A DNA stretch of 64,000 nucleotides. Source: an uncultured Actinomycetota bacterium (GTDB taxonomy: Bacteria > Actinomycetota > Actinomycetes > Mycobacteriales > Mycobacteriaceae). The translations under genes were made by a program, and so were the position numbers. Under the pieces are notes generated by a model. It was not told the DNA's origin. It saw only the letters and a list, made by a program, of their open reading frames with translations, and searched no databases. Shown piece by piece: positions 1 through 64,000 of the stretch. The first letter of the stretch is position 1, and each line of letters begins with the position of its first letter. Location of the stretch: positions 535,029 through 599,028 of the forward strand of contig CAWCJU010000004.1 in NCBI GenBank assembly GCA_963796035.1. The letters run 5' to 3'.

Positions 1-2
1 CG

Positions 3-152
3 GCGGCATGGGGCGCCGGCCGCAGATTCGCGCCGATTGCGACCGGCGACCACGAGGCCTCGCGAGGCAAAGAGGGACTCGTCAGCTTTTTGCTGATTTC
101 CCTGTCGCTGACGATCTTGGTCGGCGTCGCCATCGTGATCGCCGGGCTCTGA
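3..152 (+). CDS. 3' end of a membrane protein (partial, runs off window)
   Basis: Open frame 3..152 ends ...GLVSFLLISLSLTILVGVAIVIAGL*, a hydrophobic C-terminal helix. Confidence 0.5.
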   Translation, partial: AAWGAGRRFAPIATGDHEASRGKEGLVSFLLISLSLTILVGVAIVIAGL

Positions 153-169
153 CGACGACCGAGCGGTCA

Positions 170-408
170 CCGCACCTTCCTCCTGGGGGGCCGGGATTGT
201 GGCGCGACAACCACGGCACGTAGGAACGTTTCGTGAAGGTGTCACAGACGGTGTCGAGTTCGGGTACGTCAATGCCCGGGATCTGCGGCATCGCGGGGCG
301 CACCAGCATGTGCATCGCGATGGGCGCCATCAGCTGCTGGATGAGCAGTGGCAGCGGGACATCGTGCAGTCGCCCGGCTTCGACTTCGCCGGTCAGCCAG
401 CCGCCTAG
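170..408 (-). pseudogene. 5'-truncated fragment resembling the C-terminal domain of a TetR-family regulator
   Basis: Minus frame reads LGGWLTGEVEAGRLHDVPLPLLIQQLMAPIAMHMLVRP...PELDTVCDTF. It has no start codon or HTH and begins right after the oxidoreductase stop. Confidence 0.45.
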
Positions 409-410
409 GG

Positions 411-1619
411 CTAGACCATGTGGACATCAGACGTCCGGACATGCTCGGGACGGAAACCCCGCCCGACGAAAATCGGCGGGATCGCCTGCAGCGGGCCCAT
501 ACCCACGATCTTGGGGACGCGGATCGGCGACAGGTCACCGCTCAAATTGGGCGCGATCGCCCTGTCCTGCATCAACACCTGAAAAGCCTGAACGATCCGC
601 GTGGGCAGCTCGCGCCGCCGCTGCACCTTTGCGAGATCTTCGTCGGTCACCCGGCCTTTGCGCAGCGGGACGCACAGGATGTTCGCCGCGGCCACCGCGT
701 CGGCGACAGCGAGGTTGATGCCGACGCCGCCGGCCGGCGACATGGCGTGCGCGGCATCGCCGATGCACAGCAGGCCGGTCCGCCACCACGTCTCGAGCCG
801 GTCCACCCGCACGTCGAGCTGGCTGGTGTCGTCCCACGAACTCAGGTCGTTGACGTGCTCCCGCAGCCGCGGCTGCGCCCTGACGATCCGTTCCTTGAAT
901 TCCTCCAAGGATCCGTCCCGGGGATTCGACCCCTTCGGCATCAGATAGGCGATCTGCCAGTAATCGCCCCGGTAGATCATGGCCATCATCAGGCCCTTAC
1001 GGAGCACGGCGAACAGTTCCTCGGGGTCGCCCGGGCGCCATTTCAGCCGGAACCACAGCACGTCCATCGGGGAGTGCGCCTCGGCGGTCTGCAGCCCCGC
1101 AGCGGCGCGCACCGCGGACTTGCGTCCATCCGCGGCTATCACCAGCTGGGCACGCACCTCGAGGTCTGGCGTGCGCACCCCGGCCACCCGATCGCCCTCG
1201 ACGATCAGGTCGGTGACCTCAGCATTGCGGACCAGGGTGAATTCCGGGTAGGCAGAAGCCTTTTCGGCGAGGAAGTCGAGAAAGTCCCATTGCGGCATCA
1301 TGGCGATATAGGGCTGCCTGAACCCGAGCCGCTTGAGCACTTTGAAGTTGCCGAAGGTGCGAATCGAGCCGTCGGTGTCGAAGGCGACGCGCTTGATCTT
1401 GGTGTGCGGTAGCCGCAGGAACTCGTCGATGAACCCCAGCTCGTCCATGATCCGCAGTGTCGTCGGATGCACGGTGTCGCCGCGAAAGTCACGCAGGAAG
1501 TCGTTGTGCTTTTCCAGGACGACAACCCGGATTCCGGCACGGGCGAGCAGCAGGGCGTGAACCATGCCGGCCGGACCGCCGCCGACAACACATACCTGGG
1601 TCTGCACAACTTGCGTCAT
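411..1619 (-). CDS. FAD-dependent oxidoreductase/monooxygenase (UbiH/PheA-like)
   Basis: VVGGGPAG dinucleotide motif, ADG motif, IGDAAHAMSPAGGVGINLA motif; start placed at MTQVVQ. Confidence 0.9.
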   Translation of the reverse strand: MTQVVQTQVCVVGGGPAGMVHALLLARAGIRVVVLEKHNDFLRDFRGDTVHPTTLRIMDELGFIDEFLRLPHTKIKRVAFDTDGSIRTFGNFKVLKRLGFRQPYIAMMPQWDFLDFLAEKASAYPEFTLVRNAEVTDLIVEGDRVAGVRTPDLEVRAQLVIAADGRKSAVRAAAGLQTAEAHSPMDVLWFRLKWRPGDPEELFAVLRKGLMMAMIYRGDYWQIAYLMPKGSNPRDGSLEEFKERIVRAQPRLREHVNDLSSWDDTSQLDVRVDRLETWWRTGLLCIGDAAHAMSPAGGVGINLAVADAVAAANILCVPLRKGRVTDEDLAKVQRRRELPTRIVQAFQVLMQDRAIAPNLSGDLSPIRVPKIVGMGPLQAIPPIFVGRGFRPEHVRTSDVHMV

Positions 1620-1641
1620 GGGGTGGGACTCCTCGTGGAGT

Positions 1642-2109
1642 TCAGCGTGGTGGGCCGAGAATGACCTGTCCGAACTTGTCCGCTCCCTCGGCCACCCGTG
1701 CGGGCGAGATCTCGAAACCCTCTGGGCGCGCCGTTGCCTTGTCACGACCTGCGTAGCGGAACATACCTTCGATTCCCGCGGGGGTGTTGATCATGAGCAA
1801 GTCCGCTTTCTTGGATGTGATGCGGTATGCGTGCGGGATGTTCTTGGGCAAGAAGACAATACCGCCTTCCGATAGCTCCATCTCCTGGTCGTCGAGCCAG
1901 AGCAACGCTGTCCCCTTGATCAGCATGAAGACCTCATCCTCGCGCGTGTGTTTGTGATACGGGGGCGCTTCACCCTCACTGACATCGAAGCGTCCGACCA
2001 TCAACTGGCCATCCGTGGCCTTGCCGTCGAGCAAGATCGCCAGGGTGCCGCCGTCGAGCCATTCCAACTGCTGCTGCTGCTCCGGTTGGGCCAGGTATGC
2101 CATGCTCAT
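1642..2109 (-). CDS. Cupin domain protein
   Basis: PPYHKHTREDEVF and FLPKNIPHAY cupin motifs; start placed at MSMAYLAQ after a GAGGGA-like RBS. Confidence 0.85.
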   Translation of the reverse strand: MSMAYLAQPEQQQQLEWLDGGTLAILLDGKATDGQLMVGRFDVSEGEAPPYHKHTREDEVFMLIKGTALLWLDDQEMELSEGGIVFLPKNIPHAYRITSKKADLLMINTPAGIEGMFRYAGRDKATARPEGFEISPARVAEGADKFGQVILGPPR

Positions 2110-2257
2110 GCGTCGTCCCTCTTCGTTGACGGCGGGAGCACCAGGTTTCTCCCGTGTGGATCTAGTTGGCGCGACATCAATGTCGATGGTCGACAATATC
2201 CATGCATGCCGAGCCTAGGGTCGCACTCCGTGGAAGAGGACGGTGCCCCTTCCGGTG

Positions 2258-2840
2258 TCATGAGGCAGAGACGTCAGCATCGGCATCGGCGGTTGCGGTC
2301 AGTTGGGCGATGGCTAGGTCGAATGGCTCGGGGCTGCGCAAGGCGCGGCCAAGGATGAGCGCTCCTTCCACGTTGGTCCACACGCTGGTTGCCAGCTCCA
2401 CGGCCCTGTCGTGGCTGAGGCCTTTTTCGGTGAGCCGCGCTGCCAGCGTGGTGATCAGATCCCTGAAGGCGCGCCGCGTCGCATCGCTGAGTTGATCGGA
2501 GGCGGGCGTCGACTCGATGACGATGGGAGCGACCGCGCAGCCCTGGCGGTAATTGCTTGAGACCAGGTCGTCACGTTCGCGGCCGATGAACGCCGCGATC
2601 AGTTCCGCCGCGGTGCGGCTGGCGGCCGCCGCGCGGTTGATGTCTGCGATCCGGTCGGTTGCGTGCAGGAGGGTGACCTCGGTGGCGAGCTCTTCCTTTC
2701 CGCCGGGGAAGTGAAAGTAGATCGAACCACGCGGGGCGGCGCTCTCGGTCACGACGTCCGACAGAGCGGTGCCGAGATAGCCGTGTTCGCGGAACAGGCC
2801 AGCACCCGGTTCGGCAGCTTCAACACACCCCACATCACCA
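2258..2840 (-). CDS. TetR/AcrR family transcriptional regulator (N-terminus uncertain or damaged)
   Basis: LFREHGYLGTALSDVVTESAAPRGSIYFHFPGGKEEL HTH signature; GCAVAP motif. Confidence 0.8.
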
Positions 2841-2950
2841 CGGTGGGAATCGAGTTGGACCACAAGCTTGCCGCGTTGCTGGAGCACCTGAGTGCTCCCG
2901 TGCCGACCGCGCTCACCGAAGGTTGACCAACGCCAACGCTTTACAAAACA

Positions 2951-2982
2951 AAACACCCCCGGCCGGATGACCGGGGGTGTTT
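2951..2982 (-). terminator. Intrinsic terminator of groEL1
   Basis: 12-bp stem AAACACCCCCGG/CCGGGGGTGTTT followed on the minus strand by a T-rich tract, just after the groEL1 stop. Confidence 0.85.
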
Positions 2983-2993
2983 CGCATTGCTCG

Positions 2994-4615
<1,622 letters not shown>

Positions 4616-4695
4616 CAGGCTCCTTCAGCCAAACGCGTGCCGCCCCGGAAATCACCCGCGCAGGACGCGGGGATCCCCGGGGCGGAACACGGTTC

Positions 4696-4998
4696 TTACT
4701 TGGAGACGACAGCCAGCACGTCGCGTGCCGACAGGATCAGGTACTCCTCGCCGTTGTACTTGATCTCGGTGCCGCCGTACTTGCTGTAGATGACGGTGTC
4801 GCCTTCCGAGACGTCCAGCGGGATGCGCTTCGCGCCGTCCTCGTCCCACCGGCCGGGGCCGACTGCGACGACGGTGCCTTCCTGCGGCTTCTCCTTGGCG
4901 GTGTCAGGAATGACCAGACCAGACGCGGTCGTGGTCTCGGCCTCGTTGGCCTGCACGAGAATCTTGTCCTCGAGTGGCTTGATCTTCACCTTCGCCAC
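4696..4998 (-). CDS. groES: Co-chaperonin GroES
   Basis: [41 protein letters not shown], intact 100 aa. Confidence 0.98.
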
Positions 4999-5166
4999 GA
5001 TTGGAGCCCTCCAGTGTTTGGGTCGGGTCCGGGATGTCCCCGGACCGGAGTTGGCGGCCGGTCCGGGGTTTTCCCCGAACCGTCCGAATTATCAGGTGTT
5101 CGGCATCCGTCCGTGCCCGAGCGCCGTCGTCGCGGGTGCCGACACAGGGGCTTGGCCGATTGCCAC

Positions 5167-5193
5167 CTAGCACTCTATACATGCGAGTGCTAG
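5167..5193. promoter_or_regulatory. CIRCE element (HrcA operator)
   Basis: CTAGCACTC-N9-GAGTGCTAG upstream of groES, matching TTAGCACTC-N9-GAGTGCTAA. Confidence 0.92.
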
Positions 5194-5249
5194 CACTCAA
5201 GGGCGCCCCGCTGCTTCTCCGCCGTGGGCGCGTCCGCGCTCAGCGAACA

Positions 5250-6276
5250 TCAGCTCATCTGCCCTTTTACCACCGGCAGGCCGGGGTCGCTCGGCACGTC
5301 CAGCGGCGAGGGCGGCGCCCCGGCGGCCACCAGATGCGCGGCGAAGGACGCGATCATCGCCCCGTTGTCGGTGCACAGCCGGGGCCTGGGGATGCGCAGC
5401 GTCAGCCCGGCCGCCGCGCAGCGCTGCTCCGGCCAGCTCGCGCAACCGCGAATTCGCGGCCACCCCGCCCGCGATCAGCAGGGTCTTCACGCCGAGCCCG
5501 GTGGCCGCGCGTACGGCCTTTTTGGTCAGCACGTCGGCGACAGCTTCCTGGAAGCCGGCCGCGATGTCGGCGTTCCCCGCGTCCGGGTGGCTCTCCAGAT
5601 ATCGCGCGACGGCCGTCTTGAGGCCCGAGAAGCTGAACGCGTGCGGGTCGTCGCGCGGCCCGGTCATGCCGCGCGGGAAGGCGATGGCGTCGCGGTCGCC
5701 GGTGCGGGCCAGTTCGTCGAGCACCCTGCCGCCCGGATAGCCCAGCCCCAGCAGCCGCGCCACCTTGTCGTAGGCCTCGCCGGCGGCGTCGTCGACGGTG
5801 CTGCCCAGCTCGACGATCGGCTCGCCCAGCGAGCGCACATGCAGCAGGTGGGTGTGGCCGCCGGAGACCAGCAGCGCCACACACTCGGGCAGCGGACCGT
5901 GCTCGTAGACGTCGGCGGCCAGATGTCCGCCCAGGTGGTTCACCGCGTAGAAGGGCACTCCCCAGGCGGCCGAATACGCTTTGGCCGCAGCGACTCCCAC
6001 CAGCAGGGCGCCGGCCAGCCCGGGCCCGATGGTGGCCGCGACGATGTCGGGCTTGTCCAGGCCGGCGGTCGACAGCGCGCGGCGCATCGCGGGCCCCAGC
6101 GCCTCCAGGTGTGCGCGTGAGGCGATCTCGGGGACCACGCCGCCGAACCGCACGTGTTCGTCGACGCTGGAGGCGACCTCGTCGGCCAGCAGCGTCACGG
6201 TGCCGTCGGCGTCCAGCCGCGCGATGCCGACTCCCGTTTCGTCGCAAGAGGTTTCGATGGCGAGGATGGTTTTCAC
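5250..6276 (-). CDS. tsaD: tRNA N6-adenosine threonylcarbamoyltransferase TsaD (frameshift near 5430)
   Basis: [35 protein letters not shown]; CTDNGAMIA in a shifted frame. Confidence 0.95.
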
Positions 6277-6763
6277 AGGGCTCCCCCGCAAGCGGGAGGG
6301 CCCCCACCCGCCGCATCGTGTACGCGTCGGCGCCGCTGACGCGGTAGTAACGCCGGCGCAGGCCGATCTGCTCGAACCCGACGCTGGCATACAGCCCGAT
6401 CGCCGCCTCGTTGTCGGTGCGGACTTCCAGGTACACGGCCCCGCCGTCGGCGAAGGTCAGCAGCTCGTCGAGCAACCGGCGGCCGATGCCGCGGCCCTGG
6501 TACGCGGGATCCACGCCGATGGTGTGCACCTCGTACTCGTAGGGCGGGGTGCGGCCCAGCCGCGAGATACCGGCGTAGCCAACCAGCGTCTCGCCGACCC
6601 GTGCGCCCACGTAATGGTTGTGGGCACTTGTCAATTCGCGGTGGAACGCCGCCGCGGGCCAGGGGTCGTCGCCGTCGAAGAGCTGCGCCTCCAGCTCGGC
6701 GCAGCGCTGCGCGTCGGCCCGGGTCAGGCCGCCGAAGGTCACGGCCTCGCTGCGGGCGGTCAT
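6273..6763 (-). CDS. rimI: Ribosomal protein alanine N-acetyltransferase RimI (indel near 3' end)
   Basis: GNAT motifs [35 protein letters not shown]; located between tsaB and tsaD. Confidence 0.92.
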
Positions 6764-7384
6764 TGGTGTGCCGCCAACGGTTTGGCGTCGGGCCGACGCA
6801 GATACAGGGCCACCAGCGGCTCCGGGTCGGCGGACCAATCGGCGACCGCCGCAACCAATCCGGCCGGCGTCGGGCAGCTCGGTTCGCACACCGGCAAACC
6901 GAACAGGCCGGCGTGTTCAGGTGAACCGGCGACGGCCGCGGCGGTACCCGGGTCGACGTCGGCCGGGGCATTGACCGCGGGGCCGTGGGTGCGCGCGCCG
7001 TCGCGAGTAGCGGGCCCAGTAGACCTCGCGGCGGCGGGCGTCGGTGACCACCAGGGTGTCGCCGGCGGTTCGCACGCCGATGGCGTCCAGGCTGCACACA
7101 CCGTGCACCGGGATGCCGAGCGCATGTCCGTAGGCGGCGGCGGTCGCCATCCCGGCCCGCAGGCCGGTGAACGGCCCCGGACCGCAGCCCACCACGACGG
7201 CGTCCAGGTCGCCCATCGTCAACTCCGCATCGGCCAGGGCAGCAACGACATTCGGGGTGAGCCGTTCGGCGTGGGCCCGGGCGTCGACGGTGACCCGCTG
7301 GGCCAGCACGCACAGGTCGTCACGGCGCACGATGCCGGCCGTCACCGCCGGGGTGGACGTGTCGAGGGCAAGGACGATGCTCAT
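6760..7384 (-). CDS. tsaB: TsaB (frameshift near 7010)
   Basis: VLALDTST, GPGPFTGLRAG, DARRREVY, LYLRRPDA. Confidence 0.93.
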
Positions 7385-7937
7385 GAATCATCCTCGTAAT
7401 GGCGTTGTCGGCGTTGTCGGCCCACCGCCAGGTCGCGATCCGCACGTCGGAGTGGCTGAGGCGCTCCAGCCGGATGTCCAGATGCCGCTCGGCGAGCCGC
7501 TCGACCAGGCCCTCGCCCCATTCCACCACGACGACAGCGTCGTCGAGATCGCTGTCCAAGTCCAGTGAATCGAGTTCACCGAGCAGGTCGGCGCCCTGGT
7601 TGTCGGTGTGGTCGAGCAACCGGTACATGTCGACGTGAATCATGGCCGGCGCGCCGGCCCGTCGCGGCGGATGCACCCGCGCCAACACGTAGGACGGCGA
7701 GGTGACCGGCCCGTCGACATCCATCGCCGCGGCAATGCCCTTGGCCAGCACGGTCTTTCCCGCGCCGAGCGGGCCGGAGAGCACCACCACGTCACCCGCC
7801 CGCAATTGCTGGCCCAGCCGCGACCCCAGCGCCATGGTGTCCTCGACGCGCTCGCACGTCGCGGTGCCCTCTGCCTGCGGCGATCGCAAGCGCGGCGCAG
7901 CCGGGCGCGGCGGGTCGCCGCCATCAAACTCAGCCAC
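7381..7937 (-). CDS. tsaE: TsaE ATPase (indel near 3' end)
   Basis: LSGPLGAGKT P-loop, VTSPSY, HVDMYRL, VVEWG. Confidence 0.93.
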
Positions 7938-9042
7938 GGCGCCGCAGACTTTCTCGCATCCGTCGCATCCGCAGTGCCGCCTTGCTCGGGGTGGCGCGCC
8001 TGACCAATCGCACCAGTCCCCCGTTGATGGCATCCGGCTTGTCCAGCAAGGCCAGGTGGCTGGCCCCGGCGACGATGACCAGCTCGGACTGCGGCAGGCT
8101 GGCGGCCATCTTTCGTGAATACTCGTCCGGGGTGAGCAGGTCGTGGTCGCCGCATGCGATCAGGGTCGGGACGCGCAGCAGCGTCCACAGCCCGGCGGTC
8201 TCGTCGTGCTTTTCCAACGCGTCCAGGAAACCCGCCATGGTGGGGATCGGTGTGCTGTTCATCATGCGCTGGGAGAACGCGTCCAGGGTCCGGCTGACCT
8301 GCAGGTCGCTGTAGGAGGCGGCCCGCAGCACCGGACCGATCAACGACCGGGACACGTTGCGGCCCCGGTGCATCAGCTTCGGTGCGGACCGTGCGGCAAC
8401 CCGGACCGCTTCCAGCGCAGGGTTTTTCAGGATCTCCCCCAATGGTGACCTCGAAACACCTTCGGCCGCTGAGGAAATCAACGCGGCGCCCACGATACGG
8501 CGCCCGTACTGCTCGGGGAACTGGCGGGCGTGGGACAACACCGTCATGCCGCCCATCGAGTGGCCCACCAGCAGGATCATTCCGCGCGGTGCCACCACGT
8601 TCAGCACGGTTTGCAGGTCCCTGCCGAGTTGGGTCAGCGTGTAGGTCTCGGGGTCGGCCTCGCCGGACCTGCCGTGTCCGCGCTGATCGTAGAAGACCAT
8701 CCGCACGTCGGGGCCCAATTGCGCGGACAGCCGCGTGCGCTGAAAATGAAAGGCGCCCATCTGCAAGCAGAATCCGTGGACGAACACCAGGGTCAGCGGC
8801 GCATCGGCAGGGCCGGCGTCGCGGACCGCCAGCGGTATCCCGTCGGGAGTGGTGACAACCAGGCTGGGGTCGTTCTCGAGCGTGTTGAAATCCTCATGGG
8901 CGTAAGGATCTTCACCCGTGGCGCGTTGGGTCATCGACCGGCGGGCCGAGGCTCCGACGATGGCGGCGACGGCCGTCACCCCCGCGCCTCCCGCAAGCCA
9001 GGCCCTGCCCTTGTGGCGCCTGCGGGTTCGGTCAGGACTCAA
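7930..9042 (-). CDS. Alpha/beta fold hydrolase
   Basis: [19 protein letters not shown] nucleophile elbow, GASHL. Confidence 0.92.
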
Positions 9043-10198
9043 CGGTCCGCGCCTCGCGGTAGGTCCGGGTGATCCGCCCGCGGGGGCTGGTCACCACTTC
9101 GTAGTGGATGGTGCCGAGCAGATCGGCCCAATCCTGTGCGGTGGGTTCACCGCCGGCGCCGGGCCCGAACAGGATCGCCTCGTCACCTTCGGCCACGTCG
9201 GTGCGCCCCGGGCCGAGGTCGACGACGAACTGGTCCATGCAGATCCGGCCGACACCAGGCCGTCGCCTGCCGTTGATCAACACCTCCAGCCGCCCGCCCA
9301 GCGACCGGAAGATGCCGTCGGCGTAGCCGACCGGCAGCAGCGCGAGGTTCGTGTCGCGCTGCGCGGTCCAGGTGTGGCCGTAGGACACGCTCTCCCCGGC
9401 GCGAATCGATTTCACCAGGGCCACAGTGCATTTCACTGTCATCGCCGGCACCAGGCCCATGTCGCCGAGCTCGGGGACCGGGCTCAGCCCGTAGATCGCG
9501 ATGCCGGGACGCACCATGTCGAAGGCCAGGTCCGGACGCGACATCGTGGCCGACGAGTTCGACAGGTGCGCCACCTCGAACCGCACACCCTGATCGCGCG
9601 CCTGGGCCAGCAGGTCGCTGAACCGTCGGGCCTGAAGGTTATTCACGGGATTGGCGGGCTGGTCGGCGTACACCATGTGCGACATCAGGCCCCGCAGCAC
9701 GATGGCCTCCTCGGCGACGGCCCGGCGCAGCGCGGTGAGCATCGAGTGGTATTGCCCCGGCGCCACCCCATTGCGGTTCAGCCCGGTGTCGACCTTGACG
9801 GTGACCGTCGCGGTCCGGCCGCTGCGGCGCGCCGCGTCCAGCAGCTCGTCGAGCTGGCGCTCCGACGACACGGCGATCTGGACATCGGCCAGCAGCGCGG
9901 GCCCGAAGTCGATGCCGGGCGGGTGCAGCCAGGCCAGCACGGGCGCGGTGATTCCGGCCGCGCGCAGCGCCAGCGCCTCTGCGACGGTGGCGACGCCCAA
10001 CTCGGTGGCCCCCGCGTCCAGTGCGGCGCGGGCCGTCTGGACGGCTCCGTGGCCGTAGCCGTCGGCCTTGACCACGGCCATCACCTGCGCGCCGCCGGCC
10101 TGCTCGCACAGCAGCCGCACGTTGTGCGCAATCGCGCCCAGGTCGACCAGGGCCTCGGCGAGGACGCCCGGTGTCAGGGATATCGGCGTAACGGCCAA
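9032..10198 (-). CDS. alr: Alanine racemase
   Basis: [14 protein letters not shown]-lysine motif, [17 protein letters not shown]; start placed at TTG (MAVTPIS). Confidence 0.96.
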
Positions 10199-10473
10199 GG
10201 AAGTCGCGCTCCCACTCGTCTGTCTGTCAGTTCGCAGCAGCCATTGTCCCAGAACGGGTCGGACACACCGCTCGCCGACGGCGTCCGGGCCGGACACAGC
10301 CGGGGCGCGTTGTCGCAAGGGTCACAGCCGTCACATGCGCCCCGGCGCGCAGGCGGACACCCGATTGCCCGCCTCTGAGCGACAGAGCGCCACATCAGCG
10401 CGGCCGCGGGTGCGTTGTCGCTGTGAGGCGGGCATTCGCGCACGTGCCTTCCCGGCCGTGGCCGTGCGGCCCA

Positions 10474-10518
10474 CGGGACAAAACCCCGCGCGACAAACCC
10501 CCGCGGGACAAAGCCCGG
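10474..10518. repeat. Three imperfect 15-bp tandem repeats
   Basis: CGGGACAAAACCCCG / CGCGACAAACCCCCG / CGGGACAAAGCCCGG directly after the gadB stop. Confidence 0.7.
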
Positions 10519-10526
10519 GGTCGGAC

Positions 10527-11918
10527 TCAGTGCGCGAAGTGCTCGGCGCTGTAGTGCCCGCCCGGCTTGAGCTTGTCCAGCGAGGCCAGCGCGGTGCGGG
10601 CGTCGTCGTGCAGGGCCCGGGCCAGGTCGGCGGACAGGCCCTCGCGCACCACGATGCGCAGCACCGAGATGTCGGTGGCGTTGTCGGGCATGGTGTAGGC
10701 GGGCACCTGCCAACCGAAGGTCCGCAGCTCGTGGGAGACGTCGAACTCGGTGTAGCCCAGACCGCGCTGCAGCCGGAAGGCGACCACCGGAATCGCGGAG
10801 CCGTCGGAGATCAGCTCGCAGTGGTCTCCAACCCGCAGTCGCTCACCCAGCCAGCGGGCGGTCGACGACAGCGTCTGCATGACCTGGGTGTAGCCCTCGC
10901 GGCCCAGCCGCAGGAAGTTGTAGTACTGGCCCACGACCTGGTTGCCGGGCCGGGAGAAGTTCAGCGTGAAGGTCGGCATGTCGCCACCCAGATAATTGAC
11001 GTGGAACACCAGGTCCTCGGGCAGGTACTCCTTGCTGCGCCACACCACGAAGCCGATGCCGGGGTAGGTCAGCCCGTATTTGTGGCCGCTGACGTTGATC
11101 GACACCACCCGGGGCAGCCGGAAGTCCCATTTGAGCTCGGGGTGCAGGAAGGGTACGACGAATCCACCGCTGGCGGCGTCGACGTGCACCGGCACATCGA
11201 CTCCCCCGCCGGCGGCCAGCTTGTCCAGCGCCGCGCAGATCTCCGCGATCGGTTCGAGCTCGCCGGTGTAGGTGGTGCCCAGGATCGCGACCACCCCGAT
11301 GGTGTTCTCGTCGACGGCGTCGAGGACCTGCTCCGGCGTGATGACGTAGCGCCCCTCCTCCATCGGCAGGTAGCGGGGTTCGACGTCGAAGTAGCGGCAG
11401 AACTTCTCCCAGACCACCTGGACGTTGGAGCCCATCACCATGTTCGGCGTGCGCGTCTTCCAGCCGTCCTTTCCGGAGCCGACCTTTGCCCGCCACCGCC
11501 ACTTCATCGCCAGCCCGCCGAGCATCACCGCCTCGCTGGAGCCGATCGTCGACACCCCGATCGCGCTGGACGGGTCGTCGTCGCGCAGGCCGTCGGCGTG
11601 GAACAGGTCGGCCACCATGCACACGCAGCGCTGCTCGATCGCTGCCGTCAGCGGATATTCGTCCTTGTCGATCATGTTCTTGTCGAACGTCTCGGCCATC
11701 AGCCGGTCCGCCTGGGGATCCATCCAGGTGGTGACGAAGGTGGCCAGGTTCAGCCGCGAACTCCCGTCGAGCATCAGCTCATCGTGGATGAAGCGGTAGG
11801 CGGCCTCGGGGTCCATCGACTCCTCGGGAAGCCGCAGCGCGGGCACCGGGGTGGTGAACATCCGGCCGGTGTAGGCCGGGGCGATGGTGTGGGCGCGCAT
11901 CGAAGGGTGTTGTGGCAC
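10527..11918 (-). CDS. gadB: Glutamate decarboxylase
   Basis: NLATFVTTWM, KNMIDKDEYP, HVDAASGGF, SGHKYGL. Confidence 0.97.
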   Translation of the reverse strand: MPQHPSMRAHTIAPAYTGRMFTTPVPALRLPEESMDPEAAYRFIHDELMLDGSSRLNLATFVTTWMDPQADRLMAETFDKNMIDKDEYPLTAAIEQRCVCMVADLFHADGLRDDDPSSAIGVSTIGSSEAVMLGGLAMKWRWRAKVGSGKDGWKTRTPNMVMGSNVQVVWEKFCRYFDVEPRYLPMEEGRYVITPEQVLDAVDENTIGVVAILGTTYTGELEPIAEICAALDKLAAGGGVDVPVHVDAASGGFVVPFLHPELKWDFRLPRVVSINVSGHKYGLTYPGIGFVVWRSKEYLPEDLVFHVNYLGGDMPTFTLNFSRPGNQVVGQYYNFLRLGREGYTQVMQTLSSTARWLGERLRVGDHCELISDGSAIPVVAFRLQRGLGYTEFDVSHELRTFGWQVPAYTMPDNATDISVLRIVVREGLSADLARALHDDARTALASLDKLKPGGHYSAEHFAH

Positions 11919-11940
11919 TGAGAAATCCTCTCTAAAGGGT

Positions 11941-13371
11941 CTAAATGGCGGCCAGGGCGGCTCGGATGTGCGGCACCATGCGCGATGCCGAGGTGGGGGC
12001 TTCGCCGGGGCCCGGGTCGGCGGCCGAGCACGCCGCCGCGCGCGCGTGCACGAAGGCCGCCGCGGCGGCCGCCTCGGCCGGCGGCAACCCCGCCGCCAGC
12101 AGCGCGCCGATCATGCCGGACAACACGTCACCGGAGCCGGCGGTGGACGCCCAGGACTGCCCGGCCGCGTTGAGGTAGACCGGGCCGCCCGGATCGGCGA
12201 TGACCGTGACGTTGCCCTTGAGCAGCACCGTGGCGCCGAACGCGTCGGCCAGCTTGCGGCACGCGCCCACCCGGTCATCACCGGGCGGGTTACCCGCCAG
12301 GCGGGCGAATTCACCGGCGTGCGGAGTCAGCACCGTCGGCGCGGTGCGATTGGCCACCAGCTGGGGATGGGCCGCCAGAATGCTCAGCCCGTCGGCGTCC
12401 ACGATCACCGGCAGGTCGGTTTCCAGCGCGAACCACAGGGCCGCGGCCCCGACGTCGTCGGTGCCCAATCCCGGCCCGACGACCCAGGACTGCACCCGTC
12501 CGGCCGAGCCGGGCGTGGGCGAGGCGATCACCTCGGGCCAGTGCGCGAGCACCTCGCGGTGCGCGCTGCCGGCGTAGCGGACCATTCCCGACGTCGCCGC
12601 GACGGCGGCGCCGGTGCACAGCACGGCCGCACCCGGATACGTCGACGAGCCGGCCATCACGCCGGTGACGCCCTGGGTGTACTTGTCGTCGTGGGGCCCG
12701 GGCACCGGCCAGCGGGCGGCCACGTCGGCGGCCTCGAAACCCAGCGCTGCGACGTCCGGTGGACCGGGCAGGCTCAGCCCGATGTCCACCAGGTGCACCC
12801 GCCCGCAGTCGGCCAGCGCGTGCACGGGTTTGAGCCCACCGAAGGTGACGGTCGCCGCGGCGTGCACCGCGGCGCCGGTGATCGCCCCGGTCACCGCATC
12901 GATGCCGCTGGGGATGTCGACGGCGATCACCGGGATTCTCGCGTCGTCGACCGTGGCGAACACCTCGGCCGCGGCGGGTCGCAACGCTCCGGAGCCGGAG
13001 ATGCCCACCACGCCGTCGATAACGAGATCGGTTGTCGGCGAGAAACTTTCGACGATACGGCCGCCGGACTGCCGGAAGGCCGCCAGGCCCTTGCGGTGGG
13101 TGCGCTCGGGATTGAGCAGGATCGCGTCGGCGGCCGCGCCGCGACGGCGCACGAAGGTGGCCGCCCACAGCGCGTCACCGCCGTTGTCTCCGGAGCCGAC
13201 GACCGCGCACACACGCCGTCCGGTTACCCCGCCGGTGCGGGCGGCTAACTCACCGATGATCTCGGTCGCCAACCCATAGGCCGCGCGCCGCATCAGCGCA
13301 CCATCGGGCAGGCTGGCCAGCAGTGGCGCCTCGGCTTCGCGGATCGCGTCTACGGAGTAGTAATGCCGCAT
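11941..13371 (-). CDS. nnr: Bifunctional NAD(P)H-hydrate epimerase/dehydratase
   Basis: GSGDNGGD, AVDIPSG, VDADGL, LTPHAGEF, TAGSGDVLSG; Rv3433c position. Confidence 0.93.
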   Translation of the reverse strand: MRHYYSVDAIREAEAPLLASLPDGALMRRAAYGLATEIIGELAARTGGVTGRRVCAVVGSGDNGGDALWAATFVRRRGAAADAILLNPERTHRKGLAAFRQSGGRIVESFSPTTDLVIDGVVGISGSGALRPAAAEVFATVDDARIPVIAVDIPSGIDAVTGAITGAAVHAAATVTFGGLKPVHALADCGRVHLVDIGLSLPGPPDVAALGFEAADVAARWPVPGPHDDKYTQGVTGVMAGSSTYPGAAVLCTGAAVAATSGMVRYAGSAHREVLAHWPEVIASPTPGSAGRVQSWVVGPGLGTDDVGAAALWFALETDLPVIVDADGLSILAAHPQLVANRTAPTVLTPHAGEFARLAGNPPGDDRVGACRKLADAFGATVLLKGNVTVIADPGGPVYLNAAGQSWASTAGSGDVLSGMIGALLAAGLPPAEAAAAAAFVHARAAACSAADPGPGEAPTSASRMVPHIRAALAAI

Positions 13372-13497
13372 CAGAGTCAGATTACGTGTCACGGTCGCGG
13401 TGTACAGCCGCGCTCGGATGGCCGGTGTCCGCGGCGGCCGGCGCCGCTTCGGAATGGATTGGTACCCAAGGATGTTCGGCACCCGCCGGTGCCGGCA

Positions 13498-14214
13498 TCA
13501 GGTCGAGGTCTCCGGCGGCACGTTGCGCCGCGCCATGGCCCGCAGGCGCGCGGGACTCAACGGGCTGCTGCGTTTGGAGCTCGTGCGAGTCATCGGGTAG
13601 AAGCACAGGCCGATGAGGATCGAGGTGAAGTGCCCGATCGCGGTGAAGTTCAATTCGCCGCCCATCGTGATCAGCGGGAAGCCGAAGATGATGAACAACA
13701 CCCCGAGATAGCCCCAGCGCCACGGCCGGATGATGTGGTAGCTCAGCACGGCCATCACGCCGACGAGGAAATAGCTGACCCCGATGTCGCGGGCGTGCAC
13801 CAACCGTTGCGGGGCATCGTGGTCCTCGATCGCGAAGTAGAGGATGCCTTCGCTGATGTAGGTGGCAAGGATATGCGAGCTCAATCCCACAGTGAGCCAG
13901 CGGAGCTGGCCGAGCCAGTGTTCGGCCGGCGCCAGAAACAGGGTGAACAGCAGCACGTAGGGCTCGAAGTTTTTGCCGTCGATCCACAGCAGGCTGGAGA
14001 ACAGGACGCCGAGCGGGTCACTGCCCAACTCGTGAATATTGGTGGAGCGGTGCAGCAGTACCGAGTGCAGCTCCCGGCCGGTGAGATGGGTCTGGATGAA
14101 CGTCGTGATCATCAGCACCAACAGCCAGCCGTAGGTCAGCGGCGCGCTGATGACGAAATGCCAGACCGCCAGCGTCATGATGCGAACTCGTCTGCGAACC
14201 GATGGATGCACCAC
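13498..14214 (-). CDS. Rhomboid-like membrane protein (Rv3434c homolog)
   Basis: APLTYGWLLVL, HRSTNI, ARDIGVSY; multiple TM segments; synteny. Confidence 0.85.
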   Translation of the reverse strand: MVHPSVRRRVRIMTLAVWHFVISAPLTYGWLLVLMITTFIQTHLTGRELHSVLLHRSTNIHELGSDPLGVLFSSLLWIDGKNFEPYVLLFTLFLAPAEHWLGQLRWLTVGLSSHILATYISEGILYFAIEDHDAPQRLVHARDIGVSYFLVGVMAVLSYHIIRPWRWGYLGVLFIIFGFPLITMGGELNFTAIGHFTSILIGLCFYPMTRTSSKRSSPLSPARLRAMARRNVPPETST

Positions 14215-14283
14215 GACATCAACCTTCGCACGCGAGGCGTGGCACCGGACAACTTCGGCGGCAAACACGCCGCCGGCGATCGG

Positions 14284-15186
14284 CTACTTCGACGGCGCGG
14301 GCTCTCGATCCGCCGGGGCCGGATGCGCCGATGCGGCGGGGGCCATCGGTTTCAAATGCCGCCACCAGGAGCTGATGTAGAGAATCATCGACACCGCCAA
14401 CGCGACCAGAACCCAGATGACGACGGTGATATCGACCCAGCTGCCGAACGGTGGCGAGCCGGGTAGCGCGTTTCGCAGTGGCACCACCGCGAACAGCATG
14501 GCGGCGTACCACGTCGTCATCGGCGGCTGGAACGGCCGTCGGTCTCGCACCGTCTGAATCGCGACGAACAGGGCCAGGCTGGCGATCGTGATGAGCACGC
14601 CGAGGATGACGATGGCGAACGCGGCGGTGCTCATCGAGCGCCGCACATGCAGTCGGTACGGGCCGTCCGCCTGGGGCCTGCTCGCGGTGAGCTGCCACCC
14701 CGACAGGTGGTCGACGAAGGTGACCGGCACATGTTCGGGTGCCCGGTCGGTGTCTTCGCCGTAGAAGATCTCGACTTCCAGCGGCCCCGAGCGGTATTGG
14801 TCGAACGGCCAGCGTTCGATCTGACCGGCGATGGTCAGCGGCACCGCCATCAGACCCGGCAGCATGCCCTTGGTCCAGGTGTGCCGGGACGGCATCGCCG
14901 ACGATCGCACGCGCAGGCTGAGATCGTTCTTGAGGTGGTGGGTCTTCGGGTCCAGCATCGCGGATCCTGGGTTGAAGGCGAGGTTGACGGCGAGCACGCT
15001 GTTGTTCGACTGCATGTCCTCGACGTTGATGGTCGCCGACGGCTGGTCGCCGCTCACGGTCGTCGGTGCTTCGTCCAAACGCCGGGTCGTATTGGTTTGG
15101 GCGTACATCCCGACGGACACCACGTATGCCGCGATGCTGAAGACGACGAGGCCTACGACGCCGTACTTCGTGCCGGCCGATCGCAT
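14284..15186 (-). CDS. DUF4436-family membrane protein (Rv3435c homolog)
   Basis: WPFDQY, WYAAMLFAVVPLRNALPGSPPFGSWVD motif. Confidence 0.8.
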   Translation of the reverse strand: MRSAGTKYGVVGLVVFSIAAYVVSVGMYAQTNTTRRLDEAPTTVSGDQPSATINVEDMQSNNSVLAVNLAFNPGSAMLDPKTHHLKNDLSLRVRSSAMPSRHTWTKGMLPGLMAVPLTIAGQIERWPFDQYRSGPLEVEIFYGEDTDRAPEHVPVTFVDHLSGWQLTASRPQADGPYRLHVRRSMSTAAFAIVILGVLITIASLALFVAIQTVRDRRPFQPPMTTWYAAMLFAVVPLRNALPGSPPFGSWVDITVVIWVLVALAVSMILYISSWWRHLKPMAPAASAHPAPADREPAPSK

Positions 15187-15305
15187 ACTTCCTCCCGTAC
15201 GGACGTAGCCCAACCCACCTGCCGCAAATGCCGCCCCAGGGCAATGTAATGGATCGGCCACGTGTGCGCCGGTGATACGGGCGAAGCCGCGCGAGCTATG
15301 CCTGC

Positions 15306-17191
15306 CTATTCAACGGTGACGGACTTGGCCAGGTTTCGCGGCTTGTCGACGTCGTAGCCGCGAGCCTGCGCCACCGACGCCGCGAACACCTGAAGCGGGA
15401 TGGTCGACAGCAGCGGCTGCAGAAGTGTTGACACAGAGGGAATTTCGATCAGGTGGTCGGCGTACGGGCGCACCGTGTCATCGCCTTCCTCGGCGATCAC
15501 GATGGTTATCGCGCCGCGCGCCTGGATCTCGCGGATGTTGGACAACAGCTTGGCGTGCAGCACGGCCGACCCCTTGGGCGACGGCATGATGACGATGACC
15601 GGCAGATCGTCTTCGATCAGCGCGATGGGGCCGTGCTTGAGCTCGCCGGCGGCGAATCCCTCGGCGTGCATGTACGCCAATTCCTTGAGTTTCAGCGCAC
15701 CTTCCAGCGCAACCGGGTACCCGACGTGGCGCCCCAGGAACAGCACCGTCGGGGACTGGGCGAATTGATACGCCAGGTCGGCCACCGGCTTGATCGTCGC
15801 GATGACCCGCGCGACAAGGTCCGGCATCGCTTCCAGCTCGTGGTATTCCCGCCAGACCTCGTCGGGGTACTTGGTGCCACGGGCCTGCGCCAGCGCCAGC
15901 CCGACCAGATAGTTGGCGGTGATCTGCGCCAGGAACGTCTTGGTCGAGGCCACCCCGATCTCCGGGCCGGCGCGGGTGTACAGCACCGCGTCACACTCGC
16001 GCGGAATCTGCGAGCCGTTGGTGTTGCAGATCGCCAAGACCTTGGCCTTCTGCTCCTTGGCGTGCCGGACCGCTTCGAGGGTGTCGGCGGTCTCGCCGGA
16101 CTGCGAGATGGCGACCACCAGGGTGCTGCGGTCCAGAACCGGGTCACGGTACCGGAATTCGCTGGCCAGCTCGACCTCGACCGGCAGCCGCGTCCAGTGC
16201 TCGATCGCGTACTTCGCCAGCAGGCCGGAGTGATACGCGGTGCCGCAGGCCACCACGAACACCTTGTCGATCTCGCGGAGTTCCTGATCGGACAGCCGCT
16301 GTTCGTCGAGGACGATCCGGCCGTCCACGAAGTGTCCCAGCAGGGTGTCGGCCACGGCGGCGGGCTGCTCGGCGATCTCCTTGAGCATGAAGTACTCGTA
16401 GCCGCCCTTTTCGGCGGCGGCCAGATCCCAATCGATGTGGAACTCGCGGTATGCCCCGGGCCCCAGGTCCTCGTTGCCGTCGAAGTCGGTGATCCGGTAG
16501 CCGTCAGCGGTGATCACCACGGCCTGGTCCTGGCCGAGTTCGATGGCGTTGCGGGTGTGCGGGATGAACGCCGCCACGTCGGAGCCGACGAACATCTCGC
16601 CGTCGCCGATGCCGATCACCAGCGGGGTGGAGCGGCGGGCGGCGACGATGGTGCCGGGGTCGTCGGCGTTGGCGAACACCAACGTGAAGTGGCCGTCCAG
16701 GCGGCGCAGCACCGCGAGCACCGACGCGGCGAAATCGCCTGCGGTGTCGCCGTGCCGGTATGCCTGCGACACCAGATGCACCGCCACCTCGGTGTCGGTG
16801 TCGCTGGCGAACTCCACGCCCTGGGCCTCCAGCTCGTGGCGCAGGCTGGCGTAGTTCTCGATGATGCCGTTGTGGACCACGGCGATCTTGCCGGTGGCGT
16901 CGCGGTGCGGGTGGGCGTTGCGGTCGGTGGGACGGCCGTGGGTGGCCCACCGGGTGTGGCCCAGGCCGGTGGTTCCGGTCAGCGACGACGCCGGCATCTC
17001 GGCGACCGCCTCTTCCAGGTTGGCCAGCCGGCCGGCGCGACGGCTGACCGTCAGGGTGCCTGCTGAGGGCCGCTGCCGTTGACCAGGGCGACGCCCGAGG
17101 AGTCGTAGCCGCGGTACTCCATCCGTCGCAACGCGGCCATGACGACCTCACAGGCGGGCTGCTGCCCGACGTAGCCGACGATTCCGCACAT
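15306..17191 (-). CDS. glmS: Glutamine--fructose-6-phosphate aminotransferase GlmS (frameshift near 17060)
   Basis: MCGIVGYVG start at 17191, [38 protein letters not shown]. Confidence 0.97.
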
Positions 17192-17726
17192 TCTGAACAG
17201 GGTAGTGCAGGCGGAGCACCAACCCCGCACTCCGCGGTGGTGGTTAGCCCGCCCACCTGCACAAAGGCCCGCTGTGACCTTCCCCTACCGCCAGTTCTCC
17301 ATCCGACGCGTCTCGGCCGGGCATCCTGGGCCCATCCGTCATTCACTCAATCGTCATAAACGGCGGAAAGTTTTTCACCTGATGTATTCGTGACGTTTTC
17401 GTTCGCGTCGGCACATCCGAGAAATATCTCCCTAACATTCGAATTATCAGCAAAGACTGGAAAGAACCAGAGCCAGCGGAGGGGCGAGCTGCTCGAAGCC
17501 CGCCCGATCACGATTACCGCAGCGTGTCAGCGACGAAATCGTCGTCATCGATTTACAGTCAGGCTTTTATTAGGCATGGGCCGGATATTCTGGCTACCTG
17601 GGACCACGCTTTTAGCCGAGCCATGAATTCTAGTCGTCAGTGGTTGTTAACCGGGAATTGTGCAACGGGTCGTATTGAGATGCGTAACTTTCTGGACCGC
17701 CCGCCGGGCGCCATGAGGAGGCAATC

Positions 17727-17924
17727 ATGACCGCAGTTCGCTACGACGATGTGGTGCCCGCCCCCTTGGCGCCGGCACCCCAGCAGACGCCCAAGCCGCG
17801 CCCGCCGGCGTCGGCCGGCTCCGGAAACCCCTTGATGGACATGACCACCCAGCTGCTGGCCATCCCGCTGCACCAGCTCTACGCGGCGCTGTGGCGGATG
17901 GGTGTCATCGAGGTCAGAGGCTAG
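17727..17924 (+). CDS. Small Rv1535-family protein
   Basis: GAGGAGG RBS; C-terminal NPL...LLAIPLHQLYAALWRMGVIEV resembles the Rv1535 family. Confidence 0.75.
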   Translation: MTAVRYDDVVPAPLAPAPQQTPKPRPPASAGSGNPLMDMTTQLLAIPLHQLYAALWRMGVIEVRG

Positions 17925-18017
17925 AAAGGGCCCGCGAGAGGCCTGCGCACGCGCCCGGCGGGCAGGGTCGCGTTCCTTCTCCCCCGGCGTCCGATTGCGA
18001 TGCGCTAACGTCAACGC

Positions 18018-18857
18018 GTGGCCCGCATCCGCAAGCTCGTCGCAGCTCTCAGCCGCCGTGGCCCGCATCGTGTTTTGCGTGGTGACCTGGCCTTTGCCGG
18101 CCTGCCGGGCGTGGTGTACACCCCCGAGGAGGGGCTGAATCTGCCCGGCGTGGCGTTCGGCCACGATTGGCTTGCCGGCGCGGCCCGGTATTCGAACCTG
18201 CTCGAGCATCTGGCGTCGTGGGGCATCGTGGCCGGCGCTCCCGACACCCAGCGCGGGCTGGCTCCCTCGGTGCTGAACCTCGCCTTCGATCTCGGCACCG
18301 CCCTGGACATCGTGTCGGGCGTTCGCCTGGGTCCCGGCAAGATCAGCGTTCACCCCGCCAAGCTCGGCGTGGCCGGTCACGGCTTCGGTGGCTCGGCGGC
18401 GGTGTTCGCCGCGGCCGGGATGCCGGCCAAGCCCGCTGCGGTGGCGGCGCTTTTCCCCAGTGTCACCAGCCCGCCGGCCCAGCAGCCGGCCGCGACGCTG
18501 AAAATGCCCGGGGTGATCTTCAGCGCGCCGGGCGATCCGAAAACGTTGAACTCCAACGCGTTGGCGCTCGCCGACGTGTGGGACGCGGCGACGCTGCGCA
18601 TCGTCAGCAAGGCCGAATCCGGTGGGCTGGTCGAGGGCCGGCGGCTGACCAAGGTGCTGGGGCTGGCCGGGCCGCACCGGCGCACCCAGCGGACGGTCCG
18701 GGCGCTGCTGACCGGCTACCTGCTCTATACCCTGGGCGGCGACAAGAAGTATCGCGACTTCGCCGACCCGGACGTGCACCTGCCGGGCACCGACGCGATC
18801 GACCCCGAGGCCGAAGCGATTCCCCTGGAAGAGAAGATCGTCGCGCTGCTGAAGTGA
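18018..18857 (+). CDS. Dienelactone-hydrolase-like alpha/beta protein (Rv3438 homolog)
   Basis: RRGPHRVLRGDLAFAGLPG, LEHLASWG, GHGFGG. Confidence 0.85.
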   Translation: MARIRKLVAALSRRGPHRVLRGDLAFAGLPGVVYTPEEGLNLPGVAFGHDWLAGAARYSNLLEHLASWGIVAGAPDTQRGLAPSVLNLAFDLGTALDIVSGVRLGPGKISVHPAKLGVAGHGFGGSAAVFAAAGMPAKPAAVAALFPSVTSPPAQQPAATLKMPGVIFSAPGDPKTLNSNALALADVWDAATLRIVSKAESGGLVEGRRLTKVLGLAGPHRRTQRTVRALLTGYLLYTLGGDKKYRDFADPDVHLPGTDAIDPEAEAIPLEEKIVALLK

Positions 18858-18914
18858 GACCGCCCTTCGGCGGGCTGAAGGTGCCGGCACGGGGCAGCGT
18901 GGTAAGTGTCATTG

Positions 18915-19955
18915 ATGCGAATCGGGATCGCTCTCAATTATTCGGGTGGCTTTCACGAGGCCGTGGACCGCGTGGTCGAGCTCGAGAAGTCCGGCATCGA
19001 AGTGGTGGTGGTGGCCGAGGCGTATGCGTTCGACGCCATCAGCCAGCTGGGCTATCTGGCCGCCAAGACGAACACCGTCGAATTGGCGTCCGGGGTGTTG
19101 CCCATCTACATCCGCACGCCGTCGCTGCTGGCGATGACCGCCGCGGGGCTGGATTACGTGTCCGACGGGCGATTCCGCCTGGGCATCGGCACCTCCGGGC
19201 CGCAGGTGATCGAGGGATTCCACGGAGTCCCGTTCGACGCCCCGATCGGCCGCACCCGCGAGATCGTGGAGATCTGCCGCAAGGTGTGGCGCCGCGAACG
19301 CGTGCAATACGACGGCAAGCATTACCAGCTGCCGTTGCCCGCGGAACGCGGAACGGGTCTGGGCAAGTCGCTGCAGCTGATCAATCACCCGGTGCGCGAA
19401 CGCATTCCGGTCAGTATCGCCGCGCTGGGCCCCAAGAATGTGGAGCTCACCGCCGAGATCGCCGAGGGCTGGCAACCCGTCTTCTACCTGCCGGACAAGG
19501 CCGCGTCGATCTGGGGCGAATCGCTGGCGGCCGGTGCGGCCAAGCGTGATCCCGCACTGGGGCCGCTGGATGTGATGGTGCACGCGTCGTTGGCCATCGG
19601 GGACAACGTCGACGAGCGGCTGGCCTGGGTCAAGCCGCAGCTGGGCCTCTACATCGGCGGGATGGGCGCCAAAGGCCGCAATTTCTACCACAATCTGGCG
19701 ACGCGCTACGGGTTCGGCGAGGTCGCCGACCGGATCCAGGAGCTGTACCTGTCCGGCCGCAAGCAGGAGGCCATCGACGCGGTGCCCGACGAGCTGGTGC
19801 GCGGCATGTCGCTGATCGGCCCGCCCGGATACGTCGCCGAACGCATGGCCGCCTTCGCCGAGGCCGGTGTCACCACGCTGTTGGTGAACCCGTTGTCCGC
19901 CGACCGCGGCGAATCCATGCGTTTTGTCGAGGAAGCCCTGAAGCTGCAGCCCTGA
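18915..19955 (+). CDS. LLM-class F420-dependent oxidoreductase
   Basis: AEAYAFDA, GRFRLGIGTSGPQVIEGFHG, AEIAEGW. Confidence 0.92.
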   Translation: MRIGIALNYSGGFHEAVDRVVELEKSGIEVVVVAEAYAFDAISQLGYLAAKTNTVELASGVLPIYIRTPSLLAMTAAGLDYVSDGRFRLGIGTSGPQVIEGFHGVPFDAPIGRTREIVEICRKVWRRERVQYDGKHYQLPLPAERGTGLGKSLQLINHPVRERIPVSIAALGPKNVELTAEIAEGWQPVFYLPDKAASIWGESLAAGAAKRDPALGPLDVMVHASLAIGDNVDERLAWVKPQLGLYIGGMGAKGRNFYHNLATRYGFGEVADRIQELYLSGRKQEAIDAVPDELVRGMSLIGPPGYVAERMAAFAEAGVTTLLVNPLSADRGESMRFVEEALKLQP

Positions 19956-19959
19956 GCGG

Positions 19960-21369
19960 TCACTGCCCCGCCTGCGGAAGCTGGTCCGCGGCAATCTCGC
20001 ACGGCGTTTTCCCGGGTCGGCCGCGGGTGCCGGTTCGGCGACGGAGCGGCGGGCGGTGCGGGCGGCGCGTCGCGGTGCCGGTGGGTCGGCCGGCGGTGGG
20101 TCGGCCGGCGGCGGCGCCGCGACCGGTTGGATCGTGTCGGCGGGGTTGGGCTGAGGCTCGTCGACGGGCTGGGCCTGGCCGGCTTCGGCGGGATCGCCGA
20201 CGGTCTCGGCGTCGGTGACCTGGCTCGTCGGCGACGTCGCCGACGTCCTCGGGATCGTCTGCGTGGAAAGGGTTTTCGCCGACGGCGTTCTCGTCGTCGT
20301 TCAAGGGGTCCGCGCCGCCCAGCCCGTCGCCCGCGGATCCGATCAGCCCGCCCACCGCGTCGACGATCCTGCCGGCCAGCCCGAGAAGACCCCCGCCGCC
20401 CCCGCCGAGTCCACCACCGAGGCCACCACCGCCGAGCCCGCCGCCGAGCCCGCCATGGGCAGTCCGCCCAGATCGCCCGCGGGCATGCCCAGGGCGTCGC
20501 CGAGCGCGGCTCCCCAGTCCGCGGGCGGCGCGGCGGCGACCGGCGGGGGTGCCGGAGTCGCGAAATCCGTTGTGGCACTGATCGGACCGGGCACGGCCGC
20601 CGCCAACGTCGGCGCGGGATCCACCGGCGGCACGGGCGTGGTGGCCACCGGTGGGGTGAGCTGCACCGGCACGACACCCGTTCCGAGATCACCGGGAAAT
20701 TCGAAGCGCGCCGTCGGCACGGCGGTCATCTTGTCGACGACCATGGCGTAGGACGTCTCGACCCCATCCGAGGCGGATCGCATCGCTGTCACCCAATCAT
20801 TGCGAATGTCGTTGTCCACGTACGGTATTACCTGCTGGCGCACCACGTCCGCCGCGCCGTCCCGGTCCCCCGCCAGCGACCGCGGCAGCGGCGGCCAGCC
20901 ATGCCGGCCGCTGGACGCGCACGCGGTCGTCGACGGCAACGGCGGTCGCCACTTCCGAATCGACCAGATACCACAGGTTGTCGCGCAGCGACTCGCATCG
21001 TTGGGCCGCCGCGCGCAGTTCGGTGGCAACGGCGTCGGCGGTGTCGCAATGCCGCTGCAACAACTGCACCGCGGCGTCGCCGCCCGGACCGGTCCATGCC
21101 GCGGCCAGCTCGGCCACCTGCGCGCGCTGCATCCGCAGCGCTTCGGCCGCCACCACGCCCGCCGCCCGTAGCTCCGCGCAGTCGCGGTCCAGCGCGCGCA
21201 GGTCGAGGCCGTCCTCACCCGCATACCATTCGCGGACCTGTGCGGGATGCGTTGTCAGATCGGGGTTTTGGTAGCCCACCGCATGGCAGGCCTGCACGTA
21301 GGTCTGGGTGTGGTCGACGGCCGCCCGGCCCTCGGCAAGGCGCGCGGCCACATCCAATCGATCGGCCAC
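19960..21369 (-). CDS. Ala/Pro-rich protein (Rv3439c homolog; frameshifted)
   Basis: MADRLDVAARLAEG...YVQACHAVGY...EDGLDL; VIPYVDNDIRNDW; C-terminal KTPCEIAADQLPQAGQ, split over frames. Confidence 0.8.
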
Positions 21370-21372
21370 GAG

Positions 21373-21703
21373 CTAGGCGATCCGCGCCGCGGCATACAGT
21401 TCGGCGTCGGCATAGCGCTCGGCGCTGGACCGCAGCGCGGCGGCGATCTCGGCCGACGCGCGCGACCACTGCGACACCTGCGCCACCAGCCGCTCCAGCT
21501 CGACGCGCAGCGCGTCGCCACGCGCGGTGTGCGCCCGCCCGGCGCTGGCCCCGCCGAAAGCCAGCCTGGACAGGTGGTCGCTTACCGCGCGGTCGATGAA
21601 TTCGGCCGCCATGCGCGAATTGGTTAGCGACCCGCTGCGCCGCCGGCACGTCGATCTGCGTGCGGGCGACGGCTACAGGTCGTGTTCCCCCAACGGATTT
21701 CAT
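21373..21703 (-). CDS. Type VII secretion target-like protein (Rv3440c homolog; one frameshift)
   Basis: [14 protein letters not shown] then [25 protein letters not shown]...RYADAE (YxxxD/E-like signal). Confidence 0.8.
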
Positions 21704-21711
21704 GCCTTATC

Positions 21712-21738
21712 CGACGCCCGTGGGCGCGGCGGGGTTCC
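21712..21738 (-). promoter_or_regulatory. SigM-type ECF promoter for the Rv3440c/Rv3439c homologs
   Basis: Minus strand GGAAC-N17-CGTCG, 8 nt before ATG 21703. Confidence 0.7.
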
Positions 21739-21749
21739 ACGGGTCACGA

Positions 21750-23094
21750 TCAGAGGGCGTCGCTGACCGCTTCGGCGACCCGGGTGGCGATCCGCGCGGC
21801 GATGTCCTTTTCGGGCGCCTCCACCATGACCCGGATCATCGGTTCGGTTCCCGAGGGGCGCAACAGGATTCGGCCGGTGTCGCCCAGTTCGGCCTCGGCC
21901 TGCCCGACGGCGGTCTGCACCGAGGGCGCGCTGGCGGCGGTGTCCTTGTCGGCGACCGTCGACGTTGATCAGCACCTGCGGCAGCGTCTGCATCGCCGAG
22001 GCCAGCTCGGCCAGCGACGAGCCGGTCTGCACCATGCGGGTCATCAGCCGCAGGCCGGTGACGATGCCGTCACCGGTCGAGCCCAGCGCGGGCATCACGA
22101 TGTGCCCGGACTGCTCGCCGCCCAGGCTGTAGTCGCCGGCCCGCAACTCCTCCACGACGTAGCGGTCGCCAACGCCGGTGGTGCGCACCGTGATTCCGGC
22201 CGAGCGCATGGCCAGGTGCAGTCCCAGGTTGCTCATCACGGTGGTGACCAGCGTCTTGGACGCCAGTTCGTCGGCCTCGTGCATCGCCAGTCGCGAGCAC
22301 CACCATGATGTGGTCGCCGTCGACCAGGTTGCCGTCTGGCGTCGATGGCCAGGCAGCGGTCGGCGTCGCCGTCGTGCGCCAGGCCCAGGTCGGCGCGGTG
22401 CGCGACGCACGGCCGCGCGCAGCGAATCCAGGTGCGTGGAGCCGCAGTTGTCGTTGATGTTGAGCCCGTTGGGGTCGGCGTTGATCGCGATCACCCGGGC
22501 ACCGGCGGCGCGGTAGGCGCGCGGGGCCACCGCGGAGGCCGCGCCGTGGGCGCAGTCCACCACCACGGTCAACCCGTCGAGGCGCAGCGTGCTGGCCTTG
22601 CTCAGGTGGCGCAGGTAGCGGTCGGCCGCGTCCTCGGCGTCGATGACCCGGCCGATCCCGGCGCCGACCGGACGCAACCCGGGATCGGCGCTCGAGCAGC
22701 GCCTCGATCTCGTCCTCGGTGCCGTCGTCGAGCTTGTGGCCGCCGGGGCCGAAGATCTTGATGCCGTTGTCGGGCATCGGGTTGTGCGACGCGGAGATCA
22801 TCACCCCGAAGTCGGCGTCATAGGCGCCGGTCAGGTAGGCCACCGCGGGGGTGGGCAGCACCCCGACGCGCAGCGCGTCGACACCTTCGACTGGTCAGCC
22901 CGGCGATCACCGCGGCCTCCAGCATTTCGCCGCTGGCCCGGGGATCGCGACCGATCACCGCGACCCGCCGGCCCGGTGCCCGGCGTGCTCGCCAGGTGCC
23001 GCGCCGCCGCGGAACCCAGCGCCAGCGCCAGCTCGGCGGTCAACTCGCGATTGGCGACCCCACGGACACCGTCGGTGCCGAATAGTCGACCCAT
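21750..23094 (-). CDS. glmM: Phosphoglucosamine mutase GlmM (frameshifted)
   Basis: [34 protein letters not shown]. Confidence 0.95.
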
Positions 23095-23186
23095 GCGACC
23101 AAACCTCTCACAGTTGTCGGGCTTGCACCTAACGTGCCCGTTCCTTTGTGGACGAAACGGGCCGCGTCAGGGCGCAGACACGCCGC

Positions 23187-23231
23187 AACCGGCCACGACT
23201 TGTGCACCACGATGCCAAGTTGTGGCCAGTT
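23187..23231 (-). terminator. Stem-loop downstream of rpsI
   Basis: AACCGGCCACGACTTG pairs with CAAGTTGTGGCCAGTT (16 bp, 2 mismatches). Confidence 0.6.
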
Positions 23232-23243
23232 AGCGACCGCTGG

Positions 23244-23817
23244 TCAGCGCTTGCTGTACTGAGGCGCCTTACGGGCCTTCTTCAGGCCGTACTTCTTGCG
23301 CTCGGTGGCACGCGGGTCACGGGTGAGGAAGCCGGCCTTCTTCAGCGGGGGCCGGTCCTCGGGCTGGGCCACGATCAGCGCCCGGGCGATGCCCAGACGC
23401 AGCGCGCCGGCCTGCCCCGAGGGGCCGCCGCCGTGCAGCAGCGCGTAGATGTCGAAGCTCTCCGCCCGGTCGACGGTGACCAGCGGGGCCTTGATGAGCT
23501 GCTGGTGCACCTTGTTCGGGAAGTAGCCCTCCAGGGTGCGGCCGTTCAGGTTGAACTTGCCGGTGCCGGGCACCAGGCGCACCCGCACCACGGCCTCCTT
23601 GCGGCGGCCGACGGTCTGGATGGGCCGGTCGAAGACGAAGGACGCGGCGGGCGCCGCGGGGGCTTCCGGCGGTGTCGGAGGCCTCAGCCGGCGCCTCGGT
23701 CACCTCGGCGACGGCCACTGTTTCTCTCTGCGGTCTCTGCGACTTCTGGGGTTTCCGGGTTCTCGGGGTTTCCGGGTTCTCGGGGTTCCGTTCCACGGCC
23801 TCGGTCGTTTCGGTCAC
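23244..23817 (-). CDS. rpsI: 30S ribosomal protein S9 with acidic N-terminal extension (frameshifts in extension)
   Basis: [40 protein letters not shown]. Confidence 0.96.
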
Positions 23818-24258
23818 TGGGCCACCTGCTTGATCTCGTACGGAACGGGCTGTTGTGCGGCGTGGGGGTGCGTCGGACCGGCGTAAACGTGCAGCTTGCG
23901 CTGCGATCTGACGGGCGAGCTTGTTCTTGGGCAGCATGCCGACGATCGCGTCCTCGACGACGCGGTCGGGGTGCTTGTCCATCAGCTCGCGCATGGTGCG
24001 GCTGCTCAGACCGCCGGGATACCCCGAGTGGCGGTAAGCCAGCTTCTTGTCCAGCTTCTGGCCGCTGAAGGCGACCTTGTCGGCGTTGATGACGATGACG
24101 AAGTCACCGCCGTCGACATTGGGGGTGAACGTCGGCTTGTGCTTGCCGCGCAGCAGGGTGGCTGCTGCGACGGCAAGGCGGCCAAGCACCACGTCCGTGG
24201 CGTCGATGACGTGCCACGACCTCGTGGTGTCACCCGCCTTTGGCGTGTACGTAGGCAC
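23814..24258 (-). CDS. rplM: 50S ribosomal protein L13 (one extra base near 23900)
   Basis: [50 protein letters not shown]. Confidence 0.97.
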
Positions 24259-24421
24259 AGCGCTTACCTTCTTCTTCTCGAGGTGGATCCCGGTGTGACC
24301 CGGGGGCCGGTCAGGCGTTCGCGGTGAGGGCTTGGTCTCGGCGACCGACATTGACCCGAGGCCCCGGCGTACCGCACGCCAACGGAGCAGCTTACCGACC
24401 GCCATCCCCGCAGGTCAAAAT

Positions 24422-24466
24422 GACTGTGTGGTCCCGGCGGCTCTCCCCCGCCAGGACCACACAGTC
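24422..24466 (-). terminator. Strong stem-loop between esxT and rplM
   Basis: GACTGTGTGGTCC/GGACCACACAGTC perfect 13-bp arms plus an inner GGCGG/CCGCC pairing. Confidence 0.7.
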
Positions 24467-24506
24467 TCACGGCGCGGCTAGGACCGCGCAGTGGTCTGTT
24501 CGGCCG

Positions 24507-24803
24507 CTACCGCGCCCAGACGCCGGCCGCCCGGCGGTCGGCATCGGCCACCTCTTCCGCGCCGTCGCGCACGGCATTTCCCAGGTCGGCCAGTATCTCG
24601 TTGAGCGCGGTCGCCGACTGGTGCCATTTCAGCTGCTCAGCCTGGTAGGCGGCGGCCGCTTCACTGGTCCAGAGCTGCCGCAGCGGTGCGATTTGCGACC
24701 TCAGCTCGTCCAGCGCGGCATTGAAGCGGGCCGACGTGGAGTGAATTTCCTGGCGCACCGAGTGTTCGATTTCGCCGAAGTTATAGGAAAGCACCGGGTC
24801 CAC
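24507..24803 (-). CDS. esxT: ESX-4 WXG100 protein EsxT
   Basis: [20 protein letters not shown], 98 aa, downstream of esxU. Confidence 0.93.
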
Positions 24804-24818
24804 GGGAATCCTCTCTCG

Positions 24819-25137
24819 TCACAGGTTCCCGCCGGCGGCGGCTATGTGGTGTGCATGGTTTCTGGCCGGCCTCCTGCAGGGTGGCCGCGTTGTGCCGAAT
24901 GGTGTCGGCGATGGTGTTCAGGGCGTGATAGAGCCTCAGCGACTCCGCGTTCCAGCGATCCATCACGTCTTTGAAGCGCGCGGCCGCGGGCCCACCCCAC
25001 GCCGACGGCGGCACACCGCTCATGCGGCCGACGAACGCCTGCAGCATCGCCCTGATTTCCTCGTTGCGGGCGTCGGTGGTGCCCGCCACCGACCGCATCA
25101 GGTCGAGATCGGTGCTGAGTGTGTTCGATGCAGCCAT
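24819..25137 (-). CDS. esxU: ESX-4 WXG100 protein EsxU (frameshift near 3' end)
   Basis: [30 protein letters not shown]...SAWGG (WXG). Confidence 0.92.
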
Positions 25138-25145
25138 ACCAATTA

Positions 25146-25172
25146 CGACCCCCGCGGCGGTCCTTCGGTTCC
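25146..25172 (-). promoter_or_regulatory. SigM-type ECF promoter for esxUT
   Basis: Minus strand GGAAC-N17-GGTCG, 8 nt before ATG 25137; same geometry as the site at 21712. Confidence 0.7.
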
Positions 25173-25180
25173 ACAAATTT

Positions 25181-26424
25181 TCATCCGATCGCGTGGGCGG
25201 ATCGCACCGCCTGATCGCAGGCGTCGCGGACCGCGTCTTCACCGCCGCCCCGGCTCTGGCAACCGATGCTGATCCGGACCGGGCCGTCCAGCAGCACCGT
25301 CCAGCGCACGTGATGGCCCGGCGCGCACTTCGCGGTACGTCACCGCCGGTCGGCCCGCGCTGGTTCCGGATGGGTTGAAGTCGACGAACACCCCGGGCGG
25401 CTCGGCGTCGATCGCGCGCTTCAACCGCTCGGCGGTGCCACTCAGGGTCTCGTCGGCGACCGGCGACTGGGTGACGTGCAGGGCCACTTCGGGATCTGCC
25501 GGCGACGTGACCTGTACCCGGGCCGAGCCTGGTCCGCTGATCACCCGTTGCGCTCGACCAAGTCGCCGGCACCGACAGCGCCACCCGGCCTTCCACCAGA
25601 AATGTCGTCGGCCACGGTATTTTCCTGCTTCGGCGCCACCACACCGGGGCGGCCCATGGTCACTGCGGTCGGCGCCGCCGCGGCCGACCACGATGGCGGC
25701 CGCCGCGAGCCCGCTCAGCGTCCGTCCGCGCGATCGGGCGACACCGGCCGGTGCGGCTCTCGACGGCACGGGGCGGTGGCGACGTAGGCCGACCGCGCGA
25801 GGCGAGTCAGCCGAAAGTCGTTGATTTCGAGGATGTCTGGGACACCCTGTTCGCCTGTCGCGCACCGCGTCGGCAATCAGCGCCGCCAGCGCCGACGCGC
25901 CGGCGACGCCGCTCGGGGCGTCGATCACCACGGCTTCGGGCGCCATCGCGTCGACGATGCTCGCAATTTTGTGGGCGACGGACTGCGGTTCGGCGTTGCG
26001 CGGTACAGCGGTCGACCTCGCCTGCGCTGATCGCCACCAGCCGCTCGGCGATTTCGACCACGACCGTCGCATCCGGCGCGGCACGGGAGGCCTGCACCAG
26101 CAGCGACGATCGCGTCCGCGTCTGGGCCGGCACGGCCGCAGCGGCCCGGCTCACCACACCCACGCGCGACGCCGACCACCACGACGGATGCACGACGATC
26201 AGTCCGCCGCAGTGGCCGAGCGGTTGCCGATCGCAACGCGGCTCCCCACAGTGCGTCGACGGCCACCGGCCGCTCCCCGACCAGCGCCACCTGGTCGTCC
26301 ATCGCATCCAGCGCCGCCCGGACGATGTCGGCCATCTCGGTCGTCGGCCGAACCGCTTGTCGCGCAACATAACCGTCGGATCGCGCCGGGCCCGGCTTCG
26401 ACGATTGCGGGGTGCTCAGCTCAC
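25181..26424 (-). CDS. Type VII secretion-associated protein (Rv3446c family; heavily frameshifted)
   Basis: [70 protein letters not shown]. Confidence 0.88.
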
Positions 26425-29400
26425 GGTGGGCTCCAGGCAACCTGGACAAGTTCTTCGTCACCGGCCCGAGTGGCCAGGACGCCGCGGCCCGGCGGCAATC
26501 GCATCGGCGCAGTGCGACCGAAGGATCCGCCCTCCGCTGGACACCCGCTCATCATCAGCGACGCGCAACCGAGGTCGCGCAGACGCGCCAGCAGCGGCTC
26601 GAACATGCGCACGCTCGATTCCGCCGCAGCGGCGAGCGATGACCAGGTGCAATCCCAGATCTGCTGCATACGGTAAGAATTCGACGATCGGCCGCCAGCG
26701 CATTGCCTGCCGGGCCGGCGACAAGGTCGTAGTCATCGACGATGACATAGAGGTCCGGTCCGGACCACCAGGACCCACCGCGCAACTGGGCCTGGCTGGC
26801 GTCGGGTGGGGGCATCCGCGCCTGCAGAGACTCGAGCAGGTCGGGCAGCAACACACCCAGTGCGGCGGGCGACATGGCGTAACCGCCGAGATGTTCGGAT
26901 TCGACGACACCGAGCAGCGCGCGCCGAAAGTCGACGATCAGCAGCTGGGCTTGTGCGGGCGTCTTCGTCCGGACGATCTCCCGGCACAATGTCCGCAGCG
27001 TCGCGGTCTTCCCGCACTCGTTGTCGCCGAGGATCGAGAAGATGCGACGTGCTTCTCGAAATCGATTGCGACTGGCCGCAGTTCGCGTTCCTGCAAACCG
27101 AGCAGTATCCGCGCCCCCAATTCGGGGCTCGACCGTCGCACCATGGCGTCGCGATCCACGTGCACGGGCAGCAGCGGTATCGGCGGAGCAACCGATTCAC
27201 CGGACAGGCAACCTCGGCGATGGGCAAGGCGATCACCATGTGCAGGCCCTCACGGGAAAGGCCGCGGCCCGGACACGTCGCGCGGCACATGCTGCGCCGC
27301 CTTGCGGTCGATTTCGGAGTCGGCGGGATCACCCAGCCGCAACTCGATGCGCGTGCCGATCTGATCCCTCAGCGAGGGCCGCACCTCGGCCCAGCGCGAC
27401 GCCGACAACACCACGTGCACGCCGAATGAAAGCCCTTGAGCCGCCAGCGCGGTGATCGACTCCTCCAGCGTGTCGAATTCATGGCGCACGCTCGCCCAGC
27501 CGTCGATGACGAGGAAGACGTCACCGAACGGATCGCCGGATGCATCGATGTCCGCGCACGCTGCGGTATTGGGCGATCGACGCGATGCCATGCTCGCGGA
27601 AGAGGGCTTCACGGTGACGAACGACCGACTCGCATTCGGCGACTATCCGGCCGACCAGACGCGGCTCCGCCCGGCCGGCGACCGCGCCCACATGCGGCAG
27701 GGTGTGTACCGCCGACAGCGCCCCGCCGCCGAAATCCAGGCAGTAGAACTGCACCTGGCCGGATCATGCGTGGCCGCCAAGCGCCGTAATCAGCGTGCGC
27801 AGCGCCGTCGACTTTCCCGATTGGGGTGCGCCGACGACCGCGACATTTCCCGCGGCTCCGGACATAGTCGACCATCAGCGGCGTCCGGCATTGCTCGAAG
27901 GGACGGTCGACGATGCCGATGGGTACCGTCAGGCCGCCCGTCGTGCATCCGACGTCGGCCAACAAGGTGTCCAGCGCCGGTGCCGGCCCGAGCGGGGGCA
28001 GCCAAACCTGGTGCGCGGGTGGCCCCTGCCCGGACAGCCGGTCCAGGACAGCACCCAGGACGGTTCGCGTCGGGCGGCCCGAATCGCCATGGCGGCGCGG
28101 CTGACTGGCCCCGCGGGGACCGGGTGCTGAACGCCTGCACCGAGCCGATGCCGTCGCATCGGTGACACCCGCTGGCGAGCCGGACGGCAGCGGTCCCGAC
28201 ACCAACGCGGTCTGGAAGCGAATCGGTTCGCCGCCGCTGATGCGCAGGAAGCCGGCGCCAGGCGTGCTCGGCAGTTGGTATGCGTCGAGGTTCCCAGAAC
28301 GGTTCGGGATTCGCTGGCGGACAGCGTCTTCAGGCACATCCGATACGACAGGTGGGCTTCCAGATCCGCGTAGCCGGCCTTCGTCGAGACGCTGACTGGC
28401 CAGCAGCAGATGCATGCCCAGCGACCGGCCGAGCCGGCCGATCGCGACGAACATGTCGGCGAAATCGGGATGCTGGCTGAGCAGTTCGGAGAACTCGTCG
28501 ACGACGATGAACAGCGTTGGCAGCGCCAGCAATTGCGCGCCGACTCCGGCGCGCGTCCTCGTATGCCGCGACGCTGACGCAGCCCGCCGCCCGCAGCATC
28601 TGCTGCCGACGGTTCATCTCACCGGCCAGTGCGTCGCGCATCCGGGCCACCAGCGGCGCTTCATCGGCGAGGTTGGTGATCACCGCGGCCACGTGCGGGG
28701 CCCGCGCCAAATCGAGAAACGTTGCGCCGCCCTTGAAGTCGATAAGCAGCAGGTTGAGCACTTCCGGCGAGTTCCGCGCCATCATGCCCAGACGCGACGG
28801 TGCGCAGCAGCTCCGACTTGCCCGACCCGGTGGCGCCGACGCAGAGCCCATGCGGGCCCATCCCGTTTTCGGCCGGCTCTTTGATGTCCAGCTCGAGTGG
28901 CGCGCCCCCGACCGTCGTTCCGATCGGCACGCGGAGTCGGTCGTGGTGGTCGTTGGCGGCGCCACAGTGGCGACCGGGTCGAAACGGGCGAGGTCGCCAA
29001 GTCCCGATCAGACCTGGCCAGTCCGGAGCGCCGTCCCGGTGCGAGCCTGTCGCGTCGACGCGGTACCCGGCCAGCCGACGCGCACAGATCAGCGCATCGA
29101 TGGGCGCCATCTGGTCGGGGCGCTAGCATCCTGGTGCCGGGTCGGCATGCGTCGGATCATCAGCGGCGCGCCGTCGCGGCTGGCGCCGACCCCGAGAGTG
29201 GTTGCGCCGGCGATCGGATCGGCGCCACACGGCCAGGTCGGTGATCACCACCACGTCGGGTCCGCTGCACTGCCGGCGAGCGCACTGCTGCGCCTCGGCC
29301 GGACTTCGAGTAGACCATCCGCACCGGACCCGCAACGCATCGAGGTCGGCCGGATGTTGGTTGTGCGGAAGCCATTTCAGCCAATCCCAGTGACAGCTAT

Positions 29401-30162
29401 TACGTTCGTCGACTGGCCGCAACGATCAGCACCTGGTCCGGGGCATGCAGCACGGCGAGTTGGCAGACGATCGCGCGCAGTAGTCGCACGCACCTCGTCC
29501 GAATCGCCGTCGATCGTGACGGTGTCCTCGGCCGCAGGCCGATCGTGACTGGCGCGTCGATCGTCGAGTGGGCTTGGAGGAAGCGATGCTAGTGCCGTGG
29601 CGGTGACCGGATCTGCGGAGCTCCTCGGGCGGAAGCTGCCGGGGCAACCAAACGGCGGAGCGAGCGGCTGGGTTCCGATGCCGACGCGGACGAGGCCGAA
29701 GTCGGCGTCGGTGGCTCGCCGCTCCCACATCCGCGGGCCGCCGATCAACGTCCACAGCGTGTCGGGGTCGGGATGGCGCAGCCGATCGCTGACCGGTGTT
29801 GTGCCGCAGCGATTTCGGATGACGGATCGGCTCAGCCCGCTTAGGTATTCGAGATATTGATCGCGGTCGGCATCGATACCTACCGCCTTGCCGGCGGCTG
29901 CGACCGGTCAGCCCGGTCGCCACGGTCGAAACCAGCATCATCGCTGGGAATGCCAGAAACATGGGGCTGCGGGTCGCGCCGGTCCCAGCGGTGAACGCCG
30001 CGGCCATGACGCCCATGCTCCCCAGAGAAAGCGCAACCGGCATCAGGCGTGCCAGCATGCCCGGCGACTGTCGGGGGCGGCAGGTCCGGCGGCGCGTCAA
30101 CAACGATGTCCGCGTCGCGCCGCGGCAATCTGCGGTACCGCCGGCACGAAAACCTGAGTCAT
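26421..30162 (-). CDS. eccC4: ESX-4 FtsK/SpoIIIE ATPase EccC4 (heavily frameshifted)
   Basis: [76 protein letters not shown]. Confidence 0.92.
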
Positions 30163-30218
30163 CTCGTCCCCCTCCCCCGTGCGACGACGGTAAGGAGCAC
30201 CGGGATCGGCGACAAGTC

Positions 30219-30263
30219 ACCTGTGGATAGCCGGATACAGGTCGAGCGAAACCTGGCTATGTT
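30219..30263 (+). promoter_or_regulatory. Putative eccD4 promoter: ACCTGTGGATA-N28-TATGTT
   Basis: Identical 11-mer and spacing found upstream of eccB4. Confidence 0.55.
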
Positions 30264-30291
30264 CCGTTCAATCCGACCGAAGGGTTCGCCG

Positions 30292-31693
30292 TTGCCTGCA
30301 TCCGATACCAGGACTACGACGCGTCTCAGTTCACTGGGATACCGCCGTCGTCGACGTCTCCCTGCCCGCCGGGGTGCCTGTCGCCGCCTGATTCCGTCGG
30401 TCGTCGACATCCTGCAGGGTTGACCGCCCCGACAACGAGTCGCTGCGCGTTACCACCTGTCGGTGCCCGGCGCGTCCGGTTTGGATCCGTCGATGACGCT
30501 GGCGCAGAACGGCATCCGAGACGGTGCGGTTATGGTGCTGAGCCGGAGCGCGGCACCGTTGCCCGCTCCCCGTTACTACGATGTGGCGGAGGCCGTGTCG
30601 GCCACCCTGGACGCAGCGACCGAGCCGTCGCAGCGGCGCGTCACAAGCGCGGCGGCAGTCCGGCTCACCGGGGCGGCGGCGGCGATGCTGTCTGACCGGC
30701 GATCGGAGCGGTGGCAATCATGCGAAACGCTTCAGCGTCAACGCCACCGGGGCGTTGCTCCACGGTCACTGCGTTGGCGGCATGGCCGGCTGCATCGCTC
30801 TCGGGTTGGCGGTCGTTCGCGCGCCGCGGCTATCGGGAGCCGATCGCCGGGCTCGCGCTGAGCGTGATCGCTACGGCGTTCGCCGCGGTTGCCGGCTTTG
30901 TGGCGGTGCCCGGCGCGCCGGGCGTCGCCGAATGTGTTGCTGGCCGCGACGGCGGCCGGCGTTACCGCGGTTTTGGCGATGCGCGTATCGGGTTGCGGTG
31001 TGGTCACATTGACCGCGGTGTCGTGCTGCGCCATGGTCATCGCGGTGGCGGCGCTTGGCGGGTGTGGTCAGCGCGGCGCCACTGCGCATCATCGCGGTCG
31101 GCGTCCGCGCTGGTATCCGTCGGCCTGCTTCGGCAGTGGCGGCGCGCGCATCGATCGCGCTGGCCGGGTTGTCGCCCCGACTGGACACTCCCGCGCGGAG
31201 ACTGAATCGACGCCGCGGATCGAATGCACTCCCAAGCGATCCGCGCCGACAACTGGTTGACCAGCCTGCTCGCCGGATTGTCGGTATCGGCGACCGTGGG
31301 CGCCGTCGTCACCGTGCTCGCCGGCGCACCACGCCTGTCGTGCACCGCTTTCGGCACCGCTCACCGGCGCGCTACTGCTGCTGCGCTCCCGATCCACCGA
31401 CAGAGAAGAATGCTGGTGTTTGTCGATCAGCGGAATCGCTCATTACCGCAACGACCTTCGGCGTCGCGGCCTGGCGCACGCCGGTGCCACGGACCCTGGA
31501 TCGCGGCGGCAACGGCGATGCTGGTCGCCGCGGCGATGTACCTGGGCTTCGTCGCGCCCGGCGATGCCCGCCTCGCCCGTCGCTACGCCGAAGCGTCGAG
31601 CTGCTGGAGTGGCTGGCGCTGGCCGCGATGGTTCCGTTGACCTGCTGGATATGCGGACTCTACGGTGCCGCCCGGGGATTGAATCTCACATGA
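30292..31693 (+). CDS. eccD4: ESX-4 integral membrane protein EccD4 (heavily frameshifted)
   Basis: PGLRRVSVH, LIPSVVDIL, TLAQNGIRDGAV, ELLEWLALAAMVPLTCWICGLYG; divergent from eccC4. Confidence 0.88.
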
Positions 31694-33015
31694 GAGTTAC
31701 CGCGCACGCGCCATGCGGCTGCTGGCGGTATCGGCGCTGACACTGGCGACCGCATTCGGAATACCGACGGCGCAGGCGGTTTCGCCGCCCGAAGATCGAT
31801 GACAGGTGGCTGCCCAAGCCCGCCTTGCCGGTGCCCCCGTGGCCGACCGTGCAACGCGAGGTATGCGCGACGATGACGGTCGACGCCGGACCGGGCCGCA
31901 ACCAGCCGACAGGCCTGGGCGACCTATCGGCGGTCTGGCAGCTCAGCCGCGGTGCCGGACAACGGGTCGCGGTCATCGACACCGGGATCTCGCGGCACCG
32001 TCGGCTGCCCGATGTGGTGCCGGGCGGTGACTACGTGTCCACCGGCGACGGCACGCAGGATTGCGACGCGCACGGCACGCTGGTGGCTGGAATCATCGCG
32101 GCCGCAGCCGATTCCAAGGCCGACGGCTTCAGCGGAGTGGCGCCGGAAGCCACGTCTGATCAGCATTCGTCAGTCCAGCGCGAAGTTCGCGCCCGACCAA
32201 CGACCGGTCCCAGCACCGGGGTCGGTGACGTCGACACACTGGCGAAAGCCGTTCGGACGGCTGCCGATCTCGGCGCCTCGGTGATCAACATTTCGTCGGT
32301 CGCCTGCGCACCGGTGGCGTCGGCGCTCGACGACCGCGCGCTGGGTGCGGCACTGGCCTACGCCGTCGACGTCAAGAATGCCGTCATCGTGGCCGCGGCC
32401 GGCAATACCGGCGGCGCCGGACAGTGTCCACCGCAACGTGCGGACGCAACCTGGCAGACGATCACGGTCGCCGTCAGTCCGGCCTGGTACGACGACTACG
32501 TGCTGACCGTCGGCTCGGTGAATGCCGAAGGCAGCGCCATCGGCATTCACCCTTGCCGGCCCCTGGGTGGACGTCGCCGGCGCCGGGTGAGGCGGTGACT
32601 TCACTTGGCGCCGGCACCGGTATCCGGCACGAGCTACGCCGCGCCGGTGGTCAGCGGGCTGGCCGCGCTGATCCGGGCCCGATTCCCGACATTGACCGCC
32701 CGCCAGGTGATGCAGCGCATCGAGACGACGGCGCATCATCCGCCCGCCGGCTGGGATCCGCTCGTCGGCAACGGCACCATTGATCCGCTCGCCGCGGTCA
32801 GCACCGGCACGGATCCTCCCGGCAACACGTCCCGGCCCATCCGGCGCCGGTGCCGATCACCGCCGTCGCCGCCGAGCGAACCGCACGATGCTCGAGCCCG
32901 GGACACCGCGCTGCGCGGAGCCGCGATCTGCTTGGTTGCGCTGGCCGTCGCCCTGGTCGCCGGGGCGATCAGGGGCCGCCTACGGCGGGCCCGCGACCGC
33001 ATCGCGTGCGATTGA
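31690..33015 (+). CDS. mycP4: Mycosin-4 subtilisin-like protease (frameshifted)
   Basis: Catalytic motifs VAVIDTG, DCDAHGTLVAG, SGTSYAAP; C-terminal TM helix. Confidence 0.93.
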
Positions 33016-34367
33016 TGCGTTCTGTCGGCTCAACTCCGGTCCGGCCGGCAACAGCGTGAGAAGCGGCCACGGCGCCGGGCCCGCATCGCCAAGACCAAGG
33101 TCGTGCGCGGCGTCGTCGTCGTGAATGGCGAACCGGACTCCGGTGTCGGTGATCAGGTAGCGGGTGCCGGCGTTGTCACCGGCGCGTACGTAGGCGCTCG
33201 CGCCGGGCGGCACGTACACGGCGTCCAACGCGGGGCCGGGGCCGTCGGCTTGCGCCAAGGCCACCGGCGCCCGACCGGACGGGACCGGTAGCCGGCTCTC
33301 GGCCAGGAACACGACGTCGGCCTGGCCGGATCGCGCCCCGTCCCAGCCGGCGCACAACGTGCCGACGGGCTCCGCGAGCGCCGGCGCCCGGTCAGGAAAG
33401 AGGGCAACCGGCAGCTCGGCGACGACGGGAGCGGCGCGGATCGCGTCGGGCGCGACGGTGACGGGATTGACGGTTGCCTGCGGGTTGCTGAAGCGCAGGA
33501 GGTCGGCGGCCACCTGGCCGATGCGCTGCACCCCGGCGGCCAAGACCGCGTAATACTCGTCGCCGTCGGCGCGTGTGATGCGAAGCACACTGCCGACGGA
33601 GAATCCGGGCAATCCGGCGTGTCGTGGCGCCCCGTCCGTGGATCCGTGGCGGCGCGATCGGTGGCGCTTCGGGCACGGCATTCAGCAATGCCTGCGGGAC
33701 GTGCTGCGGCGACCGGCCCTCAAGGCGCAGCGCGCGCACAACGGCGGCGTCGTCGAGGTCCACCATCGCCCGGTGGCCGTCGTAGAGCAGGTAAGCCGGC
33801 GAACCCGACGCCGGAGCCACCAGGATCGCTTGCCCGGCGGAAACGCGGTGCGCGGTTCGGCGCCTCGGCGCGGCGGCCGATGATGACCGTCGTGGTGCCA
33901 GCGCCGGTGCTAGCGCATATCGACCACCGCATATCGTCTGGCAGACAGCGGCGAGCCGACGAATTCCGGTGCGCCCGGAATGCCCAGCAGCGGGCCGCGT
34001 TTGGTCGGTCTTCAGGTCGGATTCGCTGACCGGCTGCGGGTTGGCGTCCGTCGCAGCGATGAGCCGGGCAGAGGCCAGGTTGAGCACCGGATGCCAGACG
34101 TCGCCCACCCGGACGAACAGGGCACCGGACTCCCGGCTCATCACGATCTGCGCGCGATCCAGCGCCACATGCGGTCGCAGCACGGCGAGAAGCGCGCAGC
34201 CGGCCACCGCGATGGCGGTGATCACGCACCCGAACACCAGCGATCCCGGGTGCGTGCGCGAGCCGAACCCGGCCCGCGACATTCTCGCCCAGCAACGCGC
34301 TTTCGATGCGCCGCAGCAAATACCGATAAGCGCTGACGTGCAGCCATGTGGCCGGCTGACGCGGCAC
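32980..34367 (-). CDS. eccB4: ESX-4 protein EccB4 (frameshifted)
   Basis: TWLHVSAYRYLLRRIE, HPVLNLASARLI, YLITDTGVRFAI, GPELSRQNAS. Confidence 0.92.
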
Positions 34368-34401
34368 CTGATCTCCTGACCCTGAAAATCCGTTGACGGC
34401 C

Positions 34402-34446
34402 ACGTTAGGTCGCCTTTTCGGGGCGCCAGAGCGGTTATCCACAGGT
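34402..34446 (-). promoter_or_regulatory. Putative eccB4 promoter: ACCTGTGGATA-N28-TAACGT, containing a perfect DnaA box (TTATCCACA, 34435-34443)
   Basis: Read directly; same architecture as upstream of eccD4. Confidence 0.55.
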
Positions 34447-34487
34447 CGCGGAGTTTCGGCACGTCACGATTTGGGTAAAATTGCCCG

Positions 34488-35416
34488 GTGAAAACTCACC
34501 GTGTACGTACCCGTCGGGCGGGCATCGCGCGGTCAGCAGGCCGTTTGATCGGTCTGGGTGCTGTCTGCCCTGGTTATCGCTGCTGGCCTGTTCGCCACCC
34601 CCGTCGCAGCGCCCAGGGCCTCTGCCTTCGACTGCCCGGACGTCGAGGTCATCTTCGCCCGCGGTACCAACGAGCCCGCCGGCCTGGGCCGGGTCGGCGA
34701 CGCCTTCGTGGACTCGCTGCGCCAGCAGACCGGCTTGAACATCCTGCCCTACGGGGTGAACTACGCCGCCAGCAAGCTGCAGCTGCACGGCGGCGACGGT
34801 GCCAACGACACGATCGACCGCGTCAAGAAGAGCGTGGAGAACCTGCCCGAACACCAAGATCGTGCTGGGCGGCTACTCCCAGGGCGCCTCGGTGATGGAC
34901 ATCGTGGCCGGCGTCCCGATCGGCGGCATCAGCTGGGGCAGCACGCTGCCCCAGCAGTACGCCAACAACATCGCGGCCGTCGTGACCTTCGGTGACGTGG
35001 CCGACCGCGCCGGAGGGTCGCTACCCACCAAGAGCGCGATGCTCGGCTCCAAGGCCGCCGACTATTGCAACCCCAACGACCCGATCTGCCACGCGGGTCA
35101 GGGCAACGAGTGGAGCGGGCACACCGAGGGCTACGTCCCCGTCTACACCACCCAGGCCGCGTCGTTCGTCGCGCAAAAGCTGACGGCCGCCGGCCTCGGC
35201 CAGCAGTCACCCGCGTTCGGTCCGCCGCTGGGCGCCCTCCCGCAGCAGCCCGGCTCCGGCCCGCAGCAGCCCGGCTACGGCCAGCAGTCGCCGGTGTACG
35301 GGCAGAACCCGCCCAGCTCGGGCCCGTCGATCCACGGCGGTACCGGCACGGCGCCGGCCCCCGCGCCGTCACTGCCCACGCCCGCTACGGACTCACCGCA
35401 AGCACCTCTCGTCTAA
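34488..35416 (+). CDS. Secreted cutinase-family protein (Cut3-like; frameshifted) with Pro/Gln-rich tail
   Basis: [31 protein letters not shown]. Confidence 0.9.
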
Positions 35417-35458
35417 ATCGTTACCGTCGGGTTACCAACGCCCCCTTAACATCGCTGT

Positions 35459-36094
35459 GTGAGGCTCATCCCGTTAGGCCTGGGCATCGGAATTGGCGCG
35501 GTGGGCGCATTATTGGTTGCCCCGCAATTGGTTCCCCGTGCGTCGGCGTCCTGCCCCGCCGTTGAAGTGGTCTTTGCCCGCGGCACCGACGAACCGCCCG
35601 GTGTCGGAAAGGTGGGCGGCGCCTTCGTCAGCTCGTTGCGCGAGCAGACGCGCAAAAGCGTTGGCGCATACGGGGTGAACTACCCGGCCAACAAAGATTT
35701 CCTGGCCGCCACCAACGGCGCCAACGATGCCAGCGCCCACATCCAGCAGATGGCCGCCAACTGTCCCGGCACCAAACTGGTGCTGGGCGGGTACTCGCAG
35801 GGCGCCGCCGTCGTCGACATCGTCACGGCCGCACCGGTGTCCGGCCTCGGCTACCGCCAGCCGTTGCCGCCCCAGGCCGCCGACCACGTCGCGGCCGTCG
35901 CGCTGTTCGGGAATCCGTCCGGCCGGGCGGGTCAGCTGATGAGCGCCCTGAGCCCCAATTTCGAGGGCAAGACCATCGACCTGTGCAACCCGGGCGACCC
36001 GATCTGCTCGGGGGGCATGCAGTGGAGTTCACACCTGAGCTACGTGCCCGGATTGACCAATCGCGCCGCGAATTTCGTCGCGGCCAGGGTCTAG
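35459..36094 (+). CDS. Secreted cutinase-family protein (Cut4-like)
   Basis: Signal peptide ending ASA, CPAVEVVFARGT, GGYSQGA, CNPGDPIC. Confidence 0.92.
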   Translation: MRLIPLGLGIGIGAVGALLVAPQLVPRASASCPAVEVVFARGTDEPPGVGKVGGAFVSSLREQTRKSVGAYGVNYPANKDFLAATNGANDASAHIQQMAANCPGTKLVLGGYSQGAAVVDIVTAAPVSGLGYRQPLPPQAADHVAAVALFGNPSGRAGQLMSALSPNFEGKTIDLCNPGDPICSGGMQWSSHLSYVPGLTNRAANFVAARV

Positions 36095-36942
36095 CGCGAG
36101 CGCAGGTCCCGGGTGATCAGGTTGCGCGCGGCCAACTGGTCGTCGGGCGGGTAGTCGACCCGACCAGCGACAAGCCGTGGGCGGGCGCGGCGGCGAAGTC
36201 GCTGGACCGCTCTGTGGCGCTGAGCAATTCGCGGCAATAGGAGGCGGGACGGCGGTGTTCGCCGACGGCCAGCAGCGCGCCGACCAGTGAGCGCACCATC
36301 GACCAGCAGAACGCGTCGGCGCTGACCTGCGCGGTGACCAGGTCACCGTCGCGGGTCCACTCCAGTCGCTGCAGGTCGCGAATGGTGGTGGCGTTCTCGC
36401 GATGACGGCAGAAAGCGGCAAAATCGTGCAGTCCCAACAGGTCTCGCGACGCGGCGGCCATCGCCTCGACGTCCAGCGGTCGCGGCCAGGCGGTGACGTA
36501 GCGGGCCTGCAGCGGCTGCCACGCCCCAGGGCGCCGTCGAGATCCGATACACATAGTGACGCCGCAGCGCCGAGAACCGGGCGTCGAAACCCGCGGGGGC
36601 GCGGGTGACATCGACGACTCGGACATCGGTGGGCAGGAACCGGCCCAGCCGCCGCAGCAGCGGCAGGAATTCGGGTTCACCGGCGCGCGGTGCACGCGGA
36701 TAGGCGTTCGGCAACGCGGCCGGCGGTACGTCGACGTGAGCCACCTGCCCGGTGGCGTGGACTCCAGCGTCGGTGCGTCCCGCCGCGCGCAGCCGCACCG
36801 GCGTGCGAAAGACCGTCGTCAGCGCCTCGTCGAGAATTCCGGCCACGGTCCGCTGGCCGGCCTGAGCGGCCCAGCCCGCGAAACCTGTTCCGTCGTAGGC
36901 GATTTCAAGCCGCAGACGGACGTCCTCGCTAACTCTCGTCAG
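36091..36942 (-). CDS. truA: tRNA pseudouridine(38-40) synthase TruA (frameshifted; start uncertain)
   Basis: [48 protein letters not shown]. Confidence 0.94.
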
Positions 36943-37583
36943 CCTCGTCGTCCGCCTCGGCGGCTTCGGCTTCGGCCCTGGCGGCCACGGCCTTGTCGGC
37001 CTTGTCTTCGGCTTCGGCTTGGGCCTTGGTCGGCTCGGCCTCGGTCTTGGTCTCCTCGACCTCGGTCTTGGTCTCCTCGACCTCGGCCGTGACTTCCTCG
37101 GCCGTCGGGCCGACGGCTTCCTGCGGCTCGACAGCCGCCTGAGGTGCCGCCGCTGCCGCGACCGGAGCGTCGGTCTTCTTGGAGGCCTTCACCCGACGAG
37201 CCCGATCGGCCTCGGAGGTGACGGTCTTCTCCCGCACCAGCTCGATCACGGCCATGGGCGCGTTGTCGCCCTTGCGCGGCTCGACCTTGATGATGCGGGT
37301 GTAGCCGCCGTTGCGGTCGGCGAAGAACGGACCGATCTCCGCGAACAGGGCGTGCACCACGTCCTTGTCGCGGATCTTCTTCAGCACCTCCCGACGGTTG
37401 TGCAGCGTCACCCTTTTTCGCGTGGGTGATCAGCTTTTCCGCATACGGCCGCAACGCACGAGCCTTGGGCTCGGTCGTCTTGATCCGGCCGTGCTCGAAC
37501 AGCGACGTGGCCAGGTTGGCCAGCAGGGCCTTCTGGTGCGAAGACGACCCGCCGAGGCGAGGTCCCTTGGTGGGCTTGGGCAT
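36929..37583 (-). CDS. rplQ: 50S ribosomal protein L17 with acidic C-terminal extension (frameshift near 37410)
   Basis: [25 protein letters not shown]; [26 protein letters not shown]. Confidence 0.96.
37039..37086. repeat. 21-bp tandem repeat inside the rplQ tail
   Basis: CCTCGGTCTTGGTCTCCTCGA x2 plus a partial copy; encodes EVEETKT repeats. Confidence 0.85.
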
Positions 37584-37642
37584 TGCGACTATCTCCTAAT
37601 TGGGGCCGGCCCCCGTATCAGGTAGGGCCGGGACGGAATTCT

Positions 37643-38716
<1,074 letters not shown>

Positions 38717-38761
38717 CTATTTGATGCCGTTAAGACCTGCACCGGCCTGGTGCAGGGGTCT

Positions 38762-39367
38762 TTACTTCGAGTAGAACTCGACGATGAGCTGCTCGGTGAG
38801 CGGCACGTCGATCTGCGCCCGCTCGGGCAGCTGGTGGACGAGGATGCGCTGACGCTCCCCCACGACCTGCAGCCAGCTCGGGATCGGGCGGTCGCCCGCC
38901 GTCTCCCGCGCGATCTGGAACGGCACGGTGTTCAGCGACCCGTCCCGCACGTCGATGATGTCGTGCTGCGACACCCGGTAGCTGGGGACGTTGACGTGCA
39001 CGCCGTTGACGCTGAAGTGTCCGTGGCTGACCAGCTGACGCGCCATCCGGCGGGTGCGAGCCAGACCGGCGCGGTACACGACGTTGTCCAGCCGGCTTTC
39101 CAGGATGCGCAGCAGCTCCTCACCGGTCTTGCCGGATTGCCGGGAGGCCTCTGCGTAGTAGCGACGGAACTGCTTTTCCATCACGCCGTAGGTGAAGCGG
39201 GCCTTCTGCTTCTCCTGCAGCTGCAGCAGGTATTCGCTTTCCTTGATCCGCGCGCGGCCGTGCTGGCCGGGCGGGTAGGGACGCTTCTCGAACGCCTGGT
39301 CGCCACCGACGAGGTCGGTGCGCAGCCGGCGCGACTTGCGGGTGATGGGTCCGGTGTAACGAGCCAT
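38762..39367 (-). CDS. rpsD: 30S ribosomal protein S4
   Basis: MARYTGP, LESRLDNVVYR, LIVEFYSK. Confidence 0.99.
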   Translation of the reverse strand: MARYTGPITRKSRRLRTDLVGGDQAFEKRPYPPGQHGRARIKESEYLLQLQEKQKARFTYGVMEKQFRRYYAEASRQSGKTGEELLRILESRLDNVVYRAGLARTRRMARQLVSHGHFSVNGVHVNVPSYRVSQHDIIDVRDGSLNTVPFQIARETAGDRPIPSWLQVVGERQRILVHQLPERAQIDVPLTEQLIVEFYSK

Positions 39368-39376
39368 GGTTGTCTC

Positions 39377-39796
39377 CTAGACCCTTCTGCGCTTCGGCGG
39401 GCGGCAGCCGTTGTGCGGCTGGGGGGTGACGTCGGAGATCGCACCGACCTCCAGGCCGGCGGCCTGCAGCGACCGGATCGCGGTCTCCCGGCCCGAACCC
39501 GGGCCCTTCACGAACACGTCGACCTTCTTGACGCCGTGTTCCTGCGCCTTGCGCGCGGCGTTCTCGGCGGCCAGCTGGGCTGCGAACGGGGTCGACTTCC
39601 GCGAGCCCTTGAAGCCCACGTGCCCCGACGACGCCCAGGCGATGACGTTGCCCTGGGGGTCGGTGATCGTGACGATCGTGTTGTTGAAGGTGCTCTTGAT
39701 GTGGGCGGCACCGTGCGGGATGTTCTTCTTTTCCCGCCTGCGGGTCTTCTGACCCTTCTTGGGCGCCGCCGCGCCTGCCTTCTTTGCTGGTGGCAT
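39377..39796 (-). CDS. rpsK: 30S ribosomal protein S11
   Basis: [33 protein letters not shown]. Confidence 0.99.
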
Positions 39797-39802
39797 CGGG
39801 GG

Positions 39803-40177
39803 TTACCTGGCCTTCTTCTTGCCGGCGATGGTGCGCTTGGGGCCCTTGCGGGTACGCGCGTTGGTCTTGGTCCGCTGACCGCGCACCGGCAGGCCGCGGC
39901 GGTGCCGCAGGCCCTGGTAGCAGCCGATCTCGATCTTGCGGCGGATGTCGGCCTGCGTCTCGCGGCGGAGGTCACCCTCGACCTTGAGGTTTGCCTCGAT
40001 GTAGTCACGCAGGTGGGTCAGCTGGTCATCGGTCAGATCCCGGGTGCGCAGGTTCCGGTCGATGCCGGTAGCTGCCAGGATCTCGTTCGACCGGGTGCGG
40101 CCGACGCCGAAGATGTAGGTCAGCGCGATCTCCATCCGCTTGTCACGCGGCAGATCGACGCCTACTAGTCGAGCCAT
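39803..40177 (-). CDS. rpsM: 30S ribosomal protein S13
   Basis: [32 protein letters not shown]. Confidence 0.99.
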
Positions 40178-40369
40178 AGGTGGCGTTTCCTCTTTTTCTT
40201 AGCGGAGGTCTGATCCCAGCCCGTTCCCGCAACCCCGGTAGGGGTGGTCATATCTCGCGGGGCCCGGCCTCCGTCCGGGCGTGGATGAGCTAGCCCATCT
40301 CTATAGATGCCAGCCGCTCACTGGTGCTGGGAGGTCTGCATTCAGTTGTGTCGGTGCTGCGGGCAGCCG

Positions 40370-40483
40370 TTAGCCCTGGCGCTGCTTGTGGCGCGGATCG
40401 GAGCAGATCACCATGACCCGCCCATGCCGACGGATCACCCTGCACTTGTCACAGATTGGCTTGACGCTCGGGTTCACCTTCAC
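40370..40483 (-). CDS. rpmJ: 50S ribosomal protein L36 (below ORF-track size cutoff)
   Basis: Manual translation: [37 protein letters not shown]. Confidence 0.97.
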
Positions 40484-40533
40484 GGCTGTTCGATCCTGTT
40501 CTGTCTATTCGTAGGTTGTTCTGATCGGGCGCT

Positions 40534-40755
40534 TTACTTGTACCGGTACACGATGCGGCCACGGGACAGGTCGTAGGGAGACAACTCCACCACCACCCGG
40601 TCCTCGGGCAGGATGCGGATGTAGTGCTGCCGCATCTTGCCGCTGATGTGGGCAAGCACCTTGTGGCCGTTCTCCAGCTCAATGCGGAACATCGCATTGG
40701 GCAGGGGCTCGACCACCCGGCCTTCCACCTCGATGGCGCCGTCCTTCTTGGCCAT
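40534..40755 (-). CDS. infA: Translation initiation factor IF-1
   Basis: [31 protein letters not shown]. Confidence 0.99.
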
Positions 40756-41007
40756 AACTAGTTAAGAATCCTCGTCGTATAGTTTCGTTCTCGTCTGCGC
40801 CTTAGTCGACGCAACATTGCACCGACTTGGAACGTGAGCCGGTGACAGGAAATTCCTAGGGACTTGGCACACAAAAAGTCGGCGCGGATGCCGCACCGTT
40901 GTTCCACGATACCCGGTTAATCCGCTCCACCAAAATCGCTGTCGGCGGAACGCGGCCCGCCTCCTCGACCTCCCACATGGCCGCTGACGAGCGCATACTT
41001 AACGCCG

Positions 41008-42711
41008 ATGACCAACCCTTCCGGCCCCTCGGGCCCAGCGGACGTCGCGGGGCCCGCAGCGCAGCAGCGCAAGCCCGTCATGTTGACCGTCGACGACGAT
41101 CCCTCGGTTTCCCGGGCGGTCGCCCGGGACCTGCGCCGCCACTACGGCGAAGACCACCGGATCGTGCGCGCGGAATCCGGTCCCGACGCCCTGGGCACGC
41201 TCAAGGAGCTCAAACTGCGCGGCGAGACGGTCGCGGTGCTGATCGCCGACTACCGGATGCCGCAGATGAGCGGCATCGAGTTCCTCGAACAGGCGATGGA
41301 CCTGTATCCGGCGGCGCGCCGGGTGCTGCTGACCGCCTACGCCGACACGCACGCCGCCATCGACGCGATCAACGTCGTCGACCTGGACCACTACCTGCTC
41401 AAGCCGTGGGATCCCCCGGAGGAGAAGTTCTACCCCGTCATCGACGGGCTGCTGGACGCCTGGCGGGCCGCACCCGAGCACCCCATCCCGCACACCAAGG
41501 TGATCGGCCACCGCTGGTCGGCGCGGTCCTGGCAGGTCCGCGACTTCCTGGCCCGCAACGGCCTCTACTACACCTGGTTCATGGCCGACGAACCCGCCGG
41601 CGAGCGGCTGCTGACCGCGGCCGGCGAGGACGGCATGCGGCTGCCGGTGGTGGTCACCCAGCGGGGCGACACCCTGGTCGAACCCAGCGACGCGCAGCTG
41701 GCCGAGACCCTGGGCCTGACCACCACGCCGTCGCAGGAGTTCTACGACCTGATCGTGGTGGGCGGCGGGCCCGCGGGCCTGGCGGCCGCCGTGTACGGCG
41801 CCTCCGAGGGCCTGCGGACGGTGCTCATCGAGCACACCGCCACCGGCGGTCAGGCCGGGCAGAGCTCGCGCATCGAGAACTATCTGGGCTTCCCGGACGG
41901 GGTCTCCGGTAGCCAGCTGGCCGACCGCGCCCGCCGGCAGGCGGAGAAGTTCGGCGCCGAGCTGATCACCGCCCGCAAGGCGACCGCCCTCGAGGTCAAC
42001 GGATCCAAGCGCACCGTGCGGTTCGCCGACGGCGGCTCGATCGACGCACACGCGGTCATCCTGGCCACCGGGGTCTCCTACCGCCAGCTGCAGGCCGAGG
42101 GCTGCAGCGAGCTGACCGGCTGCGGCATCTACTACGGCGCCGCCGTCTCGGTCGCCTCGGAGTGCGAAGAAGAAGAGGTCTACGTGATCGGCGGGGCGAA
42201 CTCGGCCGGCCAGGCGGCCATGTACCTGTCGCGGACCGCCAAGGCGGTCAACATCGTGGTGCGCGCCCCGTCGCTGGAGGCATCCATGTCCTACTACCTC
42301 ATCCAGCAGATCGAGGCGAACCCCAAGATCAACGTCCTGACCTGTACCGAGGTGCAGCGCGCCACCGGCGACGGCCACCTGGAACAGCTGAGGCTGGTCA
42401 ACAACCGGACCGGGAAAACCGAGGACGTCACCTGCGGCCGGATGTTCATCTTCATCGGCGCCGCGCCGCGCACCGACTGGCTCGACGGGGTGTTGGCCCG
42501 CGACGACCACGGGTTCATCCTGACCGGCCCGGACCTGCGCAACGTGTGCGGCTGGACGCTGGAACGCCCGCCGCACCACCTCGAGACCAGCGTGCCCGGG
42601 GTGTTCGCCACCGGCGACGTCCGCTCCACGTCCGCCAAGCGGGTCGCCGCCGCGGTCGGCGAAGGGTCGATGGCGGTCATGCTGGTTCACCGATACCTGG
42701 CCGAAGCATGA
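41008..42711 (+). CDS. Response-regulator receiver fused to a thioredoxin-reductase-like FAD oxidoreductase
   Basis: Receiver VDDD, IADYRMP, LLTAY, YLLKP; then GGGPAGLAAAVY, IENYLGFP, GGANSAG, GVFATGDV. Confidence 0.92.
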   Translation: MTNPSGPSGPADVAGPAAQQRKPVMLTVDDDPSVSRAVARDLRRHYGEDHRIVRAESGPDALGTLKELKLRGETVAVLIADYRMPQMSGIEFLEQAMDLYPAARRVLLTAYADTHAAIDAINVVDLDHYLLKPWDPPEEKFYPVIDGLLDAWRAAPEHPIPHTKVIGHRWSARSWQVRDFLARNGLYYTWFMADEPAGERLLTAAGEDGMRLPVVVTQRGDTLVEPSDAQLAETLGLTTTPSQEFYDLIVVGGGPAGLAAAVYGASEGLRTVLIEHTATGGQAGQSSRIENYLGFPDGVSGSQLADRARRQAEKFGAELITARKATALEVNGSKRTVRFADGGSIDAHAVILATGVSYRQLQAEGCSELTGCGIYYGAAVSVASECEEEEVYVIGGANSAGQAAMYLSRTAKAVNIVVRAPSLEASMSYYLIQQIEANPKINVLTCTEVQRATGDGHLEQLRLVNNRTGKTEDVTCGRMFIFIGAAPRTDWLDGVLARDDHGFILTGPDLRNVCGWTLERPPHHLETSVPGVFATGDVRSTSAKRVAAAVGEGSMAVMLVHRYLAEA

Positions 42712-44252
42712 CCGGCGCCGAATCGATGGCCAATAAAGTGCCCTGCGAGCCCGCCGAGCTGCGCAGCCTGTTCCTGTTCGAGGCGCTGACCGACGAGCAG
42801 CTCGCGGTGCTGTGCAGCAACGGGCACATTCAGCACTACGAACCGGGCCCGATCTGCGTCGAAGGCGAACCGGCGACCTGCTTCTACGTCCTGCTCGACG
42901 GGGAGCTGACCATGACCAAACTCTCCGGCGGCCAGGACATCGAAACCAACCGCACCTCGCAGCGCGGCGTGTATTGCGGGGCCTGGCGGGCGTTCACCGG
43001 CGGCAAGCAGAAGAGTTACGACGCCTCGGTGCACGTGACCAAGCCGTCGCGCTTCTTCGTGATGGACGCGCCGGTGTTCGCCCAGTTCATGAAGGACCAG
43101 TTCCCCATGGCGGTGCACCTGCTCGACGGCATCGCCGTGGGCACCGACCGCACCCGCCGGATCATCGACAACCGGGAGAAGCTGCTGGCGCTGGGCCGGT
43201 TGTCGGCCGGGCTGACGCATCAGCTGAACAATCCCGCGGCCGCGATCTCGCGGTCGGCGTCGGACCTGCGCGAACGCGTGGCCAACATGCGGCACAAGCT
43301 GGCGATGCTCGCCGACGGCACCATCACCCCCGAGGCGTTGAGCGCCCTGGTGCAGTTGCAGGAGCGGGTCGCCGAGCAGGTCGCCAAGTCGTCGTCACAG
43401 CACCTGAGCGCGCTGGAGACCTCCGACCGCGAGGATGCCGTCGGCGACTGGCTGGATGACCACGGCATCGAGGGCGGCTGGGACATCGCGCCGACGTTCG
43501 TCGAGGGCGGCATCGACACCGATTGGCTGGAACGGATTTCCGCGGTCAGCGACGAGCTCGCGCCCGGATCGCTGGAGATGGCGATTCGATGGATCAACTA
43601 CACCATCGAAAGCGAACTCCTGATGAACCAGATTCTTGAAGCGAGCAAACGGATTTCGGCGCTGGTCGCCGACGCCAAGCAGTATTCGCAAATGGATCGG
43701 GCCCCGTTCCAGGTGGCCAACGTGCACGACCTGCTCTACAGCACGCTGGTGATGTTCGCCGACCGGTTGACCAAGGACTGCGGGCAAGGAGGCCCGCAAA
43801 GACCAGCGATCACCGTGGTCAAGGACTTCGACAAATCGCTTCCCGAAATCCCTTGCTATCCAGGCGATCTCAATCAGGTGTGGACCAACATCATCGATAA
43901 CGCGCTGGCCGCGATGCGCGATACGGGCGGCACGCTGACCGTTCGCACCTGCCGCTACGGCGACAACATGGCCCGGGTCGAAATCTGCGACACCGGGCCG
44001 GGAATACCCGAGGACGTGCGCGAGCACATCTTCGAGCCGTTCTTCACCACCAAACCCTTCGGCGAGGGCACCGGGCTGGGCCTGGACCTGGCGTTCAACA
44101 TCGTGGTGAAGAAGCATCGCGGGGACCTGCGGGTGGAGTCGGTGCCCGGCGACACCCGGTTCATCGTGTTGCTGCCGCTGGAGCCACCCGCCGCTGACGT
44201 CGCCGCCGCGGAACTCGACGACGCCGACGAGGATGTAGCCGCCCCGGAATAG
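42708..44252 (+). CDS. Cytoplasmic histidine kinase with N-terminal cyclic-nucleotide-binding domain
   Basis: LFEALTDEQL...EGEPATCFYVLLDG (cNMP-like); H box LTHQLNNP, N box NQVWTNIIDNA, DTGPGIP, FEPFFTTK, GTGLGL; ATGA overlap with the upstream gene. Confidence 0.92.
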   Translation: MTGAESMANKVPCEPAELRSLFLFEALTDEQLAVLCSNGHIQHYEPGPICVEGEPATCFYVLLDGELTMTKLSGGQDIETNRTSQRGVYCGAWRAFTGGKQKSYDASVHVTKPSRFFVMDAPVFAQFMKDQFPMAVHLLDGIAVGTDRTRRIIDNREKLLALGRLSAGLTHQLNNPAAAISRSASDLRERVANMRHKLAMLADGTITPEALSALVQLQERVAEQVAKSSSQHLSALETSDREDAVGDWLDDHGIEGGWDIAPTFVEGGIDTDWLERISAVSDELAPGSLEMAIRWINYTIESELLMNQILEASKRISALVADAKQYSQMDRAPFQVANVHDLLYSTLVMFADRLTKDCGQGGPQRPAITVVKDFDKSLPEIPCYPGDLNQVWTNIIDNALAAMRDTGGTLTVRTCRYGDNMARVEICDTGPGIPEDVREHIFEPFFTTKPFGEGTGLGLDLAFNIVVKKHRGDLRVESVPGDTRFIVLLPLEPPAADVAAAELDDADEDVAAPE

Positions 44253-44280
44253 CTGCCGCGGGGCGCAGGTTGGGAACACC

Positions 44281-45129
44281 ATGACCGATGCAGCGAGCAA
44301 ACCCAATCTCGGCCGGTTCGGATCGTTCGGACGCGGCGTCACACCCGAGCAGGCCAGGGACATCGAAGCGCTGGGCTACGGCGCCGTCTGGGTCGGCGGT
44401 TCACCGCCCGCCGAGCTGGCCTGGGTCGAGCCCCTCCTGGAGGCGACGACGACGTTGCAGGTGGGCACCGGCATCGTCAACATCTGGACCGCGGCCGCCA
44501 AGCCGGTGGCCGAGTCCTTCCACCGCATCGAGGCGGCCTACCCGGGCCGGTTCCTGCTGGGCATCGGCGTCGGCCATCCCGAGGCTCACACCGAGTACCG
44601 CAAGCCCTACGACGCGCTGGCCGACTACCTCAAGCAGCTCGATGACTACGGCGTACCCGCCAACCGCCGGGTGGTGGCGGCGCTGGGCCCGCGCGTCCTC
44701 AAGCTGTCCGCGGAACGCTCGGCGGGGGCTCACCCCTACCTGACCACCCCGGAACATACTGCGCAGGCCCGCGAAATCATCGGGCCGTCGGCCTTCCTGG
44801 CACCCGAGCACAAGGCGATCCTGACCACCGACGCCGAAAAGGCCAGGGCCGTCGGCCGCAAGGCGCTCGACATCTATTTCAACCTCGCCAACTACCGAAA
44901 CAATTGGAAGCGACTGGGTTTCACCGAGGACGAAGTCACCCGGCCCGGCAGCGACCGGCTGGTGGATGCCCTGGTGGCATATGGCACCGCGGACCAGATC
45001 GCGGCGCGGCTCGCCGAACACCTCGACGCCGGCGCCGATCACGTCCCCGTGCAGATCCTGACAAAGGATGAAAACCTGGTCTCGGCACTGGCCGAACTGG
45101 CTGGGCCACTGGGGCTGAAGCAGTCCTGA
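44281..45129 (+). CDS. LLM-class F420-dependent oxidoreductase (Rv3463-like)
   Basis: LGYGAVWVGGSP, TGIVNIW, GRFLLGIGVGH, GAHPYLTTPEHT. Confidence 0.92.
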   Translation: MTDAASKPNLGRFGSFGRGVTPEQARDIEALGYGAVWVGGSPPAELAWVEPLLEATTTLQVGTGIVNIWTAAAKPVAESFHRIEAAYPGRFLLGIGVGHPEAHTEYRKPYDALADYLKQLDDYGVPANRRVVAALGPRVLKLSAERSAGAHPYLTTPEHTAQAREIIGPSAFLAPEHKAILTTDAEKARAVGRKALDIYFNLANYRNNWKRLGFTEDEVTRPGSDRLVDALVAYGTADQIAARLAEHLDAGADHVPVQILTKDENLVSALAELAGPLGLKQS

Positions 45130-45149
45130 CATGCCGTAGGGGGAGCTAG

Positions 45150-46016
45150 ATGACCGAGGGAGTTTCGCTCAAGCCCGAGCTCGGCCGGTTCGGCGTATGG
45201 CTGCCCACCCGATCCATCTCCGCCGAATTGGCCGCGGGTGTCGAATCGCTGGGCTACGGCGCCGCCTGGATCGGCGGATCACCGGATGCCGATCTGTCCT
45301 GGGCCGACCCGGCCCTGGCGCAGACGACGTCGCTGCAGCTGGCCACCGGGATCGTCAACATCTGGACGGCACCCGCCCCGGCCGTCGCCCAGTCCTACCA
45401 CCGAATCGAATCCGGCCATCCGGGAAGGTTTTTGCTGGGCATCGGGGTGGGTCACCCCGAGCACACCGGAGAATACGTGAAGCCCTACGACGCCCTGGTC
45501 TCCTACCTGGACGAACTCGACGCGGCCCTGGTGCCGACCAGCCGTCGGGTGGTCGCGGCGCTCGGGCCGCGGGTGCTGGGCCTGGCGGCGCAGCGCAGCG
45601 CCGGTGCGCACCCGTACCTGACCACGCCGGAGCACACCGCCAAGGCGCGCGATTTGCTCGGCGGGGCAGTGTATTTGGCGCCCGAGCACAAGGTGGTGCT
45701 CACCACCGACGCCGAGAAGGCCCGCACGATCGGGCGCCAGACGGTCGAGTTCTACCTGGGCCTGCGCAATTACGTGAACAACTGGCTGCGGCTGGGGTTC
45801 ACCGAGGCCGACGTGCGCAAGCCCGGCAGCGACAGGCTGATCGACGCGGTGGTCGCCTACGGCACTGCGGAGGACATCGCGAGGCGGTTGGGTGAACATC
45901 TGGAGGCCGGGGCCGACCACGTGGCGATCCAGGTGCTGGGTGGCCACGACGAAGACACGCTGCTACCTGCGCTAAGTGAATTGGCCGGACCTCTAGGGCT
46001 AACTCGCGCAAACTGA
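45150..46016 (+). CDS. LLM-class F420-dependent oxidoreductase, tandem paralog
   Basis: Same motifs as the preceding gene. Confidence 0.92.
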   Translation: MTEGVSLKPELGRFGVWLPTRSISAELAAGVESLGYGAAWIGGSPDADLSWADPALAQTTSLQLATGIVNIWTAPAPAVAQSYHRIESGHPGRFLLGIGVGHPEHTGEYVKPYDALVSYLDELDAALVPTSRRVVAALGPRVLGLAAQRSAGAHPYLTTPEHTAKARDLLGGAVYLAPEHKVVLTTDAEKARTIGRQTVEFYLGLRNYVNNWLRLGFTEADVRKPGSDRLIDAVVAYGTAEDIARRLGEHLEAGADHVAIQVLGGHDEDTLLPALSELAGPLGLTRAN

Positions 46017-47039
<1,023 letters not shown>

Positions 47040-47040
47040 C

Positions 47041-47646
47041 GTGGGAGTCCGCGAACTGAAGATTCCCGGCGCCTGGGAGATCACCCCTACCGTTCACGGC
47101 GATTCGCGCGGCCATTTCTTCGAATGGCTCACCGACAAGGGATTCCGCTCCTTCGCCGGTCATCGCTTGGACGTCCGGCAGGCCAATTGTTCGGTGTCAT
47201 CGGCCGGGGTGTTGCGCGGATTGCACTTCGCCCAGGTCCCGCCGAGCCAGGCCAAGTACGTGACCTGCGTTCGCGGTTCGGTATTCGACGTCGTCGTCGA
47301 CATCCGGGTGGGCTCGCCGACATTCGGGCAGTGGGATTCGGTTCTGCTCGACGACTCCGATCACCGGACGATCTACATTTCCGAAGGCCTGGGGCACGGC
47401 TTCCTGGCGCTGCAAGACAATTCGACGGTGATGTACCTGTGCTCGGCGGAATACAGCCCGCAGCGCGAGCACACGATTTGCGCGACGGATCCGGCGCTGG
47501 CCATCGACTGGCCCCTGGTGGACGGGGCTGCGCCCAACTTGTCCGACCGGGATGCCGCGGCGCCCAGCTTCGAGGAGGTGCGCGCCTCCGGCCTGCTGCC
47601 CACCTGGGACGAGACGAAGGCGTTCGTCGACGGCATGCGCGACTGA
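47041..47646 (+). CDS. rmlC: dTDP-4-dehydrorhamnose 3,5-epimerase
   Basis: HGDSRGHFFE, GVLRGLHF, DIRVGSPTFG, GHGF. Confidence 0.97.
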   Translation: MGVRELKIPGAWEITPTVHGDSRGHFFEWLTDKGFRSFAGHRLDVRQANCSVSSAGVLRGLHFAQVPPSQAKYVTCVRGSVFDVVVDIRVGSPTFGQWDSVLLDDSDHRTIYISEGLGHGFLALQDNSTVMYLCSAEYSPQREHTICATDPALAIDWPLVDGAAPNLSDRDAAAPSFEEVRASGLLPTWDETKAFVDGMRD

Positions 47647-47902
47647 CCGCGCGCTTACGGCCATACAGGCGCGCGCGACGGCTCAATCAAAGCGACGTGC
47701 TTTGTCCCGCAACACTCTTGGCGCTCGGCGAGCGCAAAAAGTAACAAGCAGCTCGGCGCTTGTTAGACACGTATATATTAGTGTCGCATTTGCGGCCGCG
47801 GGACGCCTCCGATAGCGTCGAACGGCCCTCGTCTCTGTTCGGTGACGCTAAGATTGCGCCGATGATGCCGATGAGGCCCCATGCGGGTGGCGGGGGACGC
47901 CG

Positions 47903-49027
47903 ATGAAGCTAGGGCAGGTTTTCGATCCGCGAAGTAATGCGCTGAACGCCTGGCGGTTAGCGCTCGCGGCCGAAGTCATCTTCTGGCACACCTACCCGGT
48001 TCGGGGTCACCTCCCGTCGCTGCGGGCCGTTCTGCAGCTTCTACTTTCAATAGGAGTGGACGGGTTCTTTGCGATCTCGGGATTCCTCATCACCGCGAGT
48101 TGGTTGAGCAACCCGAAGCTGCGTGCCTACCTCGCCGCGCGGGCCCTGCGCATCCTGCCCGGCTTCTACGTCTGCATGATCGTGACGGCCTTCGTGTTCG
48201 CCCCGCTCAGTGTGGCGATCCAAGGCGGTTCGGCGGCCAGGCTCCTGTTCTCGTTCGCGCCGTTCGAGTACGTGCTGAAAAACATCGCGGTCATGTGGCT
48301 CAAGCCCGACGTCGGCGGCACTCCGTTCAACATTCCGAATGCGGGCATCTGGAACGCTTCGCTGTGGTCGCTCTTCTGGGAAATAATGTGCTATCTGGTC
48401 GTCGCCGCCATCGGCGTGGCCGGCCTGGCCAACCGTAGGTGGGTGTCCCCGCTGATTTTGGTGGTGGCGGCGATCGGGGCATCGATGATGCCGCCCGTCA
48501 CCTTCCCCGAGGTGTTCAATCGGCCGTCGGGCAACGTGGGCATCGTCCTCGTCTTCATGGCGTGCCGGGCCGCGATCATGTTTGCCGCGGGAGCTCTGCT
48601 CTACCAATGGCGCGACGTGATTCCCGCTCGCTGGTCGCTGGTCGCGGTGAGTGTGGTCATCGTGGCGCTGGCCGGCCAACTGCCGGACTACCGGGTGGTT
48701 GCCGCCGTTCCGCTGGCCTACGCCGTCGTCGTCTCCGGGTCCCTGCTGCACAACAAGCGATTGAGGTTGCGCACAGACCTGTCGTACGGCATGTACATCT
48801 ACGCGTATCCGACCCAGCAGCTGCTCGCGGTGCTCGGGCTGCTCAGCCTCAATCCAATCGTGTTCTGTCTGAGCGTGGCGCTGGCCACCCTGCCGCTGGC
48901 CGCGGCGAGTTGGTTCCTGGTCGAGAAGCCGGCGAGGTCGCTCAAGGCGCGACTCAAACAGAGGTCCGCCGGCTCCCGCGAGCAAGCGGCCATGGCGATG
49001 CCACCGGAGATGCCCGGTGCCGTTTAG
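47903..49027 (+). CDS. Acyltransferase family 3 (OafA-like) membrane O-acyltransferase
   Basis: NALNAWRL, GVDGFFAISGFLI, RALRILP, NASLWSL..E, DLSYGMYIY, SWFLVEKP. Confidence 0.92.
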   Translation: MKLGQVFDPRSNALNAWRLALAAEVIFWHTYPVRGHLPSLRAVLQLLLSIGVDGFFAISGFLITASWLSNPKLRAYLAARALRILPGFYVCMIVTAFVFAPLSVAIQGGSAARLLFSFAPFEYVLKNIAVMWLKPDVGGTPFNIPNAGIWNASLWSLFWEIMCYLVVAAIGVAGLANRRWVSPLILVVAAIGASMMPPVTFPEVFNRPSGNVGIVLVFMACRAAIMFAAGALLYQWRDVIPARWSLVAVSVVIVALAGQLPDYRVVAAVPLAYAVVVSGSLLHNKRLRLRTDLSYGMYIYAYPTQQLLAVLGLLSLNPIVFCLSVALATLPLAAASWFLVEKPARSLKARLKQRSAGSREQAAMAMPPEMPGAV

Positions 49028-49185
49028 CCACAACCGTTGCAGTTTCAGGACGCAGGACGCGGCGCTACCGGCAAAGAATCGCGGGCGGCGAGCTGATCAA
49101 GGCCACCGCCCGCATCGGCGTCCATCGACCTTCGACCCGTACGATGGCGCCGATGACGAGTGGTGGGTAGGCGGGTGGAGGCTGG

Positions 49186-50322
49186 ATGAAGCTAGGGCAG
49201 GTATTCGATCCACGAAGGAACGCGCTCAACGCACTTCGGTTGGCGCTGGCGGCCGAGGTGATGCTCTTCCACTCCTGGCCCACCACCGGCCACATGCCGC
49301 CGAAGGAGACCCTGCAGCTGTTCTTCTCGGTAGGTGTTGACGGGTTTTTCGCAATCTCCGGCTTCCTCATCACCCGGAGTTGGCTCACCGACCCCCGCCT
49401 GCGCGACTATCTCGCCGCCCGCGCCCTGCGCATCCTGCCCGGCTTCTACGTCTGCCTGATCGCGACCGCTTTCGTCTTCGCCCCGCTGAGTATGGCGATC
49501 CAAGGCGGTTCGGCCGCCAAGCTGCTCGGGTCCATTGCCCCGATCGAGTACGTCCTGAAAAACAGTGCGATCGCGTATCTGCAGCCCACTATCGACGGCA
49601 CGCTGCACGGTGCGCCGGGTGGACCCGCCTGGAACGGTTCGATGTGGTCGTTGATCTGGGAACTGCTGTGCTACCTCTTCGTTGCCGCTATCGGCGTGGC
49701 GGGACTGGCCAATCGCCGCTGGGTATCCCCCGCGGTTTTGGTACTGGCAACCCTGGGGGCGTTGGTCCTACCGCCCCTGACATTTCCCGGGGTATGGACC
49801 ATTCCGCAGCTTGCGGTGCGCTCGGCCATCATGTTCGCGGCCGGAGCCGTCATGTACCAGTGGCGAGACGTCATTCCCGCCCGATGGTCGCTGGTCGCGG
49901 TCTGCATTGTCATCGTGGCGGCGGCCGGGGTCCTGCCCGACTACCGGGTGGTCGGTGCGCTTCCGCTGGCCTACGCCGTCATCGTGTCGGGCTCCCTGCT
50001 CAAGAGCGAACGGCTGAGGCTGCGCACCGATCTGTCCTACGGCGTCTACATTTACGCATTCCCGACCCAGCAATTGCTGGCCATCAGTGGACTCGCGACG
50101 CGCCTGCACCCTGTGCTGTTCTTTCTCGTCTCGGTGGCGACCACCCTGCCCCTGGCCGCGGTGAGCTGGTTCCTCATCGAGAAACCCTCGATGTCCCTCA
50201 AACGCCGGCTTCGGATCAAGTGGTCGGCTCCCGTCGCGTCCAGTTCCGACGAGGCCGGGCCTGTCAGCACGCCTGGCGCCCTGGCTGAACAGCCGGCTCC
50301 GGAGGCCCCGGGCGCCGCCTAG
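49186..50322 (+). CDS. Acyltransferase family 3, paralog 2
   Basis: Same motif set; near-identical N-terminus MKLGQVFDPR. Confidence 0.92.
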   Translation: MKLGQVFDPRRNALNALRLALAAEVMLFHSWPTTGHMPPKETLQLFFSVGVDGFFAISGFLITRSWLTDPRLRDYLAARALRILPGFYVCLIATAFVFAPLSMAIQGGSAAKLLGSIAPIEYVLKNSAIAYLQPTIDGTLHGAPGGPAWNGSMWSLIWELLCYLFVAAIGVAGLANRRWVSPAVLVLATLGALVLPPLTFPGVWTIPQLAVRSAIMFAAGAVMYQWRDVIPARWSLVAVCIVIVAAAGVLPDYRVVGALPLAYAVIVSGSLLKSERLRLRTDLSYGVYIYAFPTQQLLAISGLATRLHPVLFFLVSVATTLPLAAVSWFLIEKPSMSLKRRLRIKWSAPVASSSDEAGPVSTPGALAEQPAPEAPGAA

Positions 50323-50372
50323 CCGCGAGCAGACCTGCCCACAGCATCGGGGCCTACCATGGGCGAACGCCG

Positions 50373-51461
50373 ATGGCTCTCGGGCAGGTATTCGATGCGC
50401 GTCGCAATGCGCTGAATGTATGGCGGCTGGTCCTCGCCGCCCAGGTGATGTTGTGGCATTGCTGGCCCATTACCGGCCGCATGCCAGCGGCCCCCACTCG
50501 CCAACTTCTGTTTTCGATAGGGGTCGACGGGTTCTTCGCGATCTCGGGATTTCTCATCACCCGCAGCTGGCTCGAAGAACCGCGACTGCGTGAATTCTTC
50601 ACCGCGCGCGCCCTTCGCATCCTCCCCGGCTACTACGTCTGCCTGATCGTGACAGCCCTCGTCTTCGCCCCGCTCAGCCTGGCGATCCAAGGCGGTGCGG
50701 CAACCAAGCTACTTTTCTCGTCCGCACCGCTCGAATACATTCTCAAAAACAGTTCGGTCGCCTACGTCCAGCTGAATGTCGGTGGAACCCCAGGCGGGAT
50801 TCCATATTCTCGACTCTGGAACGGCTCGCTGTGGTCCCTCATGTGGGAAGCGCTCTGCTATCTCGCGGTCGCCGGTATCGGCGTCGCCGGGCTGGCCCAC
50901 CGGCGGTGGATTTCTCTGGCGATTTTGGCACCGTGCGTACTCGCTGCGACGTTGTTGCCCCCGCTTACAGTTCCCGGGAACTGGACCTTCGCGCAGTTGG
51001 CCGTTCGCTCGGCCATCATGTTCGCGGCGGGAGCCGTCATATATCAATGGAAAGAGGTGATCCCCGCCCGGTGGTCGCTCGTCGCGGTCAGCATCGGCAT
51101 CGTCCTGGCCTCCAGCCGGCTGCCCGATTACCGGGTGGTCGCCGCCCTCCCACTCGCCTACGCCATCATTGTGTCCGGGGCCCTTCTGAAGAGCAGCCGC
51201 CTGAGGCTACGCACGGATTTGTCCTACGGCGTCTACATTTACGCGTTCCCGGCCCAGCAGTTGCTGGCCGTGATGGGGCTCGCCCATCTGCAACCCGTCG
51301 CGCTCTTTCTCGTCGCCGCGGTGGCCGTACTGCCGCTGGCCGCGGCAAGCTGGTTCCTCATTGAAAAGCCCTCGATGTCACTCAAACTCCGGCTCAAGCG
51401 ACGGTGGTCTGGCCGCCTCGCAGCCGAAGTCGGCCACCAAGGCCCCACAACACCACCGTGA
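50373..51461 (+). CDS. Acyltransferase family 3, paralog 3
   Basis: Same motif set; MALGQVFDARRNALN. Confidence 0.92.
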   Translation: MALGQVFDARRNALNVWRLVLAAQVMLWHCWPITGRMPAAPTRQLLFSIGVDGFFAISGFLITRSWLEEPRLREFFTARALRILPGYYVCLIVTALVFAPLSLAIQGGAATKLLFSSAPLEYILKNSSVAYVQLNVGGTPGGIPYSRLWNGSLWSLMWEALCYLAVAGIGVAGLAHRRWISLAILAPCVLAATLLPPLTVPGNWTFAQLAVRSAIMFAAGAVIYQWKEVIPARWSLVAVSIGIVLASSRLPDYRVVAALPLAYAIIVSGALLKSSRLRLRTDLSYGVYIYAFPAQQLLAVMGLAHLQPVALFLVAAVAVLPLAAASWFLIEKPSMSLKLRLKRRWSGRLAAEVGHQGPTTPP

Positions 51462-51786
51462 GCGCCTCCGCCACCACGCTGATGACCGCGTACGGTGCCG
51501 GCTCCCAGCCCCGTTCGGCGAAGCCGGACAGACCAACGGTTCGAGACAGCGCGAACGCGACCAGCGAACCGGCGGCCACCGCGGCGCCGGCCCAGCGCAG
51601 CCACGCGGGACCGCCGACCAGGATCAGCAACGCGATCGCGAACGACACGCTGGCCTGGGCCATGAATGCCGCGCCGATCTGCCGAACGTGTTGGTAGCCA
51701 TGCACATAGAGGTAGGCGTGGCTGGCGGCGCTGGCGGTCAACGACGCAGCGAGGCCGATACGGACCAGGATGCTCGTCAAAGTCAT
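51394..51786 (-). CDS. Small four-helix membrane protein of unknown function
   Basis: Hydrophobic segments, SHAYLYVHGY, SRTVGLSGFAERGW; ATGA-coupled to the phosphoesterase. Confidence 0.75.
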   Translation of the reverse strand: MTLTSILVRIGLAASLTASAASHAYLYVHGYQHVRQIGAAFMAQASVSFAIALLILVGGPAWLRWAGAAVAAGSLVAFALSRTVGLSGFAERGWEPAPYAVISVVAEALTVVLWGLGGRLRLRGGQTTVA

Positions 51787-52715
51787 TGCAGTGTCGTCTC
51801 CTTCAAGGCCAGGGCGGCTGCTCCCCTGGTGTAGCTGACCTCACGGATGCCCAGCGCGTCACGCAGCTTGCCGGCCGGCAGCGTCACCGGCTTGGGCGCG
51901 GGCCCGTCGCCCGGTCGCGGCAGCGGGTAAGCGGTGGTGGTGCCGCTGTAGAACGTGACGTTGTCCTCCGTTTTGGAGAACAGTTGGTGGACATGGCCGT
52001 TCAGGCACGTGACCGAGGAGAAGCGGCGCAGGTAGCTCAGCGCCTGGGTGGCATCGTCGGTGCCCCAGCCCCATTGCGGGTACATCGCGAACAGCGGAAT
52101 GTGGCTGAACACGATGATGGGGGTATCACTGGAAAGACGCGCGACGTCCTTCTTGACGAACTCCAACTGATCGGCACCGAGATGGCCGAGCTTGCGCAGA
52201 TTCAACGTGTTGACCAATGCGATCAGGTGTACGCCGGCGATGTCAAGGCTGTACCACCCGTCGCCAACGGAGCCGGCGCCGAACGTGTTTCGGTACTTCT
52301 GGCCCGCGTCATCGATCGAGTCGTGCTCCCCCGGCACGGTGAACACGTGCGGCGTCTTGAGACCACTCATCATCTGCTTGACCTGGTCGAACTGCTCCGG
52401 GCTGGACAGATGGGTGAGGTCACCGGTGTGGATGACGAAATCCGGTGTGTAGCCGAGGTTGTTGACCTGATCGATCGCGTGGCTGAACGTCCCGGCGACG
52501 TCCGGATTGGGCGCCCCGGTGAAACCGAGATGGCTGTCGCTGATTTGGGCGAACCGCAGGGTGGGCCGGGCCACCGTGTGCTGCGCCGCCGCCTGGCCCG
52601 CCACATGCGAGATGACCTCGCCGCCGGTCACCGCGAATCCCACCGCCGCTCCGAACCATGCCGTGTGCCGGATGAGCTGGCGCCGCGTCATGGAGTTCGA
52701 GTCACCGCGCGTCAT
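51783..52715 (-). CDS. Tat-exported metallophosphoesterase (CpdA/Icc-like)
   Basis: TRRQLI twin-arginine signal; SDSH, GDLTH, GEHD, FSHIP, NGHVH motifs. Confidence 0.9.
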   Translation of the reverse strand: MTRGDSNSMTRRQLIRHTAWFGAAVGFAVTGGEVISHVAGQAAAQHTVARPTLRFAQISDSHLGFTGAPNPDVAGTFSHAIDQVNNLGYTPDFVIHTGDLTHLSSPEQFDQVKQMMSGLKTPHVFTVPGEHDSIDDAGQKYRNTFGAGSVGDGWYSLDIAGVHLIALVNTLNLRKLGHLGADQLEFVKKDVARLSSDTPIIVFSHIPLFAMYPQWGWGTDDATQALSYLRRFSSVTCLNGHVHQLFSKTEDNVTFYSGTTTAYPLPRPGDGPAPKPVTLPAGKLRDALGIREVSYTRGAAALALKETTLQ

Positions 52716-53110
52716 CCCGTCACCACCACGGTGCCGCGCATCATCGGGTGGATCGAGCAGACGTAGTCAAAAGTCCCGGCGGTGGAAAAGGTGTGGGTGA
52801 ACGTGGCCCCGGTTCCCATGCCGGGAGAGTGGAACGAGCCGTCGCTTGCGGCCACCGTATGGGGTTCTTCGTCGCGGTTGGTCCACGTGACGGTGGTCCC
52901 GGCGGGCACCGTCAGGGTCACCGGCGCGAACGCGAAGCCGTCGATGCTGACCTGGTCGCCGCGCACCGGCGCCGCCGGTGCGGTGACCGACATCTCGGTT
53001 GTGGGCGCGGCGGTGGTCGCCACCGGCCGTGGCCGGGAGCAACCGGCCAATAGCAACACACCCACGGCCGCCACGGCGACCACATGTCTTCGAAGCATGC
53101 GGATATCCAT
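52712..53110 (-). CDS. Cupredoxin (amicyanin/plastocyanin-like) lipoprotein
   Basis: Lipobox LLAGC; VTWTNRDEEPHTV; YVCSIHPMMRG type-1 copper ligands. Confidence 0.9.
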   Translation of the reverse strand: MDIRMLRRHVVAVAAVGVLLLAGCSRPRPVATTAAPTTEMSVTAPAAPVRGDQVSIDGFAFAPVTLTVPAGTTVTWTNRDEEPHTVAASDGSFHSPGMGTGATFTHTFSTAGTFDYVCSIHPMMRGTVVVTG

Positions 53111-53127
53111 GCCCAGAGATAGGGCGG

Positions 53128-53137
53128 CGGGTTACAC
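53128..53137 (-). promoter_or_regulatory. Putative ECF -35 element GTGTAACCCG upstream of the cupredoxin gene
   Basis: Identical 10-mer also upstream of the ECF sigma gene. Confidence 0.55.
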
Positions 53138-53140
53138 CGC

Positions 53141-53848
53141 TCAGGCCGGCCGCTCGGGGCGCGGCGGCGCGAATACCTCGATGACCCCGTTGACCTCACG
53201 AACCATCAATGCGGGCAACGGCTTTGGCGCTATCGGCAACTGATGGGTAAGCACCTGGCCGCCTGGTGAGAACGACGTGGTGTGGCAGGGGCAGCGCAGC
53301 GTGTCGTCGGGTGCGTCGAACCACAGCTTGCAGCCCTGATGGGTACACACCCCGGAGATCGCCTGGATTTTGCCGTCGACGCGGCGGACGAATCCGGTCA
53401 CCGAGCCGAGGTCGAAGGCGTGCATGACGCCGTCGGGCACATCCGCGCCGGCCGCGACGCGCTGCCAGCTGCCGTCGTTGGGCGTGAGTTGCCCGGCGGC
53501 GACCCCGGGAATACGGCCGTCGCCGGGTGAGCCCGCGATCAGCGCGCGATCGACGGACACCGCGGCGACCGCCGCGGTGGCGGCGGCCGACGTGCCGACG
53601 ATGACCTGGCGACGCGTGCTGCCGCGTCCACGCGCCGTTTTTGTTGGCGCGCCCGACATCTGCTCGGCGATACGGTGGTGTAGATCGGTGACGAATTCCT
53701 GGCGCGGCGCGTCACCACCCTCGCGAGCCGCGCGCAGCTCGATGGCCGTGCGAAGCTGTGCGGCCTCGAAGTCGTCGGGCGCGAACGGCCTGGGCCGGCG
53801 CCCTCGCAGCAGATCGTCGACGTAACGTCGCAGCCCTCGCGCATTCAT
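53141..53848 (-). CDS. Rieske [2Fe-2S] domain protein with N-terminal helical domain and internal twin-arginine/TM segment (putative anti-sigma factor)
   Basis: CTHQGC and CPCH Rieske motifs; STRRQVIVG followed by an Ala/Val stretch; ATGA-coupled to the sigma gene. Confidence 0.85.
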   Translation of the reverse strand: MNARGLRRYVDDLLRGRRPRPFAPDDFEAAQLRTAIELRAAREGGDAPRQEFVTDLHHRIAEQMSGAPTKTARGRGSTRRQVIVGTSAAATAAVAAVSVDRALIAGSPGDGRIPGVAAGQLTPNDGSWQRVAAGADVPDGVMHAFDLGSVTGFVRRVDGKIQAISGVCTHQGCKLWFDAPDDTLRCPCHTTSFSPGGQVLTHQLPIAPKPLPALMVREVNGVIEVFAPPRPERPA

Positions 53849-54396
53849 GGCTGCCCCCCATCGTTGACCTGCGCCGCCAGCCGCAGGGCGCGGTGCTGGA
53901 GCACTTTGGCGTTGGACACACTGATCCCGAGTTCCGCGGCCGACTCCTTGATTGAATTACCCCGCAGGAAGCGCGATTCCAGAATCTGGCGGTAGCGGTC
54001 CGGCAGGCTGTCCAAAACCCGGGCAACACGCTGCGGCGCGGTGCTGATCGCGTCCTGGCTGTCGGCCGGCTGTTCGACGTCCTCGATGGAGGTTATCTCT
54101 CGTCCCAGCGTCTCGCGCCAGTGCGCTGCCAGCACCGTCCTGGCCGTCGCCCGCAGGTACGCGCGCACCTCGGCGACGCTCGCGGTCAGCCGCAGCGGCC
54201 GCAGCGCGGCGAGGAACACCTCGGCGGTGAGGTCTTCGGCGTCGGTTTGGTTGCCGACGCGCGCGAACAGCGTGCGGTACACCCAGGTCATGTTGTCCTG
54301 GTATACGGCCTCCCAGCTCGGGTAGCCGTCGTCATGGCCACGGTCGGGCACCGCGCGCAGGGGTCGCGGGCCGAAGGGTTCGTTTCTTGCCGCCAC
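53845..54396 (-). CDS. ECF RNA polymerase sigma factor
   Basis: Region 2 DAEDLTAEVFLAAL; region 4 LPDRYRQIL...ELGISVSNAKVLQHRAL; GAAGGAGG RBS. Confidence 0.92.
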   Translation of the reverse strand: MAARNEPFGPRPLRAVPDRGHDDGYPSWEAVYQDNMTWVYRTLFARVGNQTDAEDLTAEVFLAALRPLRLTASVAEVRAYLRATARTVLAAHWRETLGREITSIEDVEQPADSQDAISTAPQRVARVLDSLPDRYRQILESRFLRGNSIKESAAELGISVSNAKVLQHRALRLAAQVNDGGQP

Positions 54397-54425
54397 ATGC
54401 CTCCTTCACCCGATGAATATCGACT

Positions 54426-54435
54426 CGGGTTACAC
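54426..54435 (-). promoter_or_regulatory. Putative autoregulatory ECF -35 element GTGTAACCCG
   Basis: Identical to the motif at 53128-53137. Confidence 0.55.
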
Positions 54436-54438
54436 GGG

Positions 54439-55863
54439 TCAGGGCGCCGCGAGCGCGGCTTCGGCTGCCATCAGCTGATCGAGCTTGGTGGCGGTGGCGG
54501 AGAACACGGACTTGGCGATGCTCAGAATTCGATCGCGCACCCGGGGCTTCGCCGAGGCCGACGGCAGCAGGTGCCCGATCAAATGGCCGAACAGGTCGAG
54601 GCGGGCCGCGGACAACCACGACATCAATTCCGGGTCATCGAACCAGCTCAGCTGGTTGCTGTAGTCGGCCAGCGCCAGCCGCAACCAGTCGAGGTCGGTG
54701 TCCGGATGCGGCAGGGGCACGCACAGCTCGTTTTTCACGGCGTCGTCGGAGTATGCGGCTTCGACGTGGGCGATCAGCGCGGCGCTGAAGATCTGTTGGC
54801 AGCCGCGCACACTTTGCAGCGTGATGCTCTCGGAATCGAAAATGGGTGTGGGGGGCCGCTTTTCGGCCCCGTCCGCGGTGCAGTCGATGTACAGCTCGTC
54901 GCCGCTGACCGCCACGGTGCCACCATCGAGGACCATCCTGCCCGCCTCGATGGCACGCAGGTGGCCCATGCGCACCACGTCGGTGATGCGGCGCAGCTGC
55001 TCGAGTTCGAGCCGGGTGACGGTCGCGCATCGGTACATGGCGGGCCGGACCGCCGGATCGATCCGCAACAGCACGCCGGCATCCTCGAGACGCGCGAACA
55101 GATCCTGCACCGAAGCCGCGTCGTTGATCGCGCGAAGTTGTGCGGTGAAGCCGGCCTTGATCTTGTCGGCGAACACCGTGCCGGGCTGCATCGTCTCGCG
55201 GTCCAGCAGCCAGGAATCGCGCGGCATGATCCAGGTCAGCCGATCCGGCCCGACGCCGTGACTCAGCAACCACAGGCACGTATCGATGCCGGTCTTGCCG
55301 GCCCCGACGACGACGTAGCGCTCATGCGCGGCGAGCCCGGGCAGGTCGTTGGGCGGCACGCATGCGACGCCGGCGGCGACCTGGTACGGGGCGCGGCGCA
55401 TCGCCGGAACCGTGACCCGCATGTAGGTGGCGTCGACGACGCGGCGCGTCACGCGCACGGCGTGGTCGGCGCCGCCCAGCGTGCGAAACCGGCCGTCACC
55501 GCGGTATTCGCTCATCGGGAAATAGCTGACCCGGCCGGTCGGCAACCACTCCCGGCGCATGATGCGGTCGTAGTACGCGCAGATCTCGCCGGCGGTCGCC
55601 AATTCGTAAAGGCCGCGGTTCCAACCTACTTGGTCGACGGTGTCGCTACCCAGCCTCGACGAGTTGACCCCGTAGAACGCCGAGGGCTGATGCAGCCGCA
55701 CGAACGGGTAGGCCATGGTCCAGTGCCCACCGGGCGCATGGTGTCGGTCCACCACCACCACGCGGGCCTCCGTCGCTGAGGTCTCAGTGACCAGCGTGTC
55801 GATGAACGCCATACCCATGGCGCCCGCGCCGACCACCAGGTAATCGGCCTCGATGGTGTACAT
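54439..55863 (-). CDS. FAD/NAD(P)-binding oxidoreductase
   Basis: VVGAGAMG, PGGHW...YPFVRLHQPS, VVGAGKTG. Confidence 0.88.
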   Translation of the reverse strand: MYTIEADYLVVGAGAMGMAFIDTLVTETSATEARVVVVDRHHAPGGHWTMAYPFVRLHQPSAFYGVNSSRLGSDTVDQVGWNRGLYELATAGEICAYYDRIMRREWLPTGRVSYFPMSEYRGDGRFRTLGGADHAVRVTRRVVDATYMRVTVPAMRRAPYQVAAGVACVPPNDLPGLAAHERYVVVGAGKTGIDTCLWLLSHGVGPDRLTWIMPRDSWLLDRETMQPGTVFADKIKAGFTAQLRAINDAASVQDLFARLEDAGVLLRIDPAVRPAMYRCATVTRLELEQLRRITDVVRMGHLRAIEAGRMVLDGGTVAVSGDELYIDCTADGAEKRPPTPIFDSESITLQSVRGCQQIFSAALIAHVEAAYSDDAVKNELCVPLPHPDTDLDWLRLALADYSNQLSWFDDPELMSWLSAARLDLFGHLIGHLLPSASAKPRVRDRILSIAKSVFSATATKLDQLMAAEAALAAP

Positions 55864-55909
55864 ACCCGATACAGGCTAACCCCACTTGCCGGCCGCGCGG
55901 CGGAAGTAG

Positions 55910-57010
55910 CTATGCCACCCGTGCTTCGACCACGCTCAGCGGTGAAGCGGTTTGAACCACCCGCGTCATCTGCAGTCCGGCTCGGCCCAGTAGGGCTTGG
56001 TACTCGTCGGCAGTGCGTTCGCGGGCCCCCAAATTCAGTAGCATCTCCAAATCCACCCATTTCCCCGGGAAGTCACGGTCGTGCTTCGGGATGACCAATT
56101 CGATCAGGAGCACCGCCGCTCGGGGGCCGGCCGCCGTGCGCACATTGCGCAGGATCTGAACCGCCTTGTCGTCGGGCCAGTCGTGGAGGATGTTCTTGAG
56201 GATGTAGGCATCCCCACCCGCGGGAACGCTGTCAAAAAACGACCCCTCGGCGATACGTACCCGGTTGCCGACGTGGTGCTCGCCCAACAGCCTTGGGGCG
56301 TCCGCTACTACCCGCGGCAGGTCGTACAGGACGCCGCGCGAAGCCGGTGCCCCCGCCAGGATGGTGGCCAACAGCGGGCCGTGTCCACCGCCCACGTCGA
56401 CGATCGTGGAGTAGGTGCTGAAATCGTAACCAGCGACCACCGATCCGTCCGTGAGCTCCGAAACACTCGTCATCGTCTGGTTGAAGAGTTCGGCAAGCTC
56501 GTGCTGCCCGGCGAAGTAGTCGAAGCTCTCCATGCCGCGCAATGTCGGGACGACCGTATTTCCGGTTCGGATCGAATCCACCAGCAGGGTCCAGCGTTCG
56601 CGCTGCTCGGCCGACCCATAGAACTGCGCCGCGCAACTCATCGAGATGGGTGCGTCTGAACGCAGGGTGGCGGCAAGGGAATTCAGCTCATAGCGTCCGT
56701 CCCGCCGATGTCGGAAGATGCCCTTGCCAATCAAGGCCCGCAGCAGCCGACGTAACGCATCCCCGTCCGCGCCTACCCGGGTGGCCAGCTCCTCGAGCGG
56801 CAGGGGGCCGTCGGAGAGCGCGTCGGCGACGCCGAGTTGGGCCGCCACAGTGATCGCCTGCGACGTCCAGGTTGCCACGATCATCTCCATCATTGCCGCC
56901 GGCGCGGGGATGCATCGTTGATGGAGCCGATGCAGGTAGTGGCGCATCCGCTCAACAGCGCGGGCCAGCCTGGCGGGTGGCACCATGGGCGACTTGCTCA
57001 CGTTGTTCAT
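55910..57010 (-). CDS. SAM-dependent O-methyltransferase (COMT-like, with dimerisation domain)
   Basis: VDVGGGHG, GSFFDSVP, LKNILHDWPD, RERT. Confidence 0.93.
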   Translation of the reverse strand: MNNVSKSPMVPPARLARAVERMRHYLHRLHQRCIPAPAAMMEMIVATWTSQAITVAAQLGVADALSDGPLPLEELATRVGADGDALRRLLRALIGKGIFRHRRDGRYELNSLAATLRSDAPISMSCAAQFYGSAEQRERWTLLVDSIRTGNTVVPTLRGMESFDYFAGQHELAELFNQTMTSVSELTDGSVVAGYDFSTYSTIVDVGGGHGPLLATILAGAPASRGVLYDLPRVVADAPRLLGEHHVGNRVRIAEGSFFDSVPAGGDAYILKNILHDWPDDKAVQILRNVRTAAGPRAAVLLIELVIPKHDRDFPGKWVDLEMLLNLGARERTADEYQALLGRAGLQMTRVVQTASPLSVVEARVA

Positions 57011-58269
57011 GTGGCATCGGCAAGACGGGTAGTCGTCGAGGCCCCGAGGTCTCGGCTGGTCGCCGCGGATATCCGGCCATGACTCACCGCACGCATAAAC
57101 GTTGTGAGTGCACGGGTCGTGAGACGGTCTGGGATCATCGCCGCCGGCCTCAGCACGGCCTCACTGCGGGCCACTTGCAGCGTGGTCACGAAAGACACGG
57201 CCCTGACCTTGCGTCGCCTGGTGTTCTCGTACCAGCGCAGCGCGCCCGACAGATCACGGCTGCCGCAGTGCCCTTTCCAACCTCTTTGGAGATCCGAAAG
57301 CGCTCTGCGCAAGACCATCGTGTCGAGCAGCGCTTGATTGGTTCCTTGCGCCAGGGTGGGCGGCATCGTGTGTGCGGCATCACCGAGCAACGTCACCACG
57401 CCTTGCCCGGACGCGGGGATCGGATGCCGAAAATGCGGGAACGGCGACCGGGCCAGGTCCTCGTCGGTCAGCGTCGCCAGCACTCGGTCGACCGAGTCGG
57501 ACCATCCATTGAAGTGCGACCGGATCATCTCGATCGGACGCTCGGGTCTGACGTAGTCGGGCGACCATGGCAAGTCGAACCACCACTGCACATCCGAACC
57601 TCCGGCCGGCCACAGGCCGAGGTTTCCGCGCTCGCCGATGATCATTTGCGCGACGTCCTTGTCGGCGATGCGGGGAAGGGTGATCAGCCCCTGCCAGCTG
57701 CACCAGCCGGTCGGCTGCGCGGGTGGCGCGCCAACGATGTCCCGAACCACCGAGTGCAGGCCGTCCGCACCGATCAGCAGATCTCCGTCGGCCCGGCCGC
57801 CGTCTTCGAAATCGAGGCGGACCCCGTTGTGGGTAGCGACGGCCCCGACCGCACGGGCATTGCAGCGGATGCGCTCGGTCGGAAAGCCTTCCAGCAGCCT
57901 CTCCAGCACGACTCGACGGGGGACCATCCGAACTGGCGCGCCCAGTCCGTCCGCAATCGCTGCCAGGTCGACCGTGGTGACCGGACGACCCCCTGCCGTC
58001 ACGACCCGCAGGGTGGAAAGCAGCTGACCGGCCCCATCCATATCGACCCCCAGCTGGTCGAGAACCGTTGCGCCGTTGGACCAGATGGTGACGGCTCCGC
58101 CGGCCGCCTCCACGTCCGACCGCTGCTCGAAGACGGTGACGTCATGTCCATCACGCAATAACCCGCTGGCAATGGAAACGCCGCCCACGCCGGCGCCGAC
58201 GACGAGGACCCGAAGCGACCGAGTCGATCGCGCGATCGGCACGTACCGGTGCTTCAAGTGACAGCTCAC
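57007..58269 (-). CDS. FAD-dependent monooxygenase (aromatic hydroxylase type)
   Basis: VVGAGVGG, LIGADGLHSVVR, LLGDAAHTMPPTLAQGTNQA. Confidence 0.9.
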   Translation of the reverse strand: MSCHLKHRYVPIARSTRSLRVLVVGAGVGGVSIASGLLRDGHDVTVFEQRSDVEAAGGAVTIWSNGATVLDQLGVDMDGAGQLLSTLRVVTAGGRPVTTVDLAAIADGLGAPVRMVPRRVVLERLLEGFPTERIRCNARAVGAVATHNGVRLDFEDGGRADGDLLIGADGLHSVVRDIVGAPPAQPTGWCSWQGLITLPRIADKDVAQMIIGERGNLGLWPAGGSDVQWWFDLPWSPDYVRPERPIEMIRSHFNGWSDSVDRVLATLTDEDLARSPFPHFRHPIPASGQGVVTLLGDAAHTMPPTLAQGTNQALLDTMVLRRALSDLQRGWKGHCGSRDLSGALRWYENTRRRKVRAVSFVTTLQVARSEAVLRPAAMIPDRLTTRALTTFMRAVSHGRISAATSRDLGASTTTRLADAT

Positions 58270-58291
58270 GTCAGCTCTCTTTCACGCGGTA

Positions 58292-59332
58292 TCAGCCCGA
58301 ATTCGCCAGTGCGGCCAATACCGCTTGAGTGGACGTGCGGCTTCCGACGGTGAGCCGGGCAGCGCCGTCAGGGTAGTAGCGGGCCTTCAGCGCGGTGTCG
58401 CCGAATACCTCCCGCCAGGGTCGCCCGACGGCCGGTAGATAAACGAAGTTGGCATGCCCGTCGGTGGTGTACACGCCCATTGCCCGCAGGCGCCGGGACA
58501 GGTAATCCCGCTCGCCGGTGATTCGCAGAATGCGTTGCCGCAACTGGTCTTCGGCATCGTAGGACGCTGCGACCGCCGCCAAGCTGGTAATGCTCATGCC
58601 AAACGGCAATTGCATCCCCCACAGTATGGTGGCCAGTTCTGGTGAGGCGAAGCCGTAGCCGATACGAAGTCCGGCCAACCCATAGGCCTTCGAGAATGTC
58701 CGCAATACAACGACATTCGGAAAACGTCCGACCAGATCCGGTCCGTCGATGCGGTGCTGGGGCGCGACAAACTCGATGTAGGCCTCGTCGAGTAACACGA
58801 CCGTGTCGTCTGGTACCCGCCGCAGGAATCGCTGCACATCCGCGACAGGTTCCAGGGTGCCGGTGGGATTGTGCGGCCGACACAGGACGACCACGCCGGC
58901 GCCCGCCGCCGCATCGGCCATTGCCTCCAAGTCGTGGTGACCGTGCTCGTCGAGCCCAACGGTGACCGATTCCAGGCGGGCCATCTGGGCGAAGATCGGA
59001 TATCCGTCGAAAGTCGGCTCGCTCAGCACAATGCGGTCACCGGGCCGCGTCACCGCGTGCAGGACCTGCATCACCACTCCACTCGCACCCGCTCCCAGCA
59101 CGACCTGCTGTTCGCAGACCCCGATGTGGCCCGCGATCAAGCGGCGCAACCGTTCGGGCAGGAATTCCGGATACCGGTTTGCGACATCGATCGATCGGAT
59201 CAGTGCCGACCTCACTGCCGGCAGCGGTGGAAACGGGTTTTCGTTGAGCGACAACGCGAATGGATCGGTCGCGCTGGGCAGGGCGTCGAGGATCTCCGTG
59301 GCGACGGGACTTGCCTGAAGTTTCGGTAACAT
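58292..59332 (-). CDS. PLP-dependent aromatic amino acid aminotransferase (HisC/Pat-like)
   Basis: LSLNENP, NRYP, PHNPTG, LDEAYIEF, RTFSKAYGLAGLRIGY. Confidence 0.92.
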   Translation of the reverse strand: MLPKLQASPVATEILDALPSATDPFALSLNENPFPPLPAVRSALIRSIDVANRYPEFLPERLRRLIAGHIGVCEQQVVLGAGASGVVMQVLHAVTRPGDRIVLSEPTFDGYPIFAQMARLESVTVGLDEHGHHDLEAMADAAAGAGVVVLCRPHNPTGTLEPVADVQRFLRRVPDDTVVLLDEAYIEFVAPQHRIDGPDLVGRFPNVVVLRTFSKAYGLAGLRIGYGFASPELATILWGMQLPFGMSITSLAAVAASYDAEDQLRQRILRITGERDYLSRRLRAMGVYTTDGHANFVYLPAVGRPWREVFGDTALKARYYPDGAARLTVGSRTSTQAVLAALANSG

Positions 59333-60351
59333 CAGCGTGCTCCGCCCCAGCGGAACGCCGCCGCACCCGCGAAGTCGCCGGCGTGCGCGAAGGCGGCCAT
59401 CATCACGACGTCACCTGTGTTGACCCGACGGTCGGATATCGCACGGTCGAGGTTGATCGGGATCCCCGCCCCGAACAGGTTGCCGTATTCATCGAACGTG
59501 TCGAGATGCCTGGTTTCGGGTACCTCGAGCGCTTCGCGCCAGTTGCGCAGGAACACCCGGTTCGGCTGATTGGTGACCAGCAGGTCGATGTCTTTGGACG
59601 ACAGGCCGATTCGATCGCAGACGGCTAGCGCCACTTCGGGGACCTGCCGATTGCCCCGAGCGAGTACCTTGGCGATTTTGGTCTCGGTGAACCCGATGCA
59701 TCCCTCACCGGGGCCGGGCTGCCACCATTTGCGGGGCGGGTCGATGGCGAGCGTCATATCGCCGGCGTATTCGCCGTAGGTGCGGCACTCGATGTCGAGA
59801 ATCGGTGATTCGTCTGAGACGGTGACCAATCCGACGGCGGCGCCATCGCCGGGCACCGACGACTGCGCCTTGCGCCGCACGCCGGGCTGATCGAAGATCT
59901 GGCCGGCGGCGTTCTGGGCGATCGCGATCAGCGCCGTGCTGCCCTGCCCCGTGGCAAGCAGCTGACGGGCGACTTTGAGCGCCAGCACGAACGCTGCGCA
60001 ACCGCCATTGTGCAGATCCAGCACCCAATTGGGCCGCATGCCCAGGCGGTGCGCGATGCCGCCGCCGCCGCCGTAGAACGGCATGTCGGGCATTTGGGCG
60101 TGGGTGATCAGCACGTCGACGTTCGCAATGACGTCTTGGCCGTGTCGTTCGATCAGGCCGTGTGCGGCTCGCTCGATCATGTCGATCGTGGTTTCGTCCG
60201 GCCCGACATGATGACGGAACTGTGGTGCGCGAAACATCAGGTTGGCCGCGAGGTCGTCCGACCCGGCGAAGTTCGCGTAGTAACCGGCGCCGATGGGTTC
60301 GCCGGGCAGATACGTGGAGACGTCGGTCAGGCTGACAATGGGCTCGTTCAT
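59332..60351 (-). CDS. 3-oxoacyl-ACP synthase III (FabH-like) family enzyme
   Basis: HNGGCAAF (catalytic Cys), PGDGAA, TNQPN, YGNLFGAG; start MNEPIV overlaps the upstream stop (ATGA). Confidence 0.9.
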   Translation of the reverse strand: MNEPIVSLTDVSTYLPGEPIGAGYYANFAGSDDLAANLMFRAPQFRHHVGPDETTIDMIERAAHGLIERHGQDVIANVDVLITHAQMPDMPFYGGGGGIAHRLGMRPNWVLDLHNGGCAAFVLALKVARQLLATGQGSTALIAIAQNAAGQIFDQPGVRRKAQSSVPGDGAAVGLVTVSDESPILDIECRTYGEYAGDMTLAIDPPRKWWQPGPGEGCIGFTETKIAKVLARGNRQVPEVALAVCDRIGLSSKDIDLLVTNQPNRVFLRNWREALEVPETRHLDTFDEYGNLFGAGIPINLDRAISDRRVNTGDVVMMAAFAHAGDFAGAAAFRWGGAR

Positions 60352-61019
60352 GATGTACTCATCCATTCGGGCTTGATCGGCAGTCCGTTGCGGTGGCGGT
60401 ATTCGGCGATTGTCTTGAGGTTGTTGAGCTCCAGCCCATGACCGGCACCGAACATGTCCCAGAAGTCGCCCACCCAGCCCGTGCGCTCTGCCGGTGCGGC
60501 GTCGGGATACGGGTTGTCGTCGTAGAACGGGTGACGGCAATTGGTCCACAACACGACGGAACCGGGCTTGTCGAGCAGCACCTGCGCGTCCAGGACCCGC
60601 ATCAGGTAGATCATCCACAAGTGCTTGCCCTGGTCCCAGGCGCAGTGGTAGTCGACGGTACGAGCCTGCGCATTGGCCACGGTGCGGGTGTAGATCTTGG
60701 TGTCCGGCAGCAACCGGTCGTAGGCCAACCAGAGTCCGGATTCCTCAGTGGGGGTGAAGTCTCGCAGGGTATAGGTCCACTCCTCGAGGCTGCGGGAGTC
60801 GGCCAGGTATTCGAACAGCTCGTCGGGCGGGCAGTCGACGTAGTCGTTTACCGTGCAGTACTGGCCGAAGACCTCGTCGTGCGGGTACACCGAGCGCATC
60901 TTGGCCATGAACATCGGGGCGGTCTGTTCCAAGGGCGAGGTCTCGATCCGCACCACTCCCTCGATCGGGCCCGTGGTGCCGCGATGCACGGCGATATCGT
61001 CAAGCGCTGGTATGGACAT
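60348..61019 (-). CDS. SRPBCC-like cyclase/aromatase (NzsI/CqsB2-like by context)
   Basis: CPPDELFEYLAD..SLEEWT START/SRPBCC-like start, VDYHCAWDQG, ELNNLKTIAE C-terminal helix. Confidence 0.75.
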   Translation of the reverse strand: MSIPALDDIAVHRGTTGPIEGVVRIETSPLEQTAPMFMAKMRSVYPHDEVFGQYCTVNDYVDCPPDELFEYLADSRSLEEWTYTLRDFTPTEESGLWLAYDRLLPDTKIYTRTVANAQARTVDYHCAWDQGKHLWMIYLMRVLDAQVLLDKPGSVVLWTNCRHPFYDDNPYPDAAPAERTGWVGDFWDMFGAGHGLELNNLKTIAEYRHRNGLPIKPEWMSTS

Positions 61020-62757
61020 GGGTTCTGCTCTCCTTTGGAGTTGTAATCTGGTTTTCGACAATGCTTTTGGTGGACTTGCCGTTCAGGAATGCCGCGAATG
61101 GCGGGATTTCGTCTGCGGAGCACTCGACGGTGACCACGGACGGACCGTCGACGGCCATTGCTCGTTCCAGCGCTGCGGGTAGTGCGTCGATGTCGGCCAC
61201 GTCGACCGAACACAGCCCGGGGAACATGCCCGCCAGACCGGCCCCCAGCTGGCTGGGAGCGAACCGGTTGTAGCTGTACAGGTCGTCGTAGAACAACTGC
61301 TCGCGGGTCACGCACATGGCGTGGGCATTGTTGTTGAACAGTACGAAAGTCACCGGAAGCCGGTACTGCACAGCGGTGTGCACCTCCATGCCGTGCATGA
61401 AGAATGCACCGTCCCCGGCGATCACCACGGTGCGCCGGCTAAGCCCGTTGCGCATCGCGCGGCCGAAGGCCATCCCGATACCGGCACCGAAGCTGTAGCC
61501 CATGCCGCCCATGCCGAGTGCAACCGCGAACCGACCGTCCCGGCGAACAGGGAGGAGATGGATTGCGGCTGCACCGGTGTTGCCGGCGTCGACGACGATG
61601 TCGGTTCCGTCGGGCAACACGCGATCGAGCACGACCATGGCATCGCGGTAGCGCACGCCCTTACCGGAGAACAGTGGTGGACAGAGTTCGGTGTCTGCAA
61701 CGAAATCGGGCACCCGCAGGCCCGTTGGCCGCCCTCGCCCGGACAACGCCCGGGTCAGCAACGTCAGGGATCTCCGCAGGTCTTCGGTGTGCACGTGCGT
61801 GCACGGGAGGTATGGGGGTGCCGATCCGATTGAGACCGTCCGCACCGCTGCGAGCGCGTCGTCGAGGCCGGTGCGGGCGGTCACCGACAGTCGGGTGCCG
61901 ACCACGAGGCACACGGCGCTGGCTGCCACCGCGTCGGCCACAGCGGGGTGGCCCATTACACCGGTCACCCCGAGCGCTGAGGACGAACCGGAACCTGGCG
62001 TTCCGGCAACATCTTTGGCGTCGGGCACACATGCTACCTGCGCGCGCAGCACGGCCCGTAGCTCCTCGAGCTCGGACCGAGCGTCATCACGAGCCACCTG
62101 CTCGCCGGCGATGATGGTGATAGGTCCAGCCGCTCGGCGCAGCGCACGCACAATCGCATGCGGATCACCGACGAGAGTCCCGGCGTGATCGAAGCCATGC
62201 CGACCATTACCGCCGTAACCGTTGACGCCGACCTGAGCCTGCTGAATATCCTTGGGCAGCAACAAAACTGCGGGGCCACCGGTTCGTGCCGCCGCTATAG
62301 CGCTGGGCAACGCCGCAACGATGTCGGAAGGTGTCACCATCCGCCGGCAGAAGACCGACACCGCGGAGAATAATGCCTCGGCATTCAATGAACCGTTGCG
62401 ACCACTGGTGTCTTGAAAGCTGCCCCGGCCGTCCATTGTGATCGCAGGCTGGCCCACCAGTGCCAACACCGGCACCCGGCTGGCCAATGATTCCCCAAGG
62501 CCTGGAATGAGATTGAGTGCGCCGCCGCCCGACGTCGCCGCCACCACACCCAAACCCGCGCCGCTGCGGCTGTACCCGTCGGCCATCGTGGCAGCGGAGA
62601 ACTCGTGCTTAGCCAACACCGCGGTGATGTCCGAATTGAAATATGCGGCGTCGTACAGATCCTCGATGTTGGCACCGTCGACGCCGAATATGTAGTCGCT
62701 GTCGGTTCTCGCGAGTTGCTCGACGATGTGGTCGACCACCCTGTGTTGCCTGGGCAT
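61000..62757 (-). CDS. Thiamine diphosphate-dependent enzyme (acetolactate-synthase-like acyloin synthase)
   Basis: IFGVDG, KHEFSAATMADGY, GGMGY, GDGAFFM...FNNN ThDP motif. Confidence 0.92.
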   Translation of the reverse strand: MPRQHRVVDHIVEQLARTDSDYIFGVDGANIEDLYDAAYFNSDITAVLAKHEFSAATMADGYSRSGAGLGVVAATSGGGALNLIPGLGESLASRVPVLALVGQPAITMDGRGSFQDTSGRNGSLNAEALFSAVSVFCRRMVTPSDIVAALPSAIAAARTGGPAVLLLPKDIQQAQVGVNGYGGNGRHGFDHAGTLVGDPHAIVRALRRAAGPITIIAGEQVARDDARSELEELRAVLRAQVACVPDAKDVAGTPGSGSSSALGVTGVMGHPAVADAVAASAVCLVVGTRLSVTARTGLDDALAAVRTVSIGSAPPYLPCTHVHTEDLRRSLTLLTRALSGRGRPTGLRVPDFVADTELCPPLFSGKGVRYRDAMVVLDRVLPDGTDIVVDAGNTGAAAIHLLPVRRDGRFAVALGMGGMGYSFGAGIGMAFGRAMRNGLSRRTVVIAGDGAFFMHGMEVHTAVQYRLPVTFVLFNNNAHAMCVTREQLFYDDLYSYNRFAPSQLGAGLAGMFPGLCSVDVADIDALPAALERAMAVDGPSVVTVECSADEIPPFAAFLNGKSTKSIVENQITTPKESRTHVHTSA

Positions 62758-62786
62758 CTGCTCACCTAACTTGTGATGATGCCGGT

Positions 62787-62814
62787 AACACGGCCTGCGG
62801 GTGACTTCAGTTCA
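62787..62814 (-). promoter_or_regulatory. SigL-type promoter upstream of the biosynthetic operon
   Basis: Minus strand TGAACT-N16-CGTGTT versus recalled SigL consensus TGAACC-N16-CGTGTC. Confidence 0.65.
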
Positions 62815-62828
62815 CCCGGGTTCGAAAT

Positions 62829-63569
62829 TTACAGCGAACGCTCCAACAGCACTTGGCCGTCGTCGGCTGAAACCACTTGCACAGCAGCGATTTGCTCGAC
62901 CCGTGTCGAAGTGCTGCCAATGGGGGTCGCCGCGTGGCCCGGATCCGCCACCCAGGTTGCCATTCGAATGTGGCTACCGTCGCGACCTACCATTACCATC
63001 GCCAGCGTGTCGTGATGGGCGTTCAGCGGGGCCAGGCAGACGCAGTTCATCGAGATGGACGTTCCCCATTGCTGGCTGCTGAGCGAAACCGTCGAGGCCA
63101 GCCTGTTCGTCCCGACCTGCGCCATCGGCTGAACCGGCACGCCCGCCAGCGGCGGCGTGGGCACCGATGTCGGGTAATTGCCCGCCACGCCGACGAGGAC
63201 ACCGATCGCCAGCACCGCGGCTGCGGCCGCCCCAGCCGTCCACGTCACGATGCGGGACCGGCGCCGCCGCCAGCTCACCGCGGCCAGCAGCGACGGCAGC
63301 AACTCGCCGGGCAGCAATGGTTCAACGCCACTGCGGTCGTCGATCGCCGCCAAATCGTTGCGATTCAGCTGCAACAGGAGAGCCGGCATGCCGCCGAGCT
63401 CGCCGACGGCGCTGGCGCACCACGGGCAGCCGGTCATGTGCGCTTCGAATTCGCGCCGCTCGGCGGACGACAATGATCCCAGCACGTATGCGGCATCCCA
63501 CGTCGTGAACTCGTCATGCCCGGATTCCTCACCGCCACACGGCGTTCCGGGCAGCCATACCTGCATCAT
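62829..63569 (-). CDS. rslA: RslA-like zinc-binding membrane anti-sigma factor (extra copy)
   Basis: WDAAYVLGSLS..ERREFEAHMTGCPWC (HxxxCxxC), TM helix after WRRRRSR, CVCLAP, DGQVLLERSL closely follow Rv0736. Confidence 0.88.
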   Translation of the reverse strand: MMQVWLPGTPCGGEESGHDEFTTWDAAYVLGSLSSAERREFEAHMTGCPWCASAVGELGGMPALLLQLNRNDLAAIDDRSGVEPLLPGELLPSLLAAVSWRRRRSRIVTWTAGAAAAAVLAIGVLVGVAGNYPTSVPTPPLAGVPVQPMAQVGTNRLASTVSLSSQQWGTSISMNCVCLAPLNAHHDTLAMVMVGRDGSHIRMATWVADPGHAATPIGSTSTRVEQIAAVQVVSADDGQVLLERSL

Positions 63570-63795
63570 CGGGTAACTCCCAGCTGCCCTGGCAGGTAAG
63601 GTATTTCGACTCCGGCGGTCGTTGGGATGACCAGTAAAGCCAACATGTGTTATCCGTTTCTTAGATTGTGAGTCGCATGGCGGCGGCGAGACGCGGCGCC
63701 TTCGGTGATGTCGAGGTCGGCGGCACCGGTCTGCTCAAGTGCCCTGTCCGGCAAACTGACTAGCGGGCCGTGCTACACGGCGCTCGTCGCTGATT
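63566..63795 (-). pseudogene. Decayed remnant of sigL region 4
   Basis: Fragments ISDERRVA, AADLDITEG and terminal QLGVTR* (ATGA overlap with rslA) resemble the SigL C-terminus; interrupted by stops and frame changes. Confidence 0.55.
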
Positions 63796-63832
63796 TATGT
63801 TGCGGGGACTGTGAACAGCCCGTGCTTGTTAA

Positions 63833-63857
63833 ACGATAGAAGTGCCTGTTCGGTTCA
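63833..63857 (-). promoter_or_regulatory. SigL-type promoter upstream of the sigL remnant/rslA
   Basis: Minus strand TGAACC-N16-CGT. Confidence 0.65.
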
Positions 63858-64000
63858 CACGCGGCACCGGCCACGGTTAGCTGGGAGGCAAGGTAGGAAA
63901 CTCGTCGTCAATCACTGCCGTGGTGTCCGACCGGTCGCCAGCGGTCAGGCTGCGCCCATCCAACTGTGGAATCGGCCATCCGGGTCGTATGCCGAGCGAA

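Follow-up and report, generated by a model that had tools for sequence, protein, structure and literature searches.

The window, i.e., the whole 64,000-nt stretch of mycobacterial DNA analysed here, contains a block of six genes that we read, with moderate confidence, as a SigL-controlled lipocarbazole pathway with added hydroxylation and O-methylation; we infer its substrates, product, and function. In the proposed mechanism, the six genes would be transcribed as one operon under SigL, and their products would build a carbazole with a fatty chain (lipocarbazole type) from tryptophan. The compound would be made when SigL, the envelope-stress factor, is active, and it would serve as a radical scavenger soluble in lipid or as a redox lipid, probably with an antioxidant role.

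Mycobacterial lipids have been much studied, yet the four-gene core of this block, which ~70% of the species sampled carry, goes by the annotation ilvB/hypothetical/fabH/pat, and we found no product assigned to it in the literature. If the reading is correct, it supplies a concrete chemical output for the SigL response of non-tuberculous mycobacteria. It would also nominate genes for two cases: the orphan lipocarbazoles, and the route to mono-oxygenated carbazoles, given as unidentified in a 2020 review (PMC7466098).

The gene block and its predicted promoter

The block consists of six intact ORFs, all on the minus strand, at 55910..62757. The features referred to below are as follows:

62829..63569, minus strand: RslA-like zinc anti-sigma factor paralogue (Pfam zf-HC2), directly upstream of the ThDP gene
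62790..62814, minus strand: SigL-type promoter motif TGAAC-N17-CGT, 57 nt upstream of the ThDP start
61000..62757, minus strand: ThDP-dependent carboligase, NzsH/CqsB3-like, 585 aa (Pfam TPP N/M/C)
60348..61019, minus strand: CqsB2/NzsI-like cyclase-aromatase of a second clade, 223 aa (CqsB2 homology, fold)
59332..60351, minus strand: KAS III-like condensing enzyme (KS), CqsB1/NzsJ-like, 339 aa (Pfam ACP_syn_III)
58292..59332, minus strand: aromatic aminotransferase, CqsB7/NzsD-like, 346 aa, PLP Lys215 (identity, tree grouping)
57007..58269, minus strand: class A FAD monooxygenase, an aromatic hydroxylase (Pfam FAD_binding_3; HpxO-like below cut-off)
55910..57010, minus strand: class II SAM O-methyltransferase (Methyltransf_2 and dimerisation domain; DxGGG and His276 kept)

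A sequence-only reading of this DNA had described six co-oriented genes with overlapping or very short junctions, and the ORFs and junction lengths confirm it. The ThDP and cyclase genes overlap by 20 bp, the cyclase and KAS III genes by 4 bp (ATGA), and the KAS III and aminotransferase genes by 1 bp; a 22-bp gap precedes the monooxygenase gene, which overlaps the O-methyltransferase gene by 4 bp. The same reading had judged the block more A/T-rich than the core genes. The GC content is indeed lower, if weakly so (64.8% versus 67.2% for the genome), but this is no anomaly, with 11% of 740 equal-sized genome tiles matching the block or going lower. Composition therefore shows no sign of a foreign island, an origin ruled out by this ranking together with synteny with secY-adk-map-sigL; on this contig, sigL, map, adk, and secY lie another ~9–12 kb upstream. 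We considered the downstream oxidoreductase gene (54439-55863) as a seventh member and rejected it: it is found in only 11 of the 79 cyclase loci compared, often away from the tailoring pair and next to the ECF/Rieske module.

The promoter motif matches the SigL consensus, TGAACC (−35) and CGTGTC (−10) (PMC2703886). Of 79 loci, 67 have TGAAC-N17-CGT ahead of the ThDP gene, whereas none of 83 KS genes and none of 75 aminotransferase genes is preceded by it. From this predicted promoter, the six genes likely form one SigL-controlled operon. The RslA-like paralogue has a motif of its own at 63833-63857. A genome-wide scan returned seven sites above 20 bits with none expected; its matrix had relatives of the window promoter as the training set, which partly accounts for the window site ranking first. 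A SigL-type motif also precedes sigL itself, with a score (17.4 bits) within the chance range (25 sites observed above 16 bits versus 15 expected). Two type III PKS-ICMT operons of the genome are preceded by the motif under a looser pattern only, both sites scoring below 14 bits by the matrix. In published work on Mycobacterium avium subsp. paratuberculosis, the MAP4208-4211 operon, which is syntenic, was induced along with the SigL regulon and was expressed at a lower level in a furA mutant. The other genes of that regulon concern lipids (type III PKS) and the envelope. Outside the mycobacteria, the motif was not found upstream at the Tsukamurella locus discussed below and was found at one of 20 Streptomyces-type loci scanned.

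A second clade of carbazole-type core enzymes

The cyclase has a Bet v1/SRPBCC-like fold and matched neither a Pfam nor an NCBIfam profile. Its only PDB sequence match at E ≤ 1 is CqsB2 (E 9.5e-52, 43% identity), and the CqsB2 structure, 6IPV, is its top Foldseek match; the similarity to NzsI/CqsB2 proposed in the sequence-only reading is thus one of clear homology. Asp101, Tyr138, Tyr166, His194, and Glu197 align to CqsB2 Glu105, Tyr144, Tyr172, His206, and Glu209, respectively, whose catalytic roles have been described (PMC7466098). Four of the five are identical, the exception being Glu105. Those four are invariant among 87 sequences of the clade that holds the characterised enzymes (clade I), 97 mycobacterial-family sequences, and 19 other members of the window's clade (clade II), and the three groups have 34 positions in common, many of them aromatic. 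By contrast, the position of Glu105 is occupied by Asp in 97/97 mycobacterial-family and 19/19 other clade II sequences, as well as in 10/87 clade I sequences, and clade II enzymes lack a loop relative to clade I. In the cyclase tree, the window falls on a branch separate from CqsB2 and CbzE (100/100); a tree joining it with these two and two Streptomyces relatives was rejected (p-AU 1e-48), the tested group having been named after an earlier tree. Both the cyclase and KS trees show a deep split from the characterised clade. Judged by sequence, the window cyclase belongs to a second clade, sister to the CqsB2/CbzE clade and without a characterised member, and the assignment of a carbazole product is therefore by inference. 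We found no assay of any clade II enzyme in the literature.

The other core enzymes were compared with those of L102, a carquinostatin-type locus that stands in for cqs (its cyclase is 98% identical to CqsB2, and it has a prenyltransferase, a NUDIX isomerase, and a P450). Each scores higher against L102 than against any solved structure. The ThDP enzyme retains Glu52 and the GDG..NN motif, shares family motifs with NzsH/CqsB3-type enzymes, and aligns to its L102 counterpart with 253 bits (34% identity), compared to 171 bits for the best PDB entry, BbmA. At 176 bits, it is far below the NCBIfam IlvB cut-off of 538, which, with its closeness to the carbazole-type enzyme, separates it from housekeeping IlvB and catabolic decarboxylases, as the earlier reading had supposed. 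The KAS III scores 145 bits against L102 (28% identity), 70 bits against the best PDB entry (FabH), and 86 bits against a FabH cut-off of 292. Its triad positions hold Cys118, Asn261, and Asn291. Asn261 stands where His is usual; the window enzyme shares this Asn with the 13 clade II enzymes inspected at this position, whereas L102–L104 have His.

The genome carries separate Pat and HisC paralogues, and the window aminotransferase is closer to its L102 counterpart (44% identity) than to the genome's own Pat (34%). Together with the other mycobacterial enzymes of its kind, it groups with the CqsB7-like Trp aminotransferases of L102/L103 and apart from the genome's own Pat and HisC (SH-aLRT 90). 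Its score is 234 bits versus the HisC cut-off of 277. Its best PDB match is a putative phenylalanine aminotransferase, and the family also accepts Phe and Tyr.

Distribution and the likely product

The locus is not peculiar to this strain; it is genus-wide and often adjoins sigL. The cyclase is present in 281 of 400 same-genus genomes (~70%), and therefore many mycobacteria likely make a fat-tailed carbazole from tryptophan, the candidate product. The non-pathogenic M. phlei has the cyclase, and M. smegmatis probably does too (locus tags MSMEG_1488-1491). The 79 cyclase loci include a KS in 79 cases, a ThDP enzyme in 78, and an aminotransferase in 73, and the four-gene block is conserved across genera. 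The locus commonly adjoins sigL-rslA: among 53 long loci, there is an anti-sigma gene in 47, a sigma gene in 33, map in 29, secY in 27, and adk in 22. In the relatives L025 and L035, a further cyclase and KS are accompanied by an ACP and an acyl-AMP ligase, which suggests fatty-acyl donors. ABC or MmpL exporters are encoded in addition in some relatives. We found no paper assigning the pathway to mycobacteria, and “Mycobacter” occurs nowhere in the review (PMC7466098) or the cbz paper (PMC11610953); the 2019 studies of CqsB2 and NzsH/I/J and the lipocarbazole study of 2009 may list mycobacterial homologues.

The last two genes likely encode tailoring enzymes, present in a minority of loci (monooxygenase in 28/79, methyltransferase in 24/79). 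Of 150 genomes, 106 have a cyclase and 44 do not; close homologues of the monooxygenase occur in 60 of the former and in none of the latter, a count that overstates independence, as kin share genes. The monooxygenase is missing from 46 of the 106, and therefore the core does not need it. The O-methyltransferase has 31 matches at ≥66% identity (148 genomes), all in cyclase-bearing genomes; this cut-off was picked after the data were seen, and homologues at ≤65% also occur in genomes without the cyclase, making the co-occurrence less clean than that of the monooxygenase.

Lipocarbazoles are 1-alkyl-2-methyl, 3-oxygenated antioxidants from Tsukamurella pseudospumae Acta 1857, and no description of their gene cluster was found in the literature searched. 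A Tsukamurella tyrosinosolvens record carries a clade II core (cyclase, KS, and ThDP enzyme 66%, 49%, and 39% identical to the window's), with a TrpB2-type gene two genes away. The two cyclases share a Mycobacteriales branch (100/100). In the genus matching this record, a single cyclase, always of clade II, is present in 20 of 21 genomes, and none of the 21 has the characterised type. The link to lipocarbazoles is at the level of the genus, drawn from that record and those 21 genomes. A wider claim is more tentative: clade II may be the enzyme set by which long-chain, mono-oxygenated carbazoles of the lipocarbazole/carazostatin type are made, and most non-tuberculous mycobacteria, among them the M. 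avium complex, may produce such alkaloid lipids as a SigL-controlled envelope antioxidant or redox carrier that was lost in M. tuberculosis.

Four other readings were weighed. The strongest, though unlikely, is that the starter is phenylpyruvate or hydroxyphenylpyruvate, with the cyclase closing a naphthol or holding a non-carbazole aryl-acyloin or diketone lipid. The deep split in the cyclase and KS trees, the fixed differences near the active site, the Pat/phenylalanine aminotransferase type of the aminotransferase, and the lack of a trp gene in the window cluster all fit such a starter; the aromatic pocket and four catalytic residues in common with CqsB2 do not, nor does the lipocarbazole genus, which appears to hold clade II only, with TrpB2 adjoining. 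A phenyl ring without activation is a poor nucleophile. The monooxygenase might activate the ring first, but, as noted above, the core does without it. Slightly less likely again is a Trp-derived but short-chain, carbazomycin-like carbazole (acetyl starter; catechol or quinone, O-methylated), serving not as an envelope lipid but as a diffusible signal or antibiotic. The resemblance in gene content to cbz and the exporters of some relatives favor it; against it, CbzE sits in the other clade, the nearest chemically known genus produces long-chain compounds, and the SigL regulon is otherwise one of lipid and envelope genes.

A ThDP enzyme and a divergent KAS III are also the core of furanolide pathways, and the KS is just 28% identical to the CqsB1-like enzyme; nevertheless, judged by gene content, a furanolide/butenolide pathway of the cyanobacterin type, in which a ThDP enzyme would work with a KAS III-like furanolide synthase and the SRPBCC protein would be accessory, is very improbable. 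The cyclase is inseparable from the KS and ThDP genes and keeps four of the five CqsB2 catalytic residues, and the ammonia lyase and CoA ligase that the cyanobacterin-type route needs are both missing from the window cluster. Least credible of all is a chance neighborhood of housekeeping or catabolic ilvB, fabH, and hisC paralogues, as in standard annotation, since the best family names (acetolactate synthase, FabH, histidinol-phosphate transaminase) and the printed annotation of MAP4208-4211 (ilvB/fabH/pat, without a pathway) are outweighed by scores below all three family cut-offs, overlapping junctions, a block kept across genera, and the separate Pat and HisC paralogues.

Comparison with known systems

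The preferred lipocarbazole reading can be set against four systems. The Streptomyces carquinostatin (cqsB1-B3, B7) and neocarazostatin (nzsH/I/J, D) clusters have a homologous four-enzyme set with the cyclase in the middle. The window cyclase keeps four catalytic residues and lies outside the characterised clade. Identities to carquinostatin-type enzymes are 34/43/28/44% (ThDP/cyclase/KS/aminotransferase), compared to 57–68% between cbz and nzs/cqs enzymes. Nor is the gene order the same, as had been stated: the window is transcribed ThDP>cyclase>KS>aminotransferase, and four Streptomyces-type loci with CqsB2-clade cyclases run in the opposite order, KS>cyclase>ThDP. The cqs/nzs KS has His where the window has Asn, and the window has a SigL-type promoter and a chromosomal site conserved in most species of the genus. 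The ACP, FabH, prenyltransferase, IPP isomerase, and P450 of nzs/cqs are missing from the window cluster; an ACP, a FabH, and a phytoene-synthase-like prenyltransferase were found neither among the six genes nor in the direct flanks.

The carbazomycin cluster cbz of Streptomyces luteosporeus (PMC11610953) resembles the window in having no dedicated ACP and in the aminotransferase, flavoprotein, and O-methyltransferase gene types that adjoin its core. However, CbzE groups with CqsB2, and cbz adds an SDR and an FAD dehydrogenase. In M. avium subsp. paratuberculosis, MAP4201-MAP4211 (annotated sigL, rslA, oxidoreductase, UbiE methyltransferase, ABC transporter, ilvB, hypothetical, fabH, and pat) has, judged by synteny with L073, the same four-gene core beside sigL-rslA and is expressed; its tailoring genes lie upstream, and its methyltransferase is from another family. 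The Tsukamurella locus has the same core clade, with a flavodoxin-like gene, an esterase, and TrpB2 replacing the window's aminotransferase, monooxygenase, and O-methyltransferase, and a lipocarbazole-type product is compatible with a cluster that lacks a dedicated ACP. The best chemical pointer is the Tsukamurella lipocarbazoles rather than carbazomycin.

Layout and core enzymes of the six-gene block

The six co-oriented genes that the sequence-only reading had described are present as six intact ORFs, with Pfam backing five of the six domain assignments.

Features of the six-gene block (window positions)
61000-62757, minus: ThDP enzyme, intact ORF, Pfam domain
60348-61019, minus: cyclase, intact ORF, no match in Pfam or NCBIfam scans
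59332-60351, minus: KAS III (KS), intact ORF, Pfam domain
58292-59332, minus: aminotransferase, intact ORF, Pfam domain
57007-58269, minus: FAD monooxygenase, intact ORF, Pfam domain
55910-57010, minus: O-methyltransferase, intact ORF, Pfam domain
62814-62790, minus: TGAAC-N17-CGT motif, 5' of the ThDP gene

The junctions comprise four overlaps (20, 4, 1 and 4 bases) and one 22-base gap. GC content is 64.8% in the block and 67.2% across the genome, and among 740 equal tiles 11% have a value as low; therefore, the earlier remark on A/T-richness is no sign of an island. Positions 51394-55863 hold a co-oriented oxidoreductase, ECF sigma factor, Rieske-domain protein, cupredoxin, metallophosphoesterase and small membrane protein, a module found again in several relatives away from the tailoring genes. 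At 47903-51461 there are three similar membrane proteins in tandem (362-378 aa), which look by eye like acyltransferase-3 family paralogues.

The proposed likeness of the cyclase to NzsI/CqsB2 was borne out: the carbazole synthase CqsB2 is its only match among 177,635 PDB sequences at E<=1 (E 9.5e-52). The AlphaFold model of the cyclase (pLDDT 92) also has CqsB2 as its top Foldseek match (E 7e-20; next best, 2e-6). Of the catalytic residues reported for CqsB2 (Tyr144, Tyr172, His206, Glu209 and Glu105; PMC7466098), four are kept and Glu105 is replaced by Asp. For the other core enzymes, locus L102 served as a stand-in for the carquinostatin (cqs) cluster; the L102 cyclase shares 98% identity with P0430, a protein identical to CqsB2, and the locus also encodes a prenyltransferase, a NUDIX isomerase and a P450. 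At equal database size, scores against L102 versus the best PDB entry were 253 and 171 bits for the ThDP enzyme, 145 and 70 for the KS, and 262 and 182 for the aminotransferase. None of the three reached the IlvB, FabH or HisC cut-offs. The aminotransferase shares 44% identity with the CqsB7-like enzyme of L102 and 34% with the Pat paralogue of its own genome; a quick tree (19 rows) places it with the CqsB7-like enzyme (SH-aLRT 90). Natural KAS III-cyclase fusions occur among distant relatives (P0276, P0360, P0363), consistent with an unstable intermediate being passed from one enzyme to the other.

A second cyclase clade and its distribution

Identity to L102 is 34% for the ThDP enzyme, 43% for the cyclase and 28% for the KS; carbazomycin (cbz) proteins are reported to be 57-68% identical to those of the neocarazostatin (nzs) and cqs clusters (PMC11610953). 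In cyclase trees of 93 rows (quick) and 35 rows (careful), CqsB2, CbzE and the S. cattleya, Sorangium and cyanobacterial proteins (clade I) split with support of 100/100 from a second clade (clade II), which takes in Mycobacterium, Nocardia, Rhodococcus, Gordonia, Williamsia, Tsukamurella, Pseudonocardia and many Streptomyces-type loci. Grouping the window with CqsB2, CbzE and two Streptomyces relatives, a group named after the quick tree, was rejected (p-AU 1e-48). Of 401 genomes in a genus taken as Streptomyces, 37 encode a cyclase homologue, 4 at 61-98% and 33 at 42-48% identity to CqsB2; 20 of these 37 loci were retrieved. Gene order is KS>cyclase>ThDP in the four CqsB2-type loci and ThDP>cyclase>KS in the window and most clade II loci. 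The KS motif is NQPN in clade II versus HQPN in clade I, and cyclase position 105 is Asp in all 116 aligned clade II sequences. Low identity, a separate branch, gene order and fixed residue changes therefore place the window core outside the characterised clade, yet it is predicted from its sequence to act like the known carbazole core. In other actinomycetes (L085, L116, L117, L120), the clade II core is accompanied by genes for an ACP, a cyclopropane-synthase-like methyltransferase, an FAD oxidoreductase and an SDR, a combination which hints that the carbazoles may bear modified lipid chains.

The cyclase is present in 281 of 400 sampled genomes of the same genus (E<=0.001) and in 106 of 150 that are >=95% complete (E<=1e-60); named carriers include the M. 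avium complex, M. xenopi, M. riyadhense and M. phlei. At the order level, it occurs in 22 of 32 genomes of its own family and 3 of 268 others. Three genomes of 3.2-3.3 Mb (G139, G167, G215) have only weak, multi-piece matches (E ~1e-35 to 1e-41), a pattern suggestive of gene decay. Among the 79 closest loci, drawn from the best 80 of 584 matches and some of them partial, 79 encode the KS, 78 the ThDP enzyme, 73 the aminotransferase, 28 the monooxygenase and 24 the O-methyltransferase.

Regulation and the tailoring pair

The genes secY-adk-map-sigL-rslA lie ~9-12 kb upstream of the cluster on the same strand, and a paralogue of the anti-sigma factor gene rslA (62829-63569) is directly 5' of the ThDP gene. 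The TGAAC-N17-CGT motif matches the published SigL consensus, TGAACC / CGTGTC (PMC2703886). Of 79 loci, 67 have it upstream of the ThDP gene; 17 of 28 monooxygenase genes are preceded by it, and it was found before none of 83 KS or 75 aminotransferase genes. All 83 sites counted have a spacer of 17. In the same genome, it also precedes sigL and, if the pattern is relaxed, two type III PKS-ICMT operons; these sites are weaker than the cluster site. By synteny with L073, we equate the cluster with its putative M. avium subsp. paratuberculosis counterpart, MAP4208-4211 (annotated ilvB, hypothetical, fabH and pat). The genes of this operon are reported up 6-7 fold alongside sigL, pks10 and mpt53 with a rhodanine drug (PMC2806251), and 7-10 fold down when furA is mutated (PMC4319475). 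The tables published in those two papers list no M. tuberculosis homologue of the syntenic MAP4209.

The rslA beside sigL is split by one frameshift (G000:C4 ~605,950-606,690; L122 9970-10690, minus; outside the window), unlike the intact paralogue; the frameshift may stem from faulty assembly, or the gene may truly be lost, with the paralogue standing in for it. A flavin monooxygenase and FAD_binding_4 oxidase (G000:C4 598,973-601,620; L122 2974-5620, minus) lie behind a strong copy of the SigL-type motif and may be another SigL-controlled pathway partner; the flavin monooxygenase family is present in 46 retrieved loci.

With identical genome draw settings, close homologues of the tailoring monooxygenase occur in 60 of 150 genomes: 60 of the 106 with the cyclase and 0 of the 44 without, related genomes not being independent. 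Nineteen are <=15 kb from the cyclase, 31 are unplaced and 10 are >100 kb off on the same contig; the dependence therefore holds even without linkage. O-methyltransferase matches of >=66% identity, a cut-off picked after the data were seen, number 31 in 148 genomes, all cyclase-bearing; weaker homologues are found elsewhere. Other lineages have the monooxygenase with a UbiE-type methylase (L073, L074), or combine a P450 with another O-methyltransferase together with MmpL (L059, L068). L003 and similar relatives have a SigL motif dedicated to the monooxygenase gene, as well as a small ORF upstream of that gene. This conserved ORF of ~40 codons, with a strong ribosome-binding site, lies between the aminotransferase and monooxygenase genes (L003 ~12,780-12,930; L002, L020, L029), and in L003 and kin its stop abuts the monooxygenase start. 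The stretch is deleted in the window, where a remnant is left at 58270-58291, and in L001; with ORF and motif missing, the six genes are joined behind one promoter.

Proposed pathway and product

By analogy with the cqs pathway, we infer that the aminotransferase would convert Trp to indole-3-pyruvate, the ThDP enzyme would form an acyloin with pyruvate, the KS (Cys118) would perform a decarboxylative acylation drawing on the cellular fatty-acyl pool, and the cyclase would close and aromatise the ring; hydroxylation and methylation would be optional last steps. The product is probably a long-chain carbazole. An aryl starter other than a Trp-derived one is unlikely, and a short-chain, carbazomycin-like carbazole slightly more so. 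A furanolide pathway is highly improbable, and a chance gene cluster is scarcely credible.

A long-chain carbazole has a precedent in the lipocarbazoles, 1-alkyl-2-methyl 3-oxygenated antioxidants from Tsukamurella pseudospumae (PMC7466098, PMC11387468, PMC11350554). A T. tyrosinosolvens record encodes a flavodoxin-like protein alongside the ThDP enzyme, cyclase and KS, and two genes further on there is a TrpB2-type gene; the cyclase of this record is 66% identical to that of the window and 42% to that of L102. Proteins of L082, a locus of genus g5, are 88-96% identical to their T. tyrosinosolvens counterparts, and g5 is therefore taken as Tsukamurella. Twenty of 21 g5 genomes have one cyclase each (full-length matches, 63-70% to the window and 42-47% to CqsB2), and none of the 21 has a CqsB2-type cyclase. 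If the lipocarbazole strain resembles its congeners, clade II would make carbazoles. In two mycobacterial loci (L025 1403-5325, L035 2072-5900), a second, divergent cyclase and a KS, accompanied by an ACP and an acyl-AMP ligase, face away from the main cluster; this fits fatty-acyl donors and suggests a variant with its own acyl chain.

For mono-oxygenated carbazoles, the responsible machinery is described as still to be found (PMC7466098). Neither that review nor the cbz paper (PMC11610953) mentions mycobacteria, and the literature searched, chiefly open-access, yielded nothing on clade II, its genus-wide mycobacterial spread or the SigL link. These three features are new as far as that search reaches; the type of chemistry is already known.
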